Part shown: positions 1 through 64,000 of the stretch, in pieces
How the letters are laid out: every line of letters starts with the position of its first letter
Position numbering within the stretch: the stretch's first letter is position 1
Assembly (NCBI GenBank): GCA_017534425.1
Contig: JAFXWB010000007.1
Location: 17,550 to 81,549, forward strand
Length of the DNA: 64,000 bases
Direction of reading: 5' to 3'
Origin: Bacilli bacterium
GTDB lineage: Bacteria > Bacillota_I > Bacilli_A > RFN20 > CAG-826
Made by a program: the position numbers and the translations under genes
Notes under the pieces: model-generated
Database searches by the model: none
Seen by the model: the letters and a program-made list of their open reading frames with translations, nothing else
What the model was told of the DNA's origin: nothing

Positions 1-467
1 ACTCAATCGGCTGTTCAAATCCAAAAGACGCATTAAATAGAACAAAAGAATTACTCGCTAAATTAAGCGAAATGAGTAAGAAACTTGAATCTCTTATGGA
101 TAAACTTTCACATCAAAATGCGAATGCTGTTTTAGATGAATTTGAAGACTTTAAAGGTTACAAGTTACTTTGTAAACATTTCGAAAATCAAACAATTGAT
201 AACCTTAATACAATCGGCGATGAACTTAAGGTTAAATTCCCTGATTACATCTTATTCTTAGTTGGCGGAAAAGATGGAGAACTTCCATTGTCCATTTTTG
301 TTGGCGGTAAAGCTCTTGAGAATAATAAAGCCGGAGACTTAATTAGAGAAGTCGCTAAAGTCCTTGGTGGAGGCGGCGGAGGTCGTCCAAATATGGCCAA
401 TGGTCGTGGTCGTTTACTTGCTAAACTTCCAGAGGCAATTGAAGTCTTGAAAGGGCTTATTAAATGA
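1..467 (+). CDS. alaS: Alanine--tRNA ligase, C-terminal part (5' end lies upstream of the window)
   Basis: The frame is open from the window edge into the listed 72..467 ORF. The C-terminal region carries the GGGGGGRP..NGRG motif typical of AlaRS. It is followed by ruvX and DUF1292, as in Firmicutes alaS loci. Confidence 0.8.
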   Translation, partial: SIGCSNPKDALNRTKELLAKLSEMSKKLESLMDKLSHQNANAVLDEFEDFKGYKLLCKHFENQTIDNLNTIGDELKVKFPDYILFLVGGKDGELPLSIFVGGKALENNKAGDLIREVAKVLGGGGGGRPNMANGRGRLLAKLPEAIEVLKGLIK

Positions 468-892
468 GCAAAATTTTAGGCTTAGATTTAGGTACAACAA
501 CACTTGGAATTGCTAAAACCGATTCCATAGGAATCGCAGCACATGGTGTTGAGACTTTTAGATTCGAAGTTGGCAACTTTAAAAAAGCACGTGAACATGT
601 CATCGAAATATGTAAAAAAGAGGACATTAAAACAATCGCTTTAGGAATGCCACTTTACGAATCAGGAGACGAATCTCCACACGCTAAAAGTTGTCTTAGA
701 TTTAAGGAAGATTTGCTTAAACTTGATCCTAATTTACATATCGAAATGATTGATGAAAGTTATTCAACAATTGAGGCCGATGAAAAATTAAAAGTGACTG
801 GATTAAGCTACGAAAAAAGAAAAGAAATTATCGACGAAATGGCGGCGGTTGTCATTTTGGAAAGATATTTAGAAAAATTTGGAGGAAAATAA
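464..892 (+). CDS. ruvX: Holliday-junction resolvase-like / pre-16S rRNA nuclease YqgF (RuvX)
   Basis: N-terminal ILGLDLGTTTLGIA motif and ~140 aa size. ATGA overlap with the alaS stop. Confidence 0.85.
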   Translation: MSKILGLDLGTTTLGIAKTDSIGIAAHGVETFRFEVGNFKKAREHVIEICKKEDIKTIALGMPLYESGDESPHAKSCLRFKEDLLKLDPNLHIEMIDESYSTIEADEKLKVTGLSYEKRKEIIDEMAAVVILERYLEKFGGK

Positions 893-894
893 AA

Positions 895-1161
895 ATGATT
901 TTTGATGATGAAATGATTATCACCACTGATTCAGGTGAAGAAAAAGTAATGAAAATTCTTTTTACTTATGAATCTGAACAACGTGGAAAGGAATATGTTT
1001 TTCTCTATGAGAAAGATAATGAAGATGACGTTTTAGTGTTCGCTGTAAACGAAAAAGAAGAGTCTTTAGAAGAAATTGAAGATGATGAAGAATATGCTGA
1101 AGCAGAAGAAGTCTTTAATGCATATATGAACGACGAAAAAATACAGGAGATTAAAAAATAG
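895..1161 (+). CDS. DUF1292 family small acidic protein (YrzB-like)
   Basis: 88-aa acidic protein directly after ruvX, in the position YrzB occupies in Bacillus. Confidence 0.6.
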   Translation: MIFDDEMIITTDSGEEKVMKILFTYESEQRGKEYVFLYEKDNEDDVLVFAVNEKEESLEEIEDDEEYAEAEEVFNAYMNDEKIQEIKK

Positions 1162-1221
1162 TTTTACAAAACAAAAGAGTATTGATAAACTCTTTAATGT
1201 TAATTTTTTGGAGATAAAGCC

Positions 1222-1695
1222 ATGGTAAATAAAATTGAACTTACAAAAGAAGGCGCAGAAAAGTTAGAAAAAGAACTTCGCCACTTAATTGATATTGATC
1301 GTCCAGAAGTCATCGAAGCTTTACAAGCTGCTCGTTCACAAGGCGACTTAAGCGAAAACGCTGATTATGATGCTGCAAGAACAAAACAAGCAGAAATCGA
1401 AGGCAGAATTAAAGAAATCGAGAATATTCTCGCAAATGTTAAAATCATTTCAGAAAAAACAACCAAATCAAAAGGTGTTGTTCTTGGTTCAAAAGTCACA
1501 ATCAAAGATTTAAGTGATGACACAGTTGAAACTTACACAATTGTTGGAACAGTTGAAGCAAACCCACTTAAAGGTTTAATTTCAAACGTTTCTCCACTTG
1601 GTCGTGCAGTTGTTGACAAAAATATCGGCGACATCGTTTCAGTTCACGCCAACAAAGAGTACAAAGTCGAAATCTTAAATATCGAATATAAATAA
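1222..1695 (+). CDS. greA: Transcription elongation factor GreA
   Basis: 157 aa. Conserved coiled-coil motif GDLSENADYDAAR and a C-terminal FKBP-like domain. GGAG SD upstream. Confidence 0.92.
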   Translation: MVNKIELTKEGAEKLEKELRHLIDIDRPEVIEALQAARSQGDLSENADYDAARTKQAEIEGRIKEIENILANVKIISEKTTKSKGVVLGSKVTIKDLSDDTVETYTIVGTVEANPLKGLISNVSPLGRAVVDKNIGDIVSVHANKEYKVEILNIEYK

Positions 1696-1707
1696 TTTGT
1701 ATTAATC

Positions 1708-1885
1708 ATTAAAGAGGAATCCGAAAGGGTTCCTTTTTTGTTACTTTTATGACCTCTAAAAATATTAAAAAATTTTATTAATTAAAATATTTTAAAAATT
1801 AAGAAAAAACATAATTACTAATTTTAGACGGATATATATAGTGAAGGGGGATAAATTTATGAAATATAAATTATCTAGCAAAGAC
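1708..1885 (+). repeat. Copy A of a ~170-bp duplicated terminator/promoter/SD/start module (partner is 57822..57996, inverted)
   Basis: Direct comparison with the reverse complement of 57822-57996. Shared blocks are a 29-nt identical run (1751-1779), a 13-nt run, and a conserved SD+ATG block. Confidence 0.85.
1715..1740 (+). terminator. Intrinsic terminator of greA
   Basis: aggaatcc-gaaa-gggttcct forms an 8-bp stem with a GAAA loop, followed by TTTTTT. Confidence 0.8.
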
Positions 1886-2035
1886 ATGAAAACTATTATT
1901 ACCGGAGAGATTGCTTTAGCTACAGTTATGGCTATATGCGCGATCGCGCTCATGGCCGTAATAGTATATAAGTTATTTATGTCTAATGAGGGCACTTCTC
2001 AAGTTCCTGGCGGTTGGAAGTTTTCCTGGAAATAA
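1859..2035 (+). CDS. 58-aa single-pass membrane peptide with a C-terminal PGG-WKFSWK tail
   Basis: Strong SD GAAGGGGG lies 8 nt before the ATG at 1859, so the listed start at 1841 is probably too early. It has one hydrophobic helix. Its stop overlaps the radC ATG (TAATG). Confidence 0.55.
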   Translation: MKYKLSSKDMKTIITGEIALATVMAICAIALMAVIVYKLFMSNEGTSQVPGGWKFSWK

Positions 2036-2703
2036 TGAAAATATCTGATATTCCTATTAATTTACGCCCACGCGAGAAGGCATTAATGTATGGAATAGAA
2101 GAACTTTCAGATCAGGAACTTTTAGCTCTCATCATTGGCTCTGGTGGTAGAGGTAATTCTGCCATCGATATAGCTGGAGAGCTACTAAAAACACACGCGA
2201 ACTCAATGGAGTCTCTTTCAAATACGAATTATTGCTCTCTTTTATCGTATCTAGGGCTGAAAAAATCTATTGCTTTGCGCCTTTTAGCGACTTTCGAATT
2301 TAATAGAAGACTTAATACTTATAAGTACAAAAATCCATCCAGAATTGATACCATTCACGATGTCTATTTTCGTTATCAAAATATGGAGAATTTAGACCAT
2401 GAAGAACTGGTAATTTTGATGCTTGATTTGAAGCATAGAATTATTAAAGAAAAAGTACTTTACAAAGGCACTTTTGATTCGTTTGAAATTGATGTTAGAC
2501 AGGTTTTACAAGAGCTTGTTTTAGCTAAAGCTAAATTTTTCTATTTAATTCATAATCATCCGGATGAAGATTCTAGTCCAAGTGATGATGATATCTTGTC
2601 CACAAAAATAGTGGAAAAAGCTTCTAAAAATATGGGAATAAATTTAATTGATCATCTTATTATTTTTAGAGGAGGATTTTCATCTATAAAAATTGAAATT
2701 TGA
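2035..2703 (+). CDS. radC: RadC-like JAB/MPN domain protein
   Basis: N-terminal LRPREK..G...LSD.ELLA helix-hairpin-helix region and JAMM motif HNHPDEDSSPSDDD. The start is taken at MKISDIP (2035), overlapping the upstream stop. Confidence 0.88.
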   Translation: MKISDIPINLRPREKALMYGIEELSDQELLALIIGSGGRGNSAIDIAGELLKTHANSMESLSNTNYCSLLSYLGLKKSIALRLLATFEFNRRLNTYKYKNPSRIDTIHDVYFRYQNMENLDHEELVILMLDLKHRIIKEKVLYKGTFDSFEIDVRQVLQELVLAKAKFFYLIHNHPDEDSSPSDDDILSTKIVEKASKNMGINLIDHLIIFRGGFSSIKIEI

Positions 2704-2723
2704 TTAATTTTAATATAAACTAA

Positions 2724-2862
2724 ATATGCCAAAGGTGGAAATCAGCAAACGACCACGACGCGCTATAGCCATATAGTGATACGGTGATGCGGGGGTGGAG
2801 CTAACAGATGACCTCTGACGAATAAGTCGCTCCCTTAATTAAGGCTGGCCCGCTTGGCGATA
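2724..2862 (+). ncRNA. GC-rich structured RNA candidate, class unknown
   Basis: G+C is markedly elevated relative to the flanks. Closing helix is tatgccaa (2725-2733) with ttggcgata (2853-2862). Internal hairpins are cgctata-gcca-tatagtg (2761-2778), ggagc/gctcc (2797-2801 with 2829-2833) enclosing caga-tgacc-tctg, and the palindrome ccttaattaagg (2833-2844). A terminator follows immediately. Confidence 0.45.
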
Positions 2863-2896
2863 GGTGTCCTGACGAGGATACCTTTTTCTATTTTTT
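2863..2896 (+). terminator. Intrinsic terminator following the structured RNA
   Basis: ggtgtcct-gacg-aggatacc stem-loop followed by TTTTTCTATTTTTT. Confidence 0.75.
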
Positions 2897-2907
2897 AGAA
2901 AATCCGC

Positions 2908-2936
2908 TTTACAAAAATACTCCGTAATATTATTAT
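2908..2936 (+). promoter_or_regulatory. Candidate sigma-A promoter of the rplU-prp-rpmA operon
   Basis: TTTACA (2908-2913), a 17-nt spacer, then TATTAT (2931-2936). Confidence 0.45.
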
Positions 2937-2944
2937 ATTAAGCG

Positions 2945-3045
2945 TTGTCGCCTCACAAGCTACAACCGCATAGAAAAGGTATAGTCAACTTAATGCCTTT
3001 GGCATTAGACCTTAATAGCGAGTCCTTAGTGAGAAAGTAGAGGTA
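2945..3045 (+). promoter_or_regulatory. 5' leader of rplU, possible L21-leader-type ribosomal protein leader
   Basis: ~100-nt untranslated leader with hairpin aatgcc-ttt-ggcatt, in the position where Firmicutes carry an L21 leader. The motif itself was not verified. Confidence 0.3.
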
Positions 3046-3050
3046 TTTAA

Positions 3051-3359
3051 ATGTACGCTATAATTGAAACTGGTGGAAAACAAGTCCGCGTTGAAGTTGG
3101 ACAAAAGATTTTCGTTGAAAAACTCGAAGTTAAGGAAAACGAGAAATACGAATTCGACAAAGTCTTACTCGTCGCTGATAATGAAGTCAAAGTTGGCACA
3201 CCATACGTAGAAGGCGCAAAAGTTGTCGCTAAAGTTGTTAAAAACGGCCTTGGCAAAAAGATTCGCATCTACAAATACAAAGCTAAACACAACTCAGCTC
3301 GTCGTATGATCGGTCATAGACAACCATATACATGCTTAGTTGTCGAATCAATTGCCTAA
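3051..3359 (+). CDS. rplU: 50S ribosomal protein L21
   Basis: [11 protein letters not shown].. N-terminus, 102 aa. Confidence 0.95.
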
Positions 3360-3362
3360 TTT

Positions 3363-3674
3363 ATGATTAAAATTACGGCAAGTCGTAATAACGGAAAAAT
3401 TACAAGTTTAACCGTTAAAGGGCATGCTAATTCAGCCCCACATGGAGAAGATCTAGTCTGCGCTGCAGTAAGTTCAATCTTAGTGGGAGGATGTAACGCT
3501 CTTAAAGAACCTAATTGTTTTACAATTAAGTTGAATGAAGGAGACGCATCAGTTGTTGAAATTAGTCATGCTAATGAACACGATTACGAGGTTCTTGAAG
3601 TAATGCTTGTGCAATTCAAATCTGTTGAAGAGACAAGTCCAAAGTTCCTGAAAGTAATCGAGAAAGGAAATTAG
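3363..3674 (+). CDS. prp: Ribosomal-processing cysteine protease Prp (YsxB)
   Basis: Sits between rplU and rpmA. Carries the GHA....G.D.VCAAVS motif. Confidence 0.85.
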
Positions 3675-3676
3675 TT

Positions 3677-3958
3677 ATGTTATTTAAGTTAAATCTACAA
3701 CTCTTTGCTTCTAAAAAAGGTGTCGGTTCTACCAAAAACGGACGTGATTCAGAATCAAAAAGATTAGGTGCTAAATTAAGTGATGGCCAATTCTGCCATG
3801 CTGGAAGCATCATCTATCGTCAAAGAGGTACCAAAATTCTTCCAGGCATCAATACCAAACGTGGTGGAGATGATACAATCTTCGCAACAATTGATGGTAT
3901 TGTTAAATTTGAAAGAGTTGGTAAAAACAAAACTCGCGCTTCAGTTTACGCAAAGTAG
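3677..3958 (+). CDS. rpmA: 50S ribosomal protein L27 with N-terminal propeptide
   Basis: [26 protein letters not shown], a Firmicutes-type extension ahead of the ASKKG sequence. Confidence 0.95.
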
Positions 3959-3979
3959 TTTAAAAACCAAATTCAATTA

Positions 3980-4007
3980 AGACCACATAATTTTGTGGTC
4001 TTTTTTG
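3980..4007 (+). terminator. Intrinsic terminator after rpmA
   Basis: agaccaca-taattt-tgtggtct followed by TTTTTT. Confidence 0.8.
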
Positions 4008-4033
4008 TTATCTCGCGTATATAATGTATATGT

Positions 4034-5302
4034 ATGTTTATAGATAGAGTTGTTGTTGAAGTAAGATCCGGAAAAGGTGGAGACGGAATGATTGCCTTTC
4101 TCCGTGAAAAGTCCATGCCGAAAGGCGGACCATCTGGAGGAAATGGTGGTCGTGGCGGATCCATTACTTTTAGAGCAAACAAATCAATTAATACTTTATT
4201 TAACTTTAGACACTCCAAAACTTTTATTGCAGGTGATGGTGAAAAAGGTGGTCCGAAAAATAAATACGGCCATAAGGCTGAAGACATGATTGTTGAAGTT
4301 CCGTGCGGAACAGTTATTTATGAAGAAAAAGATCATAAATTCTTAGGTGATCTTTCTGAAAACGGACAAACTTTGTTAGTTGCAAAAGGCGGAAGAGGTG
4401 GAAGAGGAAACGCAGCCTTTAAATCAGACCGAAATAAATGCCCTAAGGTAGCTGAAAACGGCCTACCAGGTGAGACAAAAAGATTAATTCTTGAACTTAA
4501 ACTTTTAGCTGACGTTGGTCTTGTCGGACTTCCAAATGCTGGTAAATCAACACTTTTAAGTGTTGTTAGTAACGCAAATCCTGAAATTGCTGATTATCCA
4601 TTTACAACTATTGAACCAAATCTTGGTGTTGTTAATACAAAAAACGGTTCTTTCGTTATGGCGGATCTTCCTGGTTTAATTGAAGGCGCATCAAAAGGTA
4701 GAGGATTAGGCTTAGCTTTCTTACGTCACTTGGAAAGATGTAGAGTTATTGTTCATCTTGTTTCGATGGAAGAAGAAAATCCATACGAAAACTTCAAAAC
4801 TACTGAAAATGAGCTTAAAAGTTACGGCATGGGTTTAGATAAACGCCCAGTCATTGTTGTTGCAAGTAAAATGGATTCACCAGAGAGTGAAGAGAAGTTT
4901 AAAGAATTTAAAAAACATTTCAAAAATAAAATTTTTGCATTATCTAGCTTAACCAACTTAGGCGTTCAAGAAATTACAGATAAATGTGTCGAATTACTCG
5001 CTAAAACAGATAGATTCCCGCTTGTCACCGAAGATAACACTCCAGAAGTTAAGGTTTATAATGCTTATGATTCACAAAAACCAATCTTTGAAATCCTCCA
5101 CGAAAAAGATCACGAATTTAGAATTGTTGGTGAATCAATTGAAAGAACATATAATTTAATTAATATCTCAACCGACGAAGGATTAATGAAATTAATTTCA
5201 TATCTTGAAAAAATCGGTATTGAACAAGCTCTTAAAGAAAAAGGCGCTGTTGATGGTGACACAGTTTTACTGTGCGACTTCGAATTTGAATACTTAGAAT
5301 AA
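4034..5302 (+). CDS. obg: GTPase Obg/CgtA
   Basis: Glycine-rich Obg fold (GGDG, GGRGG), G-domain GLPNAGKST, and a C-terminal OCT-like domain. Confidence 0.93.
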   Translation: MFIDRVVVEVRSGKGGDGMIAFLREKSMPKGGPSGGNGGRGGSITFRANKSINTLFNFRHSKTFIAGDGEKGGPKNKYGHKAEDMIVEVPCGTVIYEEKDHKFLGDLSENGQTLLVAKGGRGGRGNAAFKSDRNKCPKVAENGLPGETKRLILELKLLADVGLVGLPNAGKSTLLSVVSNANPEIADYPFTTIEPNLGVVNTKNGSFVMADLPGLIEGASKGRGLGLAFLRHLERCRVIVHLVSMEEENPYENFKTTENELKSYGMGLDKRPVIVVASKMDSPESEEKFKEFKKHFKNKIFALSSLTNLGVQEITDKCVELLAKTDRFPLVTEDNTPEVKVYNAYDSQKPIFEILHEKDHEFRIVGESIERTYNLINISTDEGLMKLISYLEKIGIEQALKEKGAVDGDTVLLCDFEFEYLE

Positions 5303-5303
5303 T

Positions 5304-6032
5304 ATGGAACTCAAAGAATACTTATTAGAAATTGAAGAATTCCTCAAGAAATATCTTGAAGATTCACATTGTAAATCCTATGTGCTTGGTCTTTCTGGTG
5401 GAGTTGATTCGTCTTTAGTTGCTGCAATTGCGAGAAAAGCAGTCGGGAAAGACAAGCTTTTCTGTTATGCCTTAGATATTGATTCAAATCCTGAAGACGT
5501 TGAAGATGCTAAAAAAGTAGCAAAAGAGTTAGATTTAAATCTCGAAATTATTAATTTAAGTAAAACTTATCACTCATATTTAGAAGAATTAAATGGTGAG
5601 AATTTTATTAGATTAACAAGGTCTAATCTTAAGGTAAGAATGAGAATGGTTGCCTTATTTGCATTTGCCCAAGAACATTCTGGATTAGTTTTAGGTACTG
5701 ACAATATGGATGAAAGATATGTTGGCTATTTCACCAAATATGGTGATGGTGCTGCAGATGTTCTGCCAATTGTCTATTTGACCAAAAATGAAGTTAGAGA
5801 AGCTGCAAAATTATATGGTTTATCTTCGCTTTTAGCGAACCGCACACCATCTGCTGGACTTTTCGAAGGCCAAACAGATGAAAATGAGATGGGTGTTAAA
5901 TACGAAGATCTTGATAACTATTTACTTGGTGGAAAAATTGAGAAATCAGTCGAAGATCGTATCGAATACCTCCATAAAATTAGCGAACATAAACGCAGAG
6001 AAATCCCAACTCCAAAAGAATATGAAAGATAA
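5304..6032 (+). CDS. nadE: NH3-dependent NAD+ synthetase
   Basis: SGGVDSS PP-loop motif, 242 aa. Confidence 0.88.
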   Translation: MELKEYLLEIEEFLKKYLEDSHCKSYVLGLSGGVDSSLVAAIARKAVGKDKLFCYALDIDSNPEDVEDAKKVAKELDLNLEIINLSKTYHSYLEELNGENFIRLTRSNLKVRMRMVALFAFAQEHSGLVLGTDNMDERYVGYFTKYGDGAADVLPIVYLTKNEVREAAKLYGLSSLLANRTPSAGLFEGQTDENEMGVKYEDLDNYLLGGKIEKSVEDRIEYLHKISEHKRREIPTPKEYER

Positions 6033-6039
6033 CGAAAAT

Positions 6040-6064
6040 ACTTCCATTTATGGAAGTTTTTTTG
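6040..6064 (+). terminator. Intrinsic terminator after nadE
   Basis: acttcca-ttta-tggaagt followed by TTTTTTT. Confidence 0.8.
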
Positions 6065-6116
6065 TATACTATTTACAGATAGAAAACTAAATAGAAACGC
6101 CTAGAAAGGTGTTTTT

Positions 6117-6686
6117 ATGCTTAGCTCAATAAGAGGTACGGTGATTGAAGTTGGACATCGTTCTTTAATCATCGAGAATCAAGGATTAGGTTATGAGATA
6201 TTAGTTTCAGATCCAAAATCTTTTCATGTGAATCAAGATGTCTTTATTTATCTTTACCATCACAAACGCGAAGATGGCGAATTTTTAGTAGGTCTAACTT
6301 CTAAAGAAGAAAGAAGCGGTTTTAGGTTATTGCTTAACGTAAATGGGATTGGCCCAAAAACAGCTTTGTCAATTCTTTCTAAAATTAGTTATTCTCAGCT
6401 TTTAACAGCAATTTCCAATAATAATTTCGAATTGATTGAATCTTTACCAGGCATTTCTTCGCATATGGCTTCTCAAATCTTTTTAGATTTAAAAGAACAT
6501 ATTTCAAGAAACGTTAAGAGCAATGTTGCTCAATATAAAGAAGTCAAGGACGCTTTAAAAAATATAGGTTTTAAGTCAAAAGAAATTGATAAAGTTCTTC
6601 CTAGTATTTACATCGCAAATGGTTCAACTCAAGAAATTATTCGCGAAGCTTTAAGGAGACTTCAAAATGCCAAGGTTAGCGGATAA
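6117..6686 (+). CDS. ruvA: Holliday junction DNA helicase RuvA
   Basis: N-terminal OB domain, HhH motif VNGIGPKTA, 189 aa. Overlaps ruvB. Confidence 0.9.
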   Translation: MLSSIRGTVIEVGHRSLIIENQGLGYEILVSDPKSFHVNQDVFIYLYHHKREDGEFLVGLTSKEERSGFRLLLNVNGIGPKTALSILSKISYSQLLTAISNNNFELIESLPGISSHMASQIFLDLKEHISRNVKSNVAQYKEVKDALKNIGFKSKEIDKVLPSIYIANGSTQEIIREALRRLQNAKVSG

Positions 6687-7671
6687 AGATAAACATGAAT
6701 CTGAAGAACAAATTGAACAATCTCTTCGTCCTTTATATTTAAAGGACTATGTCGGCCAAGAAAACCTTAAAAATAACCTCAAAATCTTTATTGGAGCTGC
6801 AAAAGCAAGGGAGGAAGTTCTTGATCATGTCTTATTTTATGGTCCGCCTGGTTTAGGTAAAACAACACTTGCCTATATCATTGCAAACGAGATGGGCGGA
6901 AATATTAAATTGGTGAATGGCCCATCAATTGAAAGGCCTGGAGATTTAGCTTCGGTTTTATCAACTTTAGAGCCGGGAGACATTCTTTTTATCGATGAAA
7001 TTCATCGTCTTCCAAGCATGGTTGAAGAAATACTTTACGAGGCAATGGAGGACTTTAAACTTAATTTAATTGTTTCTAAAGAAACAAGTGCATCAACAAT
7101 TTGTATTGAACTACCGCCATTTACACTTGTTGGAGCTACGACAAAAGCTGGTGTTTTATCTCCTCCACTTAGGGCAAGATTTGGTATCTCTGAAAGAATC
7201 AATTATTACACTGAAGATGAACTAACAAAAATAGTCAAAAGAACCGCAAATTATTTTAATTCAACAATCGATGACATGTCTGCTCACGAAATAGCTAAAA
7301 GATCTAGAGGAACACCAAGAATTGCAAATCGAATTTTTAGAAGAGTTAGGGACTTTGCTAACTATCGTGATTCAAGCGAAATAAAACTAAATGAAACTAG
7401 GGAAGCTTTAGACGCACTTCGTATTGATGATATTGGTTTAGATGAAGTTGACATTAGGTACCTTTTGACTCTAAAAAATAGGTTTGGCGGTGGACCTGTT
7501 GGACTAGAAACAATCGCTTCTGCAATTGGCGAAGACGCATCAAATCTAGAAGAAGTCTACGAACCATATTTACTAAAAATTGCTTTTATCGATCGAACAC
7601 AAAAAGGGAGAATCTTGACTAGTAAAGGAAGGGCTCATTTGAAGACTCTTAAAGACATATTTACTTTGTAA
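6667..7671 (+). CDS. ruvB: Holliday junction DNA helicase RuvB
   Basis: LRP..L.DY.GQ, Walker A GPPGLGKTT, and DEIHRL. Confidence 0.95.
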   Translation: MPRLADKDKHESEEQIEQSLRPLYLKDYVGQENLKNNLKIFIGAAKAREEVLDHVLFYGPPGLGKTTLAYIIANEMGGNIKLVNGPSIERPGDLASVLSTLEPGDILFIDEIHRLPSMVEEILYEAMEDFKLNLIVSKETSASTICIELPPFTLVGATTKAGVLSPPLRARFGISERINYYTEDELTKIVKRTANYFNSTIDDMSAHEIAKRSRGTPRIANRIFRRVRDFANYRDSSEIKLNETREALDALRIDDIGLDEVDIRYLLTLKNRFGGGPVGLETIASAIGEDASNLEEVYEPYLLKIAFIDRTQKGRILTSKGRAHLKTLKDIFTL

Positions 7672-7847
7672 ATAAAAGTCTAATTTCGTATTATAATGCG
7701 ATATGCTTTTCTTTTCATTAATGAAAAATTTTCTATATATATGTCTAATGGGTAAAATAATACTTTCTTTACTTATAAAGTAATAAGTAGTAAAATCTTA
7801 CGCGACATCAAAAATTCATATTTATTACATAAAAAGGAAAAATCATT

Positions 7848-10532
7848 ATGCGTCGATTAATAGCTTATATTACAACCGCAATAGCAATGCTACTTGCAAT
7901 TGGAGTTGCCGCTACTCCAGTTATAACAAAACTAAATAACGGTCGTGAATTCACCAGTGGTAAGAGTTATAGAGAACTCGTTTTTAACATTGCCGAAGGT
8001 GATAATGAAGAAGAAAATGCTAACAGAGCCTCAACAGTCGCAGAACAAATGCGTGAGAGATTAAATAGTTACAACGTTGAAGACTATTCAATCAAAATCC
8101 AAGGCGAAGACACAATTGCTGTCGCTCTTGATATGGATAGCAAAGAATTCAATTATTGTGCAAAATATCTCACATTCTCCGGTGAAAGCTTTGCTTTAGT
8201 TTCTTCAAACGGCACTTCAGTTCGTAATGAACACAAACTTTTCAACGCAGATGATGTCAGAATTGATTATAAAGGCGACGCAAATATTCCAGTAGTCATC
8301 ATCCCAGTTACAGATGAAGGAAAACAAGACATCAAAGATCTTTGTAAAGAATTCGAAACTGAAGATAATGACGATAACAAATCAATTATCCGCCGTGGTG
8401 CAATGGAAGTTTCCGCAGACGGTGAAGAAGAAAGCGAAGAAACCCCAAGCAATTATCTTTATCTTTGGGCTAACTTTGATGAAGGAAAAGGCGAAAGTTT
8501 AGAATCACTTAATAAAGATCCAATCGCAAGAGAAAAAGTCTTAATGGCATTCAATCCAGAATCAATCTGGTACGAAGATTCAAAAGAAGCAGAAACTGAA
8601 ATCTTCTATATGTGTGCTACAGCCGAACAAGATAATCCAAACCAATTAGATATCTCCGGTTTAAAGGATGATAACGCAAGAGCCAACTATTTAGTTGGAC
8701 TTCTTAAAGCAAGCGCATATAAATTTGAAGTTAGCTGTCCAACAGTTAGCGTTTCTGAAACAACAATGACTGTTGATTATTTCACAAATGCTAGAGTTTT
8801 ATCAGCTTCCGCCGAATCACTTTTAAGCTTAGGTAATAACGTTAACATTAAGTTAACATCCAAGACATTTATTGCTGTTGCAATCGCTGTTGTAATTGTT
8901 TCATTACTTTTAATCGTTTACTATCGTTTAAGTGCTCTTGCAATTATTGCAACTTCTCTTGGAACACTCTTTATTACTTTAGTTTCATTCACCTCAATGC
9001 ACGTTTTATTCAATATTCCAGCAGTTATTGGATTTATTATCCTTTCCGCTGGTGTGTTATTTGGTGAAATCGCATATGTTAACCGTTTCAAAGAAGAAGT
9101 CTACAAAGGACGTACAATTAAGAAAGCTAACCAAGAAGCAAGCAAGAAAACCAACCTTATCACAATTGATTCCGGTATTATCTTAGCCTTCTCCGGCTTA
9201 ATGATGTATGCCCTTGGTGGAACAGCCCTTAAACCATTAGGTGTTGTTCTCTTCTTTGGTGCAGTATTCACCTTGTTAATGAACTTACTTGTCTTCAAAC
9301 TTTTGATGTATCTTGTAACAAATTCAACCAATTTACAACAAAAGCACAATGTATTTAACATTGATGGTGAAAAAGTGCCAAATATTATGGCAGTAGAAGA
9401 AAAACAAACTTACGAAGCTCCATATGAGAAAGTTGATTTCACAAAGAGAAAAGGAATCGTCTCCATTATCTTCGGTGTTTTATCAGCAGCTGCAGTTGCA
9501 TGTATTGTCGTATTTAGTGTTATGTCACCAACAAAATCACCACTCAATGTTGAAAAGGCCGTTAGTGATACAACTGTAATTTACACATCAGTTAAAGCTG
9601 ATAACGATAATCCACTTATTTCTGACGCATCTTCATATGTTCAATATGTCTTAAAAGACACAGATTATGCTTCAGTTAAAGGAATTGAAGATCAAGTCGA
9701 ATTTAAGAAAGTTTCTAAATATGTTTACGAAAGTGAAGAAAACCAAGAAACTCAAGAATATTATTTCTTTACATTAAATGTAAATGAAAAATTAAGCGAA
9801 GAACAACGTAGTGCACTTGAAGAAACACTCAATCAAAATTTGATTGATGTTATGCCATCAAATGAACTTACATATTCCGCAGTTAGAAATTCTCAAGAAT
9901 TAATCTATACACCAAGCCAAGGTTATGTTGCTTTAGCAACAGGTATCTCAATCGTTGGTATTGCATTATACTTTGCATTTAGATTCCGCCCATCAAGAGG
10001 ACTTTCTGTCCTTCTTGTCACTACTGGCACAACCGCAATTGCCTATGGTGTCATGGTTGGAATGAGATTCATTGGTACAACTGCTATTACTTCCCTTGCA
10101 ATGCCAGTTGTTGCTGTTACTATGATGCTTGCATCATTATTCTATCTCTCGACTGAGAAAACAATGCTTAAAGAAGGCAAATTCGAGCTTACTAAAGAAG
10201 TTAGAAAAGAAACAATGGTTAAAGCTATTGGCAAATCTGCATCTGCTATGTTTGCATTCATGCTTATTAACATTTATGTTATCATCAACTTCTTCGGATT
10301 TGGTGTCGAAAACACAGCTCTCTTATTTGCTTCCGCAATGATCGGTGAAGTCGTTGCAGTTATCGCACTTCTTTGTGTCACTGGTCCACTTGCTGGCGCA
10401 TTTGAAAGATTATTCTCCAAGATTCATCTTCCAAAGATTAAATGGTTTAATAAAGATAACAAACCAAGACAAGCCGCAAGACGTAATTCAAGCGAACCAG
10501 AAGAAACAATCTTCATCGGTATTAACGACTAA
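7848..10532 (+). CDS. secDF: Fused protein-export membrane protein SecDF (divergent, long acidic extracytoplasmic regions)
   Basis: Contains two RND-like 6-TM modules, each preceded by a large hydrophilic domain. It follows ruvAB, as in Bacillus. Confidence 0.75.
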   Translation: MRRLIAYITTAIAMLLAIGVAATPVITKLNNGREFTSGKSYRELVFNIAEGDNEEENANRASTVAEQMRERLNSYNVEDYSIKIQGEDTIAVALDMDSKEFNYCAKYLTFSGESFALVSSNGTSVRNEHKLFNADDVRIDYKGDANIPVVIIPVTDEGKQDIKDLCKEFETEDNDDNKSIIRRGAMEVSADGEEESEETPSNYLYLWANFDEGKGESLESLNKDPIAREKVLMAFNPESIWYEDSKEAETEIFYMCATAEQDNPNQLDISGLKDDNARANYLVGLLKASAYKFEVSCPTVSVSETTMTVDYFTNARVLSASAESLLSLGNNVNIKLTSKTFIAVAIAVVIVSLLLIVYYRLSALAIIATSLGTLFITLVSFTSMHVLFNIPAVIGFIILSAGVLFGEIAYVNRFKEEVYKGRTIKKANQEASKKTNLITIDSGIILAFSGLMMYALGGTALKPLGVVLFFGAVFTLLMNLLVFKLLMYLVTNSTNLQQKHNVFNIDGEKVPNIMAVEEKQTYEAPYEKVDFTKRKGIVSIIFGVLSAAAVACIVVFSVMSPTKSPLNVEKAVSDTTVIYTSVKADNDNPLISDASSYVQYVLKDTDYASVKGIEDQVEFKKVSKYVYESEENQETQEYYFFTLNVNEKLSEEQRSALEETLNQNLIDVMPSNELTYSAVRNSQELIYTPSQGYVALATGISIVGIALYFAFRFRPSRGLSVLLVTTGTTAIAYGVMVGMRFIGTTAITSLAMPVVAVTMMLASLFYLSTEKTMLKEGKFELTKEVRKETMVKAIGKSASAMFAFMLINIYVIINFFGFGVENTALLFASAMIGEVVAVIALLCVTGPLAGAFERLFSKIHLPKIKWFNKDNKPRQAARRNSSEPEETIFIGIND

Positions 10533-10538
10533 TTTTAT

Positions 10539-10566
10539 AAAGGGCATTTATGCCCTTTTATTTTAT
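10539..10566 (+). terminator. Intrinsic terminator after secDF
   Basis: aagggca-ttta-tgccctt hairpin followed by a T-rich run. Confidence 0.7.
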
Positions 10567-12124
10567 GGATTTTAGGAAAGAAATTTTAAACTACTATTCT
10601 CTTAGCGAGGACGATTATAAAGAACTCACTAAACCTTTAAGCGATCTTAAGCTTCCTGATTTTAATGCACCTCCTGATATGCAAAAGATTAAGGAAAGAA
10701 TCTTTAAAGCTATCAAAAGTAAAGAAAAAGTTATTATTTATGGCGACTATGATTGTGATGGAATTTGTTCGACCGCAATTATGGCCAAAACTTTCGAAAA
10801 ATTAGGTTATAAAGCAGCTTACTATATTCCAACAAGATATAACGATGGTTATGGTCTTAACGTTAATAACGTTATAAAGATTAAAGAAGCCGGTTTTAGC
10901 CTTATTATCACCGTGGATAATGGTATTAGCCAACATGAGGCAATAGATAAGGCAAATGAACTTGGAATGGGCGTTATTGTAATTGATCACCACGAAACTC
11001 CAGAAGAACAAGTTCATGCTTTAGGTATTATTCATCCAAGTGTCTCACATATTTCAGAAGAATTTGGTTGTGGTGCTTTTATGTCTTTAATTACATCTGC
11101 TGCTCTTTTAGGATCATATGATCCTTATTTAACTACTTTAGCAGGTCTTGCCACTATCTCCGATATGATGGAATTAAGAAACTTTAATCGAAATGTAGTT
11201 CGAATCGCCTTAGATAATCTAAGAAATAATAGATATCCGACCTTGATGTCACTTATTGAAGGCGATACTATCACCGAGAAAAGTTTTGGGCTAGAAGTCG
11301 CCCCAAAAATTAACGCTGTTGGACGTCTTGTGGATGATAAAAATATCAATCTTTTGGTGAAATTTTTATTAAGCGAAGATGAGAATGAAATTTTTAAGAT
11401 TTCTTCATGGATTAAAAACACAAATGAGCTTCGAAAAACGCTCACAAAAGAAGCGGTGGAAGACCTTCCAAAAGACATGTTTAATGAAGAAGGAATTGTC
11501 ATCAAATTAGACATAAAAGAAGGCTTAATTGGGCTTATAGCAAACAAACTTTTGAATGAATATAATGTTCCTGTTATTGTTTTCACAAATGATTCGATTG
11601 ATAAAACCTTCCTAAAAGGAAGTATTCGCTCAAAAGAAGGATTTAATGTTCAAAAAGCATTCGAATCTTTAAGTAAATATATTGTCGGAGGAGGTGGTCA
11701 CGCCTTCGCTGGAGGACTAACCATAAAAGAGGCTGATTTAGAAGCATTCACGAGTGATTTTATTAAGCTTTGTCGTGAGTATAAATTTACTAAAGTTGAA
11801 CCACCTTCAATTGAAATAAAACTCCAAGATATTAACTTCACAAATTACGGGATTTTACGTGAATTTTCACCTTTCGGAATCGGTTTTCCTGAGCCAACAT
11901 TTTCACTAAAAGATTTACCTACAAAATCACTTCAATTTATTAGTTTCGGAAAACATTTATCGACCCCAATTTCGATCAATTCTAAAATACTTGGATTTAA
12001 TATGAACGAAAGCGAAATAAAATCACATTCATCCATTGATTTATTTGGTAATTTATTAACCTCAACTTACCGCGGGAAAACGACTGTTGAATTTAGAGTT
12101 AGTGATTTTATCACTAAAATGTAA
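10565..12124 (+). CDS. recJ: Single-stranded-DNA-specific exonuclease RecJ
   Basis: DHH motifs (GDYDCDG, DNG, DHH) and a DHHA1 GGGH motif. The start was moved to MDFRKE because the listed ATG at 10550 lies in the terminator loop. No clear SD. Confidence 0.85.
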   Translation: MDFRKEILNYYSLSEDDYKELTKPLSDLKLPDFNAPPDMQKIKERIFKAIKSKEKVIIYGDYDCDGICSTAIMAKTFEKLGYKAAYYIPTRYNDGYGLNVNNVIKIKEAGFSLIITVDNGISQHEAIDKANELGMGVIVIDHHETPEEQVHALGIIHPSVSHISEEFGCGAFMSLITSAALLGSYDPYLTTLAGLATISDMMELRNFNRNVVRIALDNLRNNRYPTLMSLIEGDTITEKSFGLEVAPKINAVGRLVDDKNINLLVKFLLSEDENEIFKISSWIKNTNELRKTLTKEAVEDLPKDMFNEEGIVIKLDIKEGLIGLIANKLLNEYNVPVIVFTNDSIDKTFLKGSIRSKEGFNVQKAFESLSKYIVGGGGHAFAGGLTIKEADLEAFTSDFIKLCREYKFTKVEPPSIEIKLQDINFTNYGILREFSPFGIGFPEPTFSLKDLPTKSLQFISFGKHLSTPISINSKILGFNMNESEIKSHSSIDLFGNLLTSTYRGKTTVEFRVSDFITKM

Positions 12125-12234
12125 TTATTTAGATTTCATTGTATCTTTTTCACGCGTAGACACGCAAAATGCGCTTAAATATACGCGTTTTTTTGTTATA
12201 TAATGATTATTAATATGTTAAAAGGAGCCTAATT

Positions 12235-14481
12235 ATGAAAAAGAAATTGCTTCTATTTTTACCAATTGCGTTTTTACTTTGCTCTTGTGATAACGCTTTA
12301 ACGAGATTATCAATTGGAAATTGGAAACCTTTTGGTTTCCTTGCAGATAAAGAACAAGAGGAAGAAGAGCCAAAGGATGACGGAGTTCATCCAGGTGACG
12401 TCACTCCAGAAGACATGAAAACTCACGCTACTTCTTTAACACTTACGCCAAGCGCTCCTTTCCAATTAAAAGTTGGTGAATCCAAGGATTTATCTGTCTC
12501 ATTAGACAATATGTCTAAAATCGATGATAGTGAGAAAAAATTTGAATGGTCACTTAGTGGAGATGCTGTTGAATATACTCTTGACGAAGACAGCACAAGA
12601 AAAGCTACTGTAGTCGGTGTTAAATCTGGCAGCGCTCAATTAACAGTTACAAATACTTATAATAGAAACCTTTCCAAAGCTTTTAAGATTACCGTTATCG
12701 ATTTTAATGGTGAAAATGACTATTTATGGCAGTTTAATAATGAAAATAAGGCCCCATATTATAATGATTTATCAAAATTTGATAAAAAAGAAGGCAGAGT
12801 AAATCTTAGAGGAATTGAATGGGACTATTACCGTGAAAAAGGTGTTAAAGCACATTCTGGAAATGGTGGTCTCTGTTTCGGCTTATCTGGAGGCAATGGA
12901 AGTGATCCAAATCCTGAAACAAGAGTTACCTTTGAGGCCTTAAATTCAAGAAAAGTTAAGTCAATTTCTATTGAGGCAAGTTCTACAAATTCATTATCAA
13001 AAATGACTGTTAAAGTTGGTGATGCTACATTTATAAATAATGTAACTTTAGAAAAACCATCCGGAAATGTTCTTTCAACTTATAGTTCTTTAAGTTCAAT
13101 AACTCCTGCTGCAGGCAATATCTTAATTGATATTGAAACACCTGAATATAGCATGTCAGAAGCAGCTGCAGATCCATATTATAAATCTCCTGGAAATTGT
13201 TGCATAAAATCAATTTTCATTTCATTTGAAGAAAATCCTAGTTACGTGACAACTAAGAATTATGATTTTAGAGCAATGTATAACGATGAAACTGATACTG
13301 TTCTTCATACATTAGGAACAACTGCGAAAGAAGTTAACATTTCAGACGCTGATTTCAATATTAAAATTGAAAAAGCAAAGCAATCTGGCACTGGTGAAGA
13401 TGACAAAATTCAAGGCGTTGCTTTGACCAATGGTTTTATTGAAATTTCTTTAAATAAAGAAAATGAAGTATTTTCGATGGTTGAAATGCAGTTTGAATAT
13501 GGTACTTCAACTTCTAAGAACATTTTCAGTTTACAAACAACTCGTTCCGGTGGTTCTCCGTTCTCAAATTCTCAATTCTATAATGATAAAGATACTGGAC
13601 TATTGAAAACTTATGTTTTCCCAGACAACACAAATAAGATTCGTTTAGAACCTCATAATAGTTTTAACGTCGGTCTTGACTCATTAAAAATTTCAACAAG
13701 AACTGGTGTTCAAGCAACAATAAAAGAAGTCGTTGCTCCAGTTTCATTCCGTGCTGACAAAATGGACTATGTAACTGGTGAATATTTTAATCCAACTGGT
13801 CTACCTAATGTAAATCTTGTTTTTAACGAGGATAGTATTAGAGATGATTATCTTTCACCTACTGATTTTGAATGGTTTGATGGCGCTTCTTATGATTCAA
13901 ATCCTGCAAGTGCTACACAAACTTTGCAAACTGGAACAACTTATGTTTACGGTGTTTTTAGAAACTCATACGTCGTTAAAGTGAACGGAATAACTGTTTC
14001 TGATTTACAACTTAATTTAACACTAGTTAAAAATACTTCAGAATTAAACTCATCTGATCATTTCTATTTGATCGCAAAAGATGCTGACAAACTTTTGATG
14101 AGTTCGTCTGGCGCAGATATGAAAAATACGTCTGGCTTTGAACAATTAAACGTTGAATCATATAGTGACAATATTGGAATTTCTGCAAAGTATGATAATG
14201 ACTATTTCGTCTTCAATTCATCTGGAGAAAAATTTGCTATTAAAGCAACAACAGCTCAATTTATTGGAATGACTAATACCGGAGGTGTAAGTATTTCTCA
14301 AAATCCAGCAAATAAATATTTTGATATATCAATTGATGCAAATACTGGTGTTGTCACTTTAAAAATTGAAAAATCTGCTGATTCAACATATGTAAGATAT
14401 TTATGTTTCGACTCAAGCGAAGGGAAAATCGCTTTAAGCGAAAGTCTTGTTGCAAATTTCTGCATTTATAAAAAAGCATAA
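12235..14481 (+). CDS. Large surface lipoprotein with a Big_2-like Ig domain
   Basis: Signal peptide plus lipobox (AFLLCSC). The segment LTLTP..L.VGESKDLSV...ATVVGVKSGSAQLTVT resembles bacterial Ig-like group 2. The rest is unassigned. Confidence 0.7.
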   Translation: MKKKLLLFLPIAFLLCSCDNALTRLSIGNWKPFGFLADKEQEEEEPKDDGVHPGDVTPEDMKTHATSLTLTPSAPFQLKVGESKDLSVSLDNMSKIDDSEKKFEWSLSGDAVEYTLDEDSTRKATVVGVKSGSAQLTVTNTYNRNLSKAFKITVIDFNGENDYLWQFNNENKAPYYNDLSKFDKKEGRVNLRGIEWDYYREKGVKAHSGNGGLCFGLSGGNGSDPNPETRVTFEALNSRKVKSISIEASSTNSLSKMTVKVGDATFINNVTLEKPSGNVLSTYSSLSSITPAAGNILIDIETPEYSMSEAAADPYYKSPGNCCIKSIFISFEENPSYVTTKNYDFRAMYNDETDTVLHTLGTTAKEVNISDADFNIKIEKAKQSGTGEDDKIQGVALTNGFIEISLNKENEVFSMVEMQFEYGTSTSKNIFSLQTTRSGGSPFSNSQFYNDKDTGLLKTYVFPDNTNKIRLEPHNSFNVGLDSLKISTRTGVQATIKEVVAPVSFRADKMDYVTGEYFNPTGLPNVNLVFNEDSIRDDYLSPTDFEWFDGASYDSNPASATQTLQTGTTYVYGVFRNSYVVKVNGITVSDLQLNLTLVKNTSELNSSDHFYLIAKDADKLLMSSSGADMKNTSGFEQLNVESYSDNIGISAKYDNDYFVFNSSGEKFAIKATTAQFIGMTNTGGVSISQNPANKYFDISIDANTGVVTLKIEKSADSTYVRYLCFDSSEGKIALSESLVANFCIYKKA

Positions 14482-14503
14482 TCATCGTATTTTTCAAAGA
14501 GAA

Positions 14504-14527
14504 GGCATCCACTAGGATGCTTTTTCT
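14504..14527 (+). terminator. Intrinsic terminator
   Basis: gcatcc-acta-ggatgc followed by TTTTTC. Confidence 0.7.
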
Positions 14528-14578
14528 TTATTAAAAAAGTGAATATTGTATAATATTCTTAGAAAAGAGGAGAACACT

Positions 14579-15382
14579 ATGAAAAAAAGATTATTCTTAG
14601 TCCCTTTAATTGGTGGTTTTTTACTTGCAAGCTGTAGTCTTGAAGATTTAATGTTTTGGAAGAAAAACAGCGAACCAGAGCAAGGAAAGAAAGAACAAGA
14701 ATTTAAACCTGACCCAGTACCACCAGAAGATACAACTGATCATTCACCAGTTTTAAAAGAAGAATTTGGCGATTATAAGTTAGCTAAAACAGTTGAAGAA
14801 GGAAAAAGATACATTTTAGGTGTCTATAGACACGAAACTGATATAATGAGATTTTTCAGTGGCGATTATCATAGAGATGCAAAAGGTTTCTATCCATACT
14901 ATCTTGGAACCTTAGCTGCAGATGAAACTACTGGAGCGGCAGAAATCGAAATTAAATTTAAAGAAGGTAGTACCACAGAATTTTCTATGCGAGTGTTTAC
15001 TACTGATACCGAACTTCCATGGAATGGAAAATACATCGGAGTTTATTCTGCAAAAGCAACTAGTAATGATGTTATTTCAATTGCCTTATTAGATTCACCA
15101 GATCAAACTGAATATTATTCTCCAGATAAACCAACTGTAAAAACTAATGCTACAAATGGTTATTGGAAATTCCATACTACTTTGAGAGATAAACAAAGAG
15201 ATGAAGACAGAACCGTTTATGCTCCTGGCGCCGACTATTTGCACGAAGAACTTGGCGACACTGAAGCCGTTCCAAAACTTCTCGGAACAAGAGGAAAATT
15301 TGAATCAATGGATTGTCAAACATATGAGATTGCCATTGATGGAATTGAATACGATCTCTCACACTTATACGAGCATAAGTAA
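14579..15382 (+). CDS. Lipoprotein of unknown function
   Basis: SD AGGAG lies before the ATG at 14579. Signal peptide with lipobox LLASC. The post-Cys linker resembles that of the upstream lipoprotein. Confidence 0.65.
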   Translation: MKKRLFLVPLIGGFLLASCSLEDLMFWKKNSEPEQGKKEQEFKPDPVPPEDTTDHSPVLKEEFGDYKLAKTVEEGKRYILGVYRHETDIMRFFSGDYHRDAKGFYPYYLGTLAADETTGAAEIEIKFKEGSTTEFSMRVFTTDTELPWNGKYIGVYSAKATSNDVISIALLDSPDQTEYYSPDKPTVKTNATNGYWKFHTTLRDKQRDEDRTVYAPGADYLHEELGDTEAVPKLLGTRGKFESMDCQTYEIAIDGIEYDLSHLYEHK

Positions 15383-15401
15383 ATAACTTTTAAGAAACAT
15401 A

Positions 15402-15429
15402 AGGGTAGCTTAATTGCTATCCTTTTTTC
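15402..15429 (+). terminator. Intrinsic terminator
   Basis: agggtagc-ttaatt-gctatcct followed by TTTTTT. Confidence 0.75.
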
Positions 15430-15468
15430 TTTCAAAGAAAGTAAAATGATGTATAATTACACGTAAGT

Positions 15469-17673
15469 ATGGAAAAGAAGGCCGTTGAAACTAAGATGAA
15501 ATTACATACTTTCCAAGAAGTTAAGGAAAAGTTTTTCGTCTACATTTCTAATCCAGAAGCTAGAGCTAAAATTGAAGAAGCTTATAAGTTTGCTGAAGCC
15601 GCTCATAAAGGCCAAACAAGAAAATCAGGCGAACCTTATATTCATCACTTAATCGAAGTCTGCTATATATTAGCAGATATTGGTTGTGGCCCTTCAACTC
15701 TTATTGCAGGTCTTTTACACGACACTGTTGAAGATACTGATGTCACATTAGAGCAAATTAAAGATAAATTCGGCGAAGATGTAATGAATATCGTTGATTC
15801 TTTAACTAAGATTCAACGTTTAAAACTTTCTCACCGTAGTGAAGACGAACTCGTCTATGAAGATCACCGCAAGATTTTCCTTGGAATGGCAAGAGATGTT
15901 CGTGCTATTTTGATTAAACTTGCTGATAGACTCCATAACATGAGAACCTTAGATTATCTTTCTCCTGAACGTCAAAAAGTGCTTTCAAGAGAGACTCTTG
16001 AGGTTTTCGCTCCAATTGCTCACCGTTTAGGTATGTATCAAGTAAAATCTGAACTTGAAGACTTATCTTTAAAATACCTTGAACCTGAAAAATATCGTGA
16101 AATTATTAAGATGGTTGAATCCAAAGTTAAATATGGACAAAACTCACTTAATCAAATGGCGAAAAAGATTGCTGATGACCTTTTCGAAAAAGGCATTAAG
16201 TTTGAAATGGAATCGAGAGTTAAATCTATTTATTCTATTTATAGAAAAATCTACATTAAAGGTAGAACATTTGATGAAATTTTCGATATTTTAGCGCTTC
16301 GTATTATTACCGAAACAGAACTTAACTGTTACGAAATTTTAGGTATCATCCACGCAACATATAAACCTCTTCCAGGTCGTTTTAAAGATTATATTGCCAT
16401 GCCAAAGCCAAACATGTATCAATCACTTCATACATGTATTCTTTCAGGCGATGGAAATGTTTTTGAAATTCAAATTAGAACCAAAGAAATGGATGAAATC
16501 GCTGAGTCTGGCGTTGCAGCCCACTGGAGATATAAAGAGGGAAGTAACTACAATCCGCGTAAAGAACAAAAAGAAATTGAAGAACAATTACATTGGTTTA
16601 GAGATATGGTAAATATGTCTGAGGACAATGCTGATGCAAAAGAGTACGTAGATACTCTTTCTAACGATATTTTCAATGCAAACGTCTATGTTTTCACACC
16701 ACTTGGTAAGGTAATCGAACTTCCAACCGGTGCAACTCCAATTGATTTCGCCTATAAAATCCACACAAGAGTTGGAGAAAAGACGGTTGGAGCAATTGTT
16801 AACCATGTAATGGTTCCCCTCTCTACAGAGCTAAAAACAGGCGATATCGTTGAAATTAAAACAAATGAGAAGTCTCAAGGACCAAATGAAGGTTGGCTTA
16901 ATATCGCAACAACCGGTTTTGCCAAATCTCATATTCGAAAGTTCTTAGCAAAGAAAAATGCTGAATTCACCAAAGAAGAAAAAGTCAATCGAGGCAAAGC
17001 CTCTCTTATTGAAGCATTTAAACAAATCGGAATTGGCGAATCAGATGCAATTAAATATTGTGATAACGAAAATGTTTTAAGCAAATTTAGTGTTAAAGAT
17101 TTAGATGAACTTTGCGTTGGAATTGCTAACAAAAATCCAGTTCCAGGAGCCATCATCGACTTCCTTAATTTGAGGAAGAATGATGACGTCTTAAAGCTCT
17201 CTAAAATTAGAGAAAGTGACACTAATAAATCACCAGTTTATGTAAGTGGAAATGCAGGTGATATTGCTATCACTTTAGGTAACTGTTGCACTCCTATTCC
17301 TGGAGATGAAATTGTCGGATATATTACCAAAGGTAAAGGTATCACAGTTCACCGTAAAGATTGCCCGAATATTGCTAACGAAAAGAAGCGTTTAATTGAA
17401 GTTTTTTGGAAAGAAAATTTGAAGGCTTCAACCTATCCAGTTGACCTTAAAATTGAGTGTTTTGAAAGACCTGAATTACTCATGGACATTATGCAAGTTT
17501 TCAGTCAGAAAAAGATCAATGTCACAGCTATTAACGGCGTGTTCCATCCAAACACAATGACGACGACAATTTCAGTCACAATTTATGTTGCGGACGCTCA
17601 CGTTTTACAAGATGTTGTTAACTTCCTTTTAAACGTCAAATCTGTCTACGAAGTTAATCGTTCAACCCACTAA
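15469..17673 (+). CDS. relA: Bifunctional (p)ppGpp synthetase/hydrolase Rel
   Basis: HD hydrolase motif (HHLIEV..LLHDTVEDT), RelA/SpoT synthetase domain, and TGS and ACT-like C-terminal domains. 734 aa. Confidence 0.93.
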   Translation: MEKKAVETKMKLHTFQEVKEKFFVYISNPEARAKIEEAYKFAEAAHKGQTRKSGEPYIHHLIEVCYILADIGCGPSTLIAGLLHDTVEDTDVTLEQIKDKFGEDVMNIVDSLTKIQRLKLSHRSEDELVYEDHRKIFLGMARDVRAILIKLADRLHNMRTLDYLSPERQKVLSRETLEVFAPIAHRLGMYQVKSELEDLSLKYLEPEKYREIIKMVESKVKYGQNSLNQMAKKIADDLFEKGIKFEMESRVKSIYSIYRKIYIKGRTFDEIFDILALRIITETELNCYEILGIIHATYKPLPGRFKDYIAMPKPNMYQSLHTCILSGDGNVFEIQIRTKEMDEIAESGVAAHWRYKEGSNYNPRKEQKEIEEQLHWFRDMVNMSEDNADAKEYVDTLSNDIFNANVYVFTPLGKVIELPTGATPIDFAYKIHTRVGEKTVGAIVNHVMVPLSTELKTGDIVEIKTNEKSQGPNEGWLNIATTGFAKSHIRKFLAKKNAEFTKEEKVNRGKASLIEAFKQIGIGESDAIKYCDNENVLSKFSVKDLDELCVGIANKNPVPGAIIDFLNLRKNDDVLKLSKIRESDTNKSPVYVSGNAGDIAITLGNCCTPIPGDEIVGYITKGKGITVHRKDCPNIANEKKRLIEVFWKENLKASTYPVDLKIECFERPELLMDIMQVFSQKKINVTAINGVFHPNTMTTTISVTIYVADAHVLQDVVNFLLNVKSVYEVNRSTH

Positions 17674-17705
17674 AAAAGATAAAAATCTTACTCCTTAATA
17701 ATCTG

Positions 17706-17734
17706 TTGTCTTTATAAGTACATAGTACTATAAT
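17706..17734 (+). promoter_or_regulatory. Candidate sigma-A promoter of hisS-aspS
   Basis: TTGTCT, a 17-nt spacer, then TATAAT. Confidence 0.5.
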
Positions 17735-17763
17735 GTAATTGATTAATTTAGGAGTATTTTTTT

Positions 17764-19080
17764 ATGGAAATTAACCCAGTTAAAGGAACGCACGATATAA
17801 TTGCAGACGAAGCAAATCTTTATACAATGATCGAACATACAGCCATGATGGTGGCATCTGAATTCGGTTATCAAGAAATTCGTACTCCAATTATTGAACA
17901 CACTCCTTTATTTTTAAGAAGCGTTGGAGAATCAAGTGATATAGTCAATAAAGAAATGTATACATTCGATGATAAGGGCGGAAGAAGTGTAACACTACGA
18001 CCAGAACTTACAGCAGGAATTATGCGTAGCATAGTTTCAAATAAATTACACGCAAACGCCGATCTTCCACTTAAATATCGTTACGTTGGTCCATGCTTTA
18101 GATATGAAAGACCACAAGCAGGAAGATATCGTCAGTTTAATCAATTTGGTGTTGAAGCCATCGGTGCTCCAGGTATTTATCAAGATGCTGAAGTTATTAC
18201 AATGGGTCAAAGAATTCTTCTTTCAGTTGGTCTTGAAGACGTTAAAGTTTTAATTAACTCTTTAGGTGATGAAGAATCAAGAAATGCTTATAGACAAGCG
18301 CTTAGAGAATTTTTCTCTAAACATATTGATAAAATGTGTTCTGATTGCAAAAGAAGACTTGAGCAAAACCCTCTTCGTATCTTGGATTGCAAAGTTCCAG
18401 AAGATAAAGAAATCATTAAAGACGCTCCAAAGATGATAGATTATCTCTCACCAGCTGCAAAAGCCTATTTGATGAGCGTTATCGCTATCTTAAAGAGCGT
18501 TGGCATTGAAACAGAAATTGATCCAACCCTCGTTAGAGGACTAGATTACTATACTGGTGTTGTCTTTGAATACCACTTCGAAAAGAAGGAAGGAATCGAT
18601 GATGTTGGTGCATTAGGTGCTGGTGGTCACTATGCTAACTTGCTTCAAGAAGTTGGCGGACCTTCTTTAGAAGGTGTTGGTGTTGCCTTTGGTATTGAAA
18701 GACTTGCTTACATTATCAAATCACAAATGCAACAAAACGGAATCCACTTTGGACTTGATTTTTACCTAATGGGTATGACTGATGACATTATTCAAAAGAA
18801 CTTTGTTCTTGCAGATATGTTAAGAGAAGGTGGATTTAGTGGTGAAATGAATTATTCAACTAAATCAATGGGCGCTATGTTCAAAGTCGCAGCAAGAAAA
18901 GGTGCCAAATTTGCCATTATAGTAGGCGAAGACGAAATTGCACGTAAGGAAGTTGCCGTCAAAAACTTAAAGACTCAAGAACAAACAATAGTAAAATTAG
19001 AAGATCTTGAGAATGTTTTACATTCTATGATTGATAAATATTATGCTGATATGAATGCAGCTCCTACTGAGGAGGAATAA
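17764..19080 (+). CDS. hisS: Histidine--tRNA ligase
   Basis: Class II motifs (RPE.T, FRYERPQ.GR.RQF, GGRYD-like GAGGHYA), 438 aa. Confidence 0.93.
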   Translation: MEINPVKGTHDIIADEANLYTMIEHTAMMVASEFGYQEIRTPIIEHTPLFLRSVGESSDIVNKEMYTFDDKGGRSVTLRPELTAGIMRSIVSNKLHANADLPLKYRYVGPCFRYERPQAGRYRQFNQFGVEAIGAPGIYQDAEVITMGQRILLSVGLEDVKVLINSLGDEESRNAYRQALREFFSKHIDKMCSDCKRRLEQNPLRILDCKVPEDKEIIKDAPKMIDYLSPAAKAYLMSVIAILKSVGIETEIDPTLVRGLDYYTGVVFEYHFEKKEGIDDVGALGAGGHYANLLQEVGGPSLEGVGVAFGIERLAYIIKSQMQQNGIHFGLDFYLMGMTDDIIQKNFVLADMLREGGFSGEMNYSTKSMGAMFKVAARKGAKFAIIVGEDEIARKEVAVKNLKTQEQTIVKLEDLENVLHSMIDKYYADMNAAPTEEE

Positions 19081-19082
19081 AT

Positions 19083-20807
19083 ATGTTAAGAAGTTGTTAT
19101 AACACTGATTTAAGCATTAAAGATGTTGGAAAAGAAGTTGCCTTGGTCGGTTGGGTTTCAAAGAAAAGAGACTTAGGAAGTCTTACTTTTATCGATTTAA
19201 GAGATAGAAGTGGAATCATCCAATTAACCGTCGGTGAAGGTGTTGAGATTCCAGATATTCGTAATGAATATGTTATCCAAGCAAAAGGTAAAGTTGCTAA
19301 AAAGGATGTTCCAAACAAGAACTTGAAAACTGGTGAAATAGAAGTATTGGTTAAAGAAATCAAAGTTCTTAGCAAAGCTAAAACTACTCCAATGATCATC
19401 GCAGATGAAACTGATGCCCTTGAAGATTTACGTTTAAAATACCGTTATCTCGATTTACGTAGACCTTGTTTACAAGAAAACCTAAAGAAAAGAGCAAAAA
19501 TTGTCCATTGCGCACATGAATATTTTGACGAGAATGGATTTGTCGAAGTCGAAACCCCGTGCTTAACACTTTCAACTCCTGAAGGTGCAAGAGACTATAT
19601 TGTTCCATCTAGAGTTACACATGGAGCATTTTATGCTCTTCCACAATCTCCACAATTATTTAAGCAACTTTTGATGATTGGTGGTATGGAAAGATACTAT
19701 CAAATCGCTCGTTGTTTTAGAGATGAGGATTTACGTCAAGATAGACAACCTGAATTTACGCAAATTGACTTAGAAATGAGCTTCCTTGATCAAGATGAAG
19801 TTCTTACAATCATGGAAGGTTTCTTAAAGAAAACATTTAAAGAAACAATTGGTGTTGATATTAAAACTCCGCTTCGCAGAATGGATTATGCGGAAGCAGT
19901 CGATGTCTATGGAAGCGATAAACCTGATACTAGATTTGGTCTACATCTTATTGATGTAACTGAAATACTTCAAAAAAGCGAATTTAACGGCTATAGAGAA
20001 GCAAAATCAATCAAGGCTATCGTTATTCCTGGCCAAGCTCCAGAAACCTCTAGAAAGGTCATTGACCAATTAACACTCGAAGCAAAGAAGTTTGGATTCG
20101 GTGGAATTGGTGTCTATAAAGTTACTGAAAACGGCGTTGAATCATCACTTCTTAAGTTCATGAATGAAGAACAAGTCAAAGACTTAGTTATAAAAACTGA
20201 AGCAAAAGTTAATGATTTGATTCTCGTTTTAGCGGGCGAACATGATAAAGTTTGCTTTGCCCTTGGTGCTTTACGTAGTCAATATGCACACAAACTTGGT
20301 TATATTAGACCAAATACATATGATTTGTTATGGGTTGTTAACTTCCCATTATTCGAATATAGTGAAACTGAAGGTAGATACAAAGCCTTGCATCACCCGT
20401 TCACACGCCCAACACCTGAGACTGAACATTACTTAGACAGCGATCCAAGTAAAGTTCTTTCTGCAGCATATGACATTGTCATAAATGGATACGAAGCTGG
20501 TGGTGGTTCACTTAGAATTTACGATCAAGACATGCAAAAGAAAGTATTCAATATTTTAGGCTTCTCTGATGAAGATATTGCTCGTAAGTTTGGTTATTTC
20601 GTTAAAGCATTTGAATATGGAACTCCTCCACATGGTGGAATTGCCTTTGGTCTAGAAAGATTATCAATGATAATCTGTGGAACAGAAAACATTCGTGATG
20701 TCATTGCTTTCCCAAAGAATCTTAAGGCAAGTTGCCCAATGAGTAACGCTCCATGTCCAGTAGATCCAGACCAATTAGAAGACCTTGGAATTAAGATTGT
20801 TGAATAA
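19083..20807 (+). CDS. aspS: Aspartate--tRNA ligase
   Basis: N-terminal OB fold, LRYRYLDLRR, QSPQLFKQ, FRDEDLR, and GGGSLRI. 574 aa. Confidence 0.95.
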   Translation: MLRSCYNTDLSIKDVGKEVALVGWVSKKRDLGSLTFIDLRDRSGIIQLTVGEGVEIPDIRNEYVIQAKGKVAKKDVPNKNLKTGEIEVLVKEIKVLSKAKTTPMIIADETDALEDLRLKYRYLDLRRPCLQENLKKRAKIVHCAHEYFDENGFVEVETPCLTLSTPEGARDYIVPSRVTHGAFYALPQSPQLFKQLLMIGGMERYYQIARCFRDEDLRQDRQPEFTQIDLEMSFLDQDEVLTIMEGFLKKTFKETIGVDIKTPLRRMDYAEAVDVYGSDKPDTRFGLHLIDVTEILQKSEFNGYREAKSIKAIVIPGQAPETSRKVIDQLTLEAKKFGFGGIGVYKVTENGVESSLLKFMNEEQVKDLVIKTEAKVNDLILVLAGEHDKVCFALGALRSQYAHKLGYIRPNTYDLLWVVNFPLFEYSETEGRYKALHHPFTRPTPETEHYLDSDPSKVLSAAYDIVINGYEAGGGSLRIYDQDMQKKVFNILGFSDEDIARKFGYFVKAFEYGTPPHGGIAFGLERLSMIICGTENIRDVIAFPKNLKASCPMSNAPCPVDPDQLEDLGIKIVE

Positions 20808-20820
20808 TAAGGAGAAAACA

Positions 20821-22791
20821 ATGAACGAAAAAGAATTACAACAACTTTCAATCAGCGCTATTAGAGCAACCGTAATTGATACAATTAACAAAGCAAAAAG
20901 CGGTCACCCAGGTATGGCACTTGGTAGTGCTCCTATTATGTATACCCTTTTTACTCGTCATTTAATCGCCGATCCAAAAGATCCATTGTGGTTTAATAGA
21001 GACCGTTTTGTTCTCTCTGCAGGCCACGCTAGTTCTCTTCTTTACGTAATGCTTCACATTGCTGGATACAAAGTATCCATTGATGACTTAAAAGCATTTA
21101 GACAACTAGGTAGTCTTACTCCTGGACATCCAGAATTTAGACATACTGCTGGCGTTGATGCTACTAGCGGTCCTTTAGGACAAGGTATTGCTCAAGCTGT
21201 TGGTATGGCTATGGCTGAAAGAGCTGTTAAGGCTCAATATCCACAAGGAAAATTACTTTGTAATCACTATACATACGCTTTATGCGGTGATGGATGCTTG
21301 CAAGAAGGCATTTCTCAGGAAGCCATCTCATTAGCAGGTCACCAAAAATTAAATAAATTAATTTTATTCTATGACGCCAATAACATTACATTAGATGGAA
21401 AACTTGATTTAAGTTTCTCTGAAAACGTCAAATTACGCTTTAAAGCTAGTGAATGGAACGTTTTAGAAGTTAATGATGGTAATGATGTAGAAGCAATTGA
21501 TAAAGCAATTAATAAAGCAAAATCATCCAAATCCAAACCAACTTTAATTATCGTTCATACCATAATCGGTTATGGTTCAGCCAAACAAGGAACAAATAAA
21601 GTTCATGGTAGCCCACTTGGTGATGAAGATGGTGCGAATGCTAAAGCATTCTATGGTTATAAATTCGGACAATTCGAAGTTCCAGAAGAAGTTTATAATC
21701 ACTTCAAAAATACATTTATTAAACGAGGTGAAGAAGCTCATAAAGCTTACGATAAAGAAGTTAATGCTTGGAAAGAAAGCCATAAAGGTGCCGCAAAACG
21801 TTTTGAAAGAGCACTTGCAGGAGACGTTTCTGCTTACTTCACAAAAGAGCCTAAGTTTGCCGAAGATGATGCATTAGCATCAAGAAATGCTTCTGGTAAA
21901 TGCTTAAATGAACTTTATAATAAGATTCCATTCTTGATGGGTGGATCAGCAGACGTTGCTGGTTCAGTTATGACCAAAATTGATGGTGGAATTAATTTTG
22001 AACCAAAAACTGCCAAAGGCAGAAATATTAACTGGGGCATTAGAGAATTCGCAATGGCCTCAGCTCAAAATGGTATGTTGCTCCATGGCGGAGTTAAAAC
22101 ATATGTTGGTTGTTTCTTAGTCTTTGCGGACTATATGAAAGCTGCTATTAGAATGGCTGCTTTAAGCAGACTTCCAGCAATTTACCTCTTCTCACACGAC
22201 TCAATTGCAGTCGGAGAAGATGGACCAACTCACCAACCAATTGAAACCTTAGCTATGCTAAGAAGCATTCCAAACTTCAACGTTATTCGCCCATGTGATT
22301 CACGTGAAACATATGCTGCATGGAAGCGTGCACTTGAAAGTAAGGAAACTCCAACTGCATTAATTCTTTCTAGACAAAATCTTCCAATTTTAGGAAGTAA
22401 ATACAAAGAAGTCTCCAAAGGAGCATACATAATTTCTAAAGAAAAAGACCATTTAGATGCTACTTTAATTGCAACCGGTTCTGAAGTTGGTTTAGCAGTG
22501 GAAGCACAACAAGAATTACTTGCCAAAGGAATCGACGTAAGAGTCGTTTCAATGCCTTCTTGGTATGATTTTGATAGTCAAAGCGAAGAATATAAGCAAG
22601 GAGTTATGGGCATTTGTAGATGCAAACGTTTTGCAATTGAGATGCTTTCAACCTTTGGTTGGCATAAATATGCTGCACATGTAATGGGCATTGACACATT
22701 CGGTACTTCTGCTCCTGCAAAAGCAGCGATCGCATCATTCCATTTCCTTAAGGAAGATGTCGTTAAATTTGTTGAAGAAGGACTTAAATAA
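20821..22791 (+). CDS. tkt: Transketolase
   Basis: SGHPG, GPLGQG and GDGCLQEG TPP-binding motifs. The start was moved to the ATG at 20821, which follows a GGAG SD. Confidence 0.93.
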   Translation: MNEKELQQLSISAIRATVIDTINKAKSGHPGMALGSAPIMYTLFTRHLIADPKDPLWFNRDRFVLSAGHASSLLYVMLHIAGYKVSIDDLKAFRQLGSLTPGHPEFRHTAGVDATSGPLGQGIAQAVGMAMAERAVKAQYPQGKLLCNHYTYALCGDGCLQEGISQEAISLAGHQKLNKLILFYDANNITLDGKLDLSFSENVKLRFKASEWNVLEVNDGNDVEAIDKAINKAKSSKSKPTLIIVHTIIGYGSAKQGTNKVHGSPLGDEDGANAKAFYGYKFGQFEVPEEVYNHFKNTFIKRGEEAHKAYDKEVNAWKESHKGAAKRFERALAGDVSAYFTKEPKFAEDDALASRNASGKCLNELYNKIPFLMGGSADVAGSVMTKIDGGINFEPKTAKGRNINWGIREFAMASAQNGMLLHGGVKTYVGCFLVFADYMKAAIRMAALSRLPAIYLFSHDSIAVGEDGPTHQPIETLAMLRSIPNFNVIRPCDSRETYAAWKRALESKETPTALILSRQNLPILGSKYKEVSKGAYIISKEKDHLDATLIATGSEVGLAVEAQQELLAKGIDVRVVSMPSWYDFDSQSEEYKQGVMGICRCKRFAIEMLSTFGWHKYAAHVMGIDTFGTSAPAKAAIASFHFLKEDVVKFVEEGLK

Positions 22792-22793
22792 TA

Positions 22794-23108
22794 ATGGCTG
22801 ATTATATTTATATAAATTCTAGCGATAGAGGCGGAGAACTTGCGATTTCTCGTAAAGTTTTCGCTCGTTTAGCAGAAGCAGCAGTCGGTCACACTTCATT
22901 AAAAGGAGCGGCAAAAGTTAAACAACCTGTCAAAGTCGTCTTTAAAAAAGACGGAAGGGTTGAAATTGGTATTCATGTCACTATTAAAAGAGGAGCCAAA
23001 TTAACTGATGTATGCTTAGAACTCCAAAAGGAAATTGCTCATGCACTTGAAGTTTATGTCGAAGCTGTTCCTTTTGAAATAGAGGTATCGGTGGACGAAG
23101 TTAAATAG
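22794..23108 (+). CDS. Asp23/Gls24 family envelope stress protein
   Basis: 104-aa protein immediately upstream of nusB, the position yqhY holds in Bacillus. Confidence 0.6.
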   Translation: MADYIYINSSDRGGELAISRKVFARLAEAAVGHTSLKGAAKVKQPVKVVFKKDGRVEIGIHVTIKRGAKLTDVCLELQKEIAHALEVYVEAVPFEIEVSVDEVK

Positions 23109-23110
23109 TT

Positions 23111-23521
23111 ATGGAAAGTTTGTTTTTATCTCGCAACCAAGAGCATGAATTAGTTATGACTTGCATCTATGATGCATTAATGTATGTAAACATGGGGCAA
23201 GAGTTTTCTGTTGAAGAAATTATGACCTCGGTTTTTGAAGTTAACTACGACGAAATTTCCTTCTTTTGTAAGGAACTAGTCATCAAATCTTTAGCACACC
23301 TAAGTGAGATTAAAAGCAAATTCCAGGCACAAATGCCAAAATGGAGATTTGATCGTCTTAATTTAGTAGAGCAAGCAATACTAATTATGAGTTATACTCA
23401 TAAAACAACTCAAGAAGTTGATAAAAGTATTGTAATTAATATTGCGGTTAAGCTTGCTAAAAAGTTCCTTGAAAAAGACGATTATAAATTTGTAAACGGA
23501 ATTCTCGATAAAGTTCTATGA
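23111..23521 (+). CDS. nusB: Transcription antitermination factor NusB
   Basis: Size, position before xseA, and helical NusB-like sequence with a C-terminal FVNGILDKV. Confidence 0.8.
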   Translation: MESLFLSRNQEHELVMTCIYDALMYVNMGQEFSVEEIMTSVFEVNYDEISFFCKELVIKSLAHLSEIKSKFQAQMPKWRFDRLNLVEQAILIMSYTHKTTQEVDKSIVINIAVKLAKKFLEKDDYKFVNGILDKVL

Positions 23522-24723
23522 TAAGTAAAGACGTCTTTTCTGTAAGTGCATTAAATAGATATATCAAACAAATGTTTGATAATGACTTTATACTTAGAGG
23601 ATTATGTCTTAAAGGCGAGATTTCTAATTTAAAACGTTACCCTAGTGGTCACGTCTACTTCTCCTTAAAGGATGAGGAGAGTGCAATCAAGGCTGTGATG
23701 TTTGCTCAAAACACAAGATTCATGCCTTCTACCATCAAAGATGGTGATGAAGTAATTATTACGGGCTACGTGAGCGTATACCCTCAAAGAGGCGAGTATC
23801 AAGTATACGCAGAAGCGATGGAACTATTCGGAGAAGGCGCTCAACTTCTTGAGTTAGAACTTCTTAAGAAGAAACTTGCAGCAGAAGGATTATTTGATGC
23901 TTCAAGAAAAAGGAAACTAGTTTCCTTCCCATCATCTGTTGGTGTTATAAGTGCTCCAAATAGTGCAGCGCTTGCTGACATTAGAACCAACCTTCTTAGA
24001 AGAAACCCGCTTCTAAACGTTCAAATCTTCCCGTCATTGGTACAAGGTGCGGATGCCCCTAAATCGCTCTTAGAAGCGCTAAAAAAGGCCAAAGAGAGCA
24101 ATATTGATACTCTGATCATTGGTCGAGGTGGCGGAGCAAGTGAAGATTTATCAGCATTTAATGATGAAACACTTGTTAGAGAAGCTGCTAAATTCCCGGT
24201 GCCGATTATATCGGCAGTTGGTCACGAAATAGACTTTACGCTTATAGATTACGTTGCGGATGCACGTGCTTCAACTCCTACAGGCGCTGCAGAGCTTGCA
24301 ACAATTGATAAACGTGAGATTTATGAGATGTTAAGCAATAAAGAAATCGAGTTAGATGAAACAATTACTGATTTAATCAGTAACTACTCACATAAACTTG
24401 AACTATTAAAGAAAAATTCGTTCTTTGAAAATCCAAAAGTTATGTACGAGAACACTCTTATAGAGGTTCAAAATACTTCAAAGAGATTAGATTCATTTAT
24501 GAATCATTTACTCGAAATTGAAAAACAGAAGCTTGATGCATATAAGAAACAACTTAAGTCATTATCTATAGATAATACACTTCAAAGAGGTTTCTCAATA
24601 ATGCAGAACGAAGAAGGAAAGATTATTACAAGTATCAATGATGTAGAAGTTAACCAACTGGTTAAAACAAGAGTACATGGTGGTGTATTGACTGCCAAAG
24701 TAACAAACAAGGAGGCTAAGTAA
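23518..24723 (+). CDS. xseA: Exodeoxyribonuclease VII large subunit
   Basis: N-terminal OB fold (SVS.LN..IK), GRGGGS..DL..FN motif, 401 aa. Confidence 0.92.
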   Translation: MISKDVFSVSALNRYIKQMFDNDFILRGLCLKGEISNLKRYPSGHVYFSLKDEESAIKAVMFAQNTRFMPSTIKDGDEVIITGYVSVYPQRGEYQVYAEAMELFGEGAQLLELELLKKKLAAEGLFDASRKRKLVSFPSSVGVISAPNSAALADIRTNLLRRNPLLNVQIFPSLVQGADAPKSLLEALKKAKESNIDTLIIGRGGGASEDLSAFNDETLVREAAKFPVPIISAVGHEIDFTLIDYVADARASTPTGAAELATIDKREIYEMLSNKEIELDETITDLISNYSHKLELLKKNSFFENPKVMYENTLIEVQNTSKRLDSFMNHLLEIEKQKLDAYKKQLKSLSIDNTLQRGFSIMQNEEGKIITSINDVEVNQLVKTRVHGGVLTAKVTNKEAK

Positions 24724-24912
24724 ATGGCTGAAGAAAAGATTGAATTCGAAAAGTCCTTAAAAAGACTTGAAGAAATTGTCGCCAAAGTAGAAGGCGAAAC
24801 TCTTCCTTTGGAAGAATCCTTAAAATTATACGAAGAGGGAAAGAAATTAATTGCTGCTTTAGAAAAGACTCTTAAAGAAGCAGAAAGAAAAGTTGAAGAA
24901 TTACAAAAATAA
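24724..24912 (+). CDS. xseB: Exodeoxyribonuclease VII small subunit
   Basis: 62 aa, FE.SL..LEEIV..LE motif. Confidence 0.9.
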   Translation: MAEEKIEFEKSLKRLEEIVAKVEGETLPLEESLKLYEEGKKLIAALEKTLKEAERKVEELQK

Positions 24913-24920
24913 CTATTAAT

Positions 24921-24958
24921 AGTTAGAATTCATTAATAGTAGATAATTAGTAGTTTAT
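24921..24958 (+). repeat. TAGTAG element copy 1 (core 24937-24958)
   Basis: agttagaattcattaaTAGTAGATAATTAGTAGTTTAT lies between the xseB stop and the dxs ATG. Confidence 0.7.
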
Positions 24959-24964
24959 TAGTAT

Positions 24965-26836
24965 ATGGCCAAGAAAGATGTTAACATAGTTAAGCATATA
25001 GATTTGGATTCAATTCAAGATCCAAAATTTTTAGCCACTTTAAATTACGATGAACTTAATGTTTTAGCCTCAGATATAAGAGGAAAGATTATAGAAGTTA
25101 CTAGTAACTTAGGTGGACATCTTTCAAGCAACCTCGGTGCTGTAGAATTAACAATTGCATTGCATCGAGTATTTGACTTATCTAAAGATAAAGTTATTTT
25201 TGATGTTGGTCATCAATGCTATACACATAAACTTTTAACTGGTCGTAACTTAGATAAGTTAAGACAAGAAGATGGCATCTCTGGTTTCTTGAAGATCGAC
25301 GAATCTAAATATGATTGCTATGAAGCCGGTCACTCTTCAACATCAATTTCCGCCGCAAATGGCTTTGCCATTGCTCGTGATATTAAAGGCGAAAAATACG
25401 AAGTGGTAGCGTTTATTGGCGACGGATCACTTAACTCCGGACTTGCTTTTGAAGGCTTAAACAATGTTGCACATAGCGACCATAAGATTATCATTGTCAT
25501 TAATGACAACAATATGTCCATTTCCAAACCAGTTGGTGGTCTTTCAAAGTTTTTAGAAGATATTTCAACTTCAAGAAGATATAACAGATTTAAACATAGA
25601 TATCAGAAGTTTTTTGGTAAAACCAAATTTGGTAGATGGATTTTAAGAGTTAGTAGCAAAATCAAAAATGGAATTAAACATTTGCTTATTAAAGGAAATG
25701 TATTTACCAAATTAGGCTTTGCCTACTTAGGACCAATTGACGGGCATAATATTAAAAGCATAGAAAGAGCACTTCAAAGAGCTAAAAACACAAAAAAATC
25801 TGTCGTAATTCACGCTGTTACCATTAAGGGTAAAGGATATAAACTAGCAGAAGAAGACGAGACAGGATTCTGGCACGGCACAGGTCCATTTAATGTTGAA
25901 ACTGGCGAACCAAAGAATAAACATGAAGGACTTATTTCGTGGTCGCACGTATTCGCAGACTTAACTGAACTTGAAATGAAAGAACATGAAAATAGCGTTC
26001 TTATTTCTCCTGCAACCTTTAAGGGTTCTAATCTAGAAGAACTTGGATCTAAATTCAAAAATAGAGTTTATGATGTCGGAATTAATGAAGAACACGCTGC
26101 TACCTTAGCAAGTTCAATTGCTCTTTCTGGAATTCATCCAATCATTTCAATCTATTCAACATTTCTCCAACGTGCATATGACGAAGTCAGTCATGACTTA
26201 GCACGTATGAATTTAAGTACCACATTCCTTATTGATAGAGCTGGTTTAGTGGGTGCTGATGGCGAAACTCACCAAGGCATCTATGATGAAGCTTACTTAT
26301 CAACGATTCCTGGTACTGTAATTACAATGCCATCAACAATTGATGAAGCAAAGCTTCTTTACGATGAATCATTTAATAATCACGGACCATTTTTTATTAG
26401 ACTTCCAAGAACTTTAACCGCAAAACAAGATGGATTTAACGATGTTAATGTTGAGTTTGGCAAGTGGATTAAGGTTAGAGAAGAATCTAAAGATTTGGTT
26501 GTTATCGCTGTCGGACCATCTTTACGTGAACTTGATGCGCTTATTTCTAACGAGGGCGTGAAATGTACGCTTGTAAATGCTATTTATGTCAATCCAATCG
26601 ACAAAACAATGCTTGACGAGATCCTCGAAGCTAAGAAAATAGTCATTTATGACCCTTATTCGACGCGAGGAGGGCTTGTAAACAGTGTGATGGCATATTT
26701 ACTTGAGAAAAAGTTTAAGGGCTCTATTTCGGCCTATTTCGTGCCAAATGAGTTTGTCAAGCAAGGAACAATTCGCCAGCAATTAGAAAGATTTAACATA
26801 ACTCCTGAGGATGTTCTAAAAGAACTTAAGAAATGA
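24965..26836 (+). CDS. dxs: 1-deoxy-D-xylulose-5-phosphate synthase
   Basis: GGHL.S.LG..EL, DVGHQ.Y.HK.LTGR and GDG TPP motifs. 623 aa. No SD upstream. Confidence 0.93.
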   Translation: MAKKDVNIVKHIDLDSIQDPKFLATLNYDELNVLASDIRGKIIEVTSNLGGHLSSNLGAVELTIALHRVFDLSKDKVIFDVGHQCYTHKLLTGRNLDKLRQEDGISGFLKIDESKYDCYEAGHSSTSISAANGFAIARDIKGEKYEVVAFIGDGSLNSGLAFEGLNNVAHSDHKIIIVINDNNMSISKPVGGLSKFLEDISTSRRYNRFKHRYQKFFGKTKFGRWILRVSSKIKNGIKHLLIKGNVFTKLGFAYLGPIDGHNIKSIERALQRAKNTKKSVVIHAVTIKGKGYKLAEEDETGFWHGTGPFNVETGEPKNKHEGLISWSHVFADLTELEMKEHENSVLISPATFKGSNLEELGSKFKNRVYDVGINEEHAATLASSIALSGIHPIISIYSTFLQRAYDEVSHDLARMNLSTTFLIDRAGLVGADGETHQGIYDEAYLSTIPGTVITMPSTIDEAKLLYDESFNNHGPFFIRLPRTLTAKQDGFNDVNVEFGKWIKVREESKDLVVIAVGPSLRELDALISNEGVKCTLVNAIYVNPIDKTMLDEILEAKKIVIYDPYSTRGGLVNSVMAYLLEKKFKGSISAYFVPNEFVKQGTIRQQLERFNITPEDVLKELKK

Positions 26837-26839
26837 AAT

Positions 26840-26864
26840 TGAGGCGTTTGCCTCTTTTTCTTTT
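26840..26864 (+). terminator. Intrinsic terminator after dxs
   Basis: gaggc-gttt-gcctc followed by TTTTTCTTTT. Confidence 0.65.
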
Positions 26865-26921
26865 AGACGATTTGGTTAACATAATATTGAATGTAAAAGC
26901 ATTCTTCTATAAAATAGAATT

Positions 26922-28130
26922 ATGAGTAAAATCATCCTTCATATTGATCTCAATGCCTTTTTTGTGAGATGCGAAGAACTCAAAGATCCTACACTTGAAG
27001 GCAAACCAGTTATTATCGGAAAAGTCGGTCGTGGTGGTATTGTTTCAACTTGTTCATATGAAGCAAGAAAGTATGGTGTTCGTTCAGGAATGCCAACTTA
27101 TGAAGCTTTGCTTAAATGTAAAGACGCAATAGTTTTGGAATCAGATTTTCACTTTTATCATGAAAAATCGACACAATTCTTTGCTTTTTTAAAGAACTAC
27201 ACTAATTTGATTGAACCAGCATCAGTTGATGAATGCTTTGCGGACTTTACAAATGTTCTTAAAAATGAAAAAGAACCGCTTGTTTTCTTAAGAAACATGC
27301 AGAAAGAACTTTATAAAGAGACAGGTCTTAAGTGTTCAATTGGTGTTGCACCTACTAAATTTCTCGCGAAAATGGCGTCTGATATGAAAAAGCCTTTAGG
27401 CTTAGTTGTTATTCGTAAAAGAGACGCAAAGAAAATATTAGCGCCTTTAGCAATTGAAGATTTCTTTGGAATCGGCAAGAAAACTGCCCCACATTTAAGA
27501 GAACTTGGCATAAATACAATCGGTGATTTAATTAAGCGAATTGATGAAGAAGATCCTGTAATTAAGGAAGTTCTTGGTAAATTTTACTTTGTAATAAGCG
27601 ATTGGATTAACGGAAAAGGCGATGACGAAATTAATACTGAACCATTTGATCCGAAATCTATAGGCCACTCTACAACACTATTTAGTGACGCTCTTTCAGT
27701 TGAGGAACTAGAGAAACCTTTAAGAGAATTATCAGAAGAAGTAGCAAGGGATGCTCAAAAGAGAGGCAAGAAAGGAAAAACTGTTCAACTTGTCTTAAAA
27801 GACAACGAATTCAAAATTATTAATAGGTCCAGGAGACTCGGCCAACTTTCTAACAGTTTTGATGACATTTTCAAAACGGCATTGGAGCTTCTAAAAGAAA
27901 ACTATAACGGAAAACCGACTCGTTTAATTGGCGTTACACTCCAACAACTTCAAAATCCTAAGGAAACTTATGAGCAATTATCAATTTTTGATAATTATGA
28001 ACAAATTAAGGAAGAAAACGAGACGAGACTTCTCATCGGAGATTTAAATAGACAAATGCATAAATCAGTGTTTAAAACAGCCGCTGATCATTTAAGGGAG
28101 TCAGGAAATGACACTAAAAGAGGCAGCTGA
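26922..28130 (+). CDS. dinB: DNA polymerase IV (Y-family)
   Basis: HIDLNAFF, SVDE.F.D, and the C-terminal little-finger region. Confidence 0.9.
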   Translation: MSKIILHIDLNAFFVRCEELKDPTLEGKPVIIGKVGRGGIVSTCSYEARKYGVRSGMPTYEALLKCKDAIVLESDFHFYHEKSTQFFAFLKNYTNLIEPASVDECFADFTNVLKNEKEPLVFLRNMQKELYKETGLKCSIGVAPTKFLAKMASDMKKPLGLVVIRKRDAKKILAPLAIEDFFGIGKKTAPHLRELGINTIGDLIKRIDEEDPVIKEVLGKFYFVISDWINGKGDDEINTEPFDPKSIGHSTTLFSDALSVEELEKPLRELSEEVARDAQKRGKKGKTVQLVLKDNEFKIINRSRRLGQLSNSFDDIFKTALELLKENYNGKPTRLIGVTLQQLQNPKETYEQLSIFDNYEQIKEENETRLLIGDLNRQMHKSVFKTAADHLRESGNDTKRGS

Positions 28131-28986
28131 TTTATACTTTCAATACCTGAGAGTAGAAAAAGGTGTTTCTAATGAAACAATTCGTAACTATGATTACGAT
28201 TTAAAGATCTTTTTCGAAACCTTAAATAAGAAAACAACTAATGATTTGAAATCGGGAGATATCCAAGAATTCATTAGAATTCAAACTCAAAATATGCTCT
28301 CAATTCCAACAATTTTACGAAGAATTTCATCAACTAAGAATTTTTACCTTTTCTTAGAAAAGGAGCGAATTATTACTTTTCAAATCGATTCATTAGAAAA
28401 ACCAAAAGGCGCTAAAAAACTGCCTGTTTGTATCTCATTTGAAGAAGTAGAAGCTTTGCTTGAACAGCCAGATTTAAATAAACCTGAAGGTCAAAGAGAT
28501 AGAGCAATGCTTGAAGTTATGTATTCTTCGGGACTCAGAATCAGCGAGCTCCTCAACTTAAGAATGAATCAAATAAATTTTGAAAGAGGAATGGTTAAAA
28601 TCATTGGTAAAGGGAACAAAGAAAGAATCGTTCCTGTTGGCGATTATGCCTTGGAATACTTAGATAAGTATATTAATGATGGAAGAAGGAAAAATCATAA
28701 GAGAAATTCGGATTTCTTGTTCTTAAATCGTTATGGAGAGCCTGTTTCGAGAGTTTATTTCTTCTTACAGGTTAAAAAATATGCTGAACAAGCTGGTATT
28801 CAAGTAGAAATATCACCTCATACATTAAGACATTGCTTTGCAACTCATATGTTAGAAAATGGTGCAGAACTTAGAGCGGTGCAAGAAATGCTAGGGCACA
28901 CAAACATAGCGACAACTCAGATTTACACGAACATTTCAAGCAAGCGTATTCTTAGTGCATATGATTTGTATAGCAAACGGAAATAA
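28108..28986 (+). CDS. xerD: Tyrosine recombinase XerD/XerC family
   Basis: N-terminal SAM-like domain. Catalytic RISE...HTLRH.FATH...LGH..I.TTQIYT with the terminal Tyr. Adjacent to deoB, as ripX is in Bacillus. Confidence 0.75.
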   Translation: MTLKEAADLYFQYLRVEKGVSNETIRNYDYDLKIFFETLNKKTTNDLKSGDIQEFIRIQTQNMLSIPTILRRISSTKNFYLFLEKERIITFQIDSLEKPKGAKKLPVCISFEEVEALLEQPDLNKPEGQRDRAMLEVMYSSGLRISELLNLRMNQINFERGMVKIIGKGNKERIVPVGDYALEYLDKYINDGRRKNHKRNSDFLFLNRYGEPVSRVYFFLQVKKYAEQAGIQVEISPHTLRHCFATHMLENGAELRAVQEMLGHTNIATTQIYTNISSKRILSAYDLYSKRK

Positions 28987-29021
28987 AGTAAAATATTTGA
29001 CGGAAAGAAACGGAGAAAACT

Positions 29022-30218
29022 ATGAAGAAGTTTAAAAGAGTATTCGTAATCGTAATTGACTCAGTTGGTATTGGTGAAATGCCAGATGCTGAAAGATTTG
29101 GAGATAAAGGAACAAATACTTTTGTTCATACTGCTGAAAAATGCGGTGGACTTAATGTTCCGTTTATGAATTCTTTAGGACTAGGAGATCTCGCAAACAT
29201 TAAAGGAACAACAAAGGTTGAGCATCCACATGCTTACTGCGCAAGACTCCGTGAAGCATCAAACGGTAAAGACACAATGACCGGTCACTGGGAAATGATG
29301 GGAATTTATACAACAAAACCATTTATCACCTTTACAGATACAGGTTTTCCAAAAGAATTAATGGATGAACTTGAAGCAAAGACAGGTCACAAACTCATCG
29401 GCAATAAAGCTGCTTCTGGAACTGAAATTCTAAAAGAATTAGGTGAAGAACAAAAACGTGATAATTCACTTATTGTATATACTTCAGCAGACTCTGTTCT
29501 TCAAATTGCTGCACATGAAGAAACAACTGGTGTACAAGAATTGTACAGATGTTGTGAAATCGCTCGTGAAATTTGTATGAGACCTGAATATTACGTAGGT
29601 CGTATTATTGCTCGTCCATTCGTTGGCGAAGACAAAAATAGTTTCAAGAGAACTCCAAATAGACACGACATTGCTGTCTCTCCAAGTGGCACAACAACTA
29701 TGGATATTCTAAAAGAGAATGGTTATATGGTTTCCTGTGTTGGTAAGATTGCTGATATCTTCAATATGTGTGGCGTTGTTAAAACACAAAAAACAGTTTC
29801 TAATATGGATGGCATGGATAAAACAATTGATGAATGTAAAAACCATGATTTTGAAGGTTTATGCTACATCAACTTAGTTGAATTCGATTCTGAATATGGT
29901 CATAGACGTAATCCAATTGGATATGGAAAAGCTCTTGAAGATTTTGATGTGCGTCTAGGAGAACTCATGGAAGTTTCTAAAGAAGACGATTTAATTATTG
30001 TAACCGCTGATCACGGTAACGATCCAACACATACAGGAACAGACCATACTAGAGAAAAAGTTCCATTCCTTGCTTACAGCAAATCATTCAAAAATGGTAA
30101 GTATCTTGAAGAAAGAGAATGCTTCGCTGATATCGGCGCGACAATTCTTGAAAACTTCGGTTTAAAAAAGACTTCCAATCAAATCGGAAGTCCAATTAAA
30201 GAACTGCTAAACGATTAA
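29022..30218 (+). CDS. deoB: Phosphopentomutase
   Basis: [17 protein letters not shown] and ADHGNDPT motifs. Confidence 0.93.
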
Positions 30219-30805
30219 TCTAACTTAAATATTTTATGAGGAGAACGTTTGATGACGTTCTCTTTTTCTAACATAGTTAGAACTCGAGATAATGTCTCAC
30301 GTTTTAGATGAAGAATATCCGCTAATTCGGTAACGGTTCTATATTCAATTTCACCTTTGTTCTCATGCAAATAAAATTTGAATCGTTCTTCAGCGGATGA
30401 AAACGAAAGCATTTTAATAGTGGAATTAAGTTTCTTACCAAAGTTAGATTGAATGTTTAAATACATAAGTAAAAATTCTTTATTACTTTGTAATATGTGC
30501 TCTAAATTTTCTTTTTTGATCAAAACAATGGTGGAGTCTTTTAAAGAAACAACATCACCTTTATATGCTGGATTATCAGAAAAAATGAGGTTATTACCGA
30601 ACATTTCATTTTTATTTAGCACATTGAATATAACTTCTGTTCCTGAATAGTTCATAGAACTAATTTTAATCTGCCCAGAAACAACAATTACAACGTGAGT
30701 GCATAATTGTCCTTCCCTAAATAAAAACTCGCCTTTATTAAGCGTTTTTACTTCGAGAAACTTTCGTTCTTCTTTAGTTAAAGTCGATAAAATGTTGTTT
30801 TCCAT
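30215..30805 (-). CDS. Crp/Fnr family transcriptional regulator
   Basis: N-terminal cNMP-binding-like beta-barrel and C-terminal HTH ([20 protein letters not shown]). 196 aa. Confidence 0.8.
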
Positions 30806-30812
30806 ATAAATG

Positions 30813-30828
30813 CGTGATTCAAATCACA
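30813..30828. promoter_or_regulatory. CRP/FNR-type palindromic operator cGTGA-N6-TCACa
   Basis: cgtgattcaaatcaca lies in the divergent region between the Crp/Fnr gene and the ABC substrate-binding gene. Confidence 0.55.
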
Positions 30829-30882
30829 TATTAAGTATGCAATATAAAATATTATATTTCCACAAGAAAAGAGGATAGGCTT

Positions 30883-31809
30883 ATGAAAAAAGTGGTTCTA
30901 TTAAGTTTAATACCATTGGTATTGTGTGGATGTTCGAGAAAAAATAAATATAAAGATCTCCGCTTTGTTGTTCCAACAGGTGCTCCTGCAATTGCTATGG
31001 CAGCTTTTGCGGATTTAAATGGTTTTGAAACTGTTACAGATCCATCGACAATTGTTCCAATGATGGCTTCTGAACAAGTGGATGTTGCTGTTTTACCAAC
31101 TAATGTTGGTGTTACAGCGATTAACGCCAAAAAAGTTCCATATAAGATGCTTTGCACAATTACATTTGGTAATTTATACGTTGCATCAACAGGAAAAGAT
31201 GAAGATGGTGAAATGGATGCAGATGATTATATCGTCTCCTTCCAACAAGGTGCTGTTCCAGATAAAATCTTCCATTATGTCTATGGAACAGAATTAGATA
31301 GTGCTTTGCACTATGTAAGTGGTGCAGCTGATGCCGCGAAATGTCTTAAGACAGGCAAAAATTTGGCAGATGAGTCAAAAGATGTTGATTATGTATTCTT
31401 GGCAGAGCCAGCATTAACTAAAGTATTAGAAACAACTCCAACTGCAAGTGTTTATGCCAACTTGCAAGATCTTTATAAGACAAAAAGCGAAGGCTTAATG
31501 CTTACACAAGCATCTGTTTTTGTTCGTAGCGCACTTGAAGAAAACGTTGTTAAGAAAGCTATTTATAAGACAATTGAAGACTCAATTAATCATATGATTA
31601 AAAAGTCTGAAAATATTACAACTTACATGAATAAAGTTGATGAACCCGCAACTATTTTTGGTGTAGAACCTGAGTATGCAGTGAAAACAATGGACGCCGG
31701 AAATAAGATGGGTCTTGGTTGCAAATTGGCATCTGAAATTAAAGACGATATCAATAAATTCCTTACAATCTTTAATGTAAATCCAATCACTGATGAAAAT
31801 ATTGAGTAA
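30883..31809 (+). CDS. ABC transporter substrate-binding lipoprotein (SsuA/NMT1-like suspected)
   Basis: Signal peptide with lipobox LVLCGCS. Periplasmic-binding-protein-like sequence. Coupled to the permease. Confidence 0.6.
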   Translation: MKKVVLLSLIPLVLCGCSRKNKYKDLRFVVPTGAPAIAMAAFADLNGFETVTDPSTIVPMMASEQVDVAVLPTNVGVTAINAKKVPYKMLCTITFGNLYVASTGKDEDGEMDADDYIVSFQQGAVPDKIFHYVYGTELDSALHYVSGAADAAKCLKTGKNLADESKDVDYVFLAEPALTKVLETTPTASVYANLQDLYKTKSEGLMLTQASVFVRSALEENVVKKAIYKTIEDSINHMIKKSENITTYMNKVDEPATIFGVEPEYAVKTMDAGNKMGLGCKLASEIKDDINKFLTIFNVNPITDENIE

Positions 31810-32563
31810 TAAATATTTTATGTTTTTTCTCGGATTCCTATTTTTAATAGGAGTTTGGTTTTTGGTGTCTGCAATTATCGATTTAAACAACATGATTTTT
31901 CCTTCACCATACAACACCTTTAAACTCATGTTCGAGTTATTAGGCAAGAAATCAACGTATAGATATTTAGGATTCTCAATTATTCGTTTAATTATTGGTT
32001 TTTCTGTTTCATTTGCATTAGCATTCCTTTTAGGAATAATTGTTAATAATAGTGAGATTTTGTATAACTTCTTTACTCCAGTAATAACATTTTTAAAAGC
32101 TGCTCCGACTGCAACATTCGTATTTTTGTTTATTGTCTTGTTTGGAGGTAGAAACGCTCCAGCTTTTGTTGTGGTGGTGATGTGTTTCCCAATCCTTTAT
32201 GAATCAGTAGTCTCTGCTTTAAGATCAACAAGTCAATCGATGATAGATGCAGCTCAAATTGATGGTGCAGGTAAGTTTAAAACGCTTATGAGAGTACAAA
32301 TACCTTTAGGTATGCCATTCATATCACTCGGCTTATTATCAACGTTTGGTATGGCATTTAAGGTTGAAATCATGGCTGAAATAATTACCGGAATCACAAA
32401 AGGTGGTATTGGAACGATGATCAAAATTTCCAATTTGCTAGATGGAACAGACTTAACAGCGATGTTCGCTTACAGTTTGATGGCAATAATACTGGTGCTA
32501 ATCGTCTCAATTTGTGCTTCAATTTTTAAAAGTAAGGTCATCAATCCAAGGCTTGCAAAATAG
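31793..32563 (+). CDS. ABC transporter permease (SsuC/TauC/ThiX-like)
   Basis: Six TM helices and an EAA-like loop (IDAAQIDGAGKFKTLMRVQIPL). The start could instead be the ATG at 31820. Confidence 0.75.
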   Translation: MKILSNKYFMFFLGFLFLIGVWFLVSAIIDLNNMIFPSPYNTFKLMFELLGKKSTYRYLGFSIIRLIIGFSVSFALAFLLGIIVNNSEILYNFFTPVITFLKAAPTATFVFLFIVLFGGRNAPAFVVVVMCFPILYESVVSALRSTSQSMIDAAQIDGAGKFKTLMRVQIPLGMPFISLGLLSTFGMAFKVEIMAEIITGITKGGIGTMIKISNLLDGTDLTAMFAYSLMAIILVLIVSICASIFKSKVINPRLAK

Positions 32564-32610
32564 TGTAGAATTAAGGTCAATTAGTAGATATTTAGTAGTT
32601 TTATCAAGTA
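32564..32610 (+). repeat. TAGTAG element copy 2 (core 32582-32604)
   Basis: tgtagaattaaggtcaatTAGTAGATATTTAGTAGTTTTAT lies immediately after the permease stop. Confidence 0.7.
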
Positions 32611-32635
32611 AATTTGAATTAAAAATTAAAGAAAG

Positions 32636-32659
32636 AAGCGCACATTATGCGCTTTTTCT
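32636..32659. terminator. Bidirectional intrinsic terminator between convergent permease and nadD
   Basis: aagcgca-catta-tgcgctt flanked by A-rich and T-rich runs. Confidence 0.75.
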
Positions 32660-32752
32660 AATTTAAATTATTTCGATGTATTCTTTCTTTTTTGTTATTT
32701 GGTTAACATAATAGACATTATGCGAAGTTGTTATATAATTAAAAAGATCAAA

Positions 32753-33850
32753 TTATTTTAAATACATAGCAAAACATTCATCTGTAAGTCTATTTGTGAT
32801 ATCTTTTTTGGCTCCGAGTAAATATTTTCTGTTGTCTTCTAAGGTTGTTAAAAATCCAACTTTCCAATCTTTCATACAAGCGTTAATTAACCAAGTTGAA
32901 TCAAAATCTCTTGTTGGTTCAATCTTGTCACAAGCATAAACAACCATTCCAAGTGGAGACATATTTGCTTTTCCGGTACAGTGAAATTTGATTGCATCTA
33001 GAATTTCTGGATCATTAACTCCAAGTTTAGCTTTTGCTAAATATTCTCCAACAAATTGATGATACGCAAAACTTGGAATGTCTAAATATTCAGGATAATG
33101 CTTTTTCATAATTGCAATCATATTTTCGCTTTCTTTCTTCCAACCTTTGGCAATATCATGGATTAAAGAAGCGAAATAATATTTTTCTAAAGGTTCAAGT
33201 TTATTAACTTGGGCAACCTTTAAGGCAAGATTAGCAACTTCAATTGAATGGTTTAAACGCTTTTCAGGAATTAATTCTGCTATTTTCTTTACAAAGTAAA
33301 GACGATTATCCTCAATGTATTTTAATACATCAAATGGAAGATCAACGGACTTCATTTCTCTAATTGAACTTGATGAAACTGCACCGCTTTCTAAAAACTG
33401 TAAATCCAACATATTAAATTCTTTAATAATGTCTGAATCTAAATTAAATCCAGGCCTATTTACATACACAATACGCGCGATTTTAGAAAGTTCCTTGGCA
33501 TCTTTCCAATCCCTAAACTTTTCAACTTGATCAGCGCCAATTAAAAAATACAAATTATCTTCTTTATGAAGACTATTTAAATACTTAATAGTATCAATTG
33601 AATAATTAATTTCTGCATTGCTATTTAATTCATAGTCGCAAATTTCATATTCAAATTTTGCGTCTTTTAAGGCAATTTTGAGCATATCTAATCTTTGATT
33701 AGATGTTTCTTCTGGAGTTTTCCATCTTGGTGCTTTGGCTGGAACGAAAATAACTGCAGCGTTAAATTTCTCTGCAGCCTTTTCACTAATTCTAAGATGT
33801 CCGTTATGGACAGGATCGAATGTCCCGCCAAAAACAACAAAATTTTTCAT
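32753..33850 (-). CDS. nadD: Fusion protein: nicotinate-nucleotide adenylyltransferase NadD + HD-domain YqeK
   Basis: N-terminal GGTFDP.H.GH motif and a C-terminal HD domain (HSIEV...LIHDIAK). 365 aa as one frame. Confidence 0.85.
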   Translation of the reverse strand: MKNFVVFGGTFDPVHNGHLRISEKAAEKFNAAVIFVPAKAPRWKTPEETSNQRLDMLKIALKDAKFEYEICDYELNSNAEINYSIDTIKYLNSLHKEDNLYFLIGADQVEKFRDWKDAKELSKIARIVYVNRPGFNLDSDIIKEFNMLDLQFLESGAVSSSSIREMKSVDLPFDVLKYIEDNRLYFVKKIAELIPEKRLNHSIEVANLALKVAQVNKLEPLEKYYFASLIHDIAKGWKKESENMIAIMKKHYPEYLDIPSFAYHQFVGEYLAKAKLGVNDPEILDAIKFHCTGKANMSPLGMVVYACDKIEPTRDFDSTWLINACMKDWKVGFLTTLEDNRKYLLGAKKDITNRLTDECFAMYLK

Positions 33851-34995
33851 TATCTCTTAATTTTTGGTCTTGAGGTATAAATTGAAACGCCTTTTGGAAC
33901 GTAAACTCTAAGTTTTTGATTTGTCGCTTTCATATTAACCCAACCAAGACCAGAAAATCCTAAGTCTCTAAATGTTGGAGTTTTATTTGTCATTGCGATC
34001 TCAAACACTTCCATATCTTTTGTTGACTTTATCTTTGATAAAGACGGAACAAGTTCGCCCTTCTTATTAAGTTTAATAAACTTCGATTCAACATCGCTAA
34101 CGTGGCTTCTATTAAGTTGAACGTTCTTATGGAAATAGCATGTTAATTCAAGTTTGTCTCCTTCAAGTAATTCAATAATGGCTAAGCCGCCAATAAAAAC
34201 TGAATGACCTTTTGTGATTGAAATTTCACGTGGTTCAACTTGTTCAGTTAAATAAATGCTTCTTAAGGTTTTAGCGTCAAGTCCAAACAAAATAGAGTTA
34301 GTAATTGAAATACCTGGAGTTTCATACATTGAAGATTTATTGGTCATTGGAATTTGCATAACCTTCAAATGCGTATTCTTATAGTTACAAGTAACTATAT
34401 TACCATTTGATAAGTTGGAATAAATCTTTAAGAATGAGTTAATAACTGCTGTTTTACCAGAAGCTTCTGAACCGATAACGTATACGTTTTTAGCGTTCTT
34501 AAGTTCAAAGATTCTAGTTAAGATTTCTCTAACTGAGTCTTCATCATCATAAGAAATAATGTAGACATCAGAAGCTTGAATTTTTAAGCCTGCAACTCTG
34601 AATCTGTGTGCGACATATTCTTGGATATCTTCTTTAACAGTGCCTTTTGGAAGTAAGTCGAATTTGGTACCGACCACCATTATTTTCATTCCTTGAATAA
34701 GATCGATAACTTCTTTAGAGAAGGAAGTTTCAAATGAGAATAAGTTTACTATGTAAACTAAGAGGCAATCATCTCTCTTTGCTTCCTTTAAAACATCGAT
34801 AAATTCATAATCGATAAAAGGTTCATTTGATAAAGCACGGAATCTTTCAGCTTCAAAGCATTTTTGACAGAATGCAAAGTTTTGAGTTGGGTTTTCTAAA
34901 ACCTCTGGGTTAACATAACCTTCTTTGTTTGGATCCTCGCTTTGAAGTGTTGCACCACAGAAGTAGCATTTTCTTACCTTTGAAATTTGTTCCAT
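33850..34995 (-). CDS. yqeH: Circularly permuted ribosome-biogenesis GTPase YqeH
   Basis: N-terminal zinc-finger cysteines (CYFCG..C.KC), then G4-G1-G3 order (GTKFDL, GSEASGKT). The start was moved to the ATG at 34995, which follows a GGAGG SD and overlaps the yqeG stop. Confidence 0.8.
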   Translation of the reverse strand: MEQISKVRKCYFCGATLQSEDPNKEGYVNPEVLENPTQNFAFCQKCFEAERFRALSNEPFIDYEFIDVLKEAKRDDCLLVYIVNLFSFETSFSKEVIDLIQGMKIMVVGTKFDLLPKGTVKEDIQEYVAHRFRVAGLKIQASDVYIISYDDEDSVREILTRIFELKNAKNVYVIGSEASGKTAVINSFLKIYSNLSNGNIVTCNYKNTHLKVMQIPMTNKSSMYETPGISITNSILFGLDAKTLRSIYLTEQVEPREISITKGHSVFIGGLAIIELLEGDKLELTCYFHKNVQLNRSHVSDVESKFIKLNKKGELVPSLSKIKSTKDMEVFEIAMTNKTPTFRDLGFSGLGWVNMKATNQKLRVYVPKGVSIYTSRPKIKR

Positions 34996-35516
34996 TAGAT
35001 TTGCCTCCAATCTTTGAGTAAATTCTTTCTTTTTAGTTTTCTTCTTAACGGATTATCAAATAATCTATTAAATCTTGTTGTTGGTTGGTCCTCGGGGACT
35101 AACTTTTCCGTTAAGACAGATTTAATTTTTGCTCCATTAGCACAGCTAATGTCTGTAACTATTTGGTCTCCAATCATTATAACTTCGTCTTTATTAATTC
35201 CTAATCGCTTCATAATCTTTGTGATTCTAAATGCGAATGGTTTAGCAAGACTCGACCAATGCTGAACACCTAGTTCAGAAGAATATTTAGTAACACGCTT
35301 TCCTGTATTATTTGAAACAATAATAAGTTCAATTCCGTTTTTCTCTAAAATTTCTTTTAGCTGTTTAGCTCTAGCTAATGGAGTTGCTTGTTTGTAAGAA
35401 TCAAGAGTGTTATCCAGGTCTACAAACACGTATTTTATTCCGAGCTTTTTATAGAAACTCAAATCGATTTCAAAAATCGATTGGGCGTGAGCGAATGGAA
35501 TAAATCGTTTAAGCAT
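34995..35516 (-). CDS. yqeG: HAD-superfamily phosphatase YqeG
   Basis: VFVDLDNTL, VSNN and GDQI.TD motifs. 173 aa. Confidence 0.82.
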   Translation of the reverse strand: MLKRFIPFAHAQSIFEIDLSFYKKLGIKYVFVDLDNTLDSYKQATPLARAKQLKEILEKNGIELIIVSNNTGKRVTKYSSELGVQHWSSLAKPFAFRITKIMKRLGINKDEVIMIGDQIVTDISCANGAKIKSVLTEKLVPEDQPTTRFNRLFDNPLRRKLKRKNLLKDWRQI

Positions 35517-35583
35517 ATATGGTAATTATAAATGAAAATTAGAAAAACAAAAAGTTTTCTAACAAGAATTATAAAACGCGCAT

Positions 35584-35610
35584 ATAAAAAGCACCGTTTT
35601 ATGGGTGCTA
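35584..35610 (-). terminator. Intrinsic terminator after parC
   Basis: On the minus strand, agcacc-cataaaac-ggtgct followed by TTTTT. Confidence 0.7.
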
Positions 35611-35627
35611 ATTATGTGAATTTATTC

Positions 35628-38255
35628 TCAGAAATCCTCATCATCGTCGAAGATTGAAATTTGAGTGTATCCTTTTTCTGGAATATCTTCTTCCTTCGTT
35701 GAAGGAACTTCATTTACTTTTTCAACTTCTTGGGCTGACTCTTGTTGAACAACTGGAACTTCGATCATATGAGAAACGGTTTTGGCAAGAATTCTATCTT
35801 TTCCTTCAATAAATGGAATATCAAGTCTATTTTTCTTACCTAAATCAATTGAATCATGGCAATAATAGTCCATTGGAGTCAAATGATAATCAGTAATTGT
35901 GATTTCTTTAACTTCCTTCATATTGGTAAGTAATCTAACTAAGTTAGATTCTTCGCTTGTATCTAACTTGAAGGCATAAACCAATTTATGTTCATCAGAT
36001 TTGAATGATTTAAACACCTGTGAAGTCTTGCCTAATCTAGTCACTAAATTGGTCTTATCTGGGTCATAAATTCTGACAGCTCCTTTGTCGGTAATTAAAG
36101 CCACTTTTCCAGAATAATTACCCGTTGGGTAAGCTAGTAAGTTTACAACCTCGGCATGACCTAATTTTGAGATGCCTTTTACACCGCCACTTCTCATACC
36201 TGCATTTGGTAGTTCATTTTCGTTATAGAAGGTGGCATTTCCGTCACTTGTAAATAGCATCAAATCACTATTTCCGTCAGTAAATGCAACATCAACGACT
36301 TCATCATCTTGAAGAAGCTTCATACAGATGAGTGCCTTTGAATAACGAATTACTGAGAAGTTATCTAAAGATAAACGCTTAATTTGTCCATGTTTTGTAA
36401 CAAGTACGAAGAATAAGTCGTTTCTAAATTTTTCTATCGCATACACACGCACTATTTTTTCATTAGGATTTAAATTAATTTTAAAATTGATGTGTTTTCC
36501 TTCATCTTTCCATTTTCCATTTGGAAGTTCATAAACTGGAATATAAAGGAAGTTACCTAAGTTAGTAAAACTGACTAAATAGTCGGTTGACATACAATTT
36601 CCAGCAAAAATACATACGTCTCCATCTTTTAAACCTGGAAGTGGTTTTTCTCCACTACTTGCATATGATTTAATAGTTGATTGTTTGAAGTAACCATCAC
36701 GAGAAACTGCAACCACAACTTCCTCTTTTGCGATGAGGTCACGGACGTCAATTTGCTTGCTTTCTTCCTTCTCGATAATTTGTGTTTTTCTGTCGTGTCC
36801 GTACTTGTCAGAAATAGCCTTCAAATCTTTAATCAAAAGACGGTTTAATTTGGCTCTATCCGAGAGAATTCCATTAAGAAAATCGATGTTCTCTTCAAGG
36901 CCTTTTTTCTCGTTCTCCAAAGTCGTAATATCGGTGTTAGACAACTTATAAAGTTGTAACATAACAATTGCTTCACTTTGTTCCTCTGAAAATCCAAACT
37001 TATTTTGAAGGTTTTTCTTGGCATCTTGTTTGTCTTTTGAAGCGCGGATTACGGCCACAACTTCGTCTACAATTGAGATGGCTTTTATAAGGCCATTTAC
37101 GATGCTCAAACGACTCTTAGATTTGGCTAAATCGAAGGTTGATCTACGGGTAATTACATCAACTTGATGGTTGATATATGAGTCAACAAAATCGAGCAAA
37201 TTCATGGTCTTTGGAGAGCCGTTTACAATGGCTACCATGTTGGCAGAATAGCTCATTTTTAGGCCAGATTTTGTCATCAAATATTTGTAAATTACGTCAA
37301 TTTTTGCTTCTTTTTTGATTTCAATTACAATTCTAATTCCATTTCTATCTGACTCATCACGAACTTCAGCGATACCTGGTAAAACATTGTTATGTTTTAG
37401 CATGTCGATTTCATGAACAAGAGCAATTTTTTGAGCTTTATAAGGAATTTCGGTAACAATGATAGATTTTTCCTTGTTATTGTCGATAATCTCCGCTTTT
37501 GCAGCGATTTCGATACGTCCTCTACCCTCTAAATACATGTCTTGGAGGCCTTTTGAAGTGTAAATAATTCCCCCACTTGGGAAGTCTGGACCTTTGATAA
37601 ATTCCATCAAATCTAAAGGCTCAACTCGAGCATGATTTATGCGGTAAATTATTGCATCAATAACCTCTCTGAGGTTATGTGTAGGAATATCTGTTGCCAT
37701 ACCGACCGCAATTCCCTCGGTTCCATTAACTAGTAAATTTGGGAAGCGAGAAGGTAAGACAACAGGCTCAAATTGAGAGTCATCAAAGGTAAGCGCCATA
37801 TCAACTGTATTTTTGTCGATATCTCGCACCATTTCTTCGGCAATTTGGCTTAATCTTGACTCTGTATAACGGTATGCAGCAGGTACGTCACCATCAATTG
37901 AACCATTATTTCCCTGGAAATCGATAAGTGGATTATTTAATTTCCAATCTTGAGACATTCTTACTAATGCCTCATAGATTGAGGAGTCACCATGTGGGTG
38001 GTATTCACCCATGACAGCACCAACTGTATGGGCACATTTTCTTGTTGGACGAGTGAAAATATTGCCATCTTTGTACATAGCAAAAATGATACGACGTTGA
38101 ACTGGTTTTAGTCCGTCTCTTGCATCTGGAATTGCACGATCTTGGATGACATATTTTGCGTAAGTTGCAAAACGGGTACCCATGATTTCTTCAAGGGTTT
38201 CGGAGTGAATATTTTCAACGATTTCTACTTCTGGAGTAATAGCTTTTCTGGCCAT
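35628..38255 (-). CDS. parC: DNA topoisomerase IV subunit A, with acidic C-terminal tail
   Basis: DGLKPVQRRI, HPHGDSSIY.ALVRMSQDWK and AAYRYTESRL are ParC-like rather than GyrA-like. It is also in a plsY-parE-parC arrangement. Confidence 0.8.
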   Translation of the reverse strand: MARKAITPEVEIVENIHSETLEEIMGTRFATYAKYVIQDRAIPDARDGLKPVQRRIIFAMYKDGNIFTRPTRKCAHTVGAVMGEYHPHGDSSIYEALVRMSQDWKLNNPLIDFQGNNGSIDGDVPAAYRYTESRLSQIAEEMVRDIDKNTVDMALTFDDSQFEPVVLPSRFPNLLVNGTEGIAVGMATDIPTHNLREVIDAIIYRINHARVEPLDLMEFIKGPDFPSGGIIYTSKGLQDMYLEGRGRIEIAAKAEIIDNNKEKSIIVTEIPYKAQKIALVHEIDMLKHNNVLPGIAEVRDESDRNGIRIVIEIKKEAKIDVIYKYLMTKSGLKMSYSANMVAIVNGSPKTMNLLDFVDSYINHQVDVITRRSTFDLAKSKSRLSIVNGLIKAISIVDEVVAVIRASKDKQDAKKNLQNKFGFSEEQSEAIVMLQLYKLSNTDITTLENEKKGLEENIDFLNGILSDRAKLNRLLIKDLKAISDKYGHDRKTQIIEKEESKQIDVRDLIAKEEVVVAVSRDGYFKQSTIKSYASSGEKPLPGLKDGDVCIFAGNCMSTDYLVSFTNLGNFLYIPVYELPNGKWKDEGKHINFKINLNPNEKIVRVYAIEKFRNDLFFVLVTKHGQIKRLSLDNFSVIRYSKALICMKLLQDDEVVDVAFTDGNSDLMLFTSDGNATFYNENELPNAGMRSGGVKGISKLGHAEVVNLLAYPTGNYSGKVALITDKGAVRIYDPDKTNLVTRLGKTSQVFKSFKSDEHKLVYAFKLDTSEESNLVRLLTNMKEVKEITITDYHLTPMDYYCHDSIDLGKKNRLDIPFIEGKDRILAKTVSHMIEVPVVQQESAQEVEKVNEVPSTKEEDIPEKGYTQISIFDDDEDF

Positions 38256-38256
38256 T

Positions 38257-40200
38257 TTACTTCACCTCCTCAATAAAGGAGTCAACTTCGTTGAAGTTAA
38301 TATTTTCTTCGATCCATTGACGTCTAGTTTGTGGGTCATTACCCATAAGGGTAATAAGTCTTTGTTCTGCGAGCAAAGAATCCTCAATTGTAACCTTCAA
38401 AAGTTGTCTAGTTTTTGGGTCCATTGTTGATTCTCTGAGTTGATCATCATTCATTTCACCAAGGCCTTTGTAACGGTTAACTTTGCAACCTGCACCGATA
38501 CGTTTTTTAGCCTCATCTAAACCTTCATCATCCCACGCATATTCGTAAACTTGTTTGTGATTAACTTCCTTGTAAATTCTGTATAAAGGAGGCATTGCAA
38601 CAAACAATTTTCCTTTCAAAATGAGTGGTTTCATGAAGTTATAAAAGAAAGTGATAAGTAATGTTTGAATATGAGCACCATCAGTATCAGCATCAGTCAT
38701 AATAATAACTTTCCCATAATGGGAATTATCGGCATTAAATGTCTCTTTTACGCCTGCTCCGATGGTATTAATTAATGTTGCACATTCTTCATTTTTAAGA
38801 ACTTTGTCGATAGGAAGGCCAAAAGTGTTTAGTGGTTTACCACGAAGTGGTAATATGGCTTGATGTATTCTATCACGGCTCTTTTTCGCTGTTCCACCCG
38901 CAGAATCACCCTCAACTATGAAAAGTTCGTTCTTATCATAGTCTTTCGAGGCTGCAGGTGTTAACTTATCAGACAAGACTATGTCTTGTTTGATAGTTTT
39001 TCTAGAACGCATCTCATCACGGACTTTTCTAGCTGCAATTCTGGTGTTTTGAGCGTCTAAACACTTCTTAATTACTGTGACTGCAAATTCCTTGTGTTCA
39101 GCAAGATAATAACTTAGGTTATTATAAATAAAGTTAGTAATTATTGGTAAAGCTTCAGGTGTACCTAATTTTTGCTTGGTTTGACCCTCATATTCGAGCT
39201 TTTCTTCAGGTATTTTTAGGGAAATAATTGCGGTTAAACCTTCACGAATATCCCCACCTTCTAACTTATTTTTACCCTTAATTAGGCCATTTTCTTCAGC
39301 ATAATCGTTAATTGCTTTGGTTAATCCTGCTCTAAAACCTTGCTCATGAGTACCACCATCTCTAGTACGTACATTATTTGCATATGAGTAAATATTCTCA
39401 CCATAATCTTGAGCAGCCCATTGCATTGCTATATCTATAGATATAGAATCTTCTTTTCCTTCAAAAGAAATAATGTCTCCAATAATGTTTTTGTCATGTT
39501 CAAGAGAGCTTATATATTCCTTTATACCGTCTTTATAACAAAACTCGACTTTTTCTCCACTTCTTTCATCAGTTAGTAAGAATTTTACGCCTTTTAAAAG
39601 GAAGGCACTTTCCTGAATATGTGAGGAAATAATGTCAAATTTAAAATCGGTTGTTGAGAAGATTCTAGAGTCTGGTTTGAAGCGGACAAGTGTACCTCTC
39701 TTCTTGGTGTTACCAAGAACTTCAAGAGGAGTAACGAGTTTTCCGCCATTTTCAAATCTAATGTGATAAATCGATCCAGACTTAAAAACAGTAACATCAC
39801 AGTATTCGGATAAGGCATTTGTGACTGCGGAACCAACACCATGAAGACCAGCAGATGATTGATAAGCTTTATTAGAAAACTTGCCGCCAGAATGTAGTGT
39901 TGTAAAGATTAATTGGACAGCAGGCATATGAGTCTGTTGATGAATATCAACAGGAATTCCTCTTCCTTCGTCTTCAACACTTAAAGAACCATCTTTGTGA
40001 ATAGTAATTCTGATGGTTTCTCCATAGCCATTTAAAGCCTCATCAACAGCATTATCAATGATTTCCCACACCAAATGATGGACACCATTTAAGTTGGTAG
40101 ATCCGATATACATTGCAGGTCTTTTTCTGACGCCAGCAAGGCCTTCTAAAAGCTCAATATCTGCCGATGTATATGATGATTTTGCTGTAATTTCTGACAT
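38257..40200 (-). CDS. parE: DNA topoisomerase IV subunit B
   Basis: GHKL ATPase N-terminus (LEGL..VRKRP.MYIG), Toprim EGDSAGG and PLRGK. Adjacent to parC and divergent from plsY. Confidence 0.8.
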   Translation of the reverse strand: MSEITAKSSYTSADIELLEGLAGVRKRPAMYIGSTNLNGVHHLVWEIIDNAVDEALNGYGETIRITIHKDGSLSVEDEGRGIPVDIHQQTHMPAVQLIFTTLHSGGKFSNKAYQSSAGLHGVGSAVTNALSEYCDVTVFKSGSIYHIRFENGGKLVTPLEVLGNTKKRGTLVRFKPDSRIFSTTDFKFDIISSHIQESAFLLKGVKFLLTDERSGEKVEFCYKDGIKEYISSLEHDKNIIGDIISFEGKEDSISIDIAMQWAAQDYGENIYSYANNVRTRDGGTHEQGFRAGLTKAINDYAEENGLIKGKNKLEGGDIREGLTAIISLKIPEEKLEYEGQTKQKLGTPEALPIITNFIYNNLSYYLAEHKEFAVTVIKKCLDAQNTRIAARKVRDEMRSRKTIKQDIVLSDKLTPAASKDYDKNELFIVEGDSAGGTAKKSRDRIHQAILPLRGKPLNTFGLPIDKVLKNEECATLINTIGAGVKETFNADNSHYGKVIIMTDADTDGAHIQTLLITFFYNFMKPLILKGKLFVAMPPLYRIYKEVNHKQVYEYAWDDEGLDEAKKRIGAGCKVNRYKGLGEMNDDQLRESTMDPKTRQLLKVTIEDSLLAEQRLITLMGNDPQTRRQWIEENINFNEVDSFIEEVK

Positions 40201-40307
40201 GTTTTTCGCTTACCTATCTAAGTTCCAAGACTTGATTATAACAAAATATTTGTTGTAATCTAAAGCACTTTTTGTGTATGCTTTAGGTGGTTTAGGAGAG
40301 AAATTTC

Positions 40308-41054
40308 ATGGATATTATCTTGTATAATATAATCGTCTGTTTAGCCTCATTAATTTTTGGCTATTTTTTTGGTTCAATTCCTGTTGGAGTCATACTTTGT
40401 AGACTCTTTCGAGGCGAAGATCCACGTGAAAATGGTTCGAAAAACTCGGGTGGAACCAATGTTGGACGACTTTATGGGATGAAATTGGGTGCTGCAACCA
40501 TCATTTTGGATGCTTTCAAGACCATTTTGCCTATGATTTTGGTATGGGTATTAATCAATTTCTGCGGAATTAAGGAACTTTTCTATAAACAACCAGGCGG
40601 CTACCTTGTCCATGATGGCGGGATTGCAATTATGCTCGCCCCACTCGGCGCAACACTCGGGCACTGCTGGCCAATCTTCTCTGATTTTAGAGGCGGAAAG
40701 GCTGTCGCGAGTTATGCCGGATTCGCTCTTTTCACTTGTTGGGCCTCCCTTATTTTGGGGTTCCTTACATTCGGAATTACACTCAAAAAAACTAAGTATG
40801 TTTCCCTCTCTTCAATGGTTGGATCAGCCGTTTTAGCAGTCCTTTCTTGGGTCATTTTTCTTGTCCAAAAATACGCCCTAATTTCGATGTCATTTTGTTT
40901 CGTTGGATTTGGTCTAATTGAGCTCTGGGCAAATGCAAGTTTAGAGTACGCAATCATCTCAACTTTAATGAGTGGTATTTTAATTTTCAGACATCGCTCA
41001 AACATTAGAAAATTAGCCGCCGGTAACGAGAACAAAATTAAGTGGATGAAATGA
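40308..41054 (+). CDS. plsY: Glycerol-3-phosphate acyltransferase PlsY
   Basis: GS.N.G.TN..R motif, H..P.F..F.GGK motif, multi-TM. Confidence 0.85.
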   Translation: MDIILYNIIVCLASLIFGYFFGSIPVGVILCRLFRGEDPRENGSKNSGGTNVGRLYGMKLGAATIILDAFKTILPMILVWVLINFCGIKELFYKQPGGYLVHDGGIAIMLAPLGATLGHCWPIFSDFRGGKAVASYAGFALFTCWASLILGFLTFGITLKKTKYVSLSSMVGSAVLAVLSWVIFLVQKYALISMSFCFVGFGLIELWANASLEYAIISTLMSGILIFRHRSNIRKLAAGNENKIKWMK

Positions 41055-41060
41055 AAAAAT

Positions 41061-41100
41061 CTGTAAAATTTAGTAGAAAATTAGTAGTTTTATTTACTGT
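41061..41100 (+). repeat. TAGTAG element copy 3 (core 41071-41093)
   Basis: ctgtaaaattTAGTAGAAAATTAGTAGTTTTAT begins a few nt after the plsY stop. Confidence 0.7.
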
Positions 41101-41116
41101 GAATTAACTCAAACCT

Positions 41117-41161
41117 CCATTGTGGAAACTCCAAATTGTTTCGATGAAATGGGGGTTTTTA
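41117..41161 (+). terminator. Possible plsY terminator
   Basis: Two-tier hairpin (ccatt..gaaac-tccaaatt-gtttc..aatgg) followed by GGGTTTTT. The stem is imperfect. Confidence 0.3.
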
Positions 41162-41188
41162 ATTGACATTTTTATAATTGACGTTTTC

Positions 41189-41205
41189 CGCTCCACCATT
41201 GCTAT
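41189..41205. repeat. 17-nt direct repeat cgctccaccattgctat, copy 1
   Basis: Identical to 41423-41439. Confidence 0.8.
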
Positions 41206-41270
41206 CTTTCAAAAATATGTGTGTAGTAAAACAGGCTCATTAAGAGGACGAATTTTCTTTGCTGGGTCAT
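41202..41270 (-). CDS. Candidate 22-codon mini-ORF (MTQQRKFVLLMSLFYYTHIFER)
   Basis: The ATG at 41270 is preceded by GAGGAGG/GAGGTGA SD-like sequences (plus-strand cctcctc at 41291-41297). The stop TAG lies inside the 17-nt repeat. No homology was assessed. Confidence 0.2.
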   Translation of the reverse strand: MTQQRKFVLLMSLFYYTHIFER

Positions 41271-41400
41271 TTGTCTAGCTCACCTCATTTCCTCCTCTTT
41301 AATGCGATTTTCGACCTTCTGATCTTGACACATTTTTTTAAATTTTTTTAAGAAACTTTTGATGAAAAATTAAGTCCAATTTTGATCAATTTTTGGCATG

Positions 41401-41430
41401 AAAAAAGCGCCCCATTTTGGAGCGCTCCAC
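41401..41430 (-). terminator. Intrinsic terminator of yneF-efp transcript
   Basis: On the minus strand, agcgctcc-aaaat-ggggcgct followed by TTTTTT. Confidence 0.75.
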
Positions 41431-41439
41431 CATTGCTAT
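41423..41439. repeat. 17-nt direct repeat cgctccaccattgctat, copy 2
   Basis: Identical to 41189-41205. Overlaps the yneF terminator stem. Confidence 0.8.
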
Positions 41440-41445
41440 TTTGTC

Positions 41446-41685
41446 TTATTGGTTGCGTTTCATTGAGTTCATTACTGCGCGGATTTGAGCCTCACTTGGC
41501 TTGCGTCCCATTTGCATGAACATAGCACGAATCATGTTCTCATTGATAGGTGGATTTTTCTTGAGCTCGCGTTTGAAGAACCAACGCGAGAGGAAGAATC
41601 CAATGATGAGTCCTACGATAAGACAACCGATGATAATTCCGATTAATGCACCGGTTCCGATTCCGTCTAATACTACTAATTTCAT
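41446..41685 (-). CDS. yneF: UPF0154 small membrane protein YneF
   Basis: One N-terminal TM helix followed by PPI.E.MIR.M..QMG.KPSE..I...M. Confidence 0.8.
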   Translation of the reverse strand: MKLVVLDGIGTGALIGIIIGCLIVGLIIGFFLSRWFFKRELKKNPPINENMIRAMFMQMGRKPSEAQIRAVMNSMKRNQ

Positions 41686-41695
41686 TTAATTTCTC

Positions 41696-42250
41696 CTATG
41701 CACGGCCTGCGTATTCGCCTGTGTCTGTGCGGATAAGGACTTTTTCACCAGCGTTTATAAACATTGGCACCTTAAGTTCCCATCCGGTTTCTAATGTAGC
41801 TAACTTTAAAGCCTTATTAATGGTATCACCCCTAACGCTTAATTCACAATCAGCAATTGTGAGTTCAACGGTAGGTGGTAAAGAAATACCAAGTATCTCG
41901 TTTTCATAGAAAACGATGTCAATTTCAGAGTTTGCTACTAGGAAGTTTAGTTCCCATTCTAATTTAGATTTAGCAATCTCAATTTGATCAAATGTGTCGT
42001 TGTCCATAAAGACAAGCATGTCACCAGCATCATATAAATAAGCCATTTTCTTCTTGCTAATGGATGTTTTCTCGACATCATAGCCAGAATTACGCGCAAG
42101 CTCGATAATCGCGCCTGTACGAAGGTTTTTACATTTGACTTTGGCAACCATCTTTCTCATGGCGGTTTTGTTTAAAAGGATGTCTATTACTTGATAAAGA
42201 TTACCTTCATCTAAGAAATAGTTACCAGGTCTTAATTCTGTAACGTTCAT
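41696..42250 (-). CDS. efp: Translation elongation factor P
   Basis: 184 aa. Carries the LRPG and KTAMRKMVAKVKCKNLRTG loop and three OB-like domains. Confidence 0.92.
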   Translation of the reverse strand: MNVTELRPGNYFLDEGNLYQVIDILLNKTAMRKMVAKVKCKNLRTGAIIELARNSGYDVEKTSISKKKMAYLYDAGDMLVFMDNDTFDQIEIAKSKLEWELNFLVANSEIDIVFYENEILGISLPPTVELTIADCELSVRGDTINKALKLATLETGWELKVPMFINAGEKVLIRTDTGEYAGRA

Positions 42251-42287
42251 CTTTTCCCTCCAAAATCGATAAAATTATATCTAAATA

Positions 42288-42935
42288 TTAGATATTTTTC
42301 AAATAAGCGTTATATTTCTTCTCTCTATCGAGGTTAGTGCAAGCACCATGACCAGGGTAAATTTTAATACCATCTGGAAGTTCTTTTAATTTTGCAAGCG
42401 AAGACTCTATAGTTCTTGTAGAGCCAGTTGGAAGATCTGTACGACCAATTGTTGTAAAGAAGAGCGTATCACCTGTAAATAATGCTTTTTCTGACTCAAG
42501 ATAGTAACAAACCGATCCTTTTGTATGGAAAGGTGTTGCGATGACTTTATTTTCAAAACCAGCTTCTTTAATGATTTCTCCATCATTCACCTTAAAAAGG
42601 TGAGTTGGAATATAGGTTAATTCATGATAACCATCTTCTAATACTTCTGGTTCTGCTGATAAATTGTAATCAGTGTTTGATAAGAAATCAGCCTCATCAA
42701 CCGAAATATAAACATTTGCGTTAGGAAATTCTTTACAAACTTCCTCTAAAGCATGAATATGGTCAAAATGACCATGAGTAATTAAAATAGCGACAATATT
42801 AATGCCTAGCTTTTTAATATGATCAGTTATTACTCCTTCGTTGTTGCAACCTGGATCCACGAGAAAACCTTCTTTATTTTCGTTATATCCAATAAAGCTG
42901 TTTGCTCCGACTCTAGAGTAATAAATATCTATCAT
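42288..42935 (-). CDS. MBL-fold metallo-hydrolase
   Basis: THGHFDH motif, 215 aa. Confidence 0.8.
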   Translation of the reverse strand: MIDIYYSRVGANSFIGYNENKEGFLVDPGCNNEGVITDHIKKLGINIVAILITHGHFDHIHALEEVCKEFPNANVYISVDEADFLSNTDYNLSAEPEVLEDGYHELTYIPTHLFKVNDGEIIKEAGFENKVIATPFHTKGSVCYYLESEKALFTGDTLFFTTIGRTDLPTGSTRTIESSLAKLKELPDGIKIYPGHGACTNLDREKKYNAYLKNI

Positions 42936-42959
42936 AAATAAAAAAATAAGGATTTATCC

Positions 42960-43112
42960 TTACTTTTTCTCCTTGTGGACAGTGTGTTTTTTACATCTTG
43001 GACAATATTTTTTAATTTCCATTCTCTCAGGATGTTCTTTTTTATTTTTGTTTGCGATGTAGTTTTCTTCACCACATTCTGTGCACTTAAGTGTAAAATG
43101 ATCTCTTGGCAT
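42960..43112 (-). CDS. rpmG: 50S ribosomal protein L33
   Basis: [18 protein letters not shown]...CPRCKKHT zinc-ribbon. The start was moved to the ATG at 43112, which follows a GGAG SD. Confidence 0.9.
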
Positions 43113-43166
43113 AGGTGTTCTCCTTTGCTTTTGCGACAAAAATAATACCACATTAGTTAAAATATA

Positions 43167-43195
43167 TCTACAACATATTTTATGTTTGTTATAAT
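43167..43195 (+). promoter_or_regulatory. Candidate extended -10 promoter placing the TSS at or next to the ispG ATG
   Basis: TCTACA, a 17-nt spacer, then TGtTATAAT (TATAAT at 43190-43195). The ATG at 43202 is 7 nt downstream. No SD. Confidence 0.4.
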
Positions 43196-43201
43196 CTTGG
43201 T

Positions 43202-44260
43202 ATGAAAATGCACCATAGAAGCGAGACTAGAAAGATAAAAATTGGTCGTTATTACCTTGGCGGTTCTGAACGCGTTTTTATCCAATCAATGTGCAATATC
43301 AAGACTTCAAAAGTTGATGAAGTTGTTAAACAAATTAATGAATGCGCCATATTAGGCGCAGATTTGATGCGTGTTTCAGTTTTGGATATGGAAGATGCCA
43401 AAGCGATTAAAGACATCGTCTCACAAATTAACATTCCACTAATCGCTGATATTCATTTCGACTATAAGCTCGCAATTGAATCAATTAATTCAGGTGCGGC
43501 TGCTGTTAGACTAAATCCTGGAAATATTGGATCAGAAGAAAACGTCCGTCAAGTAGTTGAACTTTGCAAAGAAAAACAAATTCCAATCCGAATCGGAGTC
43601 AACTCAGGTTCAATTGATAAAAACATAAATAACAGCACAGACAAAGTTAAGGCTAAGGAATTAGTCGCAAGTGCTGAAAAAATGGTTAAAACACTTGAAA
43701 AATATGGTTTTTATGACATAGTCATATCTCTAAAAGGTTCACATGTTAAAGAAACCATTGAAGCTTATCGTTTAGCGGCTGAAAAATTTGACTATCCACT
43801 TCATTTAGGAATCACCGAAGCCGGTCCAAAAGACATCGGATTAATTAGATCAACGGCTGGAATTGCACCACTTTTACTTGATGGAATCGGAAACACAATT
43901 CGCATCTCATTATCAGATGAACCACAAGAAGAAGTTAGAGCGTGTCGTAGATTACTTAAAGATTTAGACATTCGAAACGATTATCCAAATCTTATTTCGT
44001 GTCCAACATGCGGACGCACTCAAGTTAATTTAGTTCCTCTTGCAAAGCAAGTACTTAAATACCTTGAAGAAAATCATATTAACAAAACCGTCGCTGTTAT
44101 GGGTTGCATCGTAAATGGACCAGGAGAAGCAAAACGTGCCGATATTGGTTGTGCTGGCGGAAAAGGTCAATGGGTAATATTTAAAAAAGAAACAATTATT
44201 AAAACTGTTTCAGATGAAAATATTTTTGGAGAATTAATTAAAGAAATTAATAAATATTGA
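43202..44260 (+). CDS. ispG: 4-hydroxy-3-methylbut-2-enyl diphosphate synthase
   Basis: TIM-barrel N-domain and a C-terminal CP.CGR....GC.VNGPGE Fe-S motif. Confidence 0.92.
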
Positions 44261-44279
44261 TTTATTATTGGTTGGTTTT

Positions 44280-45050
44280 ATGAAAGAATTTTTTGGTTTT
44301 GGCGGTTATGAAAGAACCCCTGAAGGTTATATGTCATGGCAGCATTTATTATTTGTTTCATCATTAATGATAATAATGATCGGTTTAGCCATTTTCCTTG
44401 GTTTAAGAAACCGTAAAAAAGACGAAAAAAGCAAAAATAAAATTTTGATATGGTCCGCCATATTGATTGACTCATTCGAAATTTTTAAATTTATTATTGT
44501 TTGTTCTAGAGAAGCTAGTTTAGAGCCAGTGCTTAGGATGCTGCCTCTATTTTTGTGTTCAATTCAGCTTATAACTATACCTTTAGCAGCATTTGCCAGA
44601 GGCAGAATTAAAGAAGCTGCTTTAGATTTTGTGTTTATTTTTGGCATTTTAGGTGCCTTTGCTGGAACTTATGGAGCTGGTCAAAACTATTCCGCATATC
44701 CAGTTTTATCTTTTGATAATGTGGTGTCTGGAATTACTCATTCTATTTCCGGTTTTGCGTCGCTATACATAATCATTTCTGGTATGGCTAGCATGAAAAC
44801 AAAAAATATATGGATTTCCTTCTCAATTTTAATTGGATTCTGTGTTTTAGCTTATATTGCTGATGTCACTATTCCATATAATTATATGTTCTTAATGGCA
44901 GGCGACGGTACTCCATATGATATTTTCTATAATTTAGTTAAAGGCAATAAAGTTCTTTATCCAATGATTGTTGTAATTTTATTCTTAATGTATATTTCGG
45001 TTTTCTATCTTGTATATTTGTTAATTAAAAGAAGAAAAAATGCAAAATAA
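44280..45050 (+). CDS. Polytopic membrane protein of unknown function
   Basis: ~7 hydrophobic helices. The start is taken at the ATG at 44280. Confidence 0.5.
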   Translation: MKEFFGFGGYERTPEGYMSWQHLLFVSSLMIIMIGLAIFLGLRNRKKDEKSKNKILIWSAILIDSFEIFKFIIVCSREASLEPVLRMLPLFLCSIQLITIPLAAFARGRIKEAALDFVFIFGILGAFAGTYGAGQNYSAYPVLSFDNVVSGITHSISGFASLYIIISGMASMKTKNIWISFSILIGFCVLAYIADVTIPYNYMFLMAGDGTPYDIFYNLVKGNKVLYPMIVVILFLMYISVFYLVYLLIKRRKNAK

Positions 45051-45076
45051 ATAGGCACTGAATGCCTATTTTTTAT
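45051..45076. terminator. Bidirectional intrinsic terminator
   Basis: ataggca-ctgaa-tgcctat followed by TTTTTT. Lies between convergent genes. Confidence 0.75.
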
Positions 45077-45091
45077 TCTTTTTATTTGGGG

Positions 45092-45961
45092 TTACTTCCA
45101 ATCTTTGAATTCGGAATTTCTTAACATTTCAATTTCAATTTTATATGGAGGTTTATCATCAACAAATGGAGTTTCAAGAATCTTTGGAACACTTTCAATT
45201 CTTGGGTTATGCACGACTTTATTAAGTGCATCAAAACCAATTTCTCCATATCCAAGGTTTTCATGTCTATCTTTATGAGAACCGATTGGATTTTTTGAGT
45301 CATTAACGTGAACCACGAGCAATTTATCTAAACCGACAGTATTTTCTACATTGTCAAGAATCGATTCAAATTCATTGATATCATAATTATTGTCACTTAT
45401 GTGACAAGTATCTAAACAAATTCCGATTCTTTCAGGATAATCTGTTTTGGAAATAATTTCTTGCATTTGCTCAAATGAAGTACCCATTTCTGAGCCTTTT
45501 CCAGCCATTGTTTCAAGTGCTATTTTAACATCAGTTCCATCTTGAGATAAAACCCAGTTAAGTGCTTTTACGATAGAATCGATTCCATTTTCTACTCCAG
45601 TATTCACGTGGCTACCTGGATGAAGAACTAAGATTTTACAGCCAAATCCAGCAGTTCTTTTCACTTCATTTAAAAGGACTGATTTAGCCATTTCATAGTT
45701 ATTTTGGTTTAATTGATTAGCAATATTAATGATGTAAGGAGCATGAACAACAATTTTATCTTCATCAAATCCATGTTCTTTAATAAGAGCACGACCTTCT
45801 TCAATTTTTAGTTTTTCAAGTGGAGATCTAAACGCATTTTGAGGTGCACCTGTATAAAACATGAATGTTGTTGAACCATACGAAATAGCTTCTTCAACAG
45901 AACCTAAATAATATTTAGGGGCCGACATTGAAACGTGTGAACCAATTAATAATTTATCCAT
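45092..45961 (-). CDS. nfo: Endonuclease IV
   Basis: AP endonuclease family 2 TIM barrel. Motifs HAPY, LETMAGKG and HVNDS. Confidence 0.9.
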   Translation of the reverse strand: MDKLLIGSHVSMSAPKYYLGSVEEAISYGSTTFMFYTGAPQNAFRSPLEKLKIEEGRALIKEHGFDEDKIVVHAPYIINIANQLNQNNYEMAKSVLLNEVKRTAGFGCKILVLHPGSHVNTGVENGIDSIVKALNWVLSQDGTDVKIALETMAGKGSEMGTSFEQMQEIISKTDYPERIGICLDTCHISDNNYDINEFESILDNVENTVGLDKLLVVHVNDSKNPIGSHKDRHENLGYGEIGFDALNKVVHNPRIESVPKILETPFVDDKPPYKIEIEMLRNSEFKDWK

Positions 45962-47306
45962 TTTGATTCTCCCTCTTGTAGCGTTCTACTCTTTGACGTC
46001 TTATATCCTTACGGATAATTTCACGTCTATGTTTTTGTTTAACCTTTTCAATAGCTTCTTTTTGTTTTTTCTTGTAACCAGGTTTAACTTTTTTATCTTT
46101 TGATCTAGTTTGAGCTTTGACTTGTCTAATCTTTGACTCAAGTTCTTCATCTTTCTTTCTTTTGGTAGGATGAGATTTTTCAATACCTTTTCCTACGACA
46201 AGTTCTTTATCTCTAAGTACCAAGTACTTAAATTTAACACCATTTTGAATTAAGGCTAATGGTTTTGCCGTTTTATCGTTGTTATAGAATGTGTAGCAAT
46301 TACCAGTTTTGTTAAATCTTCCAGTTCTTCCTGCACGATGATAATAGAATTCGAGATTGTTTGGAAGATCGACGTTAATAACGTCACTTACATCAGGAAT
46401 ATCTAGCCCTCTTGCAGCCATATCTGAACACACAAGAATATAAAATTCGCCATCTTTAACTCTTCTAATAATTGATTTTCTTTCGCGAACATCTAAATCA
46501 CCTGTAAGTAAGGCGGCTTTATATTTTCTCGCTCTTAAGCCCGCATAAAGTTCATTAGCAGTTTCTTTTTTAGACGCAAAAACAAGTAATAAGTAAGGTT
46601 TAATAGCCTCAATTACGTCAATCAATGATGTTGAAACATCATTATGTCTAATATCAATAAGATAATGTGTGACATTAGAAGCCGTCATTGTTTCTTCGTT
46701 AATAACTGGAACATTTGGGCCAATATAACGCTCAAGTTCATGTGCTAAATTGCTTTCTAATGTGGCTGAATAAACTAAGAACCTTGGTTTATTTGTTTGT
46801 TCGACAATCTTATCAATTTCACCAAAGAAACCTTCTCTTAAAAGCATATCGGCCTCATCAAGAACGATTGTATTAACTCCTTTAAGACTGACTTTACCTA
46901 CTAAAATGTCGGCAAGTCTACCTGGAGTTCCAATAGCAATATGTGGAGGAATTGAAAGGCCTTGTGAGCTTTCTTCTCTTTCGATACCTGATTTAAATAA
47001 TTTAATTTTAAGTATTGGAAATTCTTTCACAAAAGGAATTGCGAAATCATAGATTTGTTGAGCAAGTTCTCTTGTAGGAGCAACAATAATTGCCTGAATC
47101 GATTGATTAAATAAATCAATCTTTTCAATAATCGGGACTAAAAAAGCTAAAGTTTTTCCGGTTCCAGTTGCAGACTGAACCATCAAAGTTTCGCCCTTTA
47201 AAGCCTTTGGAATTGATCTAAGTTGAATCTCAGAAGGGTTAGTAAAACCTTGTCTATTTAAAGACTTGATCATTTGTTCTGATAAATTAATTCCTTTGAA
47301 TGACAT
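45954..47306 (-). CDS. cshB: DEAD-box ATP-dependent RNA helicase with basic C-terminal tail
   Basis: Q-motif, AQSATGTGKT-like Walker A, DEAD, SAT and HRAGRTGR. Positional equivalent of Bacillus yqfR/cshB next to nfo. Confidence 0.7.
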   Translation of the reverse strand: MSFKGINLSEQMIKSLNRQGFTNPSEIQLRSIPKALKGETLMVQSATGTGKTLAFLVPIIEKIDLFNQSIQAIIVAPTRELAQQIYDFAIPFVKEFPILKIKLFKSGIEREESSQGLSIPPHIAIGTPGRLADILVGKVSLKGVNTIVLDEADMLLREGFFGEIDKIVEQTNKPRFLVYSATLESNLAHELERYIGPNVPVINEETMTASNVTHYLIDIRHNDVSTSLIDVIEAIKPYLLLVFASKKETANELYAGLRARKYKAALLTGDLDVRERKSIIRRVKDGEFYILVCSDMAARGLDIPDVSDVINVDLPNNLEFYYHRAGRTGRFNKTGNCYTFYNNDKTAKPLALIQNGVKFKYLVLRDKELVVGKGIEKSHPTKRKKDEELESKIRQVKAQTRSKDKKVKPGYKKKQKEAIEKVKQKHRREIIRKDIRRQRVERYKRENQNG

Positions 47307-47363
47307 AATTTTTCCCGCGCCTAATTATACACGAAAAATTGGAAATGTGGTATTATAGGACAC

Positions 47364-48227
47364 GTGAAAGTAACAGTTTTAGAACCATATGGCTATTGCT
47401 CTGGCGTTGAACGCGCTATGAAAATGGCAATTGAAACAAAAGAAAATAACCCTACTAAAAATGTAGTTGTTTTAGGGATGCTTGTTCATAACGAGGATTC
47501 TTTAAGAACACTTGAAAAACACGGAATAAAGACAATTTACGACAAAAATTGTTCTTTAGAACAACTCGTCGATAAGATTTCAGAACCTTCAATCGTTATT
47601 TTAACAGCCCATGGTCATTCAAAATCTGTCGAAGAGAAGCTCACTGAAAAAGGTCACACGATTGTTGATGCCACTTGTCCGTTTGTTTCAAATTCATTTA
47701 AAGAAATTCAAAAAGCTTTAAATAAAAATTCATATGTATTTTATGTTGGTGTTAAAAATCATCCAGAGTCCACTGCCGCTTTATCTATTTCTGATAAAGT
47801 TCTTTTTATAGACTACAAAGCCCCTGAAATTCCAAAAATTGACTGTAAATCACCTTTGGTGATATCGCAAACTACTTTATCTCATTTAGAAGTTTTTGAT
47901 ATTTATATGAAAATCGAAAAAGAATATCCAAAAGCCAAAATTTCAAAAGGAATTTGTCGCGCCTCCACAAGTAGACAACTCGCACTTGGAAAACTTGATG
48001 CCGATGTCGATCTTATTTACGTCGTTGGCGGAATCAATTCTAATAACTCAAGAACGTTATATAATATCGCAAAAGGCCTTTATCCAAATAAAAAGGTTGA
48101 ACTTATTCAAAATGCTTCTGAAATAAATAAAAAAGACCTTTTAGGTCTTTCTCATATAGCAATTTCCTCTGGAGCATCAACTCCTAAAGAGGTTATTGAA
48201 GAAATTAAATCAAGTTTACTTAATTAA
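47364..48227 (+). CDS. ispH: 4-hydroxy-3-methylbut-2-enyl diphosphate reductase
   Basis: GTG start. G.C.GV.RA, HGHS.. and C..V... motifs with conserved Cys residues. 287 aa. Confidence 0.88.
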   Translation: MKVTVLEPYGYCSGVERAMKMAIETKENNPTKNVVVLGMLVHNEDSLRTLEKHGIKTIYDKNCSLEQLVDKISEPSIVILTAHGHSKSVEEKLTEKGHTIVDATCPFVSNSFKEIQKALNKNSYVFYVGVKNHPESTAALSISDKVLFIDYKAPEIPKIDCKSPLVISQTTLSHLEVFDIYMKIEKEYPKAKISKGICRASTSRQLALGKLDADVDLIYVVGGINSNNSRTLYNIAKGLYPNKKVELIQNASEINKKDLLGLSHIAISSGASTPKEVIEEIKSSLLN

Positions 48228-48989
48228 TTCTGGAATTACTTCGTGATCGATTATTTCTACCTTCAAGGTTGAGTCAATCTCATGAAGTATTTTTTTCATT
48301 TGAGGCATGAAAATTCTTTCGATTTCGTGGCTCACGTCAAGGAAATTGTAATGCTCCGATAAAACATCTCTTCTAGCATGATGTGGAATATCTCCAGAGA
48401 TGAAAATGTCATAACCTTCGTCCATTGCGATTCTAAATTCTCTTGAACCGCCACCTCCGACAATTGCGACAGTTTTAATCTCGTTTTTGCCACCATGAAT
48501 AAGGTGAGAATACTCAAGATTTAAACATTTATTTGCATAAAATGCAAACTCGTGGATTTCCATTGCTTTTTCTAGCTCACCACCACGCGCCATTCTGCAC
48601 TTTTCCAAAGAGCGAACATTTTTGAGATTTAAGGCTTCTGCTAAAGCATCATTCATGCCATCGCGACCTGTGTCAAAGTTTGTATGCATTGAATAAACAG
48701 GAATACCTAATTTATCGATTGCTTCACAAACACGACGTTTAGTTTCGTTATGATTTAAGACAGTCATTCTTGGACCATAAATAAATGGATGGTGAGTTAA
48801 GATTAAGTCTGGTTTTTTATCCATTTTCTTAACCATTTCAAGAACAAACCCATCGAAATCAAGGCAAAGCAAAATATGGTTAATATTATCTGGTAGTTTT
48901 CCAGTCATTAAACCGATTCTATCACCACGACTTTTGATGGATTTTGGAAATCTTTTAGCAAGTTCTCTAAATAGTTTAATTTTTTCCAT
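48216..48989 (-). CDS. Nif3-like dinuclear metal center protein (YqfO homolog)
   Basis: LTHHP motif, C-terminal SGD..HH..R, and position next to trmK. Confidence 0.8.
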   Translation of the reverse strand: MEKIKLFRELAKRFPKSIKSRGDRIGLMTGKLPDNINHILLCLDFDGFVLEMVKKMDKKPDLILTHHPFIYGPRMTVLNHNETKRRVCEAIDKLGIPVYSMHTNFDTGRDGMNDALAEALNLKNVRSLEKCRMARGGELEKAMEIHEFAFYANKCLNLEYSHLIHGGKNEIKTVAIVGGGGSREFRIAMDEGYDIFISGDIPHHARRDVLSEHYNFLDVSHEIERIFMPQMKKILHEIDSTLKVEIIDHEVIPELIK

Positions 48990-49641
48990 ATTTTCTTAAT
49001 CTCTCATTCATTTTCATTAGTTTCAAGACTTTGTCTTGCATGTTATCTAAATCTTTGATTTTTTCGATTGTTTTATTGTTTGTCTCAATTAAATAATCAC
49101 GATATTTTGGCCACAATTCATCTTTGTATAATTGATGTCCAATTTGAAGAGAATTTTCGCTATAATTATGTACTTTTTCAGACCTTTTAAATTCACTTAC
49201 GACATAGAATTTGTTTTGTTCAAACACTATTTTTTCGCAAACAATTCTAAAACCATAATTTACGATTGTTCTTCTTGCAATATCGATGTCTCTATGGGCA
49301 TCAATAACGATTTTTTGTAGACCTTTAACTTTATCTGGATGAGCATTTAAAATATTTTTAATATTTATTCCGCCCATTCCGGCAATTACCACTGTTTTTG
49401 TTTCTTTATTAACAGAAGCAATGCCATCAGATAAGGAAAGTTTTATATTTTTTAAGCCTTTTAGGTTATTTTCAAGAATCTTATATGGGCCAATTTTATT
49501 TTCGATAGCTGTTATGGTTATATTTTGATGCTTTGCAATCAAATATAGTTCAAAAAGACCATGATCTGCGCCGACATCGACGACAGCATCACCTTTAGCA
49601 ATAAAATCGCCAATAGTTTTGATTCTTGTGGAAACAACCAT
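48976..49641 (-). CDS. trmK: tRNA (adenine22-N1)-methyltransferase TrmK
   Basis: VDVGADHG SAM-binding motif, AGMGG. Immediately downstream of sigA, as yqfN is. Confidence 0.8.
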   Translation of the reverse strand: MVVSTRIKTIGDFIAKGDAVVDVGADHGLFELYLIAKHQNITITAIENKIGPYKILENNLKGLKNIKLSLSDGIASVNKETKTVVIAGMGGINIKNILNAHPDKVKGLQKIVIDAHRDIDIARRTIVNYGFRIVCEKIVFEQNKFYVVSEFKRSEKVHNYSENSLQIGHQLYKDELWPKYRDYLIETNNKTIEKIKDLDNMQDKVLKLMKMNERLRKYGKN

Positions 49642-50915
49642 TAACCTTTAATCTCTCTATAATCACCTAAACGTGAAACACGTTTACGAGTTCTTAGTTT
49701 TTTAATAGCCTTAGCTTCAATTTGACGAATACGTTCACGGGTAACACCAAAGACTTTACCGACTTCTTCAAGTGTTCTTGGGTGATTATCAATAAGTCCA
49801 TATCTAAGTTCCAAGACTCTTCTTTCTCTATCAGTAAGTTCTAACATAACCTCGTTAAGTTCATCCTTAAGGAGTGATTTTGTTGTGTAATCACTTGGAG
49901 ATTCAACTTCCTTATCTTCAAGGAAATCACCTAAGTGGGAATCATCCTCTTCACCGATAGGAGTCTCTAAAGAGACTGGTTCTTGATTAATACGTTGAAT
50001 TTCTCTAATTCTAGCTGCAGATAAAGCACCTTCAAGCCGATCAGAGATTTCTTCTGCGGTTGGATCTCTACCGAGTTCTTGAACGAGTTGTCTTTGTGCT
50101 CTTGTAATCTTATTAATTGTTTCAACCATGTGAACTGGAATACGGATTGTACGAGCTTGGTCAGCGATTGCACGTGTGATTGCCTGACGAATCCACCAAG
50201 TTGCATAAGTTGAAAACTTAAATCCCTTGGTATAATCAAACTTTTCAACTGCTTTAATTAAGCCCATGTTACCTTCTTGAATAAGATCAAGGAATGGCAT
50301 GCCACGACCAGCATAACGTTTTGCAATAGAAATAACTAAACGCAAGTTTGCATTAATTAATTCTTGTTTTGCATCTTCATCTCCAGCAATAATTCTTTGG
50401 GCAAGTTCAATTTCTTGCTGAGCATTTAAAAGTGGAACTTTTCCGATTTCTTTAAGATATATCTTAACGGAGTCGTTTACTTTAACGTCACCAATAACAA
50501 GTTTTGAGATGTCTTGAAGTTCTTTTTCGTCTGGAACATCATCGTCGTCCATGTCCATGGAAACACTGTCTTCGTCAAATTCGAGTTCTTCAATGCCTTC
50601 TTCATCTTCATCAGAAATGACGTTGATATTATTGGATTTAAAGTAGTTAATTAATTCGTCAACATCCTTATCTTCCAAATCTAAAAATGAGATAGCGTCT
50701 TGAATTTCAGCTTGTTCAATTTCGTTACCATCAGCTTTTGCTTTCTTAAGTAAGCGGGCTTTAATTGAATCTAATGATTCAATGTCTTCATCATCTTCAC
50801 TAATTTCAGCAGACTTAACCTTCTTTTCCTTCACTACTTTTTTGACAACTTTGCTTGTTTCCTTCTTTGTAGTTTTGGTTGTTTTCGCTGTTTTTGTTAC
50901 TTCTTCTTTAGCCAT
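49641..50915 (-). CDS. sigA: RNA polymerase primary sigma factor
   Basis: Regions 1.2-4.2 (YLKEIG, IAKRY..RG...[48 protein letters not shown]). The start was moved to the ATG at 50915, which follows a GGGAGG SD. Confidence 0.95.
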
Positions 50916-50938
50916 TTTTTGTCCTCCCAATTTGACGA

Positions 50939-52744
50939 CTATTTTTGTTTCTTTTTGAGATACTCTGCGATTATACGAGCTTGTTCTTCTGGAGATTTGC
51001 CTTCGCATTCTTGTTTCAAGAGATTTTTCTCGTAAATCTTAGTTCTCTCTTCATTTATAACGACTTGGCAGTCTTCTAGAATCTTTTTAGAATACTGTTC
51101 CTTGTCTTTTCTAAAACCAATAGCGGTGATTTCAGAAATAATTTCATCTTTATTTTTAATATCAAGCGTATTAAGTTCATCAATCATTGCTGATGAATCG
51201 ATATCTTTAGCAGATTTATGCTGTTCCAATATGAAGTTTGCAATAGCACGATAAACTTCGTTATAGAAATACTTAATATCTTGCTCGTAAAACTTAATTG
51301 CTTCATCAGACACAAACATTAAATCAAGCACTGTTCTTTCTGCCAAGGTGAGTCTACGAACATCTCGATCAATTTTCTTTAAATTAAGTGAAGTATCAAC
51401 TTCTTCATTAACATAAGTTAATGCTGGAGCATTAGTTGTAGTTTTTCTTCTAAAGTCTTTAAGTGAATTTCGGATTGCTTGAGAAGTAAATCCTGTCGCC
51501 TCCGCAAGTTTATAGATGTAATCATCTTGAACAAGTCGACTATCTAGTGATGCAATCATCGGCATGAAGTGATGAATAACTTTCTTTTTATCTTCAATTG
51601 AGCCGAGTGGCGAAATGTTTTGATAATAGTTAAGTGCGAAGTTAAATGGATCAACTAATGAACTTACATAAGCTTTAAGCTTATCTTCACCATCTTGTTT
51701 AAGAATTTCATCTGGGTCACGAACTTCGCCAGGGACAGACACTAAACGGTATGGAAGACGAGCTTCATCAAGTTGTGCCATAAGTTGCATCATGGCGGCT
51801 TGACCTGGTTTATCTCCATCTAAGCAAATTCTAATTTCAACACCTAATTTCCTTAATAATTCAATATGTTGTTTTGTTAATTTTGTCGACATTAAGGCCA
51901 CACAAGAAGTAATTCCAATCGTGTCGAAGGCAAAAACATCCATAAATCCCTCAACAACATAAATGTAACCATCATGTCTTGCATTTTGTTTTGCAAGATA
52001 ATAGTTATATAGAATGTTACCTTTTGTAAAAATGACAGTTTCAGGTGAGTTTACATACTTTGGTGCCTCTGGATCATCGTTAATCTTACGAGCAGAGAAA
52101 CCTACGACTTGTCCGTTTGCATCTTTAATAGGGAAAATTAATCTTCCTTGATTGTTATCGCTCATTCCGGAGGTTTGAGCTTTACAAATGCCCGTGTTTT
52201 CGATGTTCTTTAATGAGAATCCTTTTGCTTTAAGATATTCAATTGTCATGTTGCCGTCTTTGAACGCATAACCAACACCAAATTTTGCACATTGTTCTTG
52301 GCTTAATTTACGTTTCTCGAGATAGTCTCGAGCAGCTTTTCCCTCATCGGTTGTTAAAGCATAAACATAATACTTTTGAAGTTCGTTAATGCAGTTATAA
52401 ACTGGCACTAAGTTCTCATCGATTTTTTTAGCGTAAACTTGCTTATGTAATCGTGGATCATCAAAACCAATAATATCACAAACTTTTCTAACAGCTTCTT
52501 CGAAGTTACATTTGTCATATTTTTGAACAAAGGTGAAAACATCACCACCAGTTTGACAAACGAAACAATGGAAAGTTTGTCTTTCTTTGCTTATTTGCAT
52601 TGATGGATCATGGTCATCGTGAAAAGGACAAACAGCAACATAGCCTTTGCCTTTCTTTTGCACGGTTGAACAATAGTATGAAATTACATCAACAATGTCA
52701 GCACGTTGTTTAATTTCTTTTACTAAATCGAAATCAATTGCCAT
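50939..52744 (-). CDS. dnaG: DNA primase
   Basis: Zinc finger CPFH.D..PS....FHCF.C, Toprim EG..D, 601 aa. Confidence 0.93.
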
Positions 52745-52747
52745 TAA

Positions 52748-54115
52748 TTATTCCTCAAGTGCTTCTTCCAAATAATCTTTGACTTTGTCAATTGGAAGTC
52801 TAACTTGTTTCATAGAATCTCTTTCACGAATTGTGACTGAGTTATCATTTTCAGTATCAAAATCAACTGTAATGCAGAATGGAGTGCCAATTGCATCTTG
52901 TCTACGATATCTTTTGCCAATTGAACCTGTGTCGTCATAAACGACATGGAACTTCTTGGCGAGTTTAAGTTGTAATTCTCTTGCGAATTCCTTTTGTTGT
53001 TTTGAAAGTGGAAGAACTGCTGCAAGATATGGAGCAAGATTTGGTTTGAAGTGCATAACGACTCTAGAGTCGTTTTCTAATTCTTCGACATCATATGCAT
53101 CAGTTGCAACCATTAAGAAAATACGATCAACACCCATTGATGGTTCAATACAATATGGAACATATTTTTCATTAGTTTCTGGGTCTAAATATTCTAAGGA
53201 TTGTTTTGAAGCATCCATATGACGTTTAAGGTCATAGTCAGTTCTATCAGCAACACCTAAAATTTCACCCCAACCAAATGGGAATTTATATTCAACGTCA
53301 CATGTTCCTTTAGAATAGAACGCTAATTCTTCTGGTTCATGATCTCTATAACGAAGGTTTTCTTCTTTAATTCCAAGAGATTCAAGGAACTTTAAGCTGT
53401 AATCTTTCCAATACTTGAACCATTCAAGGTCTGTACCTGGTTTACAGAAGAATTCACATTCCATTTGTTCGAATTCACGAACACGGAAAATGAAGTTACC
53501 TGGAGTAATTTCGTTACGGAAGGCTTTACCGATAGCACAAATACCAAATGGGATTTTTTTACGAGATGTTCTTTGAACATTTTTGAAGTTAACAAACATA
53601 CCTTGAGCTGTTTCTGGACGTAAGTAAACTAATGATTCACTTGCTTCAGTAACACCGATATGAGTTCTAAACATCATGTTAAATTGTCTAATGTCTGTGA
53701 AGTCAGATTTACCACAAACTGGGCATTTAACGTGATTTAATCTAATAAATTCCATCATTTGTTCTTGACTCATGCCGTGAACATCTACGTCTGGATATTG
53801 TTCTTCAATTAAATTGTCTGCTCTATGTCTAGCGTGACATGACTTGCAGTCAATTAATGGATCTGAGAAGGTTGCAACGTGTCCTGTTGCTTTCCAAACA
53901 CCTGGATTCATTAAAATTGCGGCATCAATTCCAACATTAGTTGGAGATTCTTGGACAAACTTCTTCCAATAAGCTCTTTTAATGTTGTTTTTTAATTCAA
54001 CTCCTAAAGGACCGTAGTCCCAAGAGTTTGATAATCCACCATAAATTTCTGAATCTGGATATACAAAACCACTTGTAATCAAATGATTTACAATTTCATC
54101 AAATTTCTTTTCCAT
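52748..54115 (-). CDS. glyQS: Glycine--tRNA ligase (alpha2 homodimeric type)
   Basis: Class II motifs, YLRPETAQG, 455 aa. Confidence 0.92.
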   Translation of the reverse strand: MEKKFDEIVNHLITSGFVYPDSEIYGGLSNSWDYGPLGVELKNNIKRAYWKKFVQESPTNVGIDAAILMNPGVWKATGHVATFSDPLIDCKSCHARHRADNLIEEQYPDVDVHGMSQEQMMEFIRLNHVKCPVCGKSDFTDIRQFNMMFRTHIGVTEASESLVYLRPETAQGMFVNFKNVQRTSRKKIPFGICAIGKAFRNEITPGNFIFRVREFEQMECEFFCKPGTDLEWFKYWKDYSLKFLESLGIKEENLRYRDHEPEELAFYSKGTCDVEYKFPFGWGEILGVADRTDYDLKRHMDASKQSLEYLDPETNEKYVPYCIEPSMGVDRIFLMVATDAYDVEELENDSRVVMHFKPNLAPYLAAVLPLSKQQKEFARELQLKLAKKFHVVYDDTGSIGKRYRRQDAIGTPFCITVDFDTENDNSVTIRERDSMKQVRLPIDKVKDYLEEALEE

Positions 54116-54196
54116 ATTATATAGTCCTCATTAAAAATGATAGCAATAAATATCCTACTTTTCGACTATCTTGTCAACCTATTTTAAGTGTACTTA

Positions 54197-54913
54197 TTAT
54201 ATTTGCTTTAACAAAGTTAGAGATTTAAATTCAATTTGAGAGACAAAATTTAGGAACTCGCAAAGCTCAAATATAATTGCTTTACATTCATCATTGCTAA
54301 AAGCAACTTTTGTAAAATTAGGAACATCTACTTTAAAGATGTAACGTAATATTTTTAATTTTCTCGGATCAGTTTTGACGTGTTTAGAGGCATCAAAACA
54401 ATTTTGACAAATAAATCCTCCATCTTTATAAGATAAGGCAGTTATTGCGTGTTTTTGACCACAAATAGCACACGAATCAACATCAAGGCCATAACCAGAT
54501 GCTTTCAAAACCTTCGCAAAATATATTAATAGAGCGGTAAGTGGAGAAAATTCTCCATTTAAACACTCTAATGTCTTTTCTAGAAACTCATATGTGTCTT
54601 TCGCATCTCCACTTCCGATAAGTGAATTCGTTATTTCTGAAATGAAGTCAAGAATAGCGAGTTTTTCAAAATCTTTTGTAATGTTGGGATAGGAACAAAT
54701 AACTTCTCCAACTCTTAACCAGTCGCCTTCTTCTCCATTAAATGTTTGGAATCTAGATTTTGTGAATAAGTTCACACTTGGAGCATTCTTTGAAGTAATT
54801 TTTAAAACACCTTTCGCTAAAAAGGATCTAATTCTATCTTTGGTTAAAACACTTATCATCGCCGAACCTTCTTTATAAGAAGTTGAGCGAATAACAATAC
54901 CTTCAAATTCCAT
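54197..54913 (-). CDS. recO: DNA repair protein RecO
   Basis: OB-fold N-terminus and zinc-binding C.IC....C..C. Downstream of era. Confidence 0.8.
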   Translation of the reverse strand: MEFEGIVIRSTSYKEGSAMISVLTKDRIRSFLAKGVLKITSKNAPSVNLFTKSRFQTFNGEEGDWLRVGEVICSYPNITKDFEKLAILDFISEITNSLIGSGDAKDTYEFLEKTLECLNGEFSPLTALLIYFAKVLKASGYGLDVDSCAICGQKHAITALSYKDGGFICQNCFDASKHVKTDPRKLKILRYIFKVDVPNFTKVAFSNDECKAIIFELCEFLNFVSQIEFKSLTLLKQI

Positions 54914-55785
54914 TATTTATAACCTAATTCTTTTAGAATTCTTGGATTATTAAGCCAGTCTTCTTTAACTGAAACGAATAATTCTAAGAAAATGCGTTTA
55001 TTGTAATATTCTTCTAAATCGGTACGAGCTTTCATGCCAATGGCCTTAATTCTTTTGCCGCCTTTGCCAATGACGATTCCTTTATGAGATTCCTTATCAA
55101 CTATTATAGTTGCACGAATATAAACAGCCTCTTTTTTGGATTTAATCTCATCAACACGAACTGCAAGGTCGTGTGGAACTTCATCTTTAAGCAATTTGAG
55201 AAGTTTCTCACGAATGACTTCGCTAATCATGAAAGAAGAATCTTTATCAGTGACTTGATCTTCAGCAAAGTATCTTGGACCTTCTGGAATAACTGATTTA
55301 ACTTCATTAAGAAGTTCTTCGATACCGAAGTTTTCAATTGCAGATGCTTCCAAGATTTTTGCTTTTGGATACATTTCTTGATATTTTGCTTTGATTTGTT
55401 GAACTTCAGGAAGCCTCATTAAATCAATTTTATTGATTACAATGAATAAAGGAATGTCTTTTGAAAGAGATTCATTAATAAAGCGATCGCCTTCATCAAA
55501 CCTTCTAGAAGCATCCACCACTAAAACATTTGCATCAACATCTTTAGCAGAATCTAAAGCTTCTTTATTCATAAATTCACCAAGTGAGTGATTTGCTTTA
55601 TGAATTCCTGGAGTATCTATAAAGATAATTTGATACTCTCCATCATCGTAAATTCCTTTGATAGAATTACGAGTAGTTTGGGCTTTTTCTGTGACAATTG
55701 AAAGTTTTCGCTCTAAGAGAGCGTTTATAATTGTAGACTTACCTGCATTTGGCCTACCAACAATTGAAACAAAGCCGCTTTTCAT
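54913..55785 (-). CDS. era: GTPase Era
   Basis: GRPNAGKST, DTPG, NKID and a C-terminal KH domain (VIGKGG..IK). Confidence 0.95.
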   Translation of the reverse strand: MKSGFVSIVGRPNAGKSTIINALLERKLSIVTEKAQTTRNSIKGIYDDGEYQIIFIDTPGIHKANHSLGEFMNKEALDSAKDVDANVLVVDASRRFDEGDRFINESLSKDIPLFIVINKIDLMRLPEVQQIKAKYQEMYPKAKILEASAIENFGIEELLNEVKSVIPEGPRYFAEDQVTDKDSSFMISEVIREKLLKLLKDEVPHDLAVRVDEIKSKKEAVYIRATIIVDKESHKGIVIGKGGKRIKAIGMKARTDLEEYYNKRIFLELFVSVKEDWLNNPRILKELGYK

Positions 55786-56186
55786 TATTTTAATGCGTCT
55801 TCCGAAAAGGCAAATGGGAGAAGTTCACTAATTGTAGTCTCTTGTACATCGCCTTTTAAATTTGACATATAGATAGGAGCATCTTTTGGGAAAAGTTCAC
55901 TAAGAACTTGTCTACATGCACCACAAGGTGAACATGGTTCGTCAGTGTCTGCCGTTAAAGCTAGAGCAACCATTTCTTCTTTCTGAACGCCATTCATTTT
56001 TGCCATATAAAGTGCGTTTCTTTCAGCACACATGCAAAGAGGATATGAAGAGTTTTCGACGTTTGAACCAACAAAAACTCGACCATCTTTACAAAGTAAA
56101 GCGGCGCCAACAGCAAAATGTGAATAAGGAGAATATGAAAGCTTTCTGGCTTCTTTTGCTCTTTCAATAAGTTCTTCTTTTGTCAT
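55785..56186 (-). CDS. cdd: Cytidine deaminase
   Basis: CAER and PCG.CRQ zinc-binding motifs. 133 aa. Confidence 0.92.
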   Translation of the reverse strand: MTKEELIERAKEARKLSYSPYSHFAVGAALLCKDGRVFVGSNVENSSYPLCMCAERNALYMAKMNGVQKEEMVALALTADTDEPCSPCGACRQVLSELFPKDAPIYMSNLKGDVQETTISELLPFAFSEDALK

Positions 56187-56632
56187 TATTTGAGACCTCC
56201 CAAAATCTTATCTTGTAATTCAAACATTATTTTTTCATCAGCTTCATTCATGTGGTCATATCCAAGCAAATGAAGCATGCCATGAACGAATAAGAACACC
56301 ATTTCTCTTTTAAGAGAATGTTCATATTCTTTAGCTTGTTCTTCAGCTTTTTCAAAAGAAATAATAATTTGCCCTAAGTTAACAGGACCACCTTTTAGTT
56401 CTCTTTCTGATTTTTCATCTAAGAAGGCAAAACTTATAACATCAGTTGGTCGATCAACGTTACGATATTCACGATTAATTTTATGAATAGTTTTGTTATT
56501 AACAATTGTAACGTCGGTAATATATTCGCCTTTTAATTTTAGTTCATCAAAGATTTTAACGTAATAGTCGTTAAACAATTCTTCGTAAGAATCGTATGTC
56601 TTTGGACCTTGGTTCAGAAAATCTATTACCAT
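56186..56632 (-). CDS. ybeY: Endoribonuclease YbeY
   Basis: HGMLHLLGYDH metal-binding motif. Confidence 0.93.
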   Translation of the reverse strand: MVIDFLNQGPKTYDSYEELFNDYYVKIFDELKLKGEYITDVTIVNNKTIHKINREYRNVDRPTDVISFAFLDEKSERELKGGPVNLGQIIISFEKAEEQAKEYEHSLKREMVFLFVHGMLHLLGYDHMNEADEKIMFELQDKILGGLK

Positions 56633-56675
56633 ATTCTTAAGGAAAAGTATTATATCATACTTTCACTTCAAATAT

Positions 56676-57848
56676 CTATAAATTACATGAATCGAAGAAT
56701 CTACGTTCGATTTTGGCATTTTCTTTCCTAAAGGAAAGGTTATTTAACAACTGATTGTAAGAAACAAACCCTGCATAATACATTACAAAGTGGAAAATAA
56801 CAAAGTTACATCCAATGTTTTGTGTCACAAACATCATCGCTACTGCAAAAGCAAAAGACAAAAAGATGTAAAAGATTTCTTTTATTCCTTCTTTAAACAT
56901 TAGTTTATCAGCCTTGAAGCTTGCCTCGATCGCCAAATCTTTTACTGAACTAGCATCTTTAAATGCTTGATTTTCAAGTTCGCCTATACGATTTTTAGTT
57001 TCTTCACCACTTTTTGAAAACATGATTAATTCTAGGAGTTTAAATAAAATTAAAGCTAATAGAACAAACACATTTCTAAAATCATTGAAGCAAAGCAAAA
57101 ATGTAACAGTAAACGCTAATAAAATCGATGCCAAAGTTTGACGATTGCAGGTGAAAAATTGTTTTTTAAATTCATTAAATTGAATGTACTTATCTTTAGT
57201 ACAATTTTTCTTTAATTCAAAGTATTTTGGAATATACTCCTTATCAAAAGTATAAACAAGTTTATAAAGAATACATTTTTCTGCTATTTGAGTGCACACA
57301 AACAGAACTAGAAATGCCAATGAAAATAAGAAGTTTTCACTCTTGTTGAGTAGATAAAAAGCCGCAATTAATAGACCTGCCGAAAATAGAGAAACTAATG
57401 AACTGAGTAAATTTAGTTTTGGAGAAATAACATGTTGTCTATATTTCTCAATTTTAATTACATTTTCAGGATTTTCTGCCTCCAGTACAACACATCTCCA
57501 TCTTCTTAAAAACTCATCTTTCTTCATTTTTACTACACCACGACCAGGGTCATAAATGATAAGACTCTTTTTCTTTCTTTTCTTCACCATAACAACGTGG
57601 TTATCGTCAATTAGAGTTAAAGATGGAGTTTTAATACAATCGAAATATTCTTTTGTGCAACCGCTTCCTTCTAAAGTTACTCCATAAGTTTTACTTATTT
57701 GCACTAAATCATCGAGACTATAATATTCGCGCTTAGTGGGCTTAGGAATAAAAAGATATGATTTGTCTTTAGCAAGTGTAGCCAAAAGCATTTTTAGTGA
57801 GGCAAAACCACAATCATGATCGTTGCCTTGATAGATAAAGTACTTCAT
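56676..57848 (-). CDS. C39 peptidase domain fused to a ~6-TM PCAT-like membrane domain, no ABC ATPase domain
   Basis: The start is taken at the ATG at 57848, 8 nt after SD GAAGGGGG. The catalytic set Q7/C13 (YQGNDHDCGFASLKMLL), His (DDNHVVMV) and Asp 16 residues later (IIYDPGRG) is present. Hydrophobic helices follow to the C-terminus at 390 aa. No Walker motifs. Confidence 0.75.
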   Translation of the reverse strand: MKYFIYQGNDHDCGFASLKMLLATLAKDKSYLFIPKPTKREYYSLDDLVQISKTYGVTLEGSGCTKEYFDCIKTPSLTLIDDNHVVMVKKRKKKSLIIYDPGRGVVKMKKDEFLRRWRCVVLEAENPENVIKIEKYRQHVISPKLNLLSSLVSLFSAGLLIAAFYLLNKSENFLFSLAFLVLFVCTQIAEKCILYKLVYTFDKEYIPKYFELKKNCTKDKYIQFNEFKKQFFTCNRQTLASILLAFTVTFLLCFNDFRNVFVLLALILFKLLELIMFSKSGEETKNRIGELENQAFKDASSVKDLAIEASFKADKLMFKEGIKEIFYIFLSFAFAVAMMFVTQNIGCNFVIFHFVMYYAGFVSYNQLLNNLSFRKENAKIERRFFDSCNL

Positions 57849-57996
57849 AAATACTTCCCCCTTCACTATATCTATCCACCCAAAAAATGACTTTCTGCTA
57901 TTTTGACCTTGTTTAAAATATTTTATAAATAAAATTTTTTAATATTTTTAGAGGTCGTAAAAAACAAAAAAGAACCATTTCAGATTCCTCTAGTTT
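57822..57996 (-). repeat. Copy B of the duplicated terminator/promoter/SD/start module (partner is 1708..1885)
   Basis: The reverse complement aligns with 1708-1885. The 29-nt identical run is at 57928-57956. Confidence 0.85.
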
Positions 57997-58102
57997 AATT
58001 GGTCAAATTATTTCATATTACATCTTGTTAATTTTTCTAGGACAATCTTAGAAATAAAGGTGTTTAATATTTCATTAAATATTGCTAAAATGATTAGTAA
58101 TT

Positions 58103-59662
58103 ATGGCTATAGAAAATAAAATAACAACATTTTTAAACAAAAGAACTTGGATTATTCCTTTGTTATTCGGACTTATGTGTCTATGTTTAGTCTCATCACT
58201 TCTCGGTGTTGAACTAAAAGGTGTAAGAAATATGGATCATTTCTTGACATTTAATACTGGCGCGGAACTGGCAGCAATATTTGCTGGGGTAATGGTAACG
58301 TTTTCGATATTGCCATCTTACAAAAGACAAAGTGGCTACACTCGAGTATTCGTTTCTTTAATCGCAGTACTTTGCTTTTTAATGGCATGCGATATCGGTG
58401 AAGCTCTAGTTGATAAGATTCCTGAATTAACTTGGTTAAATAAAACTTTTGCGACTCTTGTTTGGGCAAACGAAACAGCTGTTTGGTTCTTTTTCTTTGT
58501 TTATTGTACGCACGTATTAAAGAGCCAGGGAAAAGTAATTTCGATTTCTTATTTGATTGGTGTTATTACGCTTGTAATATTTGTTTTAATTCCTGTTGTT
58601 ACAGTCGGAAATCCACTTTATTTTAAAGTTATAGACGGAGTCTATTATCGTAAAGCAGCTGGTGATCACTACTTATGGTACATTTCTCGATTTCCATCAG
58701 TCATTTTTAGTGTTTTAACAATCATTGCTATTTTCCTTTCTAAAGAAAAAATTAGAACAAAAATTATTATTTCTATTTTTATGGGACTTCCACTCGTTGC
58801 AATGGGTTCAGGTGGATATAAAACAGGCGTTGCCGTTCAATATGTCGCAATGATGATGTCTGTTGTATTAATGTTTGCGTTCTTATTTTCTGATAATGAA
58901 AAAGATTTGTTCTCTACAAATAAAGAACTTGGTCTTGCAACCAATATTCAAAAACATATGCTTCCATCAATCTTCCCTGCTTTTCCTGACAGGAAAGAAT
59001 TTGATATTTTTGCATCAATGTCACCTGCTAAGGAAGTTGGCGGAGACTTTTATGATTTCTTCTTAATAGATGATTATCATCTAGGTCTTGTCATGGCTGA
59101 CGTTTCTGATAAAGGTATCCCTGCTGCTTTATTTATGATGGCATGCAAAATCATGGTTCAAAACTATGCAATGATGGGGAAATCACCTTCTGAAGTTTTA
59201 ACTTCAGTTAATAATCAAATTTGTCAAAACAATCAAGATGAAATGTTTGTAACAATTTGGCTTGGAATTTTAGATTTAAAAACCGGTATATTAACTGCTG
59301 CCAATGCTGGTCATGAAAAACCTGCCATCCAAAATGATGAAGGCAAATTTGAATTATTTAAGGACACTCACGGATTTGTTGTGGGTTGGTATAAAGGCGT
59401 TAAATATGTTGATTATCAAGTTCAACTTAAAAAAGGAAGTAAAATCTTCCTTTATACTGACGGAGTTCCTGAGGCCACTTCTGCTAATGGACAATTTACA
59501 CGTGAAAGAATGGTAAAAACACTTAACAAGTACCGTGATATGCAACCACAAGAAATTATCCAAAATATGAAAGATGATATTGATTTGTTTGTTGGTCAAG
59601 CTGATCAATTTGATGATATAACTATGTTATGTGCAGAATTTAAAGGTTACGATAATGAATAA
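58103..59662 (+). CDS. Multi-pass membrane sensor fused to a SpoIIE/RsbU-type PP2C serine phosphatase
   Basis: The N-terminal ~265 aa carry ~7 hydrophobic helices. The C-terminal domain has GGDFYDF, MADVSDKG, LYTDG and QFDDITML motifs. Confidence 0.85.
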   Translation: MAIENKITTFLNKRTWIIPLLFGLMCLCLVSSLLGVELKGVRNMDHFLTFNTGAELAAIFAGVMVTFSILPSYKRQSGYTRVFVSLIAVLCFLMACDIGEALVDKIPELTWLNKTFATLVWANETAVWFFFFVYCTHVLKSQGKVISISYLIGVITLVIFVLIPVVTVGNPLYFKVIDGVYYRKAAGDHYLWYISRFPSVIFSVLTIIAIFLSKEKIRTKIIISIFMGLPLVAMGSGGYKTGVAVQYVAMMMSVVLMFAFLFSDNEKDLFSTNKELGLATNIQKHMLPSIFPAFPDRKEFDIFASMSPAKEVGGDFYDFFLIDDYHLGLVMADVSDKGIPAALFMMACKIMVQNYAMMGKSPSEVLTSVNNQICQNNQDEMFVTIWLGILDLKTGILTAANAGHEKPAIQNDEGKFELFKDTHGFVVGWYKGVKYVDYQVQLKKGSKIFLYTDGVPEATSANGQFTRERMVKTLNKYRDMQPQEIIQNMKDDIDLFVGQADQFDDITMLCAEFKGYDNE

Positions 59663-60062
59663 TTACCAGGTACCAGCAAACGTCGAATTAATCAATAAGA
59701 TGATAGATCCTATCATTTCTTCTCTAGAAGAAATTGAAGTTGAACATAAAAAGATTTATCAAGTAACTCTAGCATTAGAAGAGATCTTTGCTAACATTTC
59801 TAAATATGCTTACCCTTCTGGTGAAGGGATAATCGATATATTTTACGAAATCAAAAAAGACGAAAAACAACTAAAAGTTGTTATTAAAGATAAAGGCACC
59901 GCTTTTAATCCGTTAGAGAAAGAGGATCCTGATTTAGCCGCTTCAGTTTCAGAAAGAAAAATAGGTGGATTAGGTATTTATATTGTTAAAAATATTATCG
60001 ATGATATAAAATATCAACGAATCAATAATGAAAATATATTAGAACTCATTAAACAATTATAA
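59655..60062 (+). CDS. RsbW/SpoIIAB-type anti-sigma serine kinase (HATPase_c)
   Basis: N-box EEIFANISKYAY, DKGTAFNP and GGLGIYIV. ~135 aa. The ATG at 59655 overlaps the phosphatase stop. Confidence 0.8.
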   Translation: MNNYQVPANVELINKMIDPIISSLEEIEVEHKKIYQVTLALEEIFANISKYAYPSGEGIIDIFYEIKKDEKQLKVVIKDKGTAFNPLEKEDPDLAASVSERKIGGLGIYIVKNIIDDIKYQRINNENILELIKQL

Positions 60063-60077
60063 TTGGAGGGCAAAATA

Positions 60078-60374
60078 ATGACTATTAAAGAAAAAAGAGA
60101 TGGAAATAAACTTGTTGTTAGTGTTGAAGGAAGAATTGACACTAATACATCACCAGAACTTAGCGAATATTTCCAACAACATCTTAAAGATGTTAAAGAA
60201 CTTGAACTTGATTTAGAAAATGTAAATTATGTTTCATCAGCAGGTTTAAGAACCATTCTTTTTGCCCAAAAAACGATGGATAAACAAGGCAAGATGGTTG
60301 TTTCACATGTTTGCAAAGAAATCATGGAAACATTTGAATTAACTTGCTTCACTGACATTTTAACAATTATCTAA
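60078..60374 (+). CDS. STAS-domain anti-sigma-factor antagonist (RsbV/SpoIIAA-like)
   Basis: 98 aa with the phosphorylatable-serine motif NYVSSAGL. The ATG at 60078 follows a GGAGGG SD. Confidence 0.82.
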   Translation: MTIKEKRDGNKLVVSVEGRIDTNTSPELSEYFQQHLKDVKELELDLENVNYVSSAGLRTILFAQKTMDKQGKMVVSHVCKEIMETFELTCFTDILTII

Positions 60375-60394
60375 TTTCTTATAAAATAAGAAAC

Positions 60395-60427
60395 AAAAAG
60401 AAGGCCGATTAATCGACCTTCTTTTTA
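60395..60427. terminator. Bidirectional intrinsic terminator between the STAS gene and rpsU
   Basis: agaaggccgat-ta-atcgaccttct hairpin flanked by A-run and T-run. Confidence 0.8.
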
Positions 60428-60436
60428 AATGCTTAA

Positions 60437-60610
60437 TTAGTAAGTTTTACGACGAGCCATCTCTGATTTGCGTTTTCTCTTCAAACCTTTTTTGAGATAG
60501 AATTCTCTTTTACGTGCTTCAAGAAGAACACCGGATTTGTTGACTTGTCTTTTGAAACGACGAAGAGCTTCGTCTAATTGTTCATTTTCTCTAACGACAA
60601 TTTTTGGCAT
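60437..60610 (-). CDS. rpsU: 30S ribosomal protein S21 (below the ORF-track length cutoff)
   Basis: Manual minus-strand translation gives [65 protein letters not shown] lies upstream. Confidence 0.9.
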
Positions 60611-60651
60611 TTTTTTCTCACTTCCTTTCGTACGTAACGGGAATAATTATA

Positions 60652-61296
60652 TTATTCTCCTTTGACAATTGCAACACCACATGATGCGCCAATACGAGAT
60701 GCACCAGCTTCGATCATTGCTTCGGCTTCTTGTTTGTTATGAATTCCGCCGCTTGCTTTGACACCAATATTTGGTCCGACTGCTGCTCTCATTAATCTGA
60801 CTGCTTCGATTGTAGCGCCGCATTTTGAGAAACCTGTAGATGTTTTAACATAATCTGCACCAGCTCTAACGCAAGCTTTTGAACATTCGGTAATTTCTTC
60901 ATCTGTTAATAAGCAGGTTTCGAGAATTACTTTTAGTAAAATCTTTCCACAAGCCTTTTTAACAAGTCTTACTTCGTCTTCAATATAAGCGTAATTATGC
61001 TCTTTAGCCATAGAATCGTTTAAGACCATATCGACTTCTGTAGCACCTGCTTTGATAGCAAGTTTTGCTTCGTAAGCTTTGCTTTCTGGTAATGTTGCAC
61101 CTAATGGGAAACCAACGACTGTGCAAACTTTGACATCTGTGCCTTTAAGTTCTTTTGCGGCTAGAGGTACAAAGCCTGGGTTTACGCATACGGATGCGAA
61201 ATGATATTCTTTTGCTTCTGCACACAATTTAATGATTGCTTCGGTTGAGGCATCTTGTTTGAGAAGGGTGTGATCAATCATTCTTGCGATTTCCAT
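60652..61296 (-). CDS. deoC: Deoxyribose-phosphate aldolase
   Basis: IDHTLLK, VCV.P and a Schiff-base Lys context (VKTSTGF). 214 aa. Confidence 0.92.
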
Positions 61297-61321
61297 GAGT
61301 TTCTCCTTTTAATAACTTAAG

Positions 61322-61516
61322 TTATTTATCTTCTTTTTCAGCTTTCTTACTAACAACTTGTTTGCCATTGTAATATCCACACATTGGGCAAACGTTGTGT
61401 GATTTAATCATTGCACCACAATTTGGGCATTTAACTAATCCTGAGACTGAGAGTTTGAAATGGGTTCTTCTCATTCTCTTTGCTGTTTTCGAAGTTCTCC
61501 TGAATGGTACTGCCAT
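61322..61516 (-). CDS. rpmF: 50S ribosomal protein L32
   Basis: [12 protein letters not shown] and a C.NCG...H..C..CG zinc ribbon. Confidence 0.92.
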
Positions 61517-61617
61517 ACATATTTCCTCCTTACGACCGTGTAATATTATATATTAGTCAAGAAGGTAATCAAACATTTTTCATACTATGTACAAAATTCT
61601 TTTAAATTATTTAGATT

Positions 61618-62865
61618 TTATCGAACTTTTATTTTGTGAATTTTGCCAATATATTCATCAGGTAAGTCAGCCTCTAATTTTATATAATTAGATGTGAATC
61701 CGCTTAAGAGACCTGTAGTTTTATTTCTTTCCTCAAGGATGACTTCAAGTTCTTGTCCTTTGAATCTATTTACATAATTTTTATGTAATTCTTCAGAAAG
61801 CTTAATAAGCTTATCAACACGAGCGGCTTTAACTTCTGGTTTTACTTGATCCGGCATTGAGTACGCCTTTGTTCCTTCACGAGCGCTAAACGGGAACACA
61901 TGTAATTCAGCAAAATTGACTTTTTTAATGAAATCATAGGTCTCTTGGAACTCTTCTTCGGTCTCTCCAGGGAAACCAACGATAACATCAGTCGTTATAG
62001 AGATATTTGGTAGAATTTTAGTAATTTTATTAACTTTGTTAATATAATCTTCAACGTTATATTTTCGACACATTCTTTTTAAGACTGTTTTTGAACCACT
62101 TTGAAGAGGCATGTGAAGGTGCTGAGCAATACATGGATACTTTGCCAACAATTCTAAGAACTTGTCATCAATTTCACTCTCTTCAATTGAGGAAATTCTT
62201 AGTCTATATAATCCAGGGATATTACATATCTCCTCAACTAATTCAGAAAAAGAACAACCTTTATTATCAAGCCCATAATGAGCTGTATGAATTCCGGTTA
62301 ATACAATCTCTTTGAATCCATGTTCTACTAGAGTAGAAATTTCATTGATTACTTCATCTTTGTCTCTTGAACGAGCGACTCCACGTGTGTAGGGAATTGT
62401 GCAATATGAACAAAAATTGTTGCAGCCATCCTCGATTTTTACATACGCACGTGTAGAATTTGGAATTGCTACTGTTCCGAAAGATTCATATTTAAATTTT
62501 CTAGGATCTTCATCAATGGCAACAATTTGTTTTTTATCTTTGATAAACTCTTTAATAAAATCGACAATTTTGTTTCTATTGGATGTTCCAACGACAATAT
62601 CAGCACTACATTCTTTCTTAACGTATTCAGCATTCTTTTGCGAATAGCAACCCATAACGCATAAAATTGCGTTAGGCGCATTTCTACGCTCCCTACGTAT
62701 AATTTGACGTGATTTCTGATCTGCGACTGCCGTCACTGAACAAGTATTAATTACGACAATGTCGTATTCTCCATCCTCTTTTATTCCGTTTTTTAAAAAG
62801 AGCTCCTTAAGAGCATTGCTTTCATATGAGTTGACTTTACAGCCAAGAGATATAAATTTAAGCAT
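61618..62865 (-). CDS. mtaB: Radical-SAM methylthiotransferase, MtaB (YqeV) type
   Basis: UPF0004 N-domain (LGCKVN..ES), radical SAM CNNFCSYC and a TRAM-like C-terminus. Adjacent to rsmE, as yqeV is. Confidence 0.8.
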   Translation of the reverse strand: MLKFISLGCKVNSYESNALKELFLKNGIKEDGEYDIVVINTCSVTAVADQKSRQIIRRERRNAPNAILCVMGCYSQKNAEYVKKECSADIVVGTSNRNKIVDFIKEFIKDKKQIVAIDEDPRKFKYESFGTVAIPNSTRAYVKIEDGCNNFCSYCTIPYTRGVARSRDKDEVINEISTLVEHGFKEIVLTGIHTAHYGLDNKGCSFSELVEEICNIPGLYRLRISSIEESEIDDKFLELLAKYPCIAQHLHMPLQSGSKTVLKRMCRKYNVEDYINKVNKITKILPNISITTDVIVGFPGETEEEFQETYDFIKKVNFAELHVFPFSAREGTKAYSMPDQVKPEVKAARVDKLIKLSEELHKNYVNRFKGQELEVILEERNKTTGLLSGFTSNYIKLEADLPDEYIGKIHKIKVR

Positions 62866-63583
62866 TCTTTTTCTCTAAATGATTAGCGATTACGCTTAAA
62901 GCGTAGAATGCTGCAGTTTCAGCACGTAAGATTCTCTTTCCGAGACTTACTTTCTTGTAACCAAGGTGCATTGCAAGTTCAACTTCGTGTTCAGCAAAAC
63001 CGCCTTCAGGACCAATTAAAACAGCAACTTTTTTACCTGGTTTAATAGATTCAACAACTTTGTTGAAAGAGTTGGTTGGACCAGCTTCTTCTTCGTATGC
63101 AATCATCTTGATATCAGCATCGACATCACTAAGATGATCGAAGTCAATTATTCTAAATAAGTGTGGAATTACACTTCTTCTAGATTGTTCAGCAGCTTCT
63201 TTAAGAATAGCGTTAAAACGCTTAATCTTAACTTCTTTTTCATCTTTCTTAAACTTAACAACAGTGCGTTCTGTTTCAAGTAAAACAATTTCATCAACAC
63301 CTAGTTCTGTAGCCTTTTGAAGAACAAGGTCCATCTTGTCTCCCTTAATTAAAGCGGCGATTAAGACGATTTTATTTGGTAGCTCGTTATTTTCCTTGAG
63401 ACGACGCACAACGTCGATTTCTAGGGGCTTAAAACGGTTAATTTGGGCAAGATAGACTTCGCCCTCGTTGACAACTTCGATTTTTTCGCCTACTTTTGCC
63501 CTCATGACGCGGGTCAAATGAAAAACATCTTTGTCTTCAAGTAAAACTTGGCGACCGATAATTTTGCCAAAATATCTTTGCAT
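62858..63583 (-). CDS. rsmE: 16S rRNA (uracil1498-N3)-methyltransferase RsmE
   Basis: MQRYF start, PUA-like N-domain, SPOUT C-terminus (IGPEGGF...LG.RILR.ETA). Confidence 0.88.
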   Translation of the reverse strand: MQRYFGKIIGRQVLLEDKDVFHLTRVMRAKVGEKIEVVNEGEVYLAQINRFKPLEIDVVRRLKENNELPNKIVLIAALIKGDKMDLVLQKATELGVDEIVLLETERTVVKFKKDEKEVKIKRFNAILKEAAEQSRRSVIPHLFRIIDFDHLSDVDADIKMIAYEEEAGPTNSFNKVVESIKPGKKVAVLIGPEGGFAEHEVELAMHLGYKKVSLGKRILRAETAAFYALSVIANHLEKKNA

Positions 63584-63584
63584 A

Positions 63585-64000
63585 TTATTCTAAGAACTCT
63601 CCATGTGAATCTTGGATGTTGTGTTTTGTTAAATACATAACTGCAGTAAATAAGCTATAAGCTTCTACCACAAAATAAGGAATTAAGAATGCAAAAACGC
63701 TTTGCCATTTAACGGCAAAGAACAAAATAAAACCAACTCCACCAATTAATGCTAAACAAATACAGGCTGTAAGAAAACCTTTCTTAACTTTGCCTAAGTA
63801 GAAATGTGGAGCGCCTAAAAATCCAAAGAGAACTGCTAAAATAGCAGCAACAACTCTCTTTTTGTGTTTAATTTCAACAGCATTTTCTAATTGGTCAACG
63901 ATCTTTGTCACGTCTTGTGTAGAAGTATCTGTACCATCTAATGGTCTTTTTCCACCGCAAAATGGACAAACTTCTTTGTCGATACGAGTAATAGATGCGT
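63585..64000 (-). CDS. TM2-domain membrane protein, apparently with an N-terminal zinc-ribbon-like segment (5' end beyond window)
   Basis: TM2 motif FGFLGAPHFYLG. The minus-strand frame stays open upstream of the listed GTG to the window edge (..HLLLVSTKKFVHFCGGKRPLDGTDTSTQD-VTKIV..). Confidence 0.6.
   Translation of the reverse strand, partial: ASITRIDKEVCPFCGGKRPLDGTDTSTQDVTKIVDQLENAVEIKHKKRVVAAILAVLFGFLGAPHFYLGKVKKGFLTACICLALIGGVGFILFFAVKWQSVFAFLIPYFVVEAYSLFTAVMYLTKHNIQDSHGEFLE

What the first reader, a model, noticed from the sequence alone, without database searches (positions are those of the whole stretch)
58103..60374. Partner-switching cassette without a sigma factor: multi-TM PP2C phosphatase, RsbW-like kinase, STAS antagonist
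Seen: three coupled plus-strand genes.
- A ~7-TM N-terminal domain fused to a SpoIIE/RsbU-type PP2C (GGDFYDF, DVSDKG, TDG, DDIT).
- A 135-aa HATPase_c anti-sigma-type kinase whose ATG overlaps the phosphatase stop.
- A 98-aa STAS protein with the phosphorylatable Ser context YVSSAGL.

A strong bidirectional terminator follows directly. No sigma factor gene is present in the cassette or nearby. The only sigma factor in the window is housekeeping sigA.

Established: in Bacillus RsbU-RsbV-RsbW-SigB and SpoIIE-SpoIIAA-SpoIIAB-SigF, the kinase sequesters a sigma factor. Sigma-independent outputs are known in a few lineages, for example Bordetella BtrUVW.

Inference: the phosphatase-kinase-antagonist gene order, the membrane-sensor fusion and the missing sigma factor point to a non-canonical output in what looks like a reduced, wall-less genome.
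Basis: partly seen in the sequence, partly recalled or inferred. Interest (0 to 1): 0.62.

Follow-up and report, generated by a model that had tools for sequence, protein, structure and literature searches.

The report
Sigma-free protein switch linked to NRPS
Three coupled genes encode a membrane-sensor phosphatase, a small kinase and their shared phosphorylatable STAS substrate. No sigma factor lies nearby, and in related rumen bacteria the same trio sits in one operon with a small non-ribosomal peptide synthetase, which suggests it switches an enzyme rather than transcription.

Summary
Window 58103-60374 (+) encodes three proteins:
- an 8-TM SpoIIE-type PP2C phosphatase;
- a 135-aa RsbW-like kinase whose start overlaps the phosphatase stop;
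- a 98-aa STAS protein with the acceptor Ser54.

A hairpin terminator follows. All catalytic motifs are intact and dN/dS is 0.06-0.18.

No sigma gene other than sigA lies in the 64 kb. Only one sigma-like hit turned up in the roughly 230 related loci fetched.

New findings:
- Phosphatase and kinase are fused in one ~651-aa protein in 75 of the 120 closest homologue clusters, including a syntenic orthologue.
- The Pfam-less TM domain also heads LytS-type histidine kinases.
- In rumen Ruminococcus, Clostridia and Bacilli genomes the same trio, in the same order, heads an operon with a one-module NRPS (A-PCP-C) and a carboxylesterase. A STAS gene lies directly upstream of that NRPS in 36 of 56 loci.
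- Natural STAS+adenylase and MatE+kinase fusions exist.
- A rumen archaeon, which has no sigma factors, carries the same association.

Best reading: a sensor-gated phospho-switch whose STAS output acts on a non-sigma target, probably an NRPS-type enzyme. In this window the cassette is unlinked and its target is unseen. Whole-genome absence of alternative sigma factors and the "wall-less" claim remain untested.

The parts
58064..58091 (+). Promoter-like site (TTAATA, 16 nt spacer, TG-TAAAAT) about 12 nt upstream of the phosphatase ATG. No Shine-Dalgarno sequence precedes that ATG.
   Evidence: Consensus scan only. The number of such sites in the region does not exceed the shuffled control, so this is weak. 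Sequence read.
58103..59662 (+). Gene 1: 519-aa membrane-sensor PP2C phosphatase (8-TM domain, linker helix, SpoIIE-type PP2C).
   Evidence: ORF. Pfam SpoIIE E 9e-47. AF2 model pLDDT 82.5. Fold matches to RssB, Rv1364c, SiaA, RsbX and SpoIIE phosphatase domains. dN/dS 0.11-0.16.
58103..58960 (+). N-terminal sensor domain, residues 1-286. It has an amphipathic helix 2-13 and TM helices 17-39, 46-75, 78-103, 107-138, 144-166, 191-212, 217-241 and 244-286. The last helix runs on as the linker into the PP2C domain.
   Evidence: AF2 secondary structure. Hydropathy. No Pfam family. Only 31 representative clusters among 1.84 billion proteins, and these carry either SpoIIE or LytS-type His_kinase outputs.
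58601..58672 (+). Predicted extracytoplasmic loop, residues 167-190, with a conserved beta-hairpin (PLYFKVIDGVYYRK). It is the only sizeable outside loop.
   Evidence: Strands 174-177 and 180-183. P171, Y173 and R183 are invariant in 67 homologues. The motif is also kept in the histidine kinases that share the domain. Its outside location is inferred from the positive-inside rule.
59072..59641 (+). PP2C (SpoIIE-family) catalytic domain, residues 324-513. Metal-binding Asp residues lie in GGDFYD, ADVSDKG, TDG and FDDIT.
   Evidence: Invariant columns D315, D318, D333, D453, D504 and D505.
59655..60062 (+). Gene 2: 135-aa RsbW-like GHKL Ser kinase. Its ATG overlaps the phosphatase stop (ATGAATAA). 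It is fused in frame to the phosphatase in most relatives.
   Evidence: Pfam HATPase_c_2 E 3e-22. RsbW and SpoIIAB NCBIfam models match far below their cut-offs. Best PDB sequence match is RsbW 6m36. Fusions are shown. N, G1 and G2 boxes are conserved.
60078..60374 (+). Gene 3: 98-aa STAS-only protein, preceded by a GGAGG ribosome-binding site.
   Evidence: Pfam STAS E 3e-13. TIGR00377 61 bits, above the 53-bit cut-off. PDB matches 4hyl, TM1442 and RsbV. All of the 120 closest homologues are STAS-only proteins of 94-101 aa.
60237..60239 (+). Codon of Ser54, the predicted phospho-acceptor in YVSSAGLR.
   Evidence: Alignments to solved STAS proteins and to orthologues and paralogues. The motif Y[VI]SSAGLR is invariant in all 21 STAS genes compared.
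60394..60427 (.). Intrinsic-terminator hairpin shared with the convergent rpsU gene. It has a 15-16 bp stem flanked by an A-run and a T-run.
   Evidence: 15 pairs, 5 G-C. (inverted repeat I5, 94% complementary).

Best explanation
The cassette is a self-contained phospho-switch gated by a membrane sensor.

- Input. An 8-TM domain, mostly buried in the membrane, has one conserved outside hairpin and conserved in-membrane polar residues. Through its last TM helix and the linker it controls the PP2C phosphatase, as other N-terminal sensors control RsbU-type phosphatases.
- Core. The RsbW-like kinase phosphorylates the STAS protein on Ser54 and the PP2C removes that phosphate. Kinase and phosphatase work as one physical unit, because they are a single polypeptide in most relatives.
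- Output. The only freely diffusing component is the STAS protein. I take STAS to be the output, as in SypA and HsbA, and I do not think a sigma factor is involved.
- Target. The family's conserved genomic partner is a one-module NRPS (adenylation, carrier and condensation domains) with a type-B carboxylesterase and often a MatE exporter. The most likely target is therefore an adenylating or NRPS enzyme that STAS binds in one phospho-state, giving post-translational control of a secreted small molecule.
- This window. The cassette has moved away from those genes. The target must lie elsewhere in the genome or have been replaced.

Shown here: domain identities, intact catalytic motifs, predicted topology, fusions, gene neighbourhoods, purifying selection.

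Inferred: who phosphorylates whom, gating by the TM domain, STAS as the output, and the NRPS as the target.
For: - Domains and motifs.
- Purifying selection on all three genes in the unlinked lineage, dN/dS 0.06-0.18.
- Phosphatase and kinase are fused (~651 aa, PF07228+PF13581) in 75 of the 120 closest homologue clusters. Fused and split forms interleave on the tree, and the fused junction keeps the kinase's own N-terminal residues in frame. The syntenic orthologue L010 is fused.
- No sigma gene other than sigA in the window or in 8 relatives (+-10 kb). None in 4 more loci with Pfam calls. None in 80 PP2C loci. One edge hit (L127) among 80 NRPS loci.
- Same gene order (TM-PP2C, kinase, STAS) directly followed by A-PCP-C and the esterase in L006, L020, L138, L153, L156, L185 and L128 (L005 shows the same order with phosphatase and kinase as a single ORF), and in the complete genome of Ruminococcus sp. 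JL13D9 (L172), where a 347-aa ORF is inserted between kinase and STAS.
- A STAS gene lies directly upstream of A-PCP-C in 36 of 56 loci, or 21 of 42 after harsh de-duplication. The linkage survives rearrangement, with divergent arrangements in L008 and L013 and permuted ones in L127, L145, L188 and L190.
- Fusions: STAS+AMP-binding enzyme followed by a PP2C gene (L040), and MatE+HATPase_c_2 (L036). Pfam. A 589-aa ORF in Ruminococcus sp. JE7B6 (L152) is 69% identical over its full length to the L036 fusion.
- On the tree of 33 full-length TM-PP2C proteins, the Ruminococcus clade is entirely NRPS-linked and the window's clade is mixed. L008, which is NRPS-linked, is among the window's nearest neighbours.
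- Identity to the window copy is STAS >= PP2C > kinase in every relative that has all three.
- The TM domain is shared with LytS-type histidine kinases, as expected of an exchangeable sensor module. Linker-mediated control of PPM phosphatases is described in PMC12143880.
- Methanobrevibacter ruminantium M1 has PP2C, STAS and RsbW-like kinase genes around its NRPS genes: PMC2812497. Archaea have no sigma factors (established knowledge).
- STAS-as-output precedents SypA, BtrV, RbaV and HsbA: PMC8256260 and PMC6482189.
Against: - The window itself holds no A-PCP-C, esterase or other adenylating gene (tblastn; Pfam). The same is true of its closest relative L001 and the syntenic L010 within +-10 kb. 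The NRPS link is therefore by family membership only.
- I could not read the rest of the genome. An alternative sigma factor or an NRPS elsewhere is neither shown nor excluded.
- Fused PP2C-kinase proteins can still sequester a sigma factor. CrsR binds RpoS (PMC6482189). I recall, but did not check here, that Rv1364c interacts with SigF.
- Gene adjacency cannot distinguish post-translational control of the NRPS from control of its transcription or of product export.
- No interaction or phosphorylation has been measured.
- Some family members sit in other contexts, such as a GT2/GH5 gene in Butyrivibrio (L080) and an acyltransferase in L004.
Confidence: 0.55

Rival explanations
1. Conventional but split partner switch. 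The RsbW-like kinase is an anti-sigma factor for an alternative sigma factor encoded elsewhere in the genome. Dephosphorylated STAS frees that sigma factor.
For: - The kinase's best named matches are RsbW and SpoIIAB models and the RsbW structure 6m36.
- The STAS protein passes the anti-sigma-antagonist superfamily model.
- The fused REC-PP2C-kinase CrsR sequesters an unlinked RpoS (PMC6482189).
- One related locus (L127) has a sigma-like fragment next to its PP2C gene.
Against: - The RsbW and SpoIIAB equivalog scores are 28-46 bits against cut-offs of 135-155.
- No sigma gene lies in the window, in the +-10 kb flanks of 12 cassette loci, or in 80 PP2C loci.
- The kinase is tethered to a membrane phosphatase or to a MatE pump in most relatives.
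- The same module surrounds NRPS genes in an archaeon, which has no sigma factors.
- The kinase is the least conserved of the three proteins.
Confidence: 0.15
2. The module controls something else at the membrane, such as lipid or envelope remodelling, polysaccharide synthesis or export, through STAS or the kinase. The NRPS association of relatives does not apply to this detached copy.
For: - The contexts of unlinked copies vary: a PlsC-type acyltransferase and a GNAT in L004, PAP2 and TMEM164 in L011, and a GT2/GH5 protein and a STAS+APH fusion in Butyrivibrio L080.
- STAS outputs are diverse in known systems (PMC8256260).
- The sensor is almost wholly intramembrane.
Against: - No recurrent alternative neighbour was found among the unlinked loci.
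- The only recurrent partner in the family is the NRPS-esterase pair.
Confidence: 0.15
3. Chlamydia-like control of the housekeeping sigma factor. In a small genome with few sigma factors, the kinase or the STAS protein titrates SigA.
For: - sigA is the only sigma gene in the 64 kb and lies 7 kb away, in synteny with the cassette in both the window and L010.
- The Chlamydia Rsb system has been reported to act on sigma-66 (PMC8256260).
Against: - The cassette is not syntenic with sigA in 10 other loci.
- The family is abundant in large-genome Clostridia.
- Nothing in the kinase sequence points specifically to SigA binding.
Confidence: 0.05
4. Relic. After separation from the NRPS operon the cassette is functionless and decaying, or it is a leftover of the sporulation module SpoIIE/SpoIIAA/SpoIIAB.
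For: - The window's lineage has lost linkage to the NRPS genes.
- L002 and L003 have lost the adjacent STAS gene.
- The related orders of Bacilli have lost sporulation several times (PMC10868615).
Against: - dN/dS is 0.06-0.18, all catalytic motifs are intact, and reading frames are open in every relative.
- Scores against the SpoIIE, SpoIIAB and SpoIIAA equivalog models are 33, 28 and 41 bits against cut-offs of 491, 135 and 115.
- The gene order and the 8-TM domain differ from spoIIE and the spoIIA operon.
Confidence: 0.05

Closest known systems
HsbR/HsbA (Pseudomonas aeruginosa PA3346/PA3347) and CrsR/CrsA (Shewanella oneidensis)
   Same: - One protein carries both a PP2C phosphatase and an RsbW-like kinase domain, and both act on a separate STAS protein.
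- There is no co-operonic sigma gene.
- In HsbA the STAS protein itself is the output, binding FlgM or the cyclase HsbD according to its phospho-state (PMC6482189).
- Most relatives of the window cassette have the same PP2C-kinase fusion.
   Different: - The input here is an 8-TM membrane domain, not a receiver domain fed by a phosphorelay.
- In the window the two enzymes are separate but translationally overlapped.
- CrsR's kinase domain does sequester a sigma factor (RpoS), so the architecture alone does not fix the output.
- The hosts are Firmicutes rather than Proteobacteria.
SypE/SypA (Vibrio fischeri), BtrU/V/W (Bordetella) and RbaV/W (Rhodobacter)
   Same: These are partner-switch modules with outputs that are not a co-encoded sigma factor. 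Unphosphorylated STAS (SypA, RbaV) acts on an unknown, non-sigma target (PMC8256260).
   Different: They have different domain orders and inputs (SypE is kinase-REC-PP2C). They are linked to polysaccharide, type III secretion or gene-transfer-agent loci, not to NRPS genes.
PP2C, STAS and RsbW-like kinase genes around the NRPS genes of Methanobrevibacter ruminantium M1 (mru0066-0071, mru0512-0516)
   Same: - It comes from the same habitat, the rumen.
- It has the same association of serine phosphatase, anti-sigma antagonist, kinase and MatE pump with an NRPS.
- The STAS gene sits next to the NRPS gene.
- The authors proposed sensing and NRPS regulation, and a bacterial origin for the genes (PMC2812497).
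   Different: - It was noted only as an annotation remark, with no mechanism.
- The NRPS there has two or four modules with a thioesterase, not A-PCP-C plus an esterase.
- I could not compare the sequences, so orthology with this family is untested.
RsbU-RsbV-RsbW-SigB and SpoIIE-SpoIIAA-SpoIIAB-SigF (Bacillus subtilis)
   Same: The three protein folds and the chemistry are the same: a PPM phosphatase with an N-terminal regulatory domain, a GHKL Ser kinase, and a STAS protein with a phospho-Ser in the DSSG-like loop.
   Different: - There is no sigma gene in the operon.
- The gene order is phosphatase-kinase-antagonist, not antagonist-kinase-sigma.
- Scores are far below the equivalog cut-offs.
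- The kinase is membrane-tethered by fusion in most relatives.
Rv1364c (Mycobacterium tuberculosis), PDB 3ke6
   Same: It is the closest solved structure to the fused relatives. A PP2C domain is followed directly by an RsbW-like kinase domain in one chain (Foldseek E 1.6e-16 over 361 columns).
   Different: - Rv1364c also carries PAS and STAS domains in the same chain and is cytoplasmic.
- The relative orientation of the two domains differs from the model (rmsd 13 A).
MbtH-like proteins of NRPS clusters (functional analogy only)
   Same: They are small proteins encoded next to an adenylation enzyme and are needed for its activity (established knowledge). The STAS gene occupies the same position, 10-25 nt upstream of A-PCP-C, and is fused to an adenylase in L040.
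   Different: The fold is unrelated. No binding between STAS and an A domain has been shown. This is an analogy to be tested, not a family assignment.

Membership tests
Partner-switching module (PPM phosphatase, GHKL Ser kinase, STAS antagonist) | SpoIIE/RsbU-type PPM domain with intact metal-binding Asp motifs | tested here: met
   PF07228 E 9e-47. D315, D318, D333, D453, D504 and D505 are invariant. Fold matches to RssB, SiaA, RsbX and SpoIIE.
Partner-switching module (PPM phosphatase, GHKL Ser kinase, STAS antagonist) | RsbW/SpoIIAB-type single-domain GHKL kinase with N, G1 and G2 boxes | tested here: met
   PF13581 E 3e-22. E..N, DxG and GGLG motifs are conserved in 9 orthologues. Best PDB match is RsbW 6m36.
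Partner-switching module (PPM phosphatase, GHKL Ser kinase, STAS antagonist) | STAS-only protein with a conserved phosphorylatable Ser in the loop before helix 2 | tested here: met
   TIGR00377 61 bits, above the 53-bit cut-off. Ser54 in Y[VI]SSAGLR is invariant.
Partner-switching module (PPM phosphatase, GHKL Ser kinase, STAS antagonist) | The kinase phosphorylates STAS and the phosphatase dephosphorylates it | not testable with these tools
   This needs in-vitro phosphotransfer or Phos-tag assays. It is inferred from homology, operon structure and the fusions.
Canonical anti-sigma partner switch (RsbW-SigB, SpoIIAB-SigF) | A cognate alternative sigma factor gene, usually in the same operon | tested here: not met
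   Only sigA is found in 64 kb. No sigma gene flanks the 12 related cassettes or the 80 PP2C loci. The rest of the genome was not readable.
Canonical anti-sigma partner switch (RsbW-SigB, SpoIIAB-SigF) | Scores above the curated equivalog cut-offs for RsbW, SpoIIAB, SpoIIAA or SpoIIE | tested here: not met
   RsbW 46 bits (cut-off 145), SpoIIAB 28 (135), SpoIIAA 41 (115), SpoIIE 33 (491).
Canonical anti-sigma partner switch (RsbW-SigB, SpoIIAB-SigF) | The kinase binds and inhibits a sigma factor | not testable with these tools
   This needs a pull-down or two-hybrid assay.
HsbR/CrsR-type bifunctional PP2C-kinase with a separate STAS protein | PP2C and kinase domains in one polypeptide | tested here: not met
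   In the window they are two genes in different frames with an 8-nt overlap. In 75 of 120 homologue clusters, and in the syntenic orthologue L010, they are one protein.
HsbR/CrsR-type bifunctional PP2C-kinase with a separate STAS protein | N-terminal receiver domain as the input | tested here: not met
   There is no Response_reg match. The N-terminus is an 8-TM domain.
Rumen NRPS-linked TM-PP2C, kinase and STAS family (defined here) | Full-length homology including the 8-TM domain, and the same gene order (PP2C, kinase, STAS) | tested here: met
   40-43% identity over nearly the full length (query residues 3-16 to 515-519) to the Ruminococcus copies, and 54-70% to the NRPS-linked Bacilli copies (L005, L006, L008, L013). 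The window lies inside this family on the tree.
Rumen NRPS-linked TM-PP2C, kinase and STAS family (defined here) | Adjacent A-PCP-C NRPS and type-B carboxylesterase | tested here: not met
   There is no A-PCP-C or esterase in the 64-kb window. The pair is present next to the cassette in L005, L006, L008, L013, L020 and L036 and in many Ruminococcus loci.
Rumen NRPS-linked TM-PP2C, kinase and STAS family (defined here) | An A-PCP-C operon elsewhere in the same genome | not testable with these tools
The source genome is not available beyond the window.

The most novel reading that the evidence does not exclude
This family is a new kind of partner switch whose output is an enzyme rather than transcription. 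Phospho-regulated STAS binds the adenylation or carrier part of a one-module NRPS, much as a switchable MbtH-like partner would. An 8-TM sensor, sometimes together with a kinase fused to the MatE exporter, reports membrane or product status. Synthesis and export of a rumen small molecule would then be feedback-controlled at the protein level, in bacteria and, after gene transfer, in a methanogen. The window's copy would control an unlinked NRPS or adenylase in the same way.
Probability: 0.3. Interest if true: 0.8.

Novelty: new variant of a known kind. Interest (0 to 1): 0.62.

Why it matters
Partner switches are textbook sigma-factor regulators, and the few sigma-independent ones have unknown or one-off targets. 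Here a large, coherent family from rumen Firmicutes offers a concrete, testable non-sigma target: a one-module NRPS with an esterase and an exporter.

- The link is supported by conserved operons, by rearranged but retained linkage, and by two independent natural fusions.
- The family includes complete genomes deposited under strain names (Ruminococcus sp. JL13D9 and JE7B6), where experiments may be possible.
- It would give a first example of post-translational, phosphorylation-dependent control of non-ribosomal synthesis by a STAS protein.
- It would explain why an archaeon keeps 'anti-sigma' genes.
- It adds an undescribed 8-TM sensor domain that is shared between PPM phosphatases and LytS-type histidine kinases.

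For annotation, it warns that 'anti-sigma factor' and 'anti-sigma antagonist' labels in these genomes are probably misleading.

Tried and rejected
- N-terminal domain. Pfam at E<=10 gave only a chance MerC match. Foldseek against the PDB matched only the PP2C half, or PP2C plus kinase for the fused model, so there is no structural analogue for the TM domain.
- LytS-type kinase next to the cassette in L002 and L003. It does not share the TM domain (BLASTP E 0.025).
- Sporulation-relic idea. Rejected on equivalog scores and gene order.
- RNA elements and repeats. Rfam found nothing in the whole window. Repeats in 57500-60800 are chance-level apart from the terminator.
- Foreign origin. The GC content of the cassette (0.325) matches its surroundings.
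- Expression. One bovine metatranscriptome holds a 246-nt contig inside the phosphatase gene at low depth, and DNA carry-over cannot be excluded. This says nothing about co-transcription.
- STAS fusion partners. All of the 120 closest STAS homologues are STAS-only. Fusions appeared only in more distant loci.
- Whole-genome questions (alternative sigma factors, or an NRPS elsewhere in the unlinked genomes).
  - The motif scan for the NRPS also hit its limit and did not list the assemblies of L001-L004 or L007.
  - Both questions therefore stay open.
- Wall-less claim. The window has no peptidoglycan genes and no mreBCD after radC. That is 64 kb of housekeeping genes and proves nothing. [quoted passage not shown]

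Full report
**What is in the window**

Region 58103-60374 carries three plus-strand genes.

Gene 1 (58103-59662, 519 aa) ends in a SpoIIE-family PP2C domain.
- Pfam matches residues 324-513 with E 9e-47.
- The Asp-bearing motifs GGDFYD, ADVSDKG, TDG and FDDIT are invariant in 67 homologues.
- The N-terminal 290 residues match no Pfam family even at E 10.

An AlphaFold2 model of gene 1 (pLDDT 82.5) shows the following.
- There is a short amphipathic helix and then eight TM helices.
- The last helix (244-286) continues as the linker into the phosphatase.
- Lys and Arg clusters on alternate loops fit an N-in, C-in topology. This is an inference from the positive-inside rule.
- The only sizeable outside loop (167-190) forms a conserved beta-hairpin, PLYFxVxxGxYxR.

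Gene 2 (59655-60062, 135 aa) is a single-domain GHKL kinase.
- Pfam HATPase_c_2 matches with E 3e-22.
- Its ATG lies in ATGAATAA, which overlaps the phosphatase stop.
- N, G1 and G2 boxes are intact.

Gene 3 (60078-60374, 98 aa) is a STAS-only protein.
- It passes the anti-sigma-antagonist superfamily model at 61 bits against a 53-bit cut-off.
- Ser54 in YVSSAGLR aligns with the phospho-acceptor loop of solved STAS proteins.

A 15-16 bp hairpin with A and T runs at 60394-60427 closes the operon and also serves the convergent rpsU gene.

**Surroundings**

- The window is ordinary housekeeping DNA. It carries ruvX, greA, radC, obg, nadE, ruvAB, recJ, relA, hisS, aspS, tkt, nusB, xseA, dxs, dinB, xerD, topoisomerase IV, plsY, efp, ispG, ispH, sigA, dnaG, era, cdd and ybeY.
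- It comes from an uncultured rumen or gut member of the Bacilli. The relatives are MAGs labelled Bacilli, Bacillales or Erysipelotrichaceae, and the sequence occurs in bovine and goat gut metagenomes.
- A search with the sigA core against every reading frame finds only sigA.
- There is no RNA family and no unusual repeat.

**Relatives: the cassette is autonomous, and phosphatase and kinase are one unit**

- Eight species-level relatives (55-77% identity) carry the cassette in unrelated neighbourhoods.
- In four of them the phosphatase and kinase are one 651-aa reading frame.
- Among the 120 closest homologue clusters, 75 are fused and 42 are split.
- The two states interleave on a tree. The junction differs by a small indel that keeps the kinase's own N-terminal residues in frame (...FKGYSNMINYQVPANV versus ...FKGYDNE* / MNNYQVPANV).
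- A fused copy sits in exactly the window's synteny, from ispH and sigA through ybeY and the C39 gene, then the cassette, then rpsU, deoC and mtaB (L010).
- The AF2 model of a fused relative is confident (pLDDT 85.7). Its best solved counterpart is the RsbU-RsbW two-domain crystal structure of Rv1364c.
- All three genes are under purifying selection, with dN/dS 0.06-0.18.
- In every genome that has all three, identity to the window copy is STAS >= PP2C > kinase.

**The sensor domain**

- An exhaustive profile-free search of 1.84 billion representatives with residues 1-270 found only 31 clusters.
- Of the 17 longer hits scanned with Pfam (shorter ones were left out), nine carry SpoIIE, three of them with the kinase as well. 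Four are LytS-type histidine kinases (PF06580) with the same TM domain and the same hairpin motif. Three are spurious repeat proteins.
- A rare, undescribed membrane domain is thus used as an exchangeable input for two kinds of transmitter.
- This fits the linker-mediated control proposed for PPM phosphatases, histidine kinases and cyclases (PMC12143880).

**Where is the output?**

No sigma gene flanks any cassette.
- 12 loci were checked at +-10 kb, four of them with precomputed Pfam calls.
- 80 further PP2C loci in rumen Clostridia were also checked.

The recurrent neighbour is instead a ~995-aa one-module NRPS (AMP-binding, PP-binding, Condensation). Its closest solved relative is linear gramicidin synthase. 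A ~556-aa type-B carboxylesterase follows it.

The arrangements found are these.
- The NRPS follows the STAS gene by about 17 nt in L005, L006 and L020.
- It is divergent to the cassette in L008 and L013.
- In eight further Bacilli genomes a STAS paralogue that keeps Y[VI]SSAGLR heads the NRPS-esterase operon.
- A scan for the NRPS's distinctive C-domain motif returned at least 120 loci, mostly Ruminococcus, including two complete genomes.
- Of 56 loci with upstream sequence, 36 have a STAS gene directly upstream. After harsh de-duplication across all loci the figure is 21 of 42.
- Several loci show the full order TM-PP2C, kinase, STAS, A-PCP-C, esterase, which is the window's gene order extended (L138, L153, L156, L185, L128). 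Ruminococcus sp. JL13D9 (L172) has the same order with an extra 347-aa ORF between kinase and STAS.
- Permuted arrangements keep the linkage (L127, L145, L188, L190).
- Only one of these loci has a sigma-like fragment (L127).

Two natural fusions tie the parts together.
- L040 encodes STAS fused to an AMP-binding enzyme, followed by a PP2C gene.
- L036 encodes a MatE exporter fused to the RsbW-like kinase. Ruminococcus sp. JE7B6 (L152) carries a 69%-identical 589-aa ORF in the same position.

A Blautia locus puts STAS in front of a C-A-T-R NRPS, with TM-PP2C, kinase and an A-T protein behind it.

On a tree of 33 full-length TM-PP2C proteins the Ruminococcus clade is entirely NRPS-linked. The window's Bacilli clade is mixed, and the NRPS-linked L008 is among the window's nearest neighbours. 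Linkage is thus the likely ancestral state, and the window's copy is a detached one.

**Prior knowledge**

- Sigma-independent STAS outputs are known: SypA, BtrV, RbaV and HsbA (PMC8256260; PMC6482189).
- Fused REC-PP2C-kinase proteins are known with both kinds of output. HsbR works through STAS, while CrsR sequesters RpoS. Fusion alone therefore does not decide the output.
- The NRPS association has one published precedent. In the genome paper of the rumen methanogen Methanobrevibacter ruminantium M1, serine phosphatases, an anti-sigma antagonist, an RsbW-like kinase and MatE pumps surround the NRPS genes. The authors suggested sensing and NRPS regulation (PMC2812497).
- Archaea have no sigma factors (established knowledge), so that instance cannot work through one.
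- Full-text searches found no mechanistic study of this link.

**Mechanism proposed**

1. The 8-TM domain senses a membrane-associated cue. This could be the lipophilic product or precursor, but that is speculation.
2. The sensor sets PP2C activity through the TM8-linker helix.
3. The kinase phosphorylates STAS Ser54 and the PP2C reverses it.
4. STAS, the only diffusible part, binds an adenylating or NRPS enzyme in one phospho-state and so gates synthesis. In some genomes the kinase sits on the exporter.

In the window the target is not within 64 kb and must be sought elsewhere. I put 0.55 on this overall reading. That breaks down as about 0.9 for the phospho-switch core, about 0.7 for a non-sigma output, and about 0.4 for an NRPS-type target in this particular genome.

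**Rivals**

- A split canonical anti-sigma system (0.15).
- Another membrane or envelope output (0.15).
- SigA titration as reported in Chlamydia (0.05).
- A relic (0.05). This is disfavoured by selection, by intact motifs, and by SpoIIE, SpoIIAB and SpoIIAA scores far below their cut-offs.

**Limits**

- The genome beyond the window was not readable.
- No multimer prediction or experiment was possible.
- The RNA evidence is negligible.
- The 'reduced, wall-less' premise could not be tested. It is also unnecessary, because the family thrives in walled Clostridia.

**Verdict**

This is a real, well-preserved cassette. It is a new variant of the partner-switch theme, with a new sensor domain and a concrete, testable non-sigma target suggested by comparative genomics. 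Interest is 0.62.

Noticed in passing
window 28000-33000 (whole-window profile): Gene orientation flips from all-plus (1-30 kb) to nearly all-minus (32-64 kb). Cumulative GC skew peaks at about 31 kb. A XerD-type recombinase gene lies at 28108-28986. The window probably spans the replication terminus.
   Followed up: no
window 56676-57866 (-): The divergent neighbour of the cassette is a 396-aa protein with an N-terminal C39 peptidase domain and a TM region but no ABC ATPase domain. Its best NCBIfam match, far below the cut-off, is the Mbov_0121 family peptidase domain-containing ABC transporter model. It is syntenic in L010.
   Followed up: partly
window 7848-10532, 12235-14481, 14546-15382, 30883-31809 (+): Four long ORFs (894, 748, 278 and 308 aa) lie among housekeeping genes and have no Pfam match at E 1e-4.
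   Followed up: no
window 2014-4034: radC is followed by small ORFs and then obg. No ORF of 120 aa or more lies between them, so a full-length mreB, mreC or minD is not there. No peptidoglycan gene was seen in the ORFs of 120 aa or more that were scanned with Pfam, while the MEP pathway genes dxs, ispG and ispH are present. This is compatible with a wall-less host but does not prove one.
   Followed up: partly
L036:6515-8284 and L152:141-1910: A 589-aa MatE efflux protein is fused at its C-terminus to an RsbW-like HATPase_c_2 kinase. It lies between TM-PP2C and STAS-NRPS in a Ruminococcus MAG (Pfam). A 69%-identical 589-aa ORF sits directly upstream of STAS in the complete genome of Ruminococcus sp. 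JE7B6.
   Followed up: partly
L040:3940-5817: A 625-aa protein has an N-terminal STAS domain that keeps the TSAGL Ser, fused to AMP-binding and AMP-binding_C domains. A SpoIIE-type PP2C gene follows directly. The host is a 58% GC Clostridiales MAG.
   Followed up: partly
L013:11970-12564: Two tandem 98-aa STAS genes follow the kinase. They are 78% and 38% identical to the window STAS, recalling RsbV1 and RsbV2 of Chlamydia. The NRPS gene is divergent upstream.
   Followed up: partly
L002:2824-4789 and L003:10001-11966: Phosphatase and kinase are present but no STAS gene is in the locus. A LytS-type histidine kinase and a response regulator are divergent upstream. The STAS substrate may be the one that heads the NRPS operon elsewhere in those genomes.
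   Followed up: partly
L080:4286-5515 (Butyrivibrio sp. XPD2002): A STAS domain is fused to an APH-type phosphotransferase domain. It lies next to a GH5/GT2 protein, an RsbW-like kinase and a TM-PP2C gene. This is a different context for the same sensor-phosphatase family.
   Followed up: no
L127:28-279 (-): This is the only sigma-70-like fragment seen next to any member of the family. It is 39% identical to sigA region 2 and lies at the locus edge, downstream of the PP2C gene of an NRPS-linked cluster.
   Followed up: no
window 58086-58105: The phosphatase ATG has no Shine-Dalgarno sequence. An extended -10-like TG-TAAAAT ends only 12 nt upstream, which hints at a very short or absent leader. 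The STAS gene, by contrast, has a perfect GGAGG.
   Followed up: no
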